A stretch of DNA of 64,000 bases from the human T2T-CHM13v2.0 reference genome, Homo sapiens: NCBI GenBank assembly GCA_009914755.4, contig CP068257.2:224001-288000 (forward strand). Direction: 5' to 3'. Position numbers and translations under genes: made by a program. A model generated the notes under the pieces. It did no database searches, had not been told where the DNA came from, and worked only from the letters and a program-made list of their open reading frames with translations. This document shows positions 1 through 64,000 of this stretch, in pieces (positions within the stretch are counted from its first letter, which is position 1; the number at the start of each line of letters is the position of its first letter).

Positions 1-109
1 TCCAGGAAGTGTTATCCAGAAGCTCTCTGAACCCAGTCCTTTTGGGATTTTATGGAGACCTCATTCTATAGGCATGATGGGTTAAACCATAGGCTATTGG
101 TGATCAACT

Positions 110-2370
110 CAACCTGAGGCTCTCAACCCTCCCTGGAAATTGGGGTTTCACATCAATTTCTGGGTGGATCCTTAAGCTCCAGGTGGATATCCAGTGTCCA
201 GCTGAACATCATCCCCTCGTGGACGCCCAGTACCCAGGTGGATATCAGGTCTCAGGTGAACACAAGTCACCAGTCAGACATGAAGCACGAGGTACACACT
301 CAGACCCCAAGAGGACATCTGTCTCCATGTTGACATCACTCTCAAGGTGTACATTAGGCCACATATGTACACCCAGTTCCAAGGCATACACGAGTCCCCA
401 GTAAAACTCAAGGCCCCAGGAGGAGACTCAAGCCGTAGGTGGATGCCCAGACCCCAGGTAATTACAAGGCCCCAGGTGGATATCAGATTCCAGATGAACA
501 TTAGGCCCCAAGTGGATACCTAGGCCCCTAGTAAACCTCAGATTCTAGGTTGACATTGAGGCCCCCAGTAGTCATTTGGACCCATGTTGACACTCAGGTG
601 CCAGGTTCACATGATGTCTTAACTGGACACCAAGGGGCCAGTTTGATACCCAAGTCCTGTGTGGGTGCCAGGTCCAGGGTTACACTCAAGCCCCAAGTGG
701 ACACCAGGCCCTAGGTGAATAACACAACCCAGGTGGTCATTAGGCCCCAGAATGACACCATCCCCCAGGTTAACAGGAAGCCCCCAGTGGGTACCTAGGC
801 CCCAGGTGGACATCAGGCCTAATGTGGACACCCAGGATCAAGATGGACATCAGGACTCAGGTGGACATCTGGTGACAGGTGGACAACAAGCCTGGTGTGT
901 ACCTTGTCCCCGGGTGGTCATCAGGCCCCAGTTCAACACCAGTCCCTGGGTGGATTCCTCGGCTCCAGGTGGACATCCGGTCTTCAGCTGAACATCAGAC
1001 CCCAGGTGAACACCAGGTCTTAGGTGGACATTAGGCCCCTGGTGGACATAAAGTACCAGTGGACATCCATGCTGCAGGTGGACACCCAGCGCCCAGATGG
1101 GCATCAGGCCACATTTGGACATTGAGGCCCCAGGTGGATATCACGCCTCAGGTGAACCCAAGGTCCAACATAGACATCAGGCCTTAGGTTGATGCTCAAG
1201 CACCAGATGGACTGCTGCACCTAAGCAGAAAATAGACCCCTATCTGGATATCTAAGATACAGGTATACAACAAGCCCCAGGCTGACATCCAGACCCCAGG
1301 TGGACACCATACCCCAGGTGAACAGCAGGCAACAGTTTGGCACCAAGTGCCTAAGTGAAACAAAGCCTTAGGTGGTTACCAGGCCATAGGTAGTCATTAG
1401 TCTCCAGCTGGACAATAGTCCCTAGGTGGATACCTAGGCCCCAGGTGGACACTAGACCCCAAATTAACACAAAAACCAAGTAAAAAATCAAGCCCCAAGT
1501 GGACAACCAGGCCCTAGGTAAATACACAAATCTCAAGCTGACACCAGGACCTATTTGGACACCCAAGCCCTAGGTGGACTTCAGGCCACAGGTGAACACT
1601 GAACTCTAGAAGGTCTTCAGGCACCGTGTTGACTACCTGGCCCCAGGGGGACACCAGGTATAGATGAACTTCAGGCACCAGCTGTACATGAGGTTCCAGG
1701 CAAATGTCCAGGCCCCAGGTGGATATCAAACCTCAGATGAACACCAGGCCCCAGGTAGACATCACAAACCAAGTGGACACTCAGGCCCCTACTGAATATC
1801 CATCCCCAGGTGGACATCCATCCCAAGGTGGACATGAGGTCACAGATGTACACTTAAGCCTAAGGCAGACCCCAGGCCCCGGGAAAACTCCAGGCTCCAT
1901 GAGGGCACTCAGACCCCAGGTGGATGCATTGGTCCTAGGTAAATACAAGGCCCCAGATAGACATCAGGCTCCAGTGAACACCGGAGCCCAGGTGGGTACC
2001 TAGTGTCCAGGTGTGCAACAAGCAGAAGGTTGACCCAGTCCCCAGCTGAACTCTGGGCCCCAGCTGGACATCATAACCCAGATCGTCACCCAGGCGGTCA
2101 CCCAGGCTCCAGGTGAACACATGGTCTTAGGTAGACATCAGGCCCCACATGAACACCCAAGCCCCAGGTAGATAACAGGCCTTAGATGTACACCAGACCT
2201 CAGGTGGGCATCTGGCTTCAGATGGCCGTAGGTGGATAACTAAGCCTCTCCTGGATATCAGGCCCCAGGTAGACACCAGGCTCCAGGCGAACATCTAGCC
2301 CCAGGGGGACATCCAGCCCCCGGTGAACATCAGGGCTCACATGGATAAACAGTTTACAGATGGGCACCTG
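110..2370. repeat. Degenerate tandem array of ~18-20-bp units, motif about CCCCAGGTGGACATCAGGC, ~120 copies at ~70% identity
   Basis: Direct reading: the recurring CCAGGTGGACATCAGGCC-like motif with an 18-20 bp period runs across the whole interval. The short ORFs on both strands follow the repeat phase. Confidence 0.75.
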
Positions 2371-5300
2371 CCACAGGTGCCTCACCTCTACTCCCTGAAA
2401 CCTCACTTCCCCTCATGGGCCTTCTGTCCGACTTGGGGTACCCCTAGCCGCCCTAGGCACACACTGGACTCGAACCAGGGGTGCCAGAGTCCCTAGGGCT
2501 CAGCGCAAGGGTTCATGGGAATACACTTTCGTCCGTGGGGGACCCAGTCCTCAATTCTCGGTGGCGCAGTTTTTTTTTCTCTGCCACAGGTACCTCACCT
2601 TCCCCTCATGGGCCTTCTGTACACCTTGGGGTACCCCTAGCGGCCCGAGGCATACCCTGGGCTCGAACCAGGGATGCCAGGGTACCCGGGGCGCAGCGCA
2701 AGGGCTGATGGGGAGACACTTTCTTCCGTGGGGGACCCAGGCCCCGCTTCTCTGAGGCGCGTTTTTTTTTTCCTCTGCCCCAGGTGGGTCACCTTCCCCT
2801 CATGGGCCTTCTGCCCGCTTTGGGGTACCCCTAGCGGCCCCAGGCACACACTGGGCTCGAATAAGGGTCGCCAGGTTCCCCGGGGCCCAGCGCAAGGGTT
2901 GATGGGAAGACGCTTTCACCCGTGGGGGACCCAGGCCCCGCTTCTCCGCAGTGCGGTTTTTTTTTTGTTTGCCCTAGGTGACTCACCTTCCCCTCATGGG
3001 CCTTCTGTCTGCTTTGGGTTACCCCTAGCAGGCCAGAGGTGCACCCTGGATTCCAGCCAGGGATGCCAGGGTCCCCGGGGCCCAGTGCAGGGGCTGATGA
3101 GAAGGCATTTTCGTCCGTGGGGTACCCAGGCCCTGCTTCTCTGTGGCGCAGTTTTATTTTTTTCTTTTCTGCCACAGGTGCCTTACCTCTCCTCCCTCAA
3201 ACCTCACCTTCACCTCATAGGCTTTCTGTCCGCCATGGGGTACCCCAAGAGGCCCGAAGCGCACCCTGGTCTTGAACCAGGGATGCCAGGGTCCCCTGGG
3301 CCCAGCTCAGGGGCTGATGGGAAGACACTTTCATCCGTGGGGGACCCAGGCCCCGCTTCTCCGTGGCAGTTTTTTTTTTCTCTGCCTCAGGTGCCTCACC
3401 TTCCCCTCATGGGCCTTCTGCCCGCTTTTTGGTACCCCTAGCGAGCCCAAGGCGCACCCTGGGCTCGAACGAGGGTCGCCATGGTCGACGGGGCCCAGCG
3501 CAGGGGCTGATGGGAAGGCACTTTCATCCGTGGGGGACCCAGGCCCCGCTACTCCGTGGTCCAGTTTTTTTTTTTTTTTTCCTCTGCCCCAGGTGCCTTA
3601 CCTTTCCTCCCTCAAACCTCACCTTCCACTCCTGGGCTTTCTGCCTGCGTTGGAGTACCTCTAGCGACCCGAGCACACCCTGGGCTCGAACCAGAGACGC
3701 CACGGTTCCTGGGGCCCAGTGCAGGGGCTGATGGGAAGACACTTTCGTCCGTGGGGGACCCAGGGCCCGCTTCTCGGCGGCGCGGTTTTTTTTCTCTGCC
3801 CCAGGTGCCTCACCTTCCCCTCAGGGGCCTTCTGCCTACGTTGGGATACCCTAGCAGTCCCGAGGCGCACCCTGGGCTCTAACCAGGGACGCCAGGGTCC
3901 ACAGGGCCCAGCTCAGGGGCTGATGGGAAGACACTTTCGTCTGTGGGGGACCCAAGCTCTGCTCCTCCGCAGGGTTGTTTTTTATTTTTTTCTCTTCCCC
4001 AGGTGGCTCACCTTCCCTTCATGGGCTTTCTGCTCGCCTTTGGGTACCCCTAGTGGGCCTGAGGCTCACCCTGGTTTCGAGCCAGGGATGCTAGGGTCCT
4101 CGGGGCCCAGCGCAGCGCTGATGGGAAGGGATTTCTGTCCGTGGGGGACCCAGGGCCCGCTTCTCCGAGGTGAGTTTTTTTTTTTTCTGCCGCAGGTGCT
4201 TCACCTCTCCTCCCTCAAACCTCACCTTCCCCTCATGAACCCTCTGCCCGCCTAGAGGTACCGCTAGCGGCCCAAGGCACACCCTGTGGCTGAACCAGGG
4301 ACGCCAGGGTCCCTGCGGCCCAGCACAGGCGCTGATGGGAAGACACTTTCTTTCGTGGAGGACCCAGGCCCCGTTTCTCAGTGGCGTGGATTTTTTTCTC
4401 TGCCCGGGTGCCTCACCTTCCTCTAATGGGCCTTTTGCCCGCTTTGGGTTACCTCTAGCAGGCCCTATTCGCACCCTGGGCTCGAACCAGGGTCGCAGTG
4501 TCCACGAGGTCCAGCGCAAGGCCTGATGGGAAGGCACTTTCGTCAGTGGGGGACCCAGGCCTCGCTTCACTGTGGCGTGTTTTTTGTGTGTGTGTGTGCC
4601 ACAGGTGCCTCACCTTCCCCTCATGGGCTTTCTGTCCACCTTGGGGTACCCCCAGCTGCCCGAGGCGCACCCTCGTCTCAAATCAGGGATGCCAGGGTCC
4701 CTGGGGCCCAGCGCAGGGCCTGATGGGGAGGCACTTTCGTCTGTGGGGGACCCATGCCCTGCTTCTCCGTGGCGCGGTTTTTTTTTTTTTTCCTGCCACA
4801 GGTGCCTCACCTCTCCTTCCTCAAACCTTACCTTCCCCTTATGGGCCTTCTGTCTGCCTTGGGGTACACCTAGCGGCCCGAGGTGCACTGTGGGCTCGAA
4901 CCAGGGACTCCAGGGTCCCTGAGGTCCAGGGCAAGGCCTGATGGGAAGACACTTTCGTCCGTGTGGGGGACCCAGTCCCCGCTTCTCCGCGGCGAGGTTT
5001 TTTTTTCCTCTGCCCCAGGTGCCTCACCTTCCCCTCTTGTGCCTTCTGCACGCTTTGGGGTACCCCTAGCGGCCCGAGGCACACCCTGGGCTCGAACCAT
5101 GGAAGCCAGGTTCCACGGGGCCAAGCACAGTGGCTGATGGGAAGACACGTTCTTCCTTGGGGACCCAGGCTCTGCTTCTCTGCAGCGTTTTTTTTTTCTT
5201 TCCCCCAGGTGACTCACTTTCCCGTCATGGGCTTTCTGCCCGCCTTGCGGTACCCATAGCGGGCCCGAGGCGCACCCTGGTTTTGAGCCAGGGATGCTAG

Positions 5301-7945
5301 GGTCTCCGGGGCCCAGTGCAGGGCTGATGGGTAGGGACGTTCGTCCATGGGGGACCCAGGCCCCACTTCTGGGCGGTGCAGTTTTTTATTTTTTTCTCTG
5401 CCCCAGGTGTCTCACCTTTCCCTCATGGGCCTTCTGTCTGTCTTGGGGTACCCCTAGCAGGCCGAGGTGCACGCTGGGCTTGAGCCAGGGATACCAGGGT
5501 CCCCGGGGCGCAGTGCAAGCACTGATGGGAAGACAGTTTCTTCTGTGGGGGACCCAGGCCCCGCTTATCCGCGGCGCGGTTGTTGTTTTTTTTTTTCTCT
5601 GCCCCACGTGCGTCACCTTCCCCTCATGGGCCTTCTGCCCGCTTTTGGGTACCCCTAGCAGCCTGAAGCCCACCCTGGTCTCGAACCAGGAATGCCAGGG
5701 TCCCCTGGGCCCAGCGCAAGGGCTGATGGGAAGACACTTTCGTCCGTTGGGGACCCAGGCTCTGCTCCGTGGTGCAGTTTTTTTTTTTCTGCCACAGGTG
5801 CCTCACCTCTCCTTCCTCAAACCTCAACTGCCCCTCATGGGATTTCTGCCCGCCTTGTGGTGCACCTAGCGGGCCCGAGGCGCACCTGGGGCTCGAACCG
5901 GGGTCTCCAGCGTCCACAGGGCCCAGCGCAGTGACTGATGGGAAGGCATTTTCATCCGTGGGGGACCCAGGCCCAGCTTCTCCTAGGCGCGGCTTGTTTT
6001 CTTTTTTTTTTCTGCCACAGGTTCCTCACCTCTCCTCCCTCAAACGTCAACTTCCCATCATGGGCTTTCTGCCCGACTTGGGGTACCCCTAGTGGCCCAA
6101 GGCGCTCCCTGGACTCGAACCATGGATGCCAGGGTTGCTGGGGCCTAGCGCAGGGGCTGATGGGAAGGTACCTTCATCCGTGGGTAACCAGGCCCTGCTT
6201 CTCAAAGCTGCGTTTTTTTTTTCTCCGCCCCAGGTGCCTCACCTTCCCCTCATTGGCCTTCTGCCTGCTTTGGAGTACCACGAGCAGGCCCGAGGCACTC
6301 CCGGGTCTCCAACCAGGGTCGCCAGGTTGTCGGGGCCAGCGCAGGAGCTGATGGGAAGGCACTTTCATCAGTGGGGACCCAGGCCCGGCTTCTCCGAGGT
6401 GCTGATATATATATATATATTTTTTCTGCCACAGGTGACTCACCTCTCCTCCCTTAAATCTCACCTTCCCCTCATGGGCTTTCTGGCTTCCTTAGGGTAC
6501 CCTAGAGTGCCGGAGTCTCTTCTGGTCCTTGAACTAGGGTCGCCATGGTCCAGGGGGCCCAGCGCAGGGGCTGATGAGAAGGCACTTTCATCCGTGGGAG
6601 ACCCAGGCCCCGCTTCTCCTCGGCACGGTTTTTTTTTTCTGCCACAGGTGCCTCACCTCTCCTCCCTCAAACCTCACCTTCCCCTCATGGGCCTTCTGCC
6701 CGCTTTGGGGTACACCTAGCAGGCCCGAGGTGCACCCAGGCCTAGAACCAGGGTCGCCTGAGTCCACGGGGCCCAGCGCAGAGACTGATGGGAAGGCACT
6801 TTTTTTCCATGGGAGACCCAGGCCCCACTTCTCCGTGGCGCGGTTTCTTTTTCTTTTCTGCCACAAGTGTCTCACCTCTCCTCCCTCACAGCTCACCTTC
6901 CTCTCATGGACTTTCCACCACGTTGGGGTACCCCTAATGGCCCGAGGCTCTCCCTGAGCTCGAACCAGGGACTCTAGGTTCCCCGGGACCCAGCGCAGGG
7001 GCTGATGGGAAGGCACTTTCATCCGTGGGGGACCCAGGCCCCACCTCTCCGTGGCGCGGGTTTCTTTTTTTCTTTTTCTGTGACAGGTGCCTCACCTCTC
7101 CTCCCTCAAAACTCACCTTCCCCTCATGGGCTTTGTGTCCCCAAAGCCCCCCTTGGGGTGCACTTAGTGGCCGAGGCACACCCTGAGCTCGAACGAGGGA
7201 CACCAGGGTCCCTGGGTCCCAGTGCAGGGACTGATGGGAAGACACTTTCGTCCGTGGGGCACCCAGGCCGTGCTTCTCCGCAGCGAAGTTTTTCTTTTTT
7301 TCTCTGCCCCAGGAGCCTCACCTTCTCCTTAGGGGCTTTCTGCCCACCTTGGGGTACCCCTACTGTCCTGAGGCATACCCCATTGTCAAACCAGGGATGC
7401 CAGGGTCCCCAGGGCCCAGCAAAGGGGCTGATGGGATGGCACTTTCATCCGTGGGGGGCCCAGGCACTGCTTCTCGGCTGAGCGTTTTTTTTTCTCTGCC
7501 TCAGGTGCCTCACCTTCCCCTCATGGACCTTTTGTTCGCTTTGTGGTACCCCAAGCTGACCCGAGGCACACCCTGGGCTCGAACCAGGGTCGTCAGGGTC
7601 CACCAGGCCCAGCATAGGGCCTGATGGGAAGGCACTTTCATCCGTGGGGGACCCAGGTCCCGCTTCTCTGAGACGCGGTCCTCTTTTTTTTTTTTTCTGC
7701 CCCTGGTGCCTCACCTCTCCTCCCACAAACTTCAACTTCCACTCATGGGCCTTCTGTCCAAGTTGGGGTACCCCTAGTCGCCTGAGGCACACACTGGGCG
7801 TGAACCAGGGATGCCAGGGTCCCTGGGGCCCAGCGCAAGGGCTGATGGGAAAAAACTTTCGTCCCTGGATGACCCAGACACCGCTTCGCGGCGCATTTTT
7901 TTTTCTTCTTTGCCCCAGGTGTCTCACCTTCCCCTCATGGGCCTT
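2370..7945. repeat. GC-rich, CpG-rich satellite with ~197-bp monomers, ~28 copies. Each monomer has a plus-strand poly-T run. Gamma-satellite-like (GSAT family) or subtelomeric GC-rich satellite; the family is unconfirmed
   Basis: Poly-T landmarks sit at about 2568, 2762, 2957, 3163, 3372, 3565, 3787, 3976, 4177, 4391, 4581, 4777, 4997, 5188, 5380, 5580, 5777, 5996, 6213, 6419, 6630, 6850, 7063, 7282, 7485, 7681 and 7878, giving a mean spacing of ~197 bp. The conserved monomer core is CTCTGCCCCAGGTGCCTCACCTTCCCCTCATGGGCCTTCTGCCCGCTTTGGGGTACCCCTAGCGGCCCGAGGCACACCCTGGGCTCGAACCAGGGATGCCAGGGTCCCCGGGGCCCAGCGCAGGGGCTGATGGGAAGACACTTTCGTCCGTGGGGGACCCAGGCCCCGCTTCTCCGTGGCGCGG. Confidence 0.85.
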
Positions 7946-8285
7946 CTGCCTCTCTGCGCCTTTCGCCAGCGCTGTGGGCCTCTCTGCACCTGCGCCGGCG
8001 CTGTGCGCCTTTGCGAGGGCGGAGCTGCGTTCTTCCCAGCACAGACAAGGAGAGCATCGCCAGGGCGGAGCTGAGTTCTCCTCTGCACAGACTTCAGAGA
8101 TACAGCGAAGGCGGAGCAGTGTTCTCCTCAGCACAGACCCAGGCGGGCCGGGGGCACTGCGAGGGCGGAGCTGCGTTCAGCTCAGCACAGACCCGGGGGA
8201 CACCGCTAAGGCAGAGCAGCGTTCTCAGCACAGACCTTTGGGGCACTGCCTCGCTTTGGGACAACTCGGGACCGCATAGACCGTG
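7946..8285 (+). repeat. TAR1-like telomere-associated repeat, the terminal portion that normally abuts (TTAGGG)n, oriented with the telomere side to the right
   Basis: The tract CTGCACCTGCGCCGGCGCTGTGCGCCTTTGCGAGGGCGGAGCTGCGTTCTTCCCAGCACAGAC...GGCGGAGCAGTGTTCTCCTCAGCACAGACCCAGGCGGGCCGGG matches, from memory, the reverse complement of the TAR1 segment next to human p-arm telomeres. That segment reads ...GTGCAGAGGACAACGCAGCTCCGCCCTCGCGGTGCTCTCCGGGTCTGTGCTGAGGAGAACGCAACTCCGCCGTTGCAAAGGCGCGCCGCGCCGGCGCAGGCGCAGAG. Confidence 0.6.
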
Positions 8286-8656
8286 AATAAAATCCTTCCC
8301 TTTTGCAGCCCTGAATAATCAGGGTCAGAGACCAGTTAGAAGGGCTCAGTGTGGAAAAGGGAAGCCAAAAGCCCCTCTGAATCCTGCCCACCGAGGTTCT
8401 CCCCAGCCAAGCCGAGGCGGCCGCAGTGCGAGATCCACACCGCAGCCTCGGAAGACAAATGCAGCATTCCTAATGCAGACATGACACCCAAAATATGACA
8501 CCCCCATTGCTCATGTAACAAGCACCTGTAATGCTAATGCACTGCCTCAATACAAAAATATTAATATAAGATCCGCAATCCCCTTGCTGCCATGCAGTCC
8601 TAAGACAGAGATCATAATAATCAACATTGACATAGTACAAACCTAGTAACGAACCT

Positions 8657-8949
8657 AGGGTTAAGGTTGGTGTTAGGGTTAGGGGTTAGGGGTTAAGTTT
8701 AAGGTTAGGGGTTGGAGATAGGGGTTGGGGTCAGAGTTAAGAGTTAAGAGTCAACGTTTAGAGTTAGAGGTTAGGAGAGGTTAGGGGTTAGGGATAAGGG
8801 GTTAGGGTTGGATTAGTGTGAGGGTGAGGGTTGGGGTTAGGGGTTAGGCTTAGGGTTTACGGTTAAGGGTTAGGGTTAGGGTCAGGGGTTAGGGGTCAGG
8901 GTCAGGGGTTAAGGATCAGGGACAGGGGTCAGGGTCAGTTTCAGGGGTC
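8657..8949 (+). repeat. Degenerate interstitial telomeric repeat: (TTAGGG)n with TTAGGGG, TCAGGG and TTGGGG variant units
   Basis: Direct reading: GGTTAGGGGTTAGGGGTTAAG...GGGTTAGGGTTAGGGTCAGGGGTTAGGGGTCAGGGTCAGGGG. The G-strand is on the plus strand. Confidence 0.8.
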
Positions 8950-11516
8950 CCACTCTTTGAGTTGTCCATTTACTCTGCTGACAGTTCCCTTTGCCATGAA
9001 AAAGCTGTTTAGTTTAATTAAGTCCCAGCTATTTATCTTTGTTTTTATTGCATTTGCATTTGGGTTCTTGGTCATGAAATCCTTGCGTATGTCAATGTCT
9101 AGAAGGGTTTATCCAGTGTTATCTTCTAGAATTTTTATAGTTCAGGAATTAGATTTAAGTTCTTAATCCATCTTGAGTAGATTTTTGTATAAGATGAGAG
9201 ATGAGAATCCATTTTTATTCCCCTACATGTGGCTCGCCAATTATCCCAACAGCATGTGTTGAAAAGGGGGTCCTTTCCCCACTTTATGTTTTTGTTTGCT
9301 TTGTCGAAGATCAGTTGGCTGTAAGTATTTGGGTTAATTTCTGGGTTCTCTCTTCTGTTCCATTGGTCTATGTTCCTATTTTTAAACCAGTACGTTGGTG
9401 TTTTGGTAACTATGGCCTTATTGTACAGTTTGAAATCAAGTAGTGTGATACCTCCAGGTTCTTTTTGCTTAGGCTTGGTTTGGTTACATGGCTCTTTTTT
9501 GGTTCCATATTAATTTTAGAATTGTTTTTGTAATTCTGTGAAGAATGATGGTGGCATTCAGATGGGGATTGCATTGAATTTGTAGATTGCCTTTAACAGA
9601 ATGGTAATTTTCACAATATTGGTTCTACCCATCCATGAGCATGGGGATGCGTTTCCATTTGTGTGTGTCATCTATGATTTCTTTTCTTTCGTTTTTTTTT
9701 TTTTTTTTTTTTTTTTCAGAGGGAGTTTCGCTCTTGTCGCTGAGGTGGGAGTGCAATGGTGTGATCTCGGCTCACTACAACTTCTGCCTCCCGGGTTGAA
9801 GCGATTCTCCTGCCTCAGCTTCCCGAGTAGCTCGGATTATAGGCATGTGCCACCGTGCTTGGCTCCATCTATGATTTCTTTCAGTAGTGTTTTGTAATTT
9901 TCATTCTAGCTGTCCTTTGATTTCTTTGCTAGGTATATTCCTAAGTTTTGTTTTTTTGTTGTTGTTGTTTGTCGCAGCTATTGTAAAAGGGGTTGAGTTC
10001 TTGATGTGATTCTCTGCTTGGTAGCTGTTGATGTATGGAAGAGCTACTGATTTGTGTCCATTAATCTTGTATCTGGAAACTTTGCTGAATTCTTTTATCA
10101 GTTCTAGGAGGTTTCTAGAGGAGTCCGTAGGGTTTTCTAGGCAAAAGATTATATCATCAGCAACAAGTGACAGTTTGACTTCCTCTTTACCGATTTGGAT
10201 TTCCTCTATTTCCTTCTTTTGTCTGATTGCTCTGGCTAGGACTTCCAGTACTATGTTGAAGAGGAGTGGTGAGAGTAGGCTCCTCATCTTGTTCCAGTTC
10301 TCAAAGGGAATGCTTTCACCGTTTCCCCATTCAGTATTATGTTGGCTGTGGGTTTTTCATAGATGGCTTTTATTACATTAAGGTATGTCGCTTGTATGCC
10401 TATTTTGCTGAGAGCTTTAATCATAAAGCAATGCTAGATTTTGTCAAATGTTTTTTTCTGCGCCTGTTGATATAATTATATTAGATTTTTTTTAATTCTG
10501 TTTATTTGGTGTATCACACTTATTGACTTGCATATGTGAAACCACTCCTATATCATTGGTATAAAACCCACTTGATCATGCTGGATTATTTTTTGATATG
10601 TTGTCGGATTCAGTTAGATAGTATTTTGTTAAGGATTTTGGCATCTGCATTCATCAAGGATATTGGTCTGTAGTTTTCTTTTTTGGTTATGTCCTTCCAT
10701 GGTTTTGGTATTAGAGTGATGCTGGCTTCATAGAATGAATAAGGGAGGGTTTCTTCTTTCTCTGTTTTGTGGAATAGTATGAAAAGATTGGTATCATTTC
10801 TTCCTTGAATGAAAGAAGACATTCTTTGAATGTCTGGTAGAATTCTGCTGTGAATCTGTCTGGCCCTCAGCTTTTTTTGCTGGTAATTTTAAAATTACCA
10901 TTTCAATCTTACTGCTTGCTTTATTGGTCTGCTTGGGGTATCTAATTCTTCCTGATTTAAGCTAGGAGAGTTGTATTTTTCCAGGAATTTATCCAACTCT
11001 TCTAGGTTTTGTAGTTTATGTGCCAAAAGGTGTTCATAGTACCCTTGAATAATCTTTAATATTTCAGTGGTGTCAGTTGTAATATCCCGTTTCATTTCTT
11101 AGTGAGGTTATTTGGATTTTCTCTCTTCTTTTCTTGGTTAATCTTGCTAATGGTCTATCAATTTTATTTATCTTTTCAAATAAGCAACTTTTTGTTTTAT
11201 TTATGTTTTGTATTTGTTGTTGTTGTTGTTGTCGTTGTGTCAATTTCATTTAGTTCTGCTCTGATCTTTGTTATTTCCTGTGTTTGCTGGGATTGGGTTT
11301 GGCTTGTTCCTGCTTCTCTAGTTCCCTGAGATGTGAACTTAGATTGTCTGTTTGTGCTCTTTCAGACTTTTTGATGTAGGTTTTTAGGACTACAAACTTT
11401 GCTCTTAGCAGTGCCTTTGCTGTATCCCAGAGGTCTTGATAGGTTGTGTCATCCAGTTCGAAGAAATTTTTTACATTTCCATCTTGATTTCATTTTTCAC
11501 CCAATGCTCATTCTGT
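8950..11516 (-). mobile_element. L1 element (primate L1P-like), 3'-truncated. It lacks ~0.9 kb of its 3' end and covers most of ORF2
   Basis: The plus strand reads as L1 antisense. Minus-strand ORFs 9901-10287, 10610-10822 and 10895-11095 translate to L1 ORF2 reverse-transcriptase and endonuclease motifs ([18 protein letters not shown]..., ...[12 protein letters not shown]...). Confidence 0.85.
9697..9872 (-). mobile_element. Partial Alu (right monomer) inserted in the L1
   Basis: A poly-T run followed by antisense Alu sequence: GAGGTGGGAGTGCAATGGTGTGATCTCGGCTCACTACAACTTCTGCCTCCCGGGTTGAAGCGATTCTCCTGCCTCAGCTTCCCGAGTAGCT. Confidence 0.8.
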
Positions 11517-11667
11517 GAGGAACAACCAAATTGTTTTCCGCAGCAAGGGCATCATTTTCTATTCCTAGCAGCCAGATCATGAGGACTCCAACTTCTCCAC
11601 CTCCTTAGCAACATTTATTTTCTGTGTCATTGTTATGAAAGCCTTACTTGTGGATGCAGAGTGGCAT
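11517..11667 (-). mobile_element. L1M ORF2-3' fragment, copy A of a 151-bp direct repeat
   Basis: About 88% identical to 12875-13025. Both copies end in GTGGCAT. Confidence 0.7.
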
Positions 11668-12874
11668 GAATGAAGTCAATTAACACGTTTATTACCTCAC
11701 AGAATAGTCACCTTTTTGTGTGCATGGGTGGGATAAGAAAACTTAACTCTATCCCCTGTGACGGAATAGTGGCCATTCCAGCTGCTCCAGGCTCCAGCAG
11801 AGGAAGACCGGGGTATGTGGCCCCACCAGGGTGACCCTCAGGCCTGGCGCGCACGCATTCCAGAGGCCACCCAAACCATGCTCCGCCATCTGGGCGCCCA
11901 AGCTGCCGTCGCCCTCTGTGTGCAGGCAGCAGCTGCCTGGCAACCCCTGAGCCCGCTCGCGCTCCTAGCATCACAGAAGCAGGGCCACGTGTCCCAGTGG
12001 CTGCAGCCAAGCCAGGCATTCTGCCCTGCGGCAGCAGCTGCACAGGAGCGAGAACTGAGAACCCACCGCTCAACCCCACACGAGGTGACTGCCGAGTGCC
12101 CATACAAACGGCTCCGATCTCCCTCAGGTGGAGGAGTGGGCGGGAGGCACGGCCTGGGGGCCCTCAGGCTGGGCGCGCTGGCGATCCCAAGGCCGACCAG
12201 GCCATGCACCTCCAGCCTGCCTGGGCACCCGAGCTGCAGCCGCCTTCTGCGTGCAGGCAGCAGCCTCCAGGCAACTCCCGAGCCCGCCCACACTCCCCAC
12301 ATCTCGGAAGCAGGGCCAAATGTCCCTGTGGCTGTGGCCAAGCCAGGCGGTCTCTCCTGCAGCAGCTGCACAGGGGCGGGAACCGGCCCTCAGCCCCATT
12401 CCCGGTGGCTGTAGAGGGCCCCTGGATAGAGATCTGGAGCTCTGACAGAGGAGGAGCCGGGCCGGGGCAGGGTCTGGCAGGCTCTCAGGCCAGGGGCACC
12501 TGTGATCCAGAGGCGGCCCAGGGCATGCTCCACCACCTGGGCACCCAGCTACAGGCGCCGGGCGACTCCCAAGCTGGCTGCCACGCCCAGCCTCGCAGAA
12601 CCGAGGCTAGATGTCGCCGTGGCTGCGACCAAGCCAGGCGGTCTTCCCAGGGGTGGCTGCACCGGGGCAGGAACCGACCCTCAGCCCCATCCCCGGTGGC
12701 TGCAGACGGACCCTGGGGCGGCCCCGATCTCTCTTCGGAGGAGGAGAGGGGCGGGAGTCACGGCCAGGCGGGCCCTCAGGCGGGAAGGAATGCGCGCCTG
12801 CGATTCCGGGACGTCCCGCGCCAGCCCAGGAAAACCCGCAAGCCAGCGGCGCCTGTTTCTCTGTGTGATTCTTT
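11668..12874. repeat. 1.2-kb segment inside L1M: ~100 bp of AT-rich sequence, then a CpG-dense GC-rich block made of three diverged ~325-bp tandem units plus a partial fourth. Origin unclassified
   Basis: The units at about 11795-12120, 12120-12445 and 12445-12770 share blocks such as CCTCAGGC..GGCGCGC, GCAGGCAGCAGC, CCAAGCCAGGCGGTCT, GCAGCTGCACAGGGGCGGGAAC and CCTCAGCCCCAT(T/C)CCCGGTGGCTG. The long overlapping ORFs on both strands (11997-12926 plus, 11838-12371 minus) are what GC-rich non-coding DNA produces. Confidence 0.65.
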
Positions 12875-15400
12875 GAGGAACCACCAAACTGTTTTCCACA
12901 GCAAGTGCATCATTTTCTATTCCTAGCAGCCAGTTCATGAGGGCTCCAGTTTCTCCACTTCCTTAGCAACATTGATTTTCTGTGTCGTTGTTATGAAAGC
13001 CTTACTAGTGGATGCAAAGTGGCATCTCATTTGGGTTTTGCCTTGCATTTTATTAATGAATAATGGTGTTTAGCATCTTTTCTTTTCCTTCTTAGACATT
13101 TGTGTATCTTCTTTGGAGAAACGTCTGTTCAAGTCCTTTGCCTATTTTTTAATTGGGATCTTAGAAATTCTGTTGTTGAGTTGTGGGATATTAAGCTTTT
13201 ATCAGATACACATTTTGATTTTATCAGATACATATTTTCTCACATATTATGGGTTGTCTTTTCACTCCCTTGATAGTATCCTTTGATGCATAAAGGGTTT
13301 TTTATTTTGATTAAATCTAATTTTCGTGTATTTTCTTTTGTTATCTGTGCTTTTCTGTCATATTTCAAAATACACTTAAAACTCAAAGGTCATAAAGGTT
13401 TACCGTGTGTTTTCTTCTAAGAGTTACATATTTTTAGTCCTTACATTTAAGTCTTTTATTAATTTAGAATTAATTTTTGTATATACTGCAATGTAGGGGT
13501 CTAACTTCTCTCTTGTGCACTGATATCCAGCTGTTGAAGAAACTGTTCTTTCCTCCCTTGACTAGACTTGGCCACCTTGTTGAACAGTCATTGACCATAT
13601 ATGTGAGGACTAACTTGTAGGATCTCAAATCTGTTCTGTTGTATTGGTCTGAAAGTCTATTGGTCTTATTCCAGTACCACACTCTCTTGATTACTGTAGA
13701 TTTGTAGTAGGCTGTGAAACTGAAAAATGTGAGTTTTCCAATGTTCTTTTTCAAGACTGTTTTGTCTGTCAGATCCTTTGAATTTTTGTATGATTTTAGA
13801 ATGAGTTTCTTTGTTTCTGCAAAAATGCCTTTGGGATTTTGATGGTATTGCATTGAATCTGTAGATTACTTTAGATGGTATTGTCATCTTAACAATATTG
13901 TCTTACAACCCGTGAACACAGAATGTCTTTCCACTTATTTCCACTCTCTTTAGTTTTTTGCAGCAATGTTTTGTGTATACCACCATGGTTAGATTTATGC
14001 CTGAATAACGTATTCTTTGGTGTCATTATAAATGGAATTTTTAAAATGTTTTCATAGTTCTTTACAACTATATAGAAATATAGCTCATTTGCCTATGTTT
14101 GTTTGCATCCTGCCTCTTTTATTAGTTATAATCGGTTTTGTGTTTTGTTTGGAGCTTTATACCCATAAGATCATGTGTAGATATAATTTTACACCTATTC
14201 TTTATTTCTAATTTAGATGCCTTTTATTTCTTTGTCTTGCCTAATTGCTCTGGCTAGAACTGCCAGTGCTACGTTGAATACAAGTGGCAAATGCACCATC
14301 CTTTTCTTCTAGATGTTAGGAAAACAGCTTTCAGTGTTTCATCATTGATCATGATATTAACTGTTGGGTTTTTGTACATCCCATTGTCATGTTGCAGAAG
14401 ATCCCTTCTATGCCTAGTTTATTGAGTATTTTTATTATAGAAGGGTGTTATATTTCATCAATGTTTTCTCTGCATCAATTGAAATAGTCACGTGCTTATT
14501 CATTTTACTGTTACAGCATATTACACTGATTGATTTTTTATATGTTGAACCACCCTTGCATTTTGTGGATAAATCTCAAAGGGTGATAGTTTACAATCCT
14601 TTGATTATACAGAATTGCTGCTAGTATTTTGCTAGTATTGCTAGTATTTTGCTGAGATTTTTGCTTATATATTCATAAGGGATATAGTGCTGTATTTCTC
14701 TCTTTTGTGCTCTCTTTGTCTTTGGTATAAGGATAATGCTGTTATCAAAAAATGAATTAGCAAGTATTCCTTCTTCATATATTTTGTCAGAAGAGTTTGA
14801 GAATAAATGGTATTAATTCTTCTTTAAATGTTAGGTTGACTCACCAGTTAATGCAGCTATTTGGTCATAAATGTTTCTTTGTTAATCGCTTTCGATTACT
14901 AATTCAATCTCCTAGGTTATAGGTCTATTCAGATTTTCTCTTTCTTCTTGAGCCACTTTGGTAGTTTGTGTCTTTCTAGCGATTCATCCATTTCATCCAG
15001 GGCACCTAATTTGTTGCTAGACAGTTGTTCACAGTATACTCCTGTAATCCTTTTGTATTTCTGTAAAGTTGGTAGTAATGGCTCTGCTTTCATTTATTAT
15101 TTTAATAATTAGTCTTCCATCTTTTGCTCAGTCAATATAGTGAAAGGCTTGATCTTTCAAAGAATCTACATTTTTTCATTCTACTGCTCTCCAACCTTCT
15201 ATTTTATTGATTTATGCTCTAATTATGCTCTTTATTATTTCTTTCCTTCTGCTAGCTTTGGATTTAGTCTTCCACCTGGATTTATTTTGGGAGTGATATT
15301 GATGTAACTTCATGGAAATAATACTAGATAGAAAGTTAGTGGATAGATTCTCTATCTGATGAGAGTTTGGGGCAAGTCGAGTACCAGGTTACCAAGTTTT
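12875..15400 (-). mobile_element. Old L1 (L1M/L1P-like): ORF2 region running into the ORF1/5' region, with the 5' end to the right. Copy A' of the 151-bp direct repeat is at its left end (12875-13025)
   Basis: The plus strand reads as L1 antisense continuously. Examples: ...TTCTGGTCTTATTCCAGTACCACACTCTCTTGATTACTGTAG..., ...GTCATCTTAACAATATTGTCTTACAACCCGTGAACACAGAATGTCTTTCCA... Confidence 0.8.
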
Positions 15401-15472
15401 ATTTTTTTCTCTGACCCAAAAAACAATTTGGCAGCCGGTGAGAAACTCTCACAGCTCTGGATGTGAGTTTAG

Positions 15473-15676
<204 letters not shown>

Positions 15677-15814
15677 TGATATAATTGGGTAGAACTGGGT
15701 GGTAGATAAGGTTGATTTGTTTTTGTAGAACTTATAATTTTATGATTTGTAGTTCTAATGAGTAGATCTTTTTCTGGAATAGTAGTTATGGTCAAACACT
15801 TCTAACCAAATGTG

Positions 15815-15900
15815 CCATGTTGTCCAGTCTGGTCTCAAAATATGGGGCTCAAGAGACCTGCCCACCTTGGCCTCCCAAAATACTGGGATTACAGGGGTAA
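15815..15900 (-). mobile_element. Alu 3' fragment
   Basis: Antisense Alu: GGTCTCAAAATATGGGGCTCAAGAGACCTGCCCACCTTGGCCTCCCAAAATACTGGGATTACAGG. Confidence 0.7.
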
Positions 15901-15914
15901 GCCCCTGAATCTGG

Positions 15915-16310
15915 CCATATATTTTTCTTTTTATGGCTGAATAATACTCTGTGTATGTATATATTACATTTTCTTTATCTATTCACCTACTGATGGGCAT
16001 TAGGTTTGAGCTACCTTTTGGCCGCTGTGAATAATGCTGCTGTTAATCGGGTGTACAAATACCTGTTTGAGTCCCTGCTCTCAGTTCTTTTGGGTATATA
16101 CGCTTAAAGGGTGTTGATGGATCATATAATTCATATTTTTGATTTTTCATATTTTTAAGGAGCTGCTAAACCATTTTCCACAGTGGGCTGTACCATTTTA
16201 CATTCCAAAAAGCAATGCATACAGCTTCCAATTTCTCTATAGCATTGCTGACAGTTAATATTTTCTGTTTATGTATTGTATTTTTATAGTGTATGAAATT
16301 AATCTGAGGC
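15915..16310 (-). mobile_element. Old L1M ORF2-3' fragment
   Basis: The plus strand reads as L1M antisense: TGGCTGAATAATACTC..TATATATTACATTTTCTTTATCTATTCACCTACTGATGGGCATTAGGTT...GCTGCTAAACCATTTTCCACAGTGGGCTGTACCATTTTACATTCC. Confidence 0.65.
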
Positions 16311-16430
16311 TTTTTGCTGATACCAAAATATTAGGAAAGGTTTTCCAAAAATAATACTGCTTATTATAAAGGATTTTACGTGTTACTTGATGCCCTGTGA
16401 TCTGTTTTCTAAGTAAGAAGAGGAACTTCT

Positions 16431-16740
16431 TGGCTGGGCACAGCGGCTCATGCCTGTAATCCTAGCACTTTTGGAGGCCGAGGTGGGTAGTTCACCTAAG
16501 GTCAGGAGTTCAAGACCAGCCTGGCCAACATAGTGAAACCCAGTCTCCACTAAAAAAAAAAAAAAAAAAAATTAGCTAGGTGTGGTGGGGGGTGCCTCTA
16601 ACCCCAGGTATTTGGAAGGCTGAGGAAGAGAATTGATTAAACCCATAAGGCAGAGGTTACAGTAACCGAGATTGCACCACTGCAGCCCAGCCTGTGTGAC
16701 AGAGCGAGAGTCCATCTCAAAAAAATAAAAGGAAAGAAAG
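16431..16740 (+). mobile_element. Alu (AluS-like), full length with an A-rich tail
   Basis: GGCTGGGCACAGCGGCTCATGCCTGTAATCCTAGCAC...GAGCGAGAGTCCATCTCAAAAAAA. Confidence 0.9.
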
Positions 16741-16870
16741 AAGAGGAACTTCTCTCCATCCAGCCTCATTCCACTGCACCAACTCTTCTGTGTCGGGTTG
16801 TGCAGGGGAGAAAGGGAGCTTGGCAACTCTTTGCTGTGTTGAGTTGTGGTAGCCCATCACTGGGTTGTAA

Positions 16871-17258
<388 letters not shown>

Positions 17259-17478
17259 TGATCTAACTTATGGAAATAACACTAGATAGTTAGCGGATGG
17301 ATTCTGTATCTGATGAGAGTTTTGGACAAAATGAATTCCTAGTTTCTGAGTCTTATTTTTCTCCTGATTCAAGAAAACTGTGAATTATCCAGCCAGTAAA
17401 AAACTCTCACAGCTCTGGATGTGAGTTTAGGACACTGGATTTCTACCACTCATTTTCTTACTACTTTTCTTGTGCAAG

Positions 17479-17596
17479 GATCATGGCACAAGTTGCAGTT
17501 TCCACCCTGCCCATTGAAGATGAGGAGTCTGTTGAAGATGAGGAGTCCTTGGAGAGCAGGATGGTGGTGACATTCCTGTCAGCTCTCGACTCCATG
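17479..17596 (+). pseudogene. GTF2I / GTF2IRD2-family first coding exon (copy 2), part of a ~540-bp segment duplicated 1.95 kb downstream of copy 1
   Basis: Translation from the ATG at 17484 gives [38 protein letters not shown]. The donor is the weaker GTCAGA. The flanks 17215-17755 align to 15262-15815. Confidence 0.6.
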
Positions 17597-18027
17597 GTCA
17601 GACCTTCTGTTCTCACATTCTGTATTTCGGTAGGACTGGGCGGTAGATAAGGTTGATTTGTTTTTGTAGAACTTACAATTTTGTGATTTTTAGTTCTAAT
17701 GAGAAGACCTTTTTCGTGAATAGTAGTTACGGTCAAACACCTCTGACCAAATGTGCATGTGGAGTTTCTACACTGATTTTCAGACAATCTGGATCCCAAC
17801 TGGGTATCCCACAATTCTATCCTGACACTCCCTGGAGTTAGTGCAGACCCCGCAGGAGGGGCGCTCAGTCCCAGGCGTCTACTCTCACTCCACATGCCAA
17901 TTGCAAGTCTTGGGTTGTTACATGTAGTTTTGACCAACCAGTTAGAAAACAAGGTTTAATGACCCTCATTGGTGGGTGGAATCATTTGCTCGGACAGCTT
18001 GCAGAACTCAGAAAAACAGATTGTTTC

Positions 18028-18777
<750 letters not shown>

Positions 18778-18850
18778 ATTTTTAAAATAATAACGTTATT
18801 GAAATATGGTTAACGTATCATGCAATTCATTTATCAAAGTACGCAATTCA

Positions 18851-19158
18851 GGCCAGGTGCAGTGGCTAATTCCTATAACGCTAAGACTTTGGGCAGCTGA
18901 GGCAGGTGGATCGCTTTTGTGCAGGAGTTTGCGACTAGCCTGGGCAACATGGCAAAACAGCATCTCTAGCAAAAATACAAAAATTAGCTGGGTGTGGTGG
19001 CTCATGCCTGTAGTCCCAACTACTTGGGGACATGAGACTGGAAGATCACTTGAGCCCAGAAGCCATAGGTCGCAGAGCGACCAGATGGCACCACTGCACT
19101 ACAGCATGGGTGACAAAAGGAGACCCTGTCTTTAAATAACTAAAGAAAAAAAGAAAGT
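18851..19158 (+). mobile_element. Alu
   Basis: GGCCAGGTGCAGTGGCTAATTCCTATAACGCTAAGACTTTGGGCAGCTGAGGCAGGTGGATCGC... Confidence 0.85.
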
Positions 19159-19200
19159 ATACAATTGAGTGGTTTTTAGAATATTCAAGGAGCTGTGCAG
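19143..19200 (-). mobile_element. L1M 3'-end fragment
   Basis: AAAGTATACAATTGAGTGGTTTTTAGAATATTCA matches the antisense of the mammalian-wide L1M 3' UTR. Confidence 0.45.
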
Positions 19201-19590
19201 TATACGTACAGATGGATAATTGTATAAATAAGTACAGATGTGTATAAATGTGTGAGTATACATACATATATTTTCTAGCTCCTCTAACAAAAGGGCCTAG
19301 AAACAACATCATCCCAGTAACAATGAGAACACCATTCTCCAATTAAAGGAACCAAGGCTCCTTGGGGACATATTTGATATCAGGATTGGCCAGGGAAAAT
19401 ACAACATTAGTTTGAAATATTTTGTCATGTTAGGAAGTAAGGAAATGCTCACAAAATGGGGAAAATGTGAAAGGGAAACAGATCCATTTTGAATAAACTT
19501 CCATAGCCAAATTTGAGAAAATTGGGGCAATAAAATAGATAACAATAGTAATATATTACAATCTACAGAAGAAAATTTTCAATTAATCCA

Positions 19591-19880
19591 GGCCAGGTGC
19601 GGTTGCTGATGCCTGTATTCCCAGAACTTTGGAAGGCAGAGGCGGGCAGGTCACTTGAGGTCAGGAGTTCGAGACCAGCCTGACCAATGTGGTGAATCCC
19701 TGCCTCTACTAAAAATACAAAAATTAGCCGGGCATGGTGGCACATGCCTGTAGTCCCAGCTACTCTGGAGGCTGAGGCAGGAGAATGGCTTGAATCCCGG
19801 AAGGTGGAAGTGCAGTGAGTGGAAATCGCACCATTGCACAACAGCCTGGATGACAAAACAAGACTCCAACTAAAAAAAAA
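19591..19880 (+). mobile_element. Alu
   Basis: GGCCAGGTGCGGTTGCTGATGCCTGTATTCCCAGAACTTTGGAAGGCAGAGGCGGGCAGGTCACTTGAGGTCAGGAGTTCGAGACCAGCCTGACCAA... Confidence 0.9.
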
Positions 19881-19899
19881 TCCATATTGACATAAATAA

Positions 19900-21135
19900 T
19901 AAACCAAAGATTGAGAATGGGTAGTATTTATTACAGTAAAATTTCATTAAATGTAGGAGACATAAAATATAAGAATCATCACTTTGCAAATATCATAGTA
20001 ATAATTGTTGTAAGAAAGAACCTTGGAGGGATGCTAAGATTAGTGGTGAATATATGTTGGGAAAGAACATATTTGCATAATATGAAAGTATCTTCCCACA
20101 AGATAATTATAGAATAGTAACTTCAAAGTGGAGATGTCAACTTAGCCAAGTGATCAAAGTTAGCGTTACTAATAATAAGATAAATGAACTTCATGTAACT
20201 TCTTATATGATGCACTGAGTAGGACAAAACATCAATTCTATGGTATTCTTAGACAAAATGTATAACTTTAGTCCTAACCGTGAGAAAACATCAGACTAAC
20301 TGAAATTGAGGAGGGACATTCTACAAAATAACTGCCAGTATTCATCAAAAGCATTTTAGAAAGACTGAGGAATTCTCCAGAGACATGGAGGCATGTTATC
20401 TAAGTGCAATGGAGAACATGCATTGTATCATGAACCAGAGATGGACAACAGTAGGATATGTACAATAACACCCCAACATTTGAACATTAAACAAAATACT
20501 TCAGAAAAACCCATTGGCCAAGAAAAGTTTCACACACAAAAAAAAAATAGTTTAAACTGAAAGAAAATTTTTTAAAAACTTAATAAAATGTGGGATGCAG
20601 ATAAATCTTTTCTTAAAGGTACATTTATAGATGTAATATACTGAAAATAAAAGGCTTCAATCAATGACCTTTAGGTTCTTTTTTAAGAGGCTAAAAAATG
20701 AGCAAAGTATATCCAAATTAAGAAGAAGGAAGATGATAAAGATAAAAATGTAAACCAACAACATAGCAAATAACAAAAGGTGGAGCTAATTAATATACCC
20801 ACAAATTGGTTCTTTGAAAAAAAATTTTTTAATAAACAATGGCTAGCAAGATTTATCTCGAAAAAATTTAGAGAAGCTACATAATGTAGATAATGGGAAT
20901 TAAATAGAGGATGTAACTACAGAACCTACAGACATCAATATAATTATGAAAACTTTAGGCCAATACATTTGACAATTAAAATAACATGGGAAATTATTTG
21001 TAAAACTAATTCTTAAAACTGATGCAAAATGAAATAGAAAAAGTAATAGCTTCTCTATGTATTGAAGAATTTTTTTTAATTTAAAAAGATTTCTATACTT
21101 ACAGGCTACATGCTTTCTTAGGTGAATTCTATCAA
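19900..21135 (+). mobile_element. Old, highly diverged L1M fragment covering the ORF1-3' / ORF2-5' region, sense on the plus strand
   Basis: Its end, GGCTACATGCTTTCTTAGGTGAATTCTATCAAACATTTAAGAAAG, matches the L1 ORF2 N-terminal sequence GGCTTCACTGGTGAATTCTACCAAACATTTAAAGAAG. The upstream part is A-rich and ORF-like. Confidence 0.5.
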
Positions 21136-21139
21136 ACAT

Positions 21140-21480
21140 TTAAGAAAGTACAGAGAGTCCTCAACTTACAGTGGTTTGACTTGTGCTCTTCTGACTTGAT
21201 AATGGTGCTTTCATCTGTGTACATTAATGATGAGCATCAATATGACCAGTTTTTCACTATCAGTGTAGTTTTCAATAAATTTCATGAGATACTGAATATT
21301 TTAAAATGGGCCTTGTGGTAGATGATTTTGCCCAATTGTAGGATAATGTAAGTGTTCTGAGCAAGTTTAAGGTAGGCGAGGCTAAGTCATGATATTCAGT
21401 AGGTTAAATATATTAAATGCGTTTTAGACTTACAATATTTTCAATTTAGGATGAGTTCATTAAGACATAAGACAATTGTA
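21140..21480. mobile_element. Possible Tigger/pogo-like DNA transposon fragment
   Basis: CAGAGAGTCCTCAACTTACAGTGGTTTGACTT...TTTAGACTTACAATATTTTCAATTTAGGATGAGTTCATTAAGACATAAGACAATTGTAAGTTGAGGAATATC resembles ACTTACGAT-type Tigger family repeats. This is recognition from memory only. Confidence 0.3.
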
Positions 21481-21541
21481 AGTTGAGGAATATCTATAAT
21501 ATCAATCTTGAACGGACTCTTTTTAAGAAATAGAATTTAAG

Positions 21542-21855
21542 GGCCGGGCACAGTGGCTCACACATGTAATCCCAGCACTTTGGGAGGCCAAGACGGGCAG
21601 ATCACCTGGGGTCAGGAGTTTGAGACCAACCTGACCAGCATGGAGAAACCCCCGTCTCTACTAAAAGTACATAATTAGCAGGGCGTGGTGGCGCTTACCT
21701 GTAATCCCAGCTCCTTGGGAGACAGAGGCAGGAGAATAGCTTGAATCTGGGAGGCAGAGATTGTGGAGAGCCTAAATTGTGCCATTGCACTCCAGCCTGG
21801 GCAACAAGAGTGAATCTCCGTCTCAAAAAAAAAAAAAAAAAAAAAAGAAAGAAAA
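21542..21855 (+). mobile_element. Alu with a long poly-A tail
   Basis: GGCCGGGCACAGTGGCTCACACATGTAATCCCAGCACTTTGGGAGGCCAAGACGGGCAGATCACC... Confidence 0.9.
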
Positions 21856-23699
21856 TTTAAAGGGACATTTCCTATCTTATTTTATGAACCCAGTATTGCC
21901 GATTCCAAATCGAGACAAAGGCATTATACAACTTTGATGTTTATCCCTCATAAACATAGACTCAAAAGTCCTTAAAACATAATAACCAATTGAATGTAGC
22001 AGTACATAGAATGGATAATAAACTGTGAACAAATTAATTTTCTAGCAAGATTGCAAAGTTAATTTATTATTTGAAAGATCAGTTTAATCAATTTTATTCA
22101 CCTGGATGGTTACATCTGGCAAAACTCAGCAAACTGTGCACTTTAAAATAGTATTTATTTTATGTAAATTATGTTTCAATACAATGGATTTTAAAAAAAA
22201 AAACGTTTCCCAGAGTGATCAAAGTTGAGGGCAGGGAACAGTAAACATCAGTGCTTATGTTATAGCTACTAGAAGCCTCCCAATTCCAACGACATGCTTT
22301 CAAGCAGGTCTGATCCTTCCCCTGGAGGATACCTCTGACCCAGGTGTGCTACAAATGCATTGCCCCTAGTTGCTTCTGTCACCTTAGTGATGGAAGTGAC
22401 AACAGGGTACTGGAGAAAGAAAAGGTGTACAGGGTTCCAAATATACATTCTATTTCCAAAGGACATTTGTGAAGCCAGTGGAAAGCGAACAAACAAGCTG
22501 CTAAATAAGTCACAAGTGTGTTCTCATACAGTTTTGTGATTAACTAAATAGGACATTCAACAGATAAAATTTGTTTTACATAGTTACTCCTCTAATAGGA
22601 TGAACTTGTGGATTGTGAGATAGAGCTGATATAACCTGTTTTCTCTCTGCCTCTTTTTTTTCCCCCAAGTTTTGTGTGCAATACATTAGGAAAAATATAA
22701 TTGGGCTACAAAGCTACAAAAATGGCTTCCTGGCAGTTCCATGCTTGTTTCCATGTGGTGCCTATATTTGGCACTGTGTTCTCATTTGCACTTTCCTGCT
22801 TGATTAGTTAATGTATGAAGGACAAGCCTGATCTCTACTGTGAATTTTTACCAAGGTATTCTAGTAGAAAAATGAGTATGTAATGGTGCTGTGGCATGCT
22901 AAAGTGTGTAAAACATTAAGAATCTAAAAATATGCTGATTTCCAAGTTTTGTCCCAGAGCAACTGTGCACTCTGATTATATCGCTACTGCTATTTAAAGT
23001 TATCCATTTGCATGTCTAAAAAATAGATTCATACTGATTGTCCCATTTTGATCTCAAAAAACTCCGGAATATGAGAGTCGTGATCAAGGGACGCTTCATG
23101 AAATGTTCCAAAGTTAAAGTGTGCAATGAAACCAGATTTATCATAGCCTTATTTAAAATAATTATTTCTAAAATTGTTATTGTTTAATTATAAACGGTAT
23201 CCTTTCAGGATACTTGGAAGATCCATAGCAGTGCTTTTATTTTCACAGAACAAGCATAAATTATTTATGAAATAATAACTCAGATACAGAGATTACTTCC
23301 TATTGGCCTTACATATGAATATAAATAAATACATATTATGAACATGAGCATACTTATTTTATAATTATGTAAATGTGTGTGTAATGTTATATATAAGTTC
23401 AATAAAGTCATGCTTATACATGGTTTCAATTCATGCTTCTAAAAACCACTCAATGTAGTCATTATCATATGTTAATAAATAATCTCTGAAAATGTGCTTC
23501 TAGTAGTTTCACAATATCCCATCATAAAGATTGTCATGCTGTTTTTAAGTCATACTTTTGGGTATATAAGTTATATCTGATATTTTTCTGCTACATATAT
23601 ACTATTATAAATCTATTAGTAGCTGATTTTTTGTCAACACATATGATTGTTTCCTCACAATAGTACAAGAGTTGGTTGTAACTTTATTTCCTTCCAACA

Positions 23700-24303
23700 T
23701 TTATTTTAGGTTCAGCGGGTACATGTGCAGGTTTATTATATGGGTAAAATGTGTGTCAATGGGATTTGGTGTACAGATTAGGTAGTCATCCAGGTAGTGA
23801 ACGTAATATCTAATAGGGAGTTTTTTGATCCTCACTCTCCACCAACCCTCCACCCACAGTAGACCTTGTGTCTATTGTTCCCTTCTCTGTGTCCATGTGG
23901 ACTCAATGTTTAGCCCCCACTTATAAGTGAGAACATGCAGTGTTTGTTTGGTTTTCTGTTCCTTCATTAATTCACTTAGAATAATGGTCTCCAGCTCCAT
24001 TCATGTTGCTGCAAAAGACATTATTTCATCCTATTTTATAGGTGTGTAGTATTCCATGGTGTATGTACGCTGCATTTTTTTAATCCAGTCTTCTGTTAAC
24101 AGGCATCTAAGTTGATTCCGTGTCTTTGCTATTGTGAATAGTGTTATAATGAAAATATGCGTGCATATGTCTATGACAGAATGATTTATATTCCTTTGGG
24201 TATATACCCAATAATGGGATTGCTGGGTTGAATGGTAGTTCTGTTTTAAGTTATTTCAGAAATCTCCAAACTGCTTTCCACAATGGCTGAACAAATTTAC
24301 ATT
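23700..24303 (-). mobile_element. L1 (L1P-like) 3' end and distal ORF2, in the same element as 25186-25847, interrupted by the insertion at 24304-25185
   Basis: The antisense of the L1 3' UTR and ORF2 end is readable: GGTTCAGCGGGTACATGTGCAGGTTTATTATATGGGTAAAATGTGTGTCAATGGGATTTGGTGTACAGATTAGGTAGTCATCCAGGTAGTGAACG...CTGCTTTCCACAATGGCTGAACAAATTTACATTCC. Confidence 0.85.
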
Positions 24304-25185
24304 CCTGATGAAACTGGAGACTTCCCTGACTCCCCTTGGCAGGATGTGCAACAGGGGTGTGGCTTGTCTGGCCACCGTGTGTGCTGTCAAACCCCTTACT
24401 GGGCAGGGGAGCATGCAGACAGGCAGGTGCAATAGGCAGGGCAAGTGGCCATGGTACTGTCTAGGGGTGGGTTCCTGCGACTCCCACAGCCCAAGTGGGC
24501 ATGTGTTACAGTGCACTCTTTTAGCTTTGCCATCCACAGACGGCTTAAGTGTTAACCTGTTCAGTGCCCTCTTGGTACCCAGTTCCTTGTCCAGCATCCA
24601 GAAAGAATTAAGTTGCACACAGACTTGAGGATGGTGAATGTGGGGGTTTTATTGAGTGGTGGAGGTGGCACTCAATGGGATGGATGGGGAGCTGGAAAGG
24701 GGATGGAATGGGAAGATGATCTTCCCCCGGAGCTTTGCCATCCAGAGGCTGATCTCTCCAACCACTGCCAGCCAAACTCCTCTAGGCATTCAGATGCTCC
24801 TTCTCTTCTTTCTGCCACATCATTCTGCAATTCTGCTCTTCTGTTCATCTCCTCATCTGCTTGCCATCCAGAGGCTGATCTCTACAACCACTGCCAGCCA
24901 AACTCCTCTTGGCATTCAGATGCTCCTTCTCTTCTTTCTGCCACATCATTCTGCAATTCTGCTCTTCTGTTCATCTCCTCATCTGCTTGTCTGCTTCTGG
25001 AGCCTGGGGTCTGGGGCATATATGGGTACAGGACAGGGGGTGCATGGTGAGCTGAAAGACAACTTTTGGGTGCAAAAGCAGGAATGCCTGTTCCCATTTA
25101 GGGCCATGGGTTTCCAGGCTTGTGGGCAGGGCTTTGCCAGGGAACCACTCTCTTCTACCCAGTATTTCCCTGTCTCCTTTCTATA
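24304..25185. repeat. Unclassified 0.88-kb insertion within L1, possibly an LTR or MER fragment. It contains a perfect-ish 121-bp tandem duplication (24737-24857 and 24858-24978)
   Basis: L1 antisense is contiguous across the gap: ...AATTTACATTCC | insert | CACCAGCAGTGTATAAGCATTCCC.... The two 121-bp units begin CATCCAGAGGCTGATCTCT(C/A)CAACCACTGCCAGCCAAACTCCTCT. The plus-strand ORFs 24613-25050 and 24656-25312 are inflated by that duplication. Confidence 0.55.
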
Positions 25186-25847
25186 TCACCACCAGCAGTG
25201 TATAAGCATTCCCTTTTTTCCACAAACTCGGCACCGTCTGTTATGTTTTGATTTTTTAATAATAGCCATTCTGGCCGGTGTGATATGGTATCTCATGGTT
25301 CTGATTTTCTGATGATTAGTGATGTTGAGTATTTTTTCATACGGTTGTTTGCCATACATACGTTGTATTTTGAAAAAAGAATTCACAGACGGCTTAAGTG
25401 TTAACCCGTTCAGTGCCCTCTTGGTATCCAAGTCCTTGTCCAGCATTCAGAAAGAAGTTGCACATGGACTTGAGGATGGTGAATGTGGGGGCTCATGTTC
25501 TTTGCCTATTTGTAGTGGGTTTGTTTTTTGCTTATTGATTCTTTATACATGCTAAGTATTAGACCTTTTTCAGATATGTAATTTGAAAATATTTTCTTCT
25601 GTTCTGTAGGGTGTTCTCTGTTGATAGTTTCTTTTGCTGTGCTGAAGCTCTTTAGTTTCATTAGGTCCCACTCATCAATTCTTCTTGTTGCAATTGCTTT
25701 TGGAATCTTCATCATGAAATATTTGCCTGCGTCTATGTCCAGAATGATATTTCCTAAGTTTTCTTCTAGGGTTTATATAGTTTTGGGTCTTACATAAGTC
25801 CTTCATCCATCTTGAGTTGATTTTTTTATATGGTGAAAGGAAGGGAG
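25186..25847 (-). mobile_element. L1 ORF2 fragment, the continuation of 23700-24303. It carries a ~105-bp foreign tract at 25385-25491
   Basis: Minus-strand ORF 25186-25446 translates to ...[15 protein letters not shown]...CGKKGMLIHCWW, the L1 ORF2 C-terminus. The plus strand reads as L1 antisense up to ...GGTGAAAGGAAGGGAGTG, where the satellite begins. Confidence 0.85.
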
Positions 25848-28800
25848 TGTACATGCCCCTGTGATATTGTTCCTAATATCCAGGTTGGGAGAGGATATTA
25901 TACTCAATATTGCAGGAAGTGTCGACCACCCTGAATATTGCTTTTAATATCCGGGGAGAGAGGGTGATATTACTCCCAATATCATCCTCTCCCCCCACAC
26001 CCTGCATAGTACAAGCAATATCAAAGGGGGTCTGTGCAACACCTGCAATATTGGGAGTAATATCCTCCCCCAACATGGATATTAGAAACAGTATCACAAG
26101 GGGTTGTACACCACCTGTGATATTATGGAGTACTATCATTTTCTTTCCCCATGGATATGTAGAACAATATCACAAAGGTGGTGTACAACCCCTGCTATAT
26201 TGGGAGTAATACTGTACTTTCCTCACCTAGATATTAGGAACAATATCACGGGGGGTTATACACCACTGCAACATTGGGAGTAATATCATCCTTTCCCTCC
26301 CTGGATATTAGGAACAATACCTCATGGGTGTGTACACCCTGTTCCATATTGGGATTAATATTTTCTCCCTTGCTGGACATAAGGAAAAATATAACGGGGG
26401 GTATACACTCCTTATGATATTGCCAGTAATATTATAGACTCCCCAAAGGGATATTAGAAAAAGTTTCAGAGAGGGGTGTACATCCCCTGCGATATTGGGA
26501 ATAATATTCTTTCATCCCTGGATATTAGGAATAATATCACAAAGGGGTTTTATACCCCCCGTGACATTTTAATTAATATCATCTTCCCCACTGAATATTA
26601 GGAACAAATTCCCAGGGGTGGTACACCACCTGCAATATGGACAGCTATATCATTGTCTCTCCCCCGAATATAAGGAACAATATCACAAGGGGGTTGTACA
26701 ACCCCTGTGATATTGGGAGTAACTTTATACCCTTTCCACATGGATATTAGGAACAATATCACAGGGTGGGTGTACACCCACTGCGATATTGGGAGTAATA
26801 TCATCCTCCACCCCCTGGGTATTATGAACAATATCATGGGGAGGGGGTGTATGTCCTCTGTGATATTGGGAGTAATATCATCCTGTCCCCTCTGGATATT
26901 AGGAATGATATCACAGCGGGGCTGTACCTTTTCTGCACTATTGGGAGTGGTATCACCCCCTCCCCCTATGGATATTAGGAACAATATCACAAAGGGGGTG
27001 TACACATCCTGTGATATTGAGAGTAATATTGTCCACTCTTCCCTGGGATATTAGGAACAATATCACAGGCAGAGTGTACACCCCCTGCTATTTTACCTGT
27101 AATATTATTCTCATCCAACTTGGATATTAGGAATAATATAACAGGAGGGGTGTACACCACCTGTGATATTGGGAGTAATATCATTCTCTCCCCCCATGGA
27201 TATTGAGAACAATATCACAGGGGCGGTTTACACTTCCTGCGCCATTTAGAGTAATATCATCCTTTTCCCCCATGGATATTAGGAACGATATCGCATGGGA
27301 AGTGTACACGCCCGCCATATTGGGAGTAATATTTTCTCCCTTGCTGGACATTAGGAACAATATCACGGGAATGCACACACCCTGCGATATTGCCAGTAAT
27401 ATTGTAGTCTCCTCCCAGGATATTAGGAACAATATCACAAGGGGGGTGTACATGCCCTGTGATATTGGAAGTAATATCATCGACTCCCCCCACGGATATT
27501 AGTAACAACATCAGAAGGGGTGTACACCCCTTGTGATATTTATAGTACTATCATCCTATACCCCCTGGATATTAGGAACAATACAACGGAGGGGTGTATA
27601 CCCACTGTGATATTGGGAGTAATTTCATCCTCTACCCCTTGGATGTTAGGAGCAGTATCACAAGGGGGGTGTCCACCCTCTGTGATATTAAAAATAATAC
27701 CATTCTCTCCTTCTCTGGATACTAGGAATAATATCACAGTGCTGGTGTGCACCCTTTACACTATTTGGAGCAATATCACCCTCTCCCCAACTTGATATTA
27801 GAGACAATATCATGGGGGGTGGCGTGTAACACCCTGCACTGTTGGGAGTACTATCATCTATTCTTCCCCTGGATATAAGAAACAGTATCACAGAAGGGGT
27901 CTACACCTCCTGAGATTTTGGGAGTAATATCATCCTCTCCAAATCTGGATATTAAGAACAGTATAATGGGGTGTAGGGAGTAATATGGTGGGAGTAATAC
28001 AATCCTCCTCCCCACTTGATATTAGGAACAATATCGCAAAACGTGTGTACACCCACTGTGACATTTGGAGTAATATCAACATTTCCCCACCTGGTATCAC
28101 GGGGAGAGTGTACACTCCTTATGATATTGGAAGTATCATTGTCTCTCACTCTCGATATTAGGAAAAATAGCACAGGGTGTGTATACACTTCCTGTGATTT
28201 TGGGAAGAACATCATACCCTTCTGTCTTTGATATTAGGAACAATATCACAGAGGGGATGTACAACTTATGTGATATTATAATATTCTTTCTTCCCATGGA
28301 TATTAGGAATGATATCCCGGGGGGCTTGTTGTACACACCCTGTGATACGGACAGTAATATCATTGTCCTTCCCCCTACATATTAGAAACAATATCACAAG
28401 GGTGGTATACATCCCCTGGATATTAGAAACTATCACAGGGGGGCTGTACAACCTCTTTGATACTGTGAGTAATACCATTGTCTCCCCTCCTGGGTATTAA
28501 TAACAATATCATAGGGTGGGTGTACACCCCCTGCAATATTGGGAATAATATCATCCTGTCTTCCCCGGGATATTAGGAATGGTATCACAGGTGGGGTTTA
28601 CACCCCCTGCAATTTTGTCAGTAATATTACTTCTGGATGTTATTGAATATATCACAGTGGGGGTGTACACCCCCTGTGATATGGGGAGTAATAGCATCCT
28701 CTTTCCCACTGGGTACTACAAACAATATCGCAGATTGTGTACAACGTCCTGTGATATTGTTCACAATATTTAGGGAAGGAGAGGATGATATTACTCCACA

Positions 28801-29690
28801 TATCACAGGGAGTGTTACATCCCCTGTAATATTGTTCATAATATTTAGAAGACGACAGGATGATATTACTCCCAATATAGTAGGAAGTATACACTACCCT
28901 GTGATACTGTTCATAATTTTTAGGGGATTAGAGGATGATATTACTTCCAATATCACAGGGAGTGTACACTGGTGATATTGTTTATAATTTTCAGTGGATT
29001 AGAAGATATTATTCCGAATATCACAGGGTTTGTACATCCCCAAGTGATATTGTTAATATCCAGTGGGGAAGAGGATGTTATTACTCCCCATATCACGGGG
29101 GATGTAAACCCGTTTGTGGTATTGTCACTTACATCCGGGGGGTAGAGGATGATATTACTCTGCATATCATAGAGGGTGCACACGGCTGTAATGTTGTCCA
29201 TAATAACATCCAGAGGGGAAGAGAATATTATTCCCATGTTTCAGAAGGTGTACACACCCCTGGGATAGTCTCTGTAACATTTAGGGAAGAAGGGGATGAT
29301 ACTACTCCAGATATTGCAGGGGGTGTACACCCCCCTGTGATACTGTTCGTAACGTTTAGGGGGAAGAGGATGATATTACTCCCCATATCGAAGGGATTGT
29401 ACATCTCCCTATATATTGTCCATAACATCCAGGACAGGAGAGGATATTACTACTCCCCATATCACAGGAGGTGGACAACCCCCTCTAAATATGTCTAACA
29501 TCCAGGCGGGGACAGGAGGATATTTTTCCCCATAACCTAGAGAAAGTAAACCTCCTGCGATTTTGTCCATAACATCCAGTGGGGAGAGGATGATATCACT
29601 CCCCATATTGCAGGGGGTGCACACTCCACTCTGATACTGGCCGTAATATCCGGGGGGGTGAAGTATGAAGTCACTACACATATCGCAGGG
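25848..29690. repeat. Unclassified ~75-bp satellite, ~50 monomers. The monomer contains a 36-bp perfect palindrome and two related ~37-bp sub-repeats. The array has three orientation blocks: minus (25848-25980), plus (25980-28741), minus (28741-29690). It is possibly related to a subtelomeric palindromic satellite such as REP522, but this is unconfirmed
   Basis: Consensus: TGGATATTAGGAACAATATCACAGGGGGGTGTACACCCCCTGTGATATTGGGAGTAATATCATCCTCTCCCCCC. The core ATATCACAGGGGGGTGTACACCCCCCTGTGATAT equals its own reverse complement. After 28741 the monomers read GGAGAGGATGATATTACTCCCAATATCACAGGG..GTGTACA..CCCCTGTGATATTGTTC.., which is the reverse complement. Confidence 0.85.
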
Positions 29691-29854
29691 ATTATTAGTA
29701 TCAGATTGTTTGAAGGACTCACAGTAAGGGTAGTAGTAGGGCGAGTTCTAACTCAAATAGGGGAAATGTGATGGCTACTAGAAAGAATTTTATGGAGAAG
29801 GGAATGTGGGCAGAGGATAGAGGGTCAAATCTGCATTCATAAGGGCTAGACTTT

Positions 29855-29915
29855 TCTATATATATTTATTTTATACATATATATATATTTTTCTCTCTCT
29901 CTACATATATATATT
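29855..29915. repeat. Simple repeat (TA)n/(CT)n inserted in the ND3-like part of the NUMT
   Basis: ATATATATATTTTTCTCTCTCTCTACATATATATAT. Confidence 0.8.
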
Positions 29916-29996
29916 AAGTTGTGGGAGCCAAAATGTAATAATTATTAGTAACAGGGCTAATAGGGTGTTGATTACTAGGGTTAATGTTAGGTGAAT

Positions 29997-30057
29997 TACT
30001 GTTTTTCGGATGCTATCAAAACTTTGGAAATCATGGTACTATTTATACTAAAAGAGT
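29997..30057 (-). pseudogene. Mitochondrial tRNA-Gly-like sequence inside the NUMT, non-functional, with a ~6-bp deletion
   Basis: The reverse complement ACTCTTTTAGTATAAATAGTACCATGATTTCCAAAGTTTTGATAGCATCCGAAAAACAGTA matches human MT-TG ACTCTTTTAGTATAAATAGTACCGTTAACTTCCAATTAACTAGTTTTGACAACATTCAAAAAAGAGTA. Confidence 0.6.
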
Positions 30058-30705
30058 AAGATCCTCATCAATAAGTAGAAACATACAAGAATAGTCATAC
30101 TACATCTACAAAGTGTCGATATCAGGCAGCGGCTTCAAAGGCAAAGTGATGACTAGATGTAAAGTGGTATTTTAATTGGCGGAGAAGGCAGACTGAGGAA
30201 TGTTGATCCAATAATGACGTGAATTCTGTGAAAGCCTGTAGCTATAAAAAATGTTGAGCCATAAATACCATCAGAAATAGCAAAGGGAGCTTTGAAATAT
30301 TCTGAGACTTGTAGGAGGGTGAAGTAAATATCTAATATAATTGTAACAGGTAGTGCTTAGATTGTATGTTTTTGATTATTTTTTGTTAGGCTGTGATGGG
30401 CTCAAGTAATTGAAACTCCTGATGCAAGTAATACAGATGGATTCAGGAGAGGTACTTCCAGGGGGTCAAGGGGAGAAATACCTGTTGGGGGTCAATGCCC
30501 TCCTAATTCTGGAGTAGGGGCTAGGCTAGAATGGTAGAATGCTCAAAAGAATCCAGCGAAGAGGAATATTTCTGAGATAATAAATAGGACTGTCCCATCA
30601 TTGGAAGCTCCTGCATACCATAAGCTACTAGAGGTCAGTAAACATATTTGTGTGTATCCTGGAGTACCTAGAAGACAGTCTTCCATGTAAGAAGCATTTT
30701 ACTTG

Positions 30706-31008
30706 TTGTTTTTTGAGATGGGGTTTCACTCTGTCACCCAGGCTGGAGGGCACTGGTGAGATCTTGGCTCACTCCAATCTCCATTTCCTAGGCTCAGGTG
30801 ATCCTCACACCTCAGCCATCCAAGTAGTTGAAACAATAGAGCTATGTCACCATAGACCTGTGTCACCATGCTGGGCTGAGTTTTGTAGAGATAGGGTTTT
30901 GCCTTGTTACCCAGGCTCTTCTTTAACTGTTGGGCTCAAGTGTTCTGCTCGCCTCAGCCTCTCAAAGTGCTGGGGTTACAGACATGAGACATTCAGCCTT
31001 AATAGTTG
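30706..31008 (-). mobile_element. Alu (old subfamily)
   Basis: Antisense Alu: GAGATGGGGTTTCACTCTGTCACCCAGGCTGGAGGGCACTGGTGAGATCTTGGCTCAC... Confidence 0.8.
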
Positions 31009-31370
31009 TTTAATCTGAATAAATAAACAAATGAATTTTTATATAATGGAATGTTATAAGTAATATAATAAACCTAATGTATCTAATCATTAAATATTGT
31101 ATTTAAAATATTGCTTACATTGTATTATTTTTTAATATTTAAGGGTGTATAAGTTTTGACATGATATGTTGAGAAATTATGCAATAATTAAAAAGGAAAT
31201 AAAAGAGAAATAGGTCATCGGTAGCAAAGAGGGTTACAATATATTTTCTAGTATCATTCAACTGGAATCTTAACATTGAGATTTTAGATTAACATTTCTT
31301 AAGGTTTTTATTAGACCCAACTCATGTTCCATTAAATATACCGTTTCAAGCCATACATTACTCTTTATTA

Positions 31371-32149
31371 TTATTATTATACTTTAAGTTCTAGGGTACA
31401 TGTGCACAACGTGCAGGTTTGTTAAATATGTATACATGTGCCATGTTGGTGTGCTGCACCCATTAACTCGTCATTTATATTAGGTATATCTCCTAATGCT
31501 ATTCCTCCCCTCTCCCCCCACCCCATGACAGGCCCTGGTGTGTGATGTTCCCCATCCTGTGTCCAAGTGTTCTCATTGTTCAGTTCCCACCTATGAGTGA
31601 GAACATGTGGTGTTTGGTTTTCTGTCCTTGCAACAGTTTGCTCAGAATGATGGTTTCCAGCTTCATCTATGTCCCTACAAAGGACATGAACTCATCATTT
31701 TTTATGCTGCATAGTATTCCATGGTGTGTAAGTGCCACATTTTCTTAATCCAGTCTATCATTGATGGGCATATGGGTTGGTTCCAAGTCTTTGCTATTGT
31801 GAATAGTGCCACAATAAACATACATGTGCATGTGTCTTTATAGCAGCATGATTTATAATCCTTTGCATATATATCCAGTAATGGGATGGCTGGATCAAAT
31901 GGTATTTCTAATTCTTGATCCTTGAGGAATCTCCACACTGTCTTCCACAATGGTTGAACTAGTTTACAGTCCCACCAACAGTGTAAAAGTGTTCCTATTT
32001 CTCCACATCCTCTCCAGCACCTGTTGTTTCCTGACTTTTTAATGATTGCCATTCTAACTGGTGTGAAATGATATCTCATAGTGGTTTCAATTTGCATTTC
32101 TCTGATGGCCAGTGATGATGAGCATTTTTTCATGTGTCTGCCATACATT
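31371..32149 (-). mobile_element. L1 (L1PA-like) 3' 0.78 kb, 5'-truncated, flanked by a 16-bp target-site duplication CATACATTACTCTTTA
   Basis: The TSD sits at 31355-31370 and 32150-32165. Minus-strand ORF 31702-32148 translates to ...[45 protein letters not shown]..., the L1 ORF2 C-terminus. A poly-T run plus the antisense 3' UTR is at 31371. Confidence 0.9.
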
Positions 32150-32460
32150 ACTCTTTAGAATCCTGGTGACCAATTCTTTTTCTGGGTGGAAAGTTCATGG
32201 AAAGTTCCAGTTTTCTCTCTCTGTTATAATAATGTTCTTTCAGGTAATGGTAGATGACCATATTTAGCTAATTGAATGTCTTATAGTAAGAAACACTATC
32301 ACAGAAGTACTTACAAAAAACTAATTGCAGCATAAATATTAATTAGTATTATCAGAGTTATGAAAGACCGAAAGCTCTGTTATAGATCTATTTCCCCATG
32401 TACTTTATTGTACTTCATGTTTTTCGTTTTCTTTCTTGGCTTAAGCTCATATTTCATTGA

Positions 32461-32808
<348 letters not shown>

Positions 32809-32851
32809 CAACATTGAGATTGATTTAAAGAAATTGATTAGGGCTGGGTGT

Positions 32852-33140
32852 GGTGGTGCACAATGCTTATCTCAACATTTTGGGAGGCAGAAGTGGAAGA
32901 TTTTCTTGAGCCCAGGAGCTTGAGACCAGCCTGGGAGGTATAATGAGGCCTTGTCTCTACAAAGATAACAATAAAAACATTAGCATGACATGATGGTATG
33001 CACCTGTAGTTCCAGCTATTCAGGAAGTTGAGGTGGGAAGATTGCTTGAGGTCAGGAGTTTGAGACCACAGTGAGCCATAATCAGGCCCCTGCATTCTAG
33101 CCCTGGGTTGACAGAGTGAGACCCAGTTTCATAAAAAGAG
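32852..33140 (+). mobile_element. Alu
   Basis: GGGCTGGGTGTGGTGGTGCACAATGCTTATCTCAACATTTTGGGAGGCAGAAGTGGAAGATTTTCTTGAGCCCAGGAGCTTGAGACCAGCCTGGG... Confidence 0.85.
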
Positions 33141-33209
33141 ATTGATAAGAAACTCTTGATGCAACTCATTATAATTTTAAATGGAAACTAATTCTTGATA
33201 TTACCTTAG

Positions 33210-33294
33210 CAGTGTGTCCCCCAGAAAGTGTCAGAGCCTTTACGTGGACCTTCTCATGAAAACGGAAACAGAATAGTCAATGGAAAAGGAGAAG
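33210..33294 (+). pseudogene. ANKRD20A-family exon (AG acceptor, GTGAGA donor)
   Basis: CTTAG|CAGTGTGTCCCCCAGAAAGTGTCAGAGCCTTTACGTGGACCTTCTCATGAAAACGGAAACAGAATAGTCAATGGAAAAGGAGAAG|GTGAGA. Confidence 0.65.
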
Positions 33295-33333
33295 GTGAGA
33301 ACCGTATTTTATTTAAAAAGTCATTTGATGGAG

Positions 33334-33648
<315 letters not shown>

Positions 33649-36600
33649 TTAAAATATGAGCACTAATAGAGTTTAATAGCTAAAGAAAATGTCCTATTAA
33701 CTGTATCATAAGTAAAAGAGAAATGAAATGGTGATAAGTGGTGTCTCTAACCAAGGGTCAGCAGTTGATTCTATTGGAAGTACCACTAAAGGAGCTGAGT
33801 TATGAGTTCCATTTTAACATACTCTAAGACCTGAGGCAAGTCAGGAGAGAGGGAAGAAGAAATGAATAAAAGAGAAAGAAAGAATGAGGAGGGCAGAGTG
33901 TACATGGAATAAATAAAAAAAAGTGGATGTATGTAATGGAGGGTAGTAAAGTCAAATTGATCTGTAGAAGAAGGAAGAACAGGGTGTTAGAAATAGGAAG
34001 GAAGATAAAGTGAGCTTCCAGTACCAAAATGTGTCATATAATTACAGTAACATTTTCCTTCTCTTGCTGTCATTCTTGCTACTGGGGAGGCATTAAGGAT
34101 TGAGGTACTTTACCATGCAGACCTGTGTTTTATCTACCATAGATGAACATCACCGTAAATGGTCAGCCATGTATGGCTATAATTTGTTTTTATAGAAAAT
34201 GAAAAGAATAGTGTTGGGTGATTTATTGGGAAGAAATTAATTAGAGAAGCTTTGCCTGATTAAAAGTTCATTAGAAACATTATGGCTTATAACGTAGTAT
34301 TAAATTCAGGGACATAATAGGAAAGAAGTTGAGGCTAGGCCAAAAAGGCCAATTAGGGTAAACCAATATGGAAGCACACCAGTGTAGAACAGGGCATTCA
34401 AATTGTCATGAATTCGTTGAGGAGCTTCTGGAAAGTGCACATTCTGACTCAGCAGGTATTGGAGTCTGCATTTCTCATGAGCACTCAGGTGATGTTTGTG
34501 CTGGTCCTTGGACACAGCTCTGAATAGCAAGGGAATAGCCTTCCTTTAGAGAAATCTGGAAAAAGAACCACTGGAGAGCAATTTAAAAAATAACAGAATC
34601 CAGGGAAAGCTTTAATTTCCTTTTATTTCTGAGCATGATTCTAGCCACAAGGGAAGGAAAATGAGATGAAAAAAGAGAGATTACAGGTGTATACTACTGC
34701 TGAATACAGATGAAAAAAGTGGTCACAATCATCCATAAAAAGCAGTTAGGAAGGGAAGCATCAGGATGACAGTTCTGATAATCATTTTTTCAAAGGAAGA
34801 GGGATGGTGAATGGACACAAAAGGAGGAAAGAAAGACATTTGCTGGGGTCTTGGGAGTTAAAGCCAAGTAAACTTGAGACAACTCACTTCCAGTTGCTTC
34901 AGCATATGCCCAGTCTCACAAAAGAGGTTATTGCTGTGGAGAGTACTGGAGACAGGAGGGAGTGCTAGAGTTGGGGTAAACCACAGCAGCTCATTTCACT
35001 TGATAACTGTCAGGCCTCAGGGAGAGAAGTTTCACTGACATGAGTGAATAAGATATGATTAAGTTGCATATAGATGCTTTGGCGAAATTTTTTTGAGACA
35101 GCCAGTTCTTTGATATGATAGCTGTTTTATAAAAGTCCTTTACAGTGTAAGATAATATACCAAACTTAGTTAATTTTAGAAGTAATCATAAAATTCATTC
35201 CATGAAAACCAAAATTATCATTTTCAATAAATACTGCACTGATTTTGAAATATAAATATGTATTAATATCCAGCAAGTCTGTGGTCATTCAATGTTTTCT
35301 TTTTTGATAAATATTTTGATATCAGAAGCTTATTCGACATGGTTTATTTGATGTGTTTTATGGACCACCTTGCATGAGTGGATCAAGGAGCTCTAATTCA
35401 AGGCCAAATGAGGGGATAGGAGAAATGTAGGTGCTGCAGTAGCCCATGTGATCATGGGAAAAATGAGTACTTTGATTAGCTGTTATTTCATAAGTGTGTA
35501 TCCTAGCTGATCAATGTAGAACCCTTTCTTTGATGAGAGGTGAATCCCACATTCACCTGAACTGTCATCCCAACTGAGTATTTCCTCAGTGACAAGACAA
35601 GGGGAATTTATTTGTGCTGTGCTGGCAGCAATGCCTCTGGTGTGTGGAGCTTTACCTATTAAAGTGTCAGTTTCTGTTTTAACTTCAGAGGCTTGCTGCT
35701 AGTGTTATTACACTGATGATCTGAAGCTTATCAGATGTTCTAATGAGCAAGACTGTGTGTGTAGGTGTATATATAGATGTGTGTATGCGTGCGCTTGTGG
35801 CATCTTTCACTATTACAAATGACGAAAGTAATGATTCATTTATGACTGGTAGACACAGTCTCTTAAAATGGTGATTTTGAGCCTTTTTAGTGTTAAAGTT
35901 TTTAAAACATGATTGCATAGAGGCTACCAACATCATAAGTTGGTTGTTTTTCATTTCAATGCCCTTTTGAAATCTTTAACTACATTGTGATGCCCAGAAA
36001 TAATATGCAGAATTTTTTGTGTCCTAAAATAGTATGTGAGTGGTTATATACTTTATATATCTTTCTACCACTTTCTTTGGTGTGTTTTGTATTATATTTT
36101 CCACTTGTACCCACATTGGTGTGATTATCTCTGGTTTAATTCATTTTACACTGTTCATTGTATTCCCTCATACCACTTTACCACATTTAGTTAGACTCTC
36201 CTGTTGCTGATAAATGAAGAAATAAAAAGAAAAATAATGTCAGTTTAAGAGGGCTTTTCTTTAATCAGTTTGTATCTATTAGCATTTACTATATGAGAGT
36301 TTAAACCTGAAAAGTTCAGAATACAAGCATGCACCACCATATTTTATTAATGCCCTTAGAACTATGACTCATGAGACTTTAGCCTATGAAGTTAGGACAA
36401 TTCATTTCTCTGAAGAAGAATGCTGGGCTGTTCTCAGAAAAGAAAACTGAAAATAGCAAATGATATTGTCTTATTTTACCTCTTGGACATCCTTGAATGA
36501 AACTGCTACTAAAGGGATACTCGGATCAAAATTCAGATCTAATGTTTTGAACAGTATAGTTTGTGAATGTCCAGTGATCATGAGCCCTTGATGGGGAAAT

Positions 36601-36788
36601 GACCTTTCGAGTTTCACTTTTGCATTTTTTGCTCTTTTCGTTGACTTGTCTTGAAAGCTTAAATTCAACTATTTTATTTTTACAGAAATCAGGAATATAA
36701 CTTTTAAAATATATGTCTGTCCTGTCTCACGGTGTTGTGTACTCTTCAGATCTTGTATGAACATAGACTTATATGGGAACAATTAGGT

Positions 36789-37092
36789 TTTTTGTTTGTT
36801 TGTTTGTGTTTTTGAGGCAGAGTCTTGCTCTGTCACCAAGGCTGGAGTGCAGTGGCTCAGTCTTGGCTCATTACCACCTCTGCCTCTCAGGTTCAAGCAA
36901 TTCTCCTGCCTCAGCCCCTAGAGTAGCTGATACTACATGCACGTGCTACCATACCCTGCTAATTTTTCTATTTCTAGTAGAGATGGGGTTTCACCAGGTT
37001 GGCCAGGCTGCTCTTGAACTCCTGACCTCAGGTGATCTGCCCACCTCGGCTTGCCAATGTGCTGGGATTACAGGTGGGAGCCACTGTGCCAG
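36789..37092 (-). mobile_element. Alu
   Basis: Antisense Alu: GAGGCAGAGTCTTGCTCTGTCACCAAGGCTGGAGTGCAGTGGCTCAGTCTTGGCTCA... Confidence 0.85.
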
Positions 37093-38863
37093 CTACAAAT
37101 AAGATTTTTAAGGCTATTATATTTTATACAATTCTTTGGTCTATGTGAATTCTGAAGGTATTCATGCATTGAGGGAAGATTATCTCAGTTTAATGAAAGC
37201 AGTTTTTAATTTAAAGTATATTCATTAAAATTTTTTTTGAAGTTTTTTTCTCTAGTACACAGAAACACACAATAGTATCATGGGTATTTGACCTTAATGT
37301 GTTTATGCACAAACTTAGTTATTCAAATATTTTCCTATCCCTGAAGAATCTTAATTACTAATAAACAAATTTCTCATGGAAAACAACATATATAACAGAG
37401 ATGGTTGAGTGATTGAAAGTAAACTGTAGTAAATACCAGAAGCTTAGAACAAGTTAAGTAAACTTGTCTGAGTTAATAGCAATTACAAGACTTTTAAAAT
37501 ACATTGGACCACGGGGGAGTAGTGCATTTGTGGGGTAGAGGACAACATGGTACTGCTTCAGTGAAGAAAGAACTATTACACCTTATTACAATTTGTATTA
37601 TTATTTACATTCTAATAAATAAAAACTTTATTTTCAGATATTTTACATCATGTTTCTACTAGTTGAACCATCAATAGTAAGACTTTTCAAAGATTTGGGA
37701 AGTTGTGAGTTGATGATAAATATCTGTATCACCATCAGTGATCAAAAATCAGACAGCAACTACCATAGACTTTGGACATGCGAACTTCATAGTTAAAGAA
37801 AGGATTAATCTTGGAGCTGTGTTTCTATCAAGGAATTACACTCTTCATTACCTGTGTGAATCGCAGTTATTAGAGTAGAAAGAGAGCAAAGAAGGGAAAG
37901 AAGCATAGAAAATTTTATTCTAGATTACCTCGTTTGGCTTCATGCTACCATAGTTCTGACTTTTAAAGAGTCATTTTGTGGTCAAATATACTTTGTGTTC
38001 ACTCCCCTTATGCAGCCTACAACCAAACAGAATGGTTCTTAGCAAGGCATTTGTATTCTTCCCTTAAGGAAAGCAACATATAAATAAGAAAGGGAATGAG
38101 AAGAAAGAGTGATTTCATTGAGGTTGGTATTTAACATAAATTTGAGTGCAGGTACCATGATTATATTTAGAATTTTGTGGCTGGATGGGAAAACCAGCTA
38201 GATGTCTATAGATTTCCTACTCAAACACAATGTGCCTTTGTTTTACTTTTACGTCTCTAATTTAGCAATTATTAGGTACAACTGTATGCAGTGTCACTAA
38301 AAATACCTCCCAAAACCAAATATTAAATAATGTCTATGGCTTTCTGTTTTATAGTGTTGATTTTCCCAATATTAATGGGAACCACTGAGCATTTGCCTTG
38401 TGGTGTCTCCTCAGCTGTATTCACATATTCCATCACCTTTTCTTAATGGATAATCACGCACTATGAGTAAGGGTTTTCAGAAAAGCTGTGTCATTTAAAG
38501 ATAACACAGGAGCATCAAATTTAATTCTGCTAGGACGCCTGGTCTACTGATTAACTGCAGCTAATATGAGGTCTACTTCACATCCAAGTTAAATTCAGTG
38601 CCCTTAATCAGTCATATGATGAGGTCAACAGTAATAAATTATGCAATATTTTTTCACCCACCCCTATAGTTTTAATTTCTTTTTCCCCTTATGTCTGTGT
38701 TTAACATTTTGCTTTGCAAAACATGATGATAATCTTCTAGAGTAGTGAGGACAAGCTATAAATCCAAAGTTTCTTACCTATGCAAATGACTTGTTTGCTC
38801 TATTTTCTCATGAGCTTGGTAGATCCAGGGAACAGAACTTTTAAAACAAAATCCCCATATGTT

Positions 38864-39364
<501 letters not shown>

Positions 39365-39631
39365 TTATTCAATAGAAATTCATTCTTATAATGGCCACTG
39401 ATACCTATATCCTAAATATTTCTGAAAACATCTCCTCAGGCCTGCATCATCTTTGCAACATTGCCTTATATTTTATCTTTGTTCATTGATTTATATGCCT
39501 CAGAATTTTATGCTCCTCACAGTATTTAGAGTGAATTATCCCTAATGCAAATAGATCCGTGAATCACTCCTGAATACCTAATGTCTAAGCATCTTAAAGG
39601 TTTATATAAGGATTTCAGAAACTGACTTCTG

Positions 39632-39929
39632 GGTTGGGCACGGTGGCTCATGTCTGTGATCCCAGCACTTTGGGAGGCTGAGGCAAGTGGATCATTTGAG
39701 ATCAGGAGTTCAAGACCAGCCTGGCCAACAAGGTGAAACCCCATCTCTAATAAAATACAAAAATTAGCAGGTGGTAGTGGCACGCGCCTGTAATCTCAGC
39801 TACTCAGGAGGCTGAGGTAGAAGAATTACTTGAACCTGGGAGGCCGGGTTGCAGTGAGCTGAGATCATGCCACTGCCCTCCAGTCTGGGAGACAGAGTAT
39901 AACCTTGTCCCAAAAAAGAAAAGAAAAGG
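39632..39929 (+). mobile_element. Alu
   Basis: GGGTTGGGCACGGTGGCTCATGTCTGTGATCCCAGCACTTTGGGAGGCTGAGGCAAGTGGATCATTTGAGATCAGGAGTTCAAGACCAGCCTGGCCAACAAGGTGAAACCCC... Confidence 0.9.
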
Positions 39930-40483
39930 AAACTGATTTCTGCCCAAATCTCCATCTGTATCCCTTTCCCCATCTGCCTTTTTCTCTGGAATTACTGAGC
40001 TGCTGGTAATGGCCCCCTCACCATTCCTCTTCTGCAGAGAAATACATACGCTCTTGGAGGCTTCTCTTCCTCTCTTGTTGCTGCCTGGCATGTGCTCACC
40101 CTTTCCTGCCCTCTGCCTCGCTTAATCTGGCTAACCTCACTCTCTAAGTCTCAGCTCATGGATGATCTTTAGGAAAGCCATCCCTGACAGCTTCTATTTT
40201 CCTTTCTTATTCCCCAGTGCCTAACACTTAGCAGGAACTCAATAAGTAATTATTTAGCAAAATTAAGACTGCTTATACAAAGATGATTCAAAAGATTATC
40301 CTCTACAGTCTAGCAGCAAAGGGGTCAACATGTAAAGACATGATGTGCAGGTCAGGTGGTAAAGTGACACTAGAAAAATTGACAAGGTACTAAGGGACCC
40401 CAACGAAGCAGACACCTGTGTGTGTGGAGAAAGATACCTAGAATCAAGGAAGATTTCACATAGCATTCTGAGCCTTTTTTTTT

Positions 40484-40767
40484 CCTCTTTTTGGAGACAA
40501 GTTCTTACTCTGTCACCCAGGATTGGAGTGCAATGGCATGATTGAGACTCACTGAAACCTCAGACTCCTGGGCTCGAGGGATCTTCTCATCTAAGCTTCT
40601 TGAGTAGCGGGGACAACAGGAACATATCACCATACGTGTCTAATTTTTTGTAGAGTCAAGGTTACCTATGGTTCCCAGGCTGGTCTTAAACTCTTGGCCT
40701 TGAGCAATTCTCCCATTTTGGCCTTCCAAAGTGCTGGGATTACAGATGTGAGCTATTATGCCCAGCC
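40484..40767 (-). mobile_element. Alu
   Basis: Antisense Alu: TTGGAGACAAGTTCTTACTCTGTCACCCAGGATTGGAGTGCAATGGCATGATTGAGACTCACTG... Confidence 0.85.
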
Positions 40768-41262
40768 TACTTTCTGAGTCTTAAAAGATGAAAATAAATT
40801 TTTCAGAATAGCAGGGGAAAACATTTGTGATGTAAAAAATGGGGTGCACACTAATTGAGGTATAAACAACAATAATTTTGCAAATTATTAGTAACTGCCA
40901 ACTCAATTAGTGTCTTGTTAAAAAGATACTGTTATGAAGTATAATAAAGCATTACGTTGTATATTTTGACTGTATTTCAAATTTCTGTTTTGTTTCCAAC
41001 AGTTTTGTTGACTTATGTTGGGTGGAACAATTTGTGAGTGACCCTGAGATTTTACATGGCTTGAATCTGGTGATATCTGGTGTCTCCCCAAGTGGTTTGT
41101 TGAAGTTTTGGATAATTAGAAGTATTTCTTACAGAAGTAAATATTTCAGTAAACATTGTTTCATTCAAACTCTCAAAATATAAAATACAAAGAAATGTTA
41201 TTCTTTATTTATTTTTATAAAGATTATAGTCCTTATCTAACTCTTCTTAGTTCATTTGAACT

Positions 41263-41355
41263 AAATCAATGACTTTGTCAACAGAACAAACCTTACCAGT
41301 GGCTTTAGAGGAAGAGCAAGAAAGGTGTGAAAGAAGTGAAAAGAAGCAATCACAG
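41263..41355 (+). pseudogene. ANKRD20A-family exon; its 5' boundary is uncertain
   Basis: TCAATGACTTTGTCAACAGAACAAACCTTACCAGTGGCTTTAGAGGAAGAGCAAGAAAGGTGTGAAAGAAGTGAAAAGAAGCAATCACAG|GTATAT translates to SMTLSTEQTLPVALEEEQERCERSEKKQSQ. The recalled ANKRD20A sequence is ...TLRAEQALPVASEEEQERHERSEKKQPQ. Confidence 0.65.
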
Positions 41356-44300
41356 GTATATGAAAATTTAAGTTCTTGTTTAATATTAGGGTTTTTTTTT
41401 GCTTTACTAACAAAGCATAGTCCAAATGACATGACCTTTCAGACTATACCTTTAGAATCCAATAGATCATAATTTTATATTTAATTTTTAAAACATCTTA
41501 ACCAGTTATGAAACTTAAGATATTCTTACTATCTCTAGTAACTATTAGTTATTCTAGTAATTCTTAGTATCTCTAGTAATTCATAGCTGTATTTACCCTT
41601 AGAATTGAGGCAAGAAATCTTCAGAATTATCTTGCTGTTTTATTTATATAACCTTACTCATAATACACAAGGTAACATGAAGTATTGGGTCATATTACTG
41701 AGGAATAGAAATTATGAACAGTTTAACAACAATGGCCACTGAGTTAAACTAGTGTTAAAGGAGTCATCATTGCCAGTGCTTCAAATGTTGCAGTTTTATA
41801 TTGCTGGTCACCAGTGCCGAGGTTAAAGATTTATTCTGTTTTGTGGTCACCAGTTGACTTCTGTGTCTGTGTTCAGGGAGTGAAAGGGGTCATAAAAGTC
41901 AATGCAGTTGCCTATTAAGAGAATCCTACCTTGCAGAATGGGACCTTTGGTGTCAGGGTGTGAACAATAACTTTATTTCAACATAAATACATAGTAAACA
42001 TTACTGAAATTTAAAAAATCCAAACCCTATCACTACTGGAACTTAAAATATATTAGAAGTGGATATAAGCAGAAATTCTATCTAGATACATAACACTATC
42101 ATAGTATATCATTTGAATTAGAATTTAAAATTTTACTTCTCTTTCTTATTGGTGTTCAGTTTAGCTCTTAATAATTTAGTGTTTGCCTAGTGCTCTAGTT
42201 AATCTTCAGAAATAAACATGCACTGTAGGGGCTCACTCTTTCTGGTATGCTGAGGTAAAGTCTTTGTAAGAGAGGAAGCTTTTATAATACTACCTATCAT
42301 CTTTGAATTCATTTCTGGTAGATTTTACACAAATGCATTAAGTTTAGTCCAAACAGACAGTGAGAGTTCAGCTTGCTGGTTCATGTTTCTGTCCTATGTT
42401 AAGCCAAAGTAAATTATTTTTCACTTTTTAGTTACAATCCCATAATTTAAGAGTAGCAACACATAGATTAAGTTTCACAGTTAAATTTTAATTATTTTCT
42501 AATATTTCTTTGTTTATACATGATTAAAGCTAATTTTAAAACATGCACTCTGACAGAAAAGACATCTGAGAAACAAAACAAGCAAATTTGTTTTCCATTT
42601 TGCACCTGCCCCCCACCAAAAAAAGTCTCAAGAACCAGAACTGGGTAAGAACAGTGATAAAGGGAATCAATCTATATATTCATGACTTTCTTTAAAATTT
42701 ATTACAAACAAGTTCAAGCTGAATATTGGTAAAAGTTCTGAAAACTCCAAAATTACTACTTGCCCTGAGGAAGAGCTCCTACATGGTAACTCTAAAGAGG
42801 GATGAACAAAAAAGGAGTGCCCTCTAGTCTGATGAATCATGTCCCTGATTGTGAGGAGAAAAATGTATCTGGAGGGTCTAGCTCTGTGGCAGTCCAGGCA
42901 GCGCCTGAACAGAGGAAGCCCATGTCAAATGTCTTTTTATTCCATTCACACTCCAGGTCCCTGAAATACACTTACCAGTCATCTTCTAAGCTTCATTTAA
43001 TTTAAAATAAATCAGACTATAAAAATGATAACAAACCAGACACACAGCTTGTTTCTAACACAGATGATGGAAATTTTTGTTATGATATAGAAACTGAAAA
43101 AGTAAGGAACCCAGTAATTATGATTGAAATGAAAGATGATTAAGAGTTTGACATGCAAATGGAAAAATATATAAACCCAAATACCACTAATTGGAAATTA
43201 GGCATTGGTCTCAGTCTAGAGATCCAGATAGCCTTTTTGATTTGTGGTTTACCCACCCCAAAGAAATGAAGCATATGATTCAGATAGAAAGTCACAGTAT
43301 TTCTGCTGCTACAGATACTTATAAAAACAGAAAACCAACACAGTGCTTATTCCAGAAGCCGCTGTATGACAATCCCAGTGTTAATAACTACAAAACCATG
43401 AATCTTGAACTATAAAATGCGGGTTATTCTTTGCCACATAGTGAGAGAACATCAAAAATATAGCTAGAAGACTTACAGCAAGATATTTCAAGGTCACCAA
43501 GATATCACATATATACATATGTAACAAACCTGCACATTGTGCACATGTACCAGAACTTAAAGTATAATAATAGTAAAAAGAATGAGGTAGGCATGTTACA
43601 AGTAGAGCTCCTGGCTTTGGAGAAACAGAAAGTCCAACTTCAAAAAGACAGAGGTTCACTTGCTGCTTCTTTTTTCTCTTTATCAATTATTTGATTTAGT
43701 CAAATTTTCTATTCAAGAAAATCTCATGTGTACAGTTACAGCGGGGTTTTCTAAATGTGTAATTATGTGTCAAAGTAGATTAGTCCTGCTATCTAAACAA
43801 TGGTTCTGGAGAATGTTCTCATAATGTTTCTTCATTAATCAACCTAAGTCTCACTCTCAGTCTTCCAAGTGGCATATGAGCTGGGAAACTAATTCAGCCA
43901 TATACCACGTGACCTTCTGAATGAGATCAACATAAAGAAATTGCTAAAGAAATAAGCTTTAGATTCTAGATTCTTTTTTCTGTATTCATTTAGAGATGAA
44001 TTACATTTATTTAATGATAGAATGGGAATACAATGGGAGGGAAGCAATGACTGAGACGAGCCACAAAAACACGTCTAGCCTTGAGAGTTGCAATGAATAT
44101 TCCCAGCCAAATGAGTCTGTTTAATGTATTTTCATGCATGCAAGTTCATCTGCTTAGCTCAAACTGTTTGAACTTATAGTTCCATCATGGTTATTTCCAA
44201 TATTTTGAAAACAAATATATACTTCCACATATTTTAAAAAATCACCACTCCAATATTTCTGTTGAATCAGTCCTTACATTATGTTGTTTAATAAAGTATC

Positions 44301-45393
44301 ATAAGTTTTGGCATGTGTGATTTTTATCATGTAAGAAGCATAATTTCTTAGATAAAAATTTATCCTTTGATTCTTTAGTAGAAAGTTGAGTTCTGTACAT
44401 TGTGTCCTAAAGATAGACAAAATCTAGAGATTTTCTTCTTCAAAGTAAAAGCAGATGAGGCCTTTTTCCACCCTCTGAGGCGTTAAATTGCTTTGCTCAA
44501 CTTAGACTTTTAATATATCTGACTAATTTGATAAATTTATTTGGTAATTTATGTAATTCAGCAATATGGAATTGTATCATGTTATTTGGTGCCATGAAAT
44601 GCTAGAGAATGCCACCTCAAGAGCTCTCGATGAAACATTTCATATGTCTTTGTTAGTTTGACTCCCATTTTCAGTAGATAATGGGGCTAAAGTAGATAAC
44701 TGTACCGTATGTTTTCCACCTATAAACTTTTCTGATAATTGAATGTGAAATCTGGGAAGCATGTCGTTTTCCAGAATTCTGCACTGGAAACTCAGCAGTT
44801 TCACTCTGCTTCTTGTGTTGTGGCAAACTTTGGTTCCCATAGTTCAGGGAGAACTTTCACTTTTTTGATATCCCAGAATTAAAAAAAAAAAGAGATAAAA
44901 GGCAGTGGGGAAAAGAATAGCTCAGTGTAGAAAAGGGAAAACTTCTTTACTGTTCCTGAAGCCCTACAAGGTCACATCCTCTTAATCTGGCTATTTCATG
45001 TAAAATCCAGGTGGCAATGACAGAAGATATATGTTATGCCTGTGTCTTTTTATTTCTCTGTTTCTGCCAGTCAGATAACATAAATATTTATATCAGATAG
45101 CAAAGAGTGGATGGGAATAAAAGCACAAAATGGAGAAGAGTCCTTTTTGAAATTTTGGAAAATTCTTCTATTCACTCAAACAGAAATGAGCAGACTTGAC
45201 AAAAATTTCAATGATAAAATGATGAGTATCTTATAATTATAATAATTATGTATAATGATAAAATTAAAGTAAGCACAAAATATTTTTATCATTAAAACGG
45301 TGATAGTTAACCTGAATCAAGTGAAAAAATCAGGGAAAAACTTCTTTTTATTGAATAAAATAATAATTATTATTCATATTACTTTTGTTAAAG

Positions 45394-45557
45394 GTCAAAG
45401 AAGGAAATAATACAAACAAAAGTGAAAAAATACAACTATCAGAAAATGTATGTCATAGTACATCTGCTGCTGCTGCTGACAGATTAACCCAACAAAGAAA
45501 TATTGGGAAAATCTATCCTCAGCCTTTTACCAAGAAGCTGAAGGAAGAGCATCATAG
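45394..45557 (+). pseudogene. ANKRD20A-family exon with an intact reading frame, AG acceptor and GTAAGT donor
   Basis: Flanks are AAG|GTCAAAGAAGGAAAT and GAGCATCATAG|GTAAGT. The translation matches ANKRD20A at ~85% identity. Confidence 0.75.
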
Positions 45558-45603
45558 GTAAGTAAGCCTATAGCAGTGTTTATTTATTTATTTATTTATT
45601 TAT

Positions 45604-45938
<335 letters not shown>

Positions 45939-46939
45939 TAAACTAATTCAAAATTGGACTAATATTCCTTATGATTAACAAGTTTTATATTTTTACCAGA
46001 GATATTTAGCCCTGCCTGGTAATCAGAAAAGTGCAAATTAACATAAAATAAGATATATTTTGTAAAGTCATGCTGGTATTGAAAAAGTAATTACTACCAT
46101 TGGCAAATGTGAGGAAAAAGGCATTCTCATACACTGTTGGTATATGAAATTGGTAAATTATTTCTGAAGGGTAACTTAGTGCTGTGTATCAAAATTTCAA
46201 ATAACCTGACATCCCTTTAACTCAACAACTCCACTTCTGGGACTAGATTTCACAGGAAAACATAACTTGTGTAAACATACACTTATTAAGGGCATTAATT
46301 ATATATTACACATAATGAACAATAGCTTAATAAATACATAAAATATATGTAATAAGAAGGTGAATTGGATGTATTAAGAAAGAATTATAAAAAGTGTGGG
46401 GTAACAGATGTTAGACCCTTTAGCCTAGTTTTAGTTGACAATCATCTGCAGATATAGTTTGTGTGAGAGACATCTTACTCTGTAAATCATTTGGAGAGAC
46501 ACCTGCAATATTTCATAAAGATGAAAATTTATTTCTAGTGAACTTATACGCTTGTCAATAAATAGTAACTTTAAAAATTTAGTTGATTGTAAATGACCTT
46601 TTCTAATCGGGGAGTAATTATGACTGTGTGATTTGAAAAGGTAATTTTGAAATTCTAACTATACTGAATTATCTCCAGTATCCTTTTTTATAATATATGC
46701 TAGAGTGACTAGTAACAAAAACTTCAGCAGAATATTCTTTCCTTACTACTTTTCAAGTATATGCATTCTTTTGAAGATGTTGAAGTGAGAGATTAAATAT
46801 CTGAGAACTAAAAAGGAAAAATAATTCAGAACACAGAAATTTTATTAGGATGATAAAGAGCATCTGCAGAGGTAGATCACAGGATGAACTCTTTATTTTT
46901 TAACAAAATGAGTTTTAAGATAAATGTCTTTATCTGCAG

Positions 46940-47119
46940 ATGCATCTTAAGATAAGAAAATAAAGAAAAAACAAATGTTAATATGCTGTACAAAAAAATA
47001 GAGAAGAATTAGAAAGGAAAGAGAAACAACATAAGAAAGAAGTTGAAGCAAAGCAACTTGAACCAACTGTTCAATCACTAGAGATGAAAACAAAGACTGC
47101 AAGAAATACTCCAAATCAG
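46940..47119 (+). pseudogene. ANKRD20A-family exon carrying a nonsense codon (CAA to TAA), a 1-bp frameshift in an A-run, and a mutated splice donor (expected CAG|GTAAAT, observed CAG|ATAAAT)
   Basis: ATGCATCTTAAGATAAGAAAATAAAGAAAAAACAAATGTTAATATGCTGTACAAAAAAATAGAGAAGAATTAGAAAGG... translates to CILR*ENKEKTNVNMLYKK, then frameshifts to NREELERKEKQHKKEVEAKQLEPTVQSLEMKTKTARNTPNQ. The recalled ANKRD20A sequence is CTLKQENEEKTNVNMLYKKNREELERKEKQYKKEVEAKQLEPTVQSLEMKSKTARNTPNR. Confidence 0.7.
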
Positions 47120-48052
47120 ATAAATCAATCTTTGGTAAAAATTCTATATTTTAAACTATTTTATGAAAGTTTCTTCTAATATTCTCTTGATTTAATATAT
47201 AATATTTAGGTCTAAAACAAACCAGAAATGTTATCTCATTTTTAAAAAATGAATGATGCCACTTACAGGTACAATTATTAATATTTATTATAAATCTTGG
47301 CATCCACATAAGATATTATTTTATAACAAAGAGCTTTTGAAAACAATAATATGCCATAGTATATACTTAGTGATAACCTATTGATAAAGATTCTGTTCCC
47401 AGTAAAATTGTTCCTTGTACTTTCCCCTATTTCATATTGATTACTGTACCTAATATTATAAAGAGGAAACAAATTATTGCAATCACAAATAATCTCATGA
47501 TATTCTAAGAAGAGCTCTATAAATTTTATCTTATTTACCATTGGTGTTTTGAAATAAAAGTTTTCTTCCATATGGATATATTTACACCACAGAAGTAACT
47601 GTGATATGTCAGAGAACTAGAAGTAGAGTCAGAAGTCCTGGGGAAAATCCTGTAGCTTGCTTATATTTTTAACATTTCTTTTTCAAAATTGTGATAACTA
47701 GATGAGTTCATCAATGAATGTATATAGGAGTGACTAGTATAATGTCTAGATTTATGATTTAGTAAATGTAATTCTTACGACTGAATATAAAAGTGTTAAA
47801 AGAGTCAAATTGAAATAGAATGTTATCAGCGAAACAGAACTGTAATAACTCTGGGAAATTTTATCTGTCCAAATACGTGTGAACCAAGGTTCTTACTATA
47901 GGGTGGTGTATGGGTTAGATATCAAAGTGGAAATGCAATTTTTTGATATATTTTAATTTAGTCAAATTTGTTAATGCTTTAATTTATGATTTTCAGTTTG
48001 TTGTAATTCAAGGAAAGGCTTTTCCAATTCTGAAATTCTCAAAAATTCTCTG

Positions 48053-48055
<3 letters not shown>

Positions 48056-48103
<48 letters not shown>
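48056..48103. repeat. (GT)24 microsatellite in the pseudogene intron
   Basis: An uninterrupted GT run. Confidence 0.95.
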
Positions 48104-48104
<1 letters not shown>

Positions 48105-48316
48105 ACTTTTATAAATTCATTGACTTTAAATAAATTTCTGAACTTTTTGGAATTTATGCTCTATAAGGTTCAAAGTGTTGCTTCAACTTTGTCTCCAGTT
48201 GGATATCCACTTACAGTAACCTTTTTAGTGTATGGATGTGCAGGTTATTCTTTAACTTCAGAGGTAATCACGATATTTTATTGAGTACTAGCTAAAACTT
48301 TCTTTAGTTTTATTTA

Positions 48317-49283
48317 GGATTTTCATAATCATGAAGAAATGAAAGATCTGATGGATTAAAATTGCATTTTGAATACAGATATTGCTATATTCAGACAGGA
48401 AATGTGCACAATGAAAAATGACAACCTGGAAAAAGAAAATAAATAACTTAAGGAAGTTAAAATTGTTAAAGAAACAAATGCTGTCCTTGAAAAGTATATA
48501 AAACTCAATGAGGAATTGATAACAATAACAGCATTCCGGTATCAACAAGAGCTTAATGATCTCAAAGCTGAGAATACAAGGCTCAGTTCCGGACTGTTGA
48601 AGGAAGAAGAAAGCAACAAAAGACTGGAAGCTGAAACTGAATCTTATCAGTCTAGACTGGCTGCTTCTATAAGTAAACACAGTGAAAGTGTGAAAACAGA
48701 AAGAAACCTAAAACTTGCTTTAGAGAGAACTCAAGATGTTTCCGTACAAGTAAAAATGAGTTCTGATATTTCCGAAGTAGAAGAATGAGTTTCTTACTGA
48801 ACAACTTTCTAAACCACAAATTAAATTCAATACCTTAAAAGATAAGTTCCGTAAGACAAGAGATACTCTCAGAAAAAAGTCATTGGCTTTAGAAACTGTA
48901 CATAACAACCTAAGCCAAACACAGCAGCAAATAAAGGAAATGAAAGAGATGTATGAAAATGCAGAAGCTAAAGAGAATAATTCCACTGGAAAGTGGAGCT
49001 GTGTAGAAGAGAGAATATGTCAACTCCAACATGAAAATCCGTGCATTGAACAGCAACTAGATGATGTTCATCAGAAAGAGTATCATAAAGAGATAATAAC
49101 TAATATCCAAAGAAGCTTTATTGAGAGTGGAAAGACCTCATGCTAGAAGAGAAAAATAAGAAGGTAATGAATGAATGTGATCATTTAAAAGAAAGTCTCT
49201 TTCAATATGAGAGAGAGAAAGCAGAAAGAGTAGTAAGTATCAAGGAAGATAAATATTTTCAAACTTCTAGAAAGAAAATTTAA
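48317..49283 (+). pseudogene. ANKRD20A-family terminal coding exon (~0.97 kb) with at least 2 in-frame stops and at least 2 frameshifts; the TAA stop is at 49281
   Basis: The acceptor is ATTTAG|GATTTTCATAATCATGAAGAAATGAAAGAT. The translation pieces are DFHNHEEMKDLMD*NCILNTDIAIFRQEMCTMKNDNLEKENK*LKEVKIVKETNAVLEKYIKLNEELITITAFRYQQELNDLKAENTRLSSGLLKEEESNKRLEAETESYQSRLAASISKHSESVKTERNLKLALERTQDVSVQVKMSSDISEVEE, then a frameshift, then KNEFLTEQLSKPQIKFNTLKDKFRKTRDTLRKKSLALETVHNNLSQTQQQIKEMKEMYENAEAKENNSTGKWSCVEERICQLQHENPCIEQQLDDVHQKEYHKEIITNIQRSFIESGKTS, then a frameshift, then KDLMLEEKNKKVMNECDHLKESLFQYEREKAERVVSIKEDKYFQTSRKKI*. Confidence 0.8.
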
Positions 49284-50667
49284 ACATTTGGTTCTGGATA
49301 CATGTTGAACTTAGTTGAATATAAAAATCAATAGATAAAAAGTGTGTTTACCATACTGTATAATTCCATGTACGTGAAGCATCCAGAAAAGATAAACGTA
49401 TAGGGACAAAAAGTAGATTAATATTTGCAAAGGGCTGGGACTAGAAGCTGGTAGTGACTGCTAATGGGCATGAGGGATCTTGCAGTGATGGAAATGCTGT
49501 AAAGTTGGATTGTAGAGATGGCTGCACAACTCAGTAAATGGACTAAAAATCTTTTAACTTTAAGTTAAAACAGATACATTCTATAGTATGTAAATTATAT
49601 TTCAACAAAGCTGTTTTAATAAAAAAAGGAAAAATGTGTTTACTATATCAGCTTAGAAACATGCCTCATTTCTAGGAAATAAAAGGTAGAGATGAGAGAT
49701 GATTTACTTTGAGAAAAGACATTGTGTCACCTATGAAATTTTATTAGGCACAGAGTCATATTTTAAGATAGATAGTTCTGTACTGCTGAAATAATTTTAA
49801 TGACTTTATGTTGCCACATGTTAAGACCATAATGTAGGTATAAATGGAAATGTTTACACCTGAAATGAGTATTTTCAAATTAAAATTTAATTAAGTGATT
49901 TCCTTCGACACTTAATTCTAGACTTCCCAGATGAACTGAAGTGTATTGCTGTGTCTTGTAATACCTTGCTTTAAGTAGCTTTTTATGTGTTTTTTTTTTG
50001 GTATATCTTTGTTATTATTCATATTAATTTTAAAAATCTGAAAATACTTCAAATTACATATTTTTATGACTATGTAATGTTGTAAAGGCACCTACATGTC
50101 ATAAAATCATAATTTAGAATGAATGTAATAATTAGCAAAACTATGTTTGATTTAGTTTTGCCACTGGTATTTATAGTTTACTTTGACTATTTATATTAAT
50201 AATTAGCTCATAATTTTTATTTCAAGGCTCAATGACTATCGTTGGAATATAATTTTGTTCAGTACAGAGATACTTGTAGCTGCCTGTGATTTATGAGTAA
50301 GGCATTAGATCCCCATTTTCAGACTGAGGGGTGGCAGGCTTCACGTACAGTGGGAATGGAGTAATTACAGGAAGGAGTTGTAGGAGCTTTGAAGTCAGAG
50401 AGGGAGGTAGAGGACTGTTTACCTAGGGCCTCAAAGGCCATTGGAATTTCACTTTTATCCTGAGATAGGAATCTGTTGGAAGGATTTGAAAAGGTGATTG
50501 AATATGTTAGTCACTTTGAGGTTGAGTTGAGCTTCTAAGATGATTGAATGGTGGGATGAACCTGTTGTGTAAGTAAGAGAATACCAATTTGGCAGGGAGT
50601 TAAATATTATTAACATAATTTAATAATAAGGCAATTTATAAAATCAGTAACAAAAATATTTTCTCAG

Positions 50668-50743
50668 GTGGTTGTGAGACAACTTCAACAAGAAGCGGCT
50701 GACAGCCTAAAAAAATTAACTACGTTAGAGTCTCCACTGGAAG
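50668..50743 (+). other. Orphan exon-like segment with a strong acceptor and donor; gene unknown
   Basis: TTTTCTCAG|GTGGTTGTGAGACAACTTCAACAAGAAGCGGCTGACAGCCTAAAAAAATTAACTACGTTAGAGTCTCCACTGGAAG|GTATGTC gives an open frame VVVRQLQQEAADSLKKLTTLESPLE. Confidence 0.3.
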
Positions 50744-51465
50744 GTATGTCACATTATCACATTAATTTGGATGAGACACAGGCCCCAAAGAAGAAATTAT
50801 TTCAAGTGAAAAGTCAAGTATGTATGGAATTTAACATGTCAACTCTTATTCTGTAGCTAGTTGAGTTTATATAACGTGTTTTAGGATACTAATTTTGGCA
50901 GAAGCTTGATTTTTTAGTTTCATTACAATGAATTATTTCCATTTTACTATCTTTATAATGTACTTATTTTTTTATATTGTGACTTTCATTCTACCATTTT
51001 GAAAAACCATTGCATACCTTTTCTGTTACAATATGTACCCTTGGAAAAGTGGAGAATTATATATCATTCCTCATAGAAAACTGACTTTTTTCCTGTAAAA
51101 ACAGTATTTTTAAGTAATTTTTGTATTGTTCTGATGAGGCAGGCCATATTAAATCAGAGGAGAATATTTCATGGAAAGTTCCAGAAAGTTGTCTTATTTC
51201 TTCACTTTCGTGAATGGACACAGAATCTGTGTCTATTTATTTCACAGATTGCAGGTTAACTTGTACAGAAAGGCCATTATACTATTCTTTGAAATGTGCA
51301 TGTTTTAGGTTAATTTACAAACTATTTGAAAATTTAGGCATTTTCTTTATCTTTAATTTAAAATATACTATAAAACTCTAAAAATATTTAGATTTGATAT
51401 AGCATGTAAGTCAAAAATTGAGAGTTGAGAAAATTATCTTGATCCTGCCTTTGGATTTTAAAAAC

Positions 51466-51960
51466 AGTTTCACTGAGATATCATTCACATTTGAGAGAGT
51501 TCAACCATTTAAAATGTACAACTGAGTATCTATTAGTATATTCACAGCATTTTCATCACCCTGAAAAGCAACCCCACATCTCCTAGGCATGACTGCAGCC
51601 TTCCTCCATGTCCCTCCACCTACCCGTGTTGTAGGCAACCACCATCTATCTACTTTTGTCTCCATATATTTACCTGTTCTGTATATTTCGTATACATAGC
51701 GTTATACAATATGTAGTCCTTTGTGACTGGCTTTTTCACTTAGCATAATGCTTTCAGAATTCATGCATGTTTTAGCACACATGAGTAGTTTATTTCTTCT
51801 TATAGTTAAATGATGTACTATTCCATGGCTATACTGGTTTTCCATTCATTCATCAGTTGATGGACCTTTAAGTTAGCTTCCACTTTTTAGCTATTATGAA
51901 CAATGCTGCTGCGAACATTCACTTACAGGTTATTATGTGGACACGGGTTTTTATTTCCCT
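51466..51960 (-). mobile_element. L1M (mammalian-wide L1) 3' end and distal ORF2
   Basis: The antisense 3' UTR reads ...CAGCATTTTCATCACCCTGAAAAGCAACCCCACATCTCCTAGG.... It is followed by ...TACTATTCCATGGCTATACTGGTTTTCCATTCATTCATCAGTTGATGGACCTTTAAGTTAGCTTCCACTTTTTAGCTATTATGAACAATGCTGCTG. Confidence 0.8.
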
Positions 51961-53049
51961 GCCATTGGACTTTATCCTCAGAGTTAATTGGGCAGATTTC
52001 AGCACTTGTCTTGCTCATGCTATCCTTTCTGCCTTCTCAGTTTCTGTTCATCTAGCCTCATTCACTCAGACGTGGCAGACAATTTATTGTTTTCATGAAG
52101 CTTTCTCTGACTGTTCTCTCGTTGACCTTATGTGTTAGCAATCGTTGTCTAGTCTGTGCAGAAAAACTTAGTCCTTAATTTTACATGGCTTTTATTTTTT
52201 TATGGAAGATAATTTTCTCTCATTATAAATTTGCTTAATGGGGGAATAGTATATAATATGTATGTCACCTATCCTTGCATACATTGAAAATATTTTAGCT
52301 TAGAAGTTTGTAGCATAGAATTCAATACTTCTTTATACCATACCAATTATTTCTTCTTTGAGACCTTGACACAGTAAGGTTTATATTCTAAGTGTATTTT
52401 TAGCAATTAAATATCAAAGCCAACCCAATTAGTCTAATACAGGAGACTCGTTCAATCACATGTTTATGTTTTTCTCTCTATGAAAAAGAATCTAAATTGG
52501 CCTTTTTTCACTATGCAGCAGAACTGTGTTTCTGGACCTCTACCAGTTTGTCAGCTGAGCAGTTCTGGCTGCAGCTTGTCTGTTGACGGATAGCACAGCC
52601 CCTCTATCTGAGTGCTCAGCAGAGTGCTTGTGAAGGCAGCACCACAGCAACAGTTGCTCAGAGCGAACGGATTCAGGAGCCTCAATTTAGCAATAGAGTC
52701 CAGGGTTTTCAGCTCAGTGTCTTTAGCCTGTCTCTGCTGGTCATGTCAGTTATGTTCTATTCAATCCAGGAGGTGCTGTTTACGTTGTAGTACATATATA
52801 GTCACTGCCTAATGAGTCATACAGAGAGAAAAGTAAGTTATAAATTATGTCCCCCATTTGCTGCAACTCTCAGTGGTAAGAATGATTCAGTGCAGCTATA
52901 GGAGAATACTTCCATTGGCATGCCACCTGCCTAACTTACACAATTTTGTTAAGATATGCAATAAAATTATTATGCTAATAGCAAATATTTTATGTAGCTC
53001 ACTATGTTCCACGTAGTCTTCTAAGTGCTTCATGTTAGTCCCAAGTTAA

Positions 53050-53335
53050 ACACCTGGTTTTGGAAGGCTGAGGCAGGAGGATCGCTTGAGCCCAGGAGTT
53101 TGAAACCAGCCAGAGCAATATGGTGAGACCCGGTCTCTAAAAAAAAAAAAAAAAAAAAAAATTAAACACTTAGCTGAGGCATGGTGATGCATGCCTATAG
53201 TCCCAGCTACATTGGGAGGCTGTGGTAGGAGGGTCATTTGAGCTTGGAATATTGAGGCTGTAGTGAACGGTGATCAAGCCACTGCACTCCAGGCTGGGTA
53301 ACAGAGGGAGACTCTGTCTCATAAATAAAACATTT
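53050..53335 (+). mobile_element. Alu, 5'-truncated by ~35 bp
   Basis: GGAAGGCTGAGGCAGGAGGATCGCTTGAGCCCAGGAGTTTGAAACCAGCCAGAGCAATATGGTGAGACCCGGTCTCTAAAAAAAAA... Confidence 0.85.
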
Positions 53336-53718
53336 TCTATAGATTCCCATAAAAGTGAGTTAGACATCAGTCATAGAATTATTAGCCACTTTGATGTCTA
53401 CCTTGGGAGTAAAACATATAATAAGGGGCAGCTTTAAACCATCTCAATCAATAGCCTCCAACTTCTTGAGAAGGTTCTTATTTCATGAACTTCTAAACAA
53501 GAGACTACCTGGATTAAGACATTTGGTGGACACCATTTTGAGATGAAGAATCTTGAGTGAGAAGAAGGGAGATCTCTACTTACTGAAGCTTCCCAATGAC
53601 ATAGTTAAGTGTCCCCCAAAAGAAACTTTAGAACAAGACTTTCATCATGCCACATCTCTATGGAAAAGGAATTTCTTTAAAAGAAAATAAAGGCAAACAA
53701 TTGATAATCTGATTCTCA

Positions 53719-54183
<465 letters not shown>

Positions 54184-54416
54184 TCAAAGTAACATTAATG
54201 AGAACCAACATAAAATAGACAAGATTCACTATCTACAAAAGTAATCTGCACCAATTAGCAATGTATGAGCATGTGGTTGAGAATATTGTCTATAATATGT
54301 GTACTAGAACGAAGAGACCTCAAGAAAATGGTCAGAGCTGGAAATGTAGATTTGGGAATCTAGGTCAAAGTTTTGAGATTTTAGGAGTCCTGAGAGAATT
54401 TAAAAAGAGAATTAGC

Positions 54417-56390
<1,974 letters not shown>

Positions 56391-57115
56391 AGAGGGAGCA
56401 TTTGGTCACTGCTCTGCTGAGTACAGCAGGATAAAGTCCTTCATGACCCTTGGACTTTTTTATTGGGATTATTAAAAATCAGATTTCAGTATAAAAAACA
56501 CCATAATTGATGAAAAATAGATTTCTGAATGAGACCATGTGCCATAGAGTCCAATGGAAGGGGAGAAACAGGATAATAGAAAAGCCACAAAAAGTAGACA
56601 AAAGTTGTTTTTATTATAGAAAAAATATACTTTATTTAAAGAGAAATGGTTAAGAGAAAGGGAAAAACTGAAACCTATGGGTGAATACTTAGAATGACAG
56701 TATTTAGCTCAACCTGAAGACAGATGAGGATGAAAAATGTAATGGGAACTAGATAAGAGTTTTTTAAAAATTGTCTTAGTAAGATGTAATTTAAGAAAAC
56801 TTGGAATATCTTAAACTACTAAAGACAATATTTCTAGAGCACCTTTAAAAACTAAAATGTAAATATAACTACTCTTTTTTTTAACTAACCCTTAGTATTT
56901 TGTGTGTAAAAACCCTCATTTGTAACAAACATTTTTGGCAGTTTAAATTTCAGAAAAGATAACGATGAAAATTTGAAACACTTATAGCAGTTTTAAGAAA
57001 AGTGACTATTTTTGAAATCTGCCCTTATTGGCATCAGGTTTACAAAATGCACTTTATACACCTGCCTAAATACATATTACTCATCCACTTATGAGAAATA
57101 ATATTTTTGAGATAA

Positions 57116-57307
<192 letters not shown>

Positions 57308-57518
57308 TAACCACTTATTAATTGATTTAACTCTAATTTTACTTGACTAAAACCTAGATACAAATTCATTTTAAGTTTGCATTTTCATAATTAAATTAAT
57401 TCTATTTTAAAATGTATTTCAGAAACTCACAGCACAACTTTTTAGACATGTGTGTCATGGGGGCAGGAGTCAGCTGAGCTGCTGGGGCAAGGTGAAATTT
57501 TTTTTGAATGCCAAAATA

Positions 57519-57794
57519 TTTTTTTTTTCTTTTTGAGAAAGAGTCTGGCTCTGTTTCCCAGGCTGGAGTGCAATGGCACGGTCTTGGCTCACTGCAACCT
57601 ATGCCTCCAAGCAATTTTCCTGCCTCAGCCTCCTGATTAGCTGGCATTACAGGCATGTGCCACCACGCCCAGCTAATTTTTGTATTTTTAGTAGAGATGG
57701 GGTTTTGCCAAGTTGATCAGGCTGGTCTTGAATTCCTGACCTCGTGATCTGCTGCCTCGGCCTCCCAAAGTGACGTGAGCCACCATGCCCGGCC
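57519..57794 (-). mobile_element. Alu
   Basis: Antisense Alu: GAGAAAGAGTCTGGCTCTGTTTCCCAGGCTGGAGTGCAATGGCACGGTCTTGGCTCACTGCAACC... Confidence 0.85.
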
Positions 57795-58687
57795 ACTTAT
57801 TCTTTCATGATTTTGAAAACAATGACCAAGCCTTGGACATATAATGTCCAGTGCACTCTTCATTATCTAGTTTGAATTTTTATTTCTGAAGATATGTTTT
57901 GCTGTCTGTGGTCATTTTTTCTTCCTTTTGTAGTATCCTCTGCTGCATTCAAATTTCTTAAAGAAGACTTGTTTGTGTCATTCTTTAACATCAAATTTAT
58001 CTTGATATGTAGCTTATATTTTGTTTCTGCTTCTTTTTATTTTAGATATAAAACATATCATGGAAATTTACTCATTGTAGATGAGTACCTCTGTTGTATA
58101 CATGAAGTATACATGTTATTAAACTTGTTTTACATAAATAAATTTCATATATATAAATATATGTATAACTTGAAGAAAAAGTAAAATGAACATTTATGTT
58201 TTGATCACAGATTTTTTTTAAAACAACGGAATCTGTCTTTGAAGCCTTGAACACAGCTACTTTTCTATTTATTTACTGAGCACTTAATTTGGTTTTCTGA
58301 TTCGAATCAACATTTTTCTGTCATTGCCTTTCTCTACATGGTTTTGTGTCTCTTTAATTTTGTTGACATTATGTCAGCAAAGATGTCTAGATCTCTTCTT
58401 CAAAGTCTTTAAATCGTCACACATCTCTCCGCCCCTTTCCTTTTTTCTAAAACTGCCTGTTTCCTTTTTCTCCTCAACTCAGATATTAAAGATGTTTTCT
58501 TCTCTTTTTCTACATTGAAAGATCTCCTTGATGCTTTTGGTGTGTACTTTTTTTTCTCTGATAGACTGTGGTCAATGCATATCAAAATGTATTTTTTGAC
58601 TTTTTCAAACGTATGTGTTTTACTTTTTTATCTTGGTTACTTATCTCTGGGTTATGGCTTATATTTAGTTATAGGTTATTTTACCTA

Positions 58688-59047
<360 letters not shown>

Positions 59048-59272
59048 TTATAATATCACTTTACCTGCCATATATGACATAAAATTGTTCTTCATATTAT
59101 TTATCTAAGATTATAATTTCATATAGAATGCTTTTAAACTATGTTCAGTTGAAACTGAAAGGAACATAGTTTATAGATTTGTTTCCTTGATATGCCATAA
59201 CATATATTTAAACAATTATTAAATATTTACTCTTAAAAATACTTGACTTACTAATTCTGTACATTTCTGCAG

Positions 59273-59927
<655 letters not shown>

Positions 59928-60584
59928 TTTAAATCAGTTTTTGTATTAAAAATCATGCATTTTGGAAAATATTGATAATGGAAAAACCCAAATTCTGCCA
60001 AAATATGTTGAGAAAATAGAGGGTAAATATATCTTTTCAAACTTTAAATGCCTCAGGCTCTTAGTTAATCTTCCCCAGATCTGGGAAGACCTAGAAGGGG
60101 AGAGATTGGGCTACCTTAATGAGGGCCATTTCAATCTCTTGGCCTGCAGCAGCCATTTCAAAATACGTCAAAAAATATATTTGGGGGTAAAATATTTTGA
60201 TTTCCTTCAGCCTCTTCTCTCTGTGATGCTGCACCAGAATCAGATTAGAAAGGAAGCCACATTATAAGTGTTAATAAAACCCATCTGATGAGATTTGATA
60301 GTTTGAAGGGTGTGTTTCCCAGACCCTTTAGATAGAATTTGGGGCCAAAGAAAACAAGGTCTTATTCCTCTGTATAAATCTGTCAGTGCTTTAAGCAGTG
60401 AAAGAAAGATTTTTCATTTAATTTTACAGACTTGAAACTAATGAAAAGGATAGCTTGTAAAATATAAATCTCTTTTTCTATAAAAAGGACATGTTGTTGA
60501 TTCTCTTAGACCTTGAACCCTGGCCAGTGATTTGAAACCAAGCAGTACCTATCTCCGGATCTCTAGTACCAAATTAATTCGGGG

Positions 60585-60915
60585 TGGGGGGGTAACAGCT
60601 TTATTGAGAAATAATGAAAACACCATGCAATTCACTCATTTAAAGTATACAATTCATTAACTTTAGTATTTTCAGAGTTATGCCATCATCATTACAATTA
60701 ATTTTAGAACATTTTCATCACCCTAAAAACAAACCCCACATCATTTAGCCATCTTCACTAGTTTTCCCTTCCTCCCTCAGCCCTAGGGAACCACCCAGCT
60801 TCTTTGTATAGATTTGCCTATAAGCCTCTGAAATAAAAAGCAAGTGGTCTGCTGGGACTGGCTTATTTCACTTAGCATAATTTTTCATGCTGCATCTGTG
60901 CTGTAGCAGGTATAG
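60585..60915 (-). mobile_element. L1M 3' end. The same element resumes at 61331 after a ~415-bp unclassified insertion (60916-61330)
   Basis: ACAGCTTTATTGAGAAATAATGAAAACACCATGCAATTCACTCATTTAAAGTATACAATTCATTAACTTTAGTATTTTCAGAGTTATGCCATCATCATTACAATTAATTTTAGAACATTTTCATCACCCTAAAAACAAACCCCACATC. Confidence 0.75.
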
Positions 60916-61330
60916 ATGCTGGGCTTTTGCTCCTTAGTTCAGCTACATCTGGGTTCTTCTCTCGTGACCAGGAAAAATTAAGCATGCAGACACATTGAGG
61001 AGGGCAGAATTTATTATGTGAAAGGACAGCTCTCAGCAAAGAGAGGGGTCCTGCAAACAGGTTTCCACCTCACAATTGAATACCAGGAGCACATGAGCTG
61101 AAGCGGCCAGGCTCCTCCTCAGCATAAGGCGTGAATTCCTGGTGACCCCACCCCATCCCCCCACTGCATGTGGGCCTCCGGTCTGCTGCGGGCATGTCCA
61201 GGCAAGACAAGTCCAGCTTCCCTTATCTGCACATAACATCTGGTGAAAACACTTGTGGGGCTGGTTGGAGATTCTCCGGGGACCCTTCCGTATATGCCTA
61301 GGCATTTTGCTGTCTCCTCCTAATACGATA

Positions 61331-62455
61331 TCTGTACTTAATTTCTTCTTATTGCTGAGTAATAATCCATTGTATGGATACATCAAACATTTTATTTATC
61401 CATTCGCCAGGTGATGGGACCTTTGGGTTCTCTCCCACCCAAAGGTGACAGACGTTCTGGTTCTTTACACCTTTTGACTACTATTAATAATGCTGCTGTA
61501 AACATTTATGTATGAGTTTTTGTGCTTGTGTATGTTTTTATTTTTCTGGAGTATATACTTATGACTGGAATTTCTGTGTCATATGGTAACTTTATGCTTA
61601 ACCCTTTAAGGAGCTGCCAGTTTGTTTTCCAAAGTGGCTGCATCACTTTACATTCCCAGCAACATTAGATAAGGGTTTTAATTTCTTTACATTTTTTTCT
61701 AACACTCTTTTTTCTTGAACAAAGATTTTATCCTGTGGTGTGAAGTGATACCACATGTGGTTTTGATTTACATTTTCCTAATGACTAATTACATTAAGCA
61801 TCTATTAATGTGCTTATCCATCTTTATATCTTCTTTGCAGATATATCTATTCAAAATCTTTGACCATTTTTTAAAATTGGCTTATCTTGTTATTTATTAA
61901 TTGCAAGAGTTATTTATATTTCCTCTATATGTAAGTCCCTTATCAGATACACGCTTTTCAAATACTTTCTTCTACTTGGCGTCTTACCTTTTCACTTCTT
62001 CATACTGTCTTCTGAGGCACAGCAGTTTTCAATTTTGAAGTCCATTGAATCCATTTTTCCTTTGGAGTCATAGCTAAGAAAACACTGGCAAATGCAGACA
62101 CAAAGATTTATGCCAGTGTTTTCTTCTGAGGGTTTTATAGTTTTAGCTTTTACAGTTAACTATTTTATTTTGAGTTAATTTTTAAATAAGATATTTGGTC
62201 GAACTTTATTTATTTTTTGCTTATGGATACCCAGTTGTCCCAGAACCATTTGTTGAAAAGACTATTCTTTTCCCATTGTGTTCTTTCGTTAAGTTTGTAT
62301 AAAATCAATTGACTGTAAAAGTGCAAGCTTATTTTTAGATTGTCAATTCTTAGCTTCTTTATGTCTATTCTTATGTCAAGGCCCAATCGAATTGAATGAG
62401 AAGTTTTTTTCAATCATGTTGCATATTACCAGTTGTCTTATGTCATAATAAAAAT
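61331..62455 (-). mobile_element. L1M ORF2 region (antisense on the plus strand)
   Basis: ...TTTATTTATCCATTCGCCAGGTGATGGGACCTTTGGGTT..TAATAATGCTGCTGTAAACATTTATGTATGAG..GTATATACTTATGACTGGAATTTCTGTGTCATATGGTAACTTTATGCTTAACCCTTTAAGGAGCTGCCAGTTTGTTTTCCAAAGTGGCTGCATCACTTTACATTCCCAGCAACA.... Confidence 0.8.
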
Positions 62456-64000
62456 TAAATTTAGTGGAATATCTGTAACTTCACCTTTTGTCTCACAAAG
62501 GAGTCTCTGGCCAGCTTATACCTTACTTCATCTAAGACATGATCAGACGCCAGGCTTACAAGACACATTTAATTTCTTTTTTTCTCCATTCAAGCCTTTA
62601 GTCTCTTTTCCATTGCCTCCCGCTATAGTTATATTTTCAGTAAGTTTTGGTCGCAGGATCTGCTGACATAGTCTAATATTTAGTGCATTATGTTTTACTA
62701 ACTCATTATAATTCATAGAACCTTCCATAGATGTTTACCATCGAGGAAGGAGAAGTTTAAGTCTGAGCCACCAGCTTTCCTCAGTGGAAATCAAGTGAAG
62801 TCATCATCTTGCAGTTTACAGACCCTCTTTCCTCCTGGTAGCTGGTTCTCTTGGGTAGTACTGTGGCTAATCCTTTTCTTAGTGCAGATCTTGCATTCTC
62901 AGAGACCACAGTTCCCTGTATTGACCTCCTTTTACTGAAACAGAGATGCACAGCTCTGCTTTCTAGCTCAGTAGAGGATTCTTGGAAAAAAACGTTTAAC
63001 TCATTCCAAGAAAAAGTCTTAGGAGTGCAGCACTTCAAAATCAGGTAATGTTCAGGCAATTTATCAGAGACACATAGTAGATTAGTATTTTGACTTTCAA
63101 AATTTCGGAGCCAATTTGTGTGCTATAGAGAAGCATTGTGGCATAACATAGAGATGGGATGGTCTTAACTTCTCCATACAAACAAGCTTGGAGTAAGGTA
63201 AAGGAGAAATTGCATTTGATGTCTTAACACTCAAAACACACTATGCTTATTTTACTTCTGTGAAGACTAAAAATCATTCCATAGTCTCCTTATTTGCTCA
63301 TTTAGAAAAGAAAATGAAAATTGAATACTAGGTTGATTAATAAACACTCAAAGCTTCTTCTTTTAGAATTTTAGTTAATTGAAATCAGGTAAATGTCTGA
63401 TTTTGCCTATGTCGCCAAGTATTTCTAGTTGTTTTTCAAATCATACATCTTCTTGCTTCCCAGTCTTATTTCCTAACTTGAGGGAAAAGTGTAAGGAGAC
63501 ATCCTTGCCTTGTTATCAGAGTTCATAATTGAAGGAGTTTTAGGAAAATTCCTCCTCAGCAGCTTATGTCTCTCTCCTGGTTATCTGCTGCTTCTCAATA
63601 ATGTTTGACATCAATAAATAAATCTCAACATTTATTAGATCCTACTTTAAAAGAGACTTTTCTGCTGCATAAGTTATGTTTCCTGTTGTCTCTTTTTAAA
63701 AGTTATTTTTCTAACAATTACCCAGAATCTTGTGGCTTGAAAGAAAAACATTTATTTTGTTCATGAACCTGTGGTTTGGGAAAAACTTGGCCAGGACAGC
63801 TTGTCTCTGCTCCCTTCAGCTTCCCTAGGAACAGCTGATCAGTTGGGGAAATGGAGTCCTCTGAAGCTTTGGTCACCCACTTGTTTGATGGTTGATGCTG
63901 GCCATCGGCTGTAAACTTGGTTGGGACAGGCAGCATGAACACTGACACAGGCACTTTCAGGCTCTCACAATTGGGGCTGGGTTCCAAGGGAAAACAGTCT

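What the first reader, a model, noticed from the sequence alone, without database searches (positions are those of the whole stretch)
7946..8949. Interstitial telomere-like block: TAR1-like sequence plus a degenerate (TTAGGG)n tract, with a further 55 kb of ordinary sequence beyond it
7946-8285 matches, from memory, the distal end of the TAR1 telomere-associated repeat that normally abuts the terminal TTAGGG array. After a ~360-bp AT-rich spacer comes a 290-bp degenerate telomeric array on the plus strand (TTAGGG, TTAGGGG, TCAGGG and TTGGGG variants, typical of proximal or ancient telomere repeats). The block is oriented as a q-arm-type chromosome end pointing right. Instead of ending, the sequence continues into a 3'-truncated L1 and tens of kb of Alu- and L1-rich DNA. 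This is the signature of an ancient telomere or subtelomere captured internally, or a subtelomeric duplicon boundary. Such sites mark past chromosome-end rearrangements.
Basis: partly seen in the sequence, partly recalled or inferred. Interest (0 to 1): 0.62.

Follow-up and report, generated by a model that had tools for sequence, protein, structure and literature searches.

The report
Internalised chromosome end, one of many copies
This is a real relic of a primate chromosome end (telomere-adjacent repeats plus a worn telomere tract) that was joined to an old L1 element and then copied to many places in the genome; this class of locus has already been catalogued in the complete human genome, so it is ordinary.

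Summary
Window 7948-8949 reads, left to right: two 29-bp CpG-rich repeats, five GGCGGAG..GCACAGAC repeats, about 260 bp of "pre-tel" sequence, a 144-bp extra spacer, then a 294-bp degenerate G-strand telomere tract (12 TTAGGG, 0 CCCTAA). Four published human subtelomere and TERRA primers map to the pre-tel part in order. At 8949/8950 the tract abuts a minus-strand L1 cut at ORF2p residue 1036.

A motif scan of metagenome contigs returned 45 primate (human-type) contigs. Twenty-one carry the same telomere/L1 junction, at 96-98.6% identity, so it is not a misjoin. Two contigs carry the same module, but their tract runs about 300 bp further into perfect TTAGGG at the contig end. Others join the module to different DNA.

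Two corrections apply. The "AT-rich spacer" is 48% GC, and most of it is canonical telomere-adjacent sequence. Only the distal part of TAR1 is present, and a ~200-bp satellite replaces the rest.

This matches the interstitial TERRA-like promoters flanked by telomeric tracts catalogued in T2T-CHM13 (106 loci). Known kind, low interest.

The parts
2401..7947 (+). About 27 copies of a diverged, GC-rich ~200-bp satellite (periods 193-229) that directly abuts the 29-bp repeats. It belongs to the duplicated chromosome-end module. It resembles gamma satellite in unit length and composition only.
   Evidence: TRF. GC 61%, CpG o/e 0.45. The satellite/TAR1 junction is shared by about 25 contigs. GSATII is described as a diverged GC-rich ~200-bp repeat in PMC2588610. 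Sequence membership was not tested.
7948..8010 (+). 29-bp CpG-rich repeats, 2.1 copies (GCCTCTCTGCRCCTGCGCCGGCGCTGTGC type). This is the core element of TERRA promoters.
   Evidence: TRF period 29. GC 73%, CpG o/e 0.86. Copy number differs among paralogous contigs, shown by overlapping HSPs. Role as minimal promoter: 10.1101/2025.05.15.654290.
8017..8250 (+). Five tandem GGCGGAG..GCACAGAC repeats (period about 46-53 bp; the fifth is degenerate). I take these to be the '37-bp repeats' of the TERRA-promoter literature, from their position and order.
   Evidence: TRF period 46. Four motif matches against 0 expected. Direct reading of the sequence.
8251..8511 (+). 'Pre-tel' sequence: single-copy DNA that lies next to the telomere at true human chromosome ends.
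   Evidence: Primers 10q-F, XqYq-R, Subtel2, 15q-F and XqYq-F map collinearly at 8299-8414 with 2-4 mismatches. TTGCTCATGT at 8507 matches the last subtelomeric bases of the 15q junction primer, after which 15q goes into TTAGGG.
8512..8655 (+). Extra 144-bp AT-rich spacer (38% GC) between pre-tel and the telomere-like tract. The end-type copies have it too, so it belonged to the ancestral chromosome end.
   Evidence: Composition. Conserved in L043, L026 and L005. A 'spacer' between pre-tel and telomere is reported at 5p, 6q, 7q and 12q in 10.1101/2025.05.15.654290. Equivalence was not tested.
8656..8949 (+). Degenerate G-strand telomere tract (interstitial telomeric sequence). It holds the only three G-quadruplex-type motifs on the + strand of the window.
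   Evidence: The same order of variant repeats appears in all paralogs and in the end-type copies.
8949..8950 (.). Junction between the telomere tract and the L1 (..TTTCAGGGGTC|CCACTCTTTGAG..). The position is uncertain by about 2 bp because of possible microhomology.
   Evidence: The 15-mer CAGGGGTCCCACTCT across the junction is in 21 of 45 contigs. The window-specific 70-mer is in L041.
8950..11474 (-). Old L1 fragment (L1-A), ORF2p residues 270-1036, truncated at both ends. It is interrupted by a 5'-truncated Alu (9685-9865) with a 16-bp target-site duplication (9669-9684 and 9866-9881).
   Evidence: PDB 8uw3 alignment. tblastn gives 46-71% amino-acid identity and many frame breaks. Alu and its duplication.

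Best explanation
Window 2401-8949 is the distal part of an ancestral primate chromosome end. It consists of a ~200-bp satellite, the distal TAR1 / TERRA-promoter elements (29-bp repeats, 37-type repeats, pre-tel, a short spacer), and the variant-repeat zone at the base of the telomere. That end pointed right.

In an ancestor, the telomere had been cut down to about 290 bp of its proximal variant repeats. It was joined to a broken DNA end inside an old, already decayed L1 (at ORF2p residue 1036). The joining was most likely end-joining with 0-3 bp of microhomology. This put the former chromosome end inside a chromosome.

The composite was then copied by segmental duplication to many loci. The window is one copy, probably human and probably on an acrocentric short arm or a similar duplication-rich region.

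Today it is most likely a relic. Its 29+37 block still meets CpG-island criteria, and the tract is G-quadruplex-prone. It could therefore act as one of the interstitial TERRA-like promoters that transcribe rightward into the tract.

Shown: the anatomy, the orientation, the multi-copy status, the shared junction, and the existence of end-type and differently joined copies.
Inferred: the direction of the event (end first, then capture), the joining mechanism, the chromosomal location, and any transcription.
For: Anatomy and orientation.

Family. The motif scan of metagenome contigs gave 45 primate contigs, one of them labelled human skin metagenome. Eighteen cover 8011-9500 at 96.2-98.6% identity to the window and 95.5-99.6% to each other. 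The junction is in 21 contigs.

End-type copies. In L043 and L026 the tract matches the window repeat for repeat. It then continues through about 300 bp of further variant repeats into perfect TTAGGG at the contig end. Their non-CpG K2P distance to the window is 0.009-0.025.

Other partners. L022 joins the tract to unrelated DNA. Six contigs leave the module at 8313 and five at about 8260. There are at least six different left flanks, including canonical TAR1 with the 61-bp-repeat marker in L033.

The L1 is old: about 58% mean amino-acid identity to human ORF2p, with many frame breaks.

CpG o/e is 0.67 at 66% GC over 7948-8250, against 0.21-0.29 in flanking L1 and downstream DNA.

Literature:
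- 106 interstitial TERRA-like promoters in T2T-CHM13. 55 have 29-37-pre-tel next to a telomeric tract and no 61-bp repeat. One cluster of 22 has 16 members on acrocentric short arms. 105 of 106 lie in segmental duplications (10.1101/2025.05.15.654290).
- Subtelomeric patchworks arise by translocations of chromosome tips, and internal telomere-like islands sit at duplicon boundaries (PMC4032850).

Location hint: an AluS-like element followed by 26 copies of a 64-bp unit at 54416-56388 matches the AluSx-WaluSat array of '26 copies (Chromosome 15)'.
Against: No genome mapping or RepeatMasker/Dfam run was possible. The TAR1 label rests on primers, repeat architecture and homologous contigs, not on the curated consensus.

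The comparison contigs are low-coverage short-read metagenome assemblies of a repeat family, and some are mosaics. L011 is 1% diverged up to 8900, 5-20% in 8950-10600 and 0-3% after that. L041 is mixed as well. The pairing of particular left and right flanks, and the distances, are therefore unreliable.

L043 and L026 end in TTAGGG at a contig end. This fits a true telomere, but it would also fit a long internal tract.

No contig is identical to the window (best 98.6%), so the species and locus are not proven.

No transcription, methylation or protein-binding data bear on present-day activity.
Confidence: 0.82

Rival explanations
1. The junction was made by endonuclease-independent L1 retrotransposition onto an uncapped telomere. 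The 3' end of the G-strand primed reverse transcription inside an L1 RNA. This would lay down antisense L1 cDNA directly after (TTAGGG)n, and the far end was later joined to other DNA.
For: The geometry is what this mechanism predicts. The G-strand tract is followed on the same strand by antisense L1, starting at an internal L1 position with no poly(A) and running toward the L1 5' end. Possible 2-nt microhomology at the junction comes from reading the sequence. L1 insertion at dysfunctional telomeres has been shown in cultured cells (Morrish et al. 2007, as reviewed in PMC4700185).
Against: L1-A is an old, decayed element: 46-71% amino-acid identity to human ORF2p and more than ten frame breaks in 2.3 kb. 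By my reading of diagnostic residues it is of L1PB/L1MA type. The end-type and L1-joined copies differ by only 1-2.5% at non-CpG sites, so the capture looks far younger than the activity of that L1 family. The 5' end of L1-A sits against a second, older L1 (13409-15271 plus fragments at 11510-11667), as expected for an ordinary nested insertion that was later broken.
Confidence: 0.06
2. The L1-joined form is ancestral. A purely internal duplicated block happened to contain TAR1-like and telomere-like sequence. The copies that end in TTAGGG arose later, when a break in the tract was healed by telomerase.
For: Internal telomeric tracts can seed new telomeres (general knowledge). The contigs cannot show which form came first.
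Against: Beyond the point where they leave the window's tract, L043 and L026 carry about 300 bp of further variant repeats (TCAAGGG, TGAGGG, TAAGGG, TTTTAGGG) before the perfect repeats begin. Telomerase healing would add uniform TTAGGG. L022 truncates the same array at another point and joins it to other DNA, which fits repeated capture of one end. The module upstream of the tract matches sequence that lies next to true telomeres at 10q, 15q and XqYq.
Confidence: 0.07
3. The join at 8949/8950 is an assembly misjoin between a true chromosome end and unrelated DNA. A related alternative is that the tract is a short telomerase-added insertion at a repaired double-strand break.
For: Telomere-like sequence followed by unrelated repeats is a classic misassembly picture. 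Short internal telomeric tracts made during break repair are common (10.1101/2025.05.15.654290).
Against: The same junction occurs in 21 independently assembled contigs from many samples. The tract is degenerate, 294 bp long and preceded by 700 bp of subtelomere-type sequence. It is not a short clean insertion flanked by unique DNA. There is no head-to-head CCCTAA array, so it is not a 2q-type fusion either.
Confidence: 0.02

Closest known systems
Interstitial TERRA-like promoters flanked by interstitial telomeric sequences, the class without the 61-bp repeat ('type K' of Santagostino et al., bioRxiv 10.1101/2025.05.15.654290)
   Same: 29-bp repeats, 37-type repeats and pre-tel next to a telomere-like tract. 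No 61-bp repeat. Multi-copy, embedded in duplicated DNA. Probable acrocentric context.
   Different: The window has an extra 144-bp spacer before the tract. That paper reports a spacer only for some true subtelomeres (5p, 6q, 7q, 12q). I could not check the window against their Table S3 coordinates.
TAR1, the telomere-associated repeat at most human chromosome ends (61-29-37-pre-tel organisation)
   Same: The distal elements are present in the canonical order and orientation relative to the telomere repeats.
   Different: The 61-bp repeats and the proximal TAR1 part are missing, and a ~200-bp satellite takes their place at 7947/7948. The block is internal, with 55 kb beyond it.
Internal telomere-like islands at boundaries of subtelomeric repeat elements (Stong et al. 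2014, PMC4032850; Linardopoulou et al. 2005 as cited there)
   Same: A degenerate tract oriented like the terminal array. It is flanked on the proximal side by degenerate versions of subterminal elements, and it marks a change of paralogy.
   Different: Those islands lie within the last few hundred kb of chromosome arms. The window's location is unknown and may be an acrocentric short arm.
Head-to-head fusion site at human 2q13-q14
   Same: TAR1-type sequence next to a degenerate internal telomere tract.
   Different: There is no inverted CCCTAA array. The tract meets an L1, not another telomere.

Membership tests
TAR1 / subtelomeric TERRA promoter | CpG-rich 29-bp tandem repeats | tested here: met
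   TRF period 29, 2.1 copies at 7948-8010. CpG o/e 0.86. The published range is about 1-45 units.
TAR1 / subtelomeric TERRA promoter | '37-bp' repeat tract distal to the 29-bp repeats | tested here: inconclusive
   Five GGCGGAG..GCACAGAC repeats sit in the right place. Their period here is about 46 bp, and no paper held here prints the 37-bp unit for comparison.
TAR1 / subtelomeric TERRA promoter | Pre-tel sequence shared with true chromosome ends, adjoining the telomere repeats | tested here: met
   Primers designed on 10q, XqYq and 15q, plus the generic Subtel2 primer, map collinearly at 8299-8414 with 2-4 mismatches.
TAR1 / subtelomeric TERRA promoter | 61-bp repeats (CTCF sites) and the proximal TAR1 part | tested here: not met
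   Primers 16p5, 10q2, 21q3 and 10q1 have no match at 5 or fewer mismatches in the window. All four match contig L033.
TAR1 / subtelomeric TERRA promoter | Match to the curated TAR1 consensus (RepeatMasker/Dfam) | not testable with these tools
   No repeat library is available. Rfam has no such family.
Interstitial TERRA-like promoter with ITS (type K) | 29-37-pre-tel next to a non-terminal telomere-like tract, without 61-bp repeats | tested here: met
   55 kb of sequence follows the tract.
Interstitial TERRA-like promoter with ITS (type K) | Lies in a segmental duplication shared with other such loci | tested here: met
   Eighteen or more contigs cover 8011-9500 at 96-98.6% identity. Homology runs at least from 145 to 11391.
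Interstitial TERRA-like promoter with ITS (type K) | Drives transcription into the tract | not testable with these tools
   No expression data. Only CpG-island-like composition supports it.
Telomere-telomere fusion ITS (2q13 type) | Head-to-head (TTAGGG)n-(CCCTAA)n arrays | tested here: not met
   0 CCCTAA in 8656-8949. The tract is followed by an L1.
Short ITS inserted during double-strand-break repair | Short, near-perfect repeats flanked on both sides by unique non-subtelomeric DNA | tested here: not met
   294 bp at 66-71% matches, preceded by TAR1-type sequence.
Endonuclease-independent L1 insertion at a telomere | G-strand repeats followed by antisense, 3'-truncated L1 without poly(A) | tested here: met
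Endonuclease-independent L1 insertion at a telomere | The L1 is of a family active when the junction formed | tested here: inconclusive
   The L1 is heavily decayed (about 58% amino-acid identity). End-type and joined copies differ by 1-2.5%. This argues against the mechanism, but contig mosaicism and possible gene conversion weaken the dating.
Gamma satellite (GSATII) for the 2401-7947 array | Diverged GC-rich ~200-bp tandem unit | tested here: met
   Periods 193-229, 69-72% matches, 61% GC. Description from PMC2588610.
Gamma satellite (GSATII) for the 2401-7947 array | Sequence match to the GSATII consensus | not testable with these tools
   No consensus is available.

The most novel reading that the evidence does not exclude
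The telomere/L1 junction is a germline fossil of endonuclease-independent L1 reverse transcription primed by an uncapped telomere. So far this event is known only from repair-deficient cultured cells. On this reading it was fixed and then amplified by segmental duplication. The geometry fits exactly (G-strand tract, then antisense L1 with no poly(A), starting inside ORF2). Only the apparent age of the L1 argues against it.
Probability: 0.05. Interest if true: 0.6.

Novelty: already known. Interest (0 to 1): 0.15.

Why it matters
Such sites record past rearrangements of chromosome ends. They mark boundaries of duplicated blocks, and they may add to the pool of telomeric-repeat RNA or bind CTCF and cohesin.

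This one adds little. The class has been enumerated in the complete human genome: 106 loci, most in segmental duplications and many on acrocentric short arms. The window looks like an ordinary member.

Its modest value is as a worked example. The degeneracy of an internal telomere tract can be inherited from the variant-repeat zone of a live telomere, so degeneracy alone does not date the internalisation.

Tried and rejected
- Exact-product look-ups of two window ORFs found nothing on record.
- TAR1 strings searched in full text of papers gave no hits. Primer strings worked instead.
- Both scans of bacterial/archaeal genome contigs (TAR1 motif, junction motif) and two viral-contig scans found nothing.
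- I suspected the ~200-bp satellite unit was tRNA/SINE-derived, because of a GGTTCGAGCC-like T-arm on the minus strand. ARAGORN found no tRNA and Rfam gave only a chance-level miRNA hit. Dropped.
- I tried to date the junction from contig L011, which lacks the Alu at 9685-9865. L011 proved to be a mosaic: 1% mismatch up to 8900, 5-20% in 8950-10600, 0-3% after that. The 'empty site' is untrustworthy and the argument was dropped.
I replaced it with a stitched query against PDB chains.
- TELO-composite of Hoyt et al. was considered. Its defining 49-bp 'ajax' array and 'teucer' duplication have no counterpart in the TRF table. Not pursued.

Full report
**What is in the sequence**

The window is primate DNA. 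It contains Alu and L1 elements and gives a 7SL-derived hit in Rfam.

At the coordinates given, the + strand reads as follows.
- 2401-7947: a 5.5-kb array of a diverged, GC-rich ~200-bp satellite.
- 7948-8010: two 29-bp CpG-rich repeats.
- 8017-8250: five repeats of the form GGCGGAG..GCACAGAC, period about 46 bp. Four match the motif at 3 or fewer mismatches against 0 expected.
- About 8251-8511: single-copy sequence.
- 8512-8655: a 144-bp AT-rich stretch.
- 8656-8949: a G-rich degenerate telomere tract.

The tract has 12 TTAGGG and no CCCTAA, while the remaining 63.7 kb has 10 TTAGGG. GTTAGGGG (6 times) and TTAGGGTTAGGG (twice) occur nowhere else in the window. All three G-quadruplex-type motifs on the + strand of the window lie in this tract.

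**Is the left part telomere-associated sequence?**

No repeat library is available, so I used two independent anchors.

The first anchor is published primers designed on true human subtelomeres. These are 10q-F, XqYq-R, XqYq-F and 15q-F (PMC5796220) and Subtel2 (PMC2847243). They map to 8299-8414 in the same order and on the strand expected for a telomere to the right, with 2-4 mismatches each. The decamer TTGCTCATGT at 8507 matches the last subtelomeric bases of the 15q junction primer, after which 15q enters TTAGGG. It is 47.6% GC overall, and only about 144 bp is extra.

Primers marking the 61-bp repeat and the proximal TAR1 part find nothing in the window. Only the distal TAR1 elements are present.

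The second anchor is a scan of metagenome contigs. I used a 26-base motif shared by the window and my recollection of TAR1. It returned 45 contigs. One is labelled human skin metagenome, and all carry primate repeats. These give real related sequences.

**The family**

blastn shows that most contigs are homologous to the window across satellite, TAR1-like block, spacer, tract and L1.
- Eighteen contigs cover 8011-9500 at 96.2-98.6% identity to the window and 95.5-99.6% to one another.
- The 15-mer across the tract/L1 junction is present in 21 contigs. The junction is therefore a genuine, duplicated feature and not a misjoin.
- A 70-base string with the window's private variants at the junction occurs in L041. 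The window's version therefore exists in DNA recovered from these samples, which favours a human origin. No contig is identical to the window overall.
- Homology extends at least from 145 to 11391.

**Copies that end differently**

L043 and L026 carry the same satellite, TAR1 elements, spacer and the same succession of variant repeats. Their tract, however, continues for about 300 bp of further variants (TCAAGGG, TGAGGG, TAAGGG, TTTTAGGG) and then becomes perfect TTAGGG up to the contig end. That is how a true telomere looks in a short-read assembly. L022 truncates the array elsewhere and joins it to unrelated DNA.

Six contigs leave the module at 8313 and five at about 8260, each group into its own flank. 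On the left there are at least six different flanks. These include canonical TAR1 with the 61-bp marker (L033) and a GC-rich block that also occurs in the window at 11668-12867.

This is the patchwork expected of chromosome-end duplicons. It also shows that the degeneracy of the tract was inherited from the variant-repeat zone at the base of a live telomere, so degeneracy does not date the internalisation.

**The right-hand partner**

A stitched translation of the minus strand aligns to human L1 ORF2p (PDB 8uw3) from residue 269 to 1036 of 1275. tblastn places residues 270-1036 at 8950-11474 with 46-71% identity and many frame breaks. The L1 is therefore on the minus strand. It lacks its last 239 codons, 3' UTR and poly(A), and it is old. 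It carries a 5'-truncated Alu with a 16-bp target-site duplication. Its 5' end sits against a second, older L1.

**Mechanism**

The best account is as follows. A chromosome end had its telomere reduced to about 290 bp of proximal variant repeats. That end was joined to a break inside a pre-existing L1. The composite was then spread by segmental duplication. This agrees with the accepted origin of subtelomeric patchworks by translocation of chromosome tips, and with internal telomere-like islands at duplicon boundaries (PMC4032850).

One rival deserves mention, because the geometry (G-strand repeats followed by antisense, poly(A)-less L1) is exactly that of endonuclease-independent L1 retrotransposition at uncapped telomeres. 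I rate it unlikely. The L1 is far more decayed than the 1-2.5% non-CpG distance between end-type and joined copies allows. The dating is soft, though, because the contigs are partly mosaic.

**Present-day role**

The 29+37 block keeps CpG-island composition: 66% GC and CpG o/e 0.67, against 0.21-0.29 in the flanking L1 and downstream DNA. In the literature the 29-bp repeats are the minimal TERRA promoter, and they carry NRF1 sites. Interstitial copies can be transcribed. Activity at this particular copy is untested.

**Comparison with what is known**

Santagostino et al. (10.1101/2025.05.15.654290) list 106 interstitial TERRA-like promoters in T2T-CHM13.
- 55 have 29-37-pre-tel next to a telomeric tract and no 61-bp repeat.
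- One sequence cluster of 22 such loci has 16 on acrocentric short arms.
- 105 of the 106 lie in annotated segmental duplications.

The window fits this class on every feature I could test. A further hint to location comes from 54416-56388. There an AluS-like element runs into 26.0 copies of a 64-bp unit. This matches the AluSx-WaluSat architecture and the '26 copies (Chromosome 15)' reported by Hoyt et al..

**Verdict**

The kind is already known and the interest is low.

The main uncertainties are the lack of direct genome mapping and repeat annotation, and the use of short-read contaminant contigs as comparators.

Noticed in passing
window 54416-56388: A full-length AluS-like element (+ strand) has an A-rich tail that runs directly into 26.0 copies of a 64-bp G-rich unit (97% matches). 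This is the AluSx-WaluSat architecture. The preprint 10.1101/2021.07.12.451456 reports exactly 26 copies on the chromosome 15 short arm, which hints at the window's location.
   Followed up: partly
window 11510-13025: A 1.2-kb GC-rich (67%) block at 11668-12867 has a ~300-330-bp internal periodicity. It is flanked by 158-nt direct repeats of old L1 sequence (91% identical). In contigs L036 and L021 the same block lies, inverted, directly against the 29-bp repeats. It is therefore another piece of chromosome-end DNA, possibly REP522 (recalled from memory, not tested).
   Followed up: partly
window 2401-7947: 5.5 kb of a diverged ~200-bp GC-rich satellite abuts the 29-bp repeats with no gap. Array length varies among paralogs: L014 lacks 3008-7315. 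It is gamma-satellite-like by unit size and composition. A tRNA-like T-arm motif in the unit did not survive ARAGORN or Rfam.
   Followed up: partly
window 686-2331: Runs of an 18-bp repeat (TCAGGCCCCAGGTGGACA) lie left of the satellite. They are also part of the duplicated module, shared with contigs L014 and L028 at 90-93% identity.
   Followed up: no
window 26016-29636: About 3.6 kb of a 75-76-bp minisatellite in three blocks. The unit contains the palindrome ATATCACAGGGGGTGTACACCCCCTGTGATAT, and the last block appears to be in inverted orientation. The isolated TTAGGG hits at 28770-29356 belong to this unit and are not telomeric.
   Followed up: no
L011:3060-5342 and L041:1-1306: Some metagenome contigs are mosaics of paralogs or of other L1 copies. 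L011 is 1% diverged from the window up to 8900, 5-20% in 8950-10600, and 0-3% after that. L041 is identical to the window over its last ~170 bp but resembles L043 upstream. Flank combinations in these contigs should not be taken as haplotypes.
   Followed up: yes
L019:700-800: In this contig the TAR1-like block is preceded by a short telomere-like run (GTTAGGGTTAGGATTCGGGTTCGG). In that copy a second internal telomere remnant therefore lies on the proximal side.
   Followed up: no
window 24735-24989: Two copies of a 126-bp unit at 98% identity, a recent local tandem duplication in otherwise unremarkable sequence.
   Followed up: no
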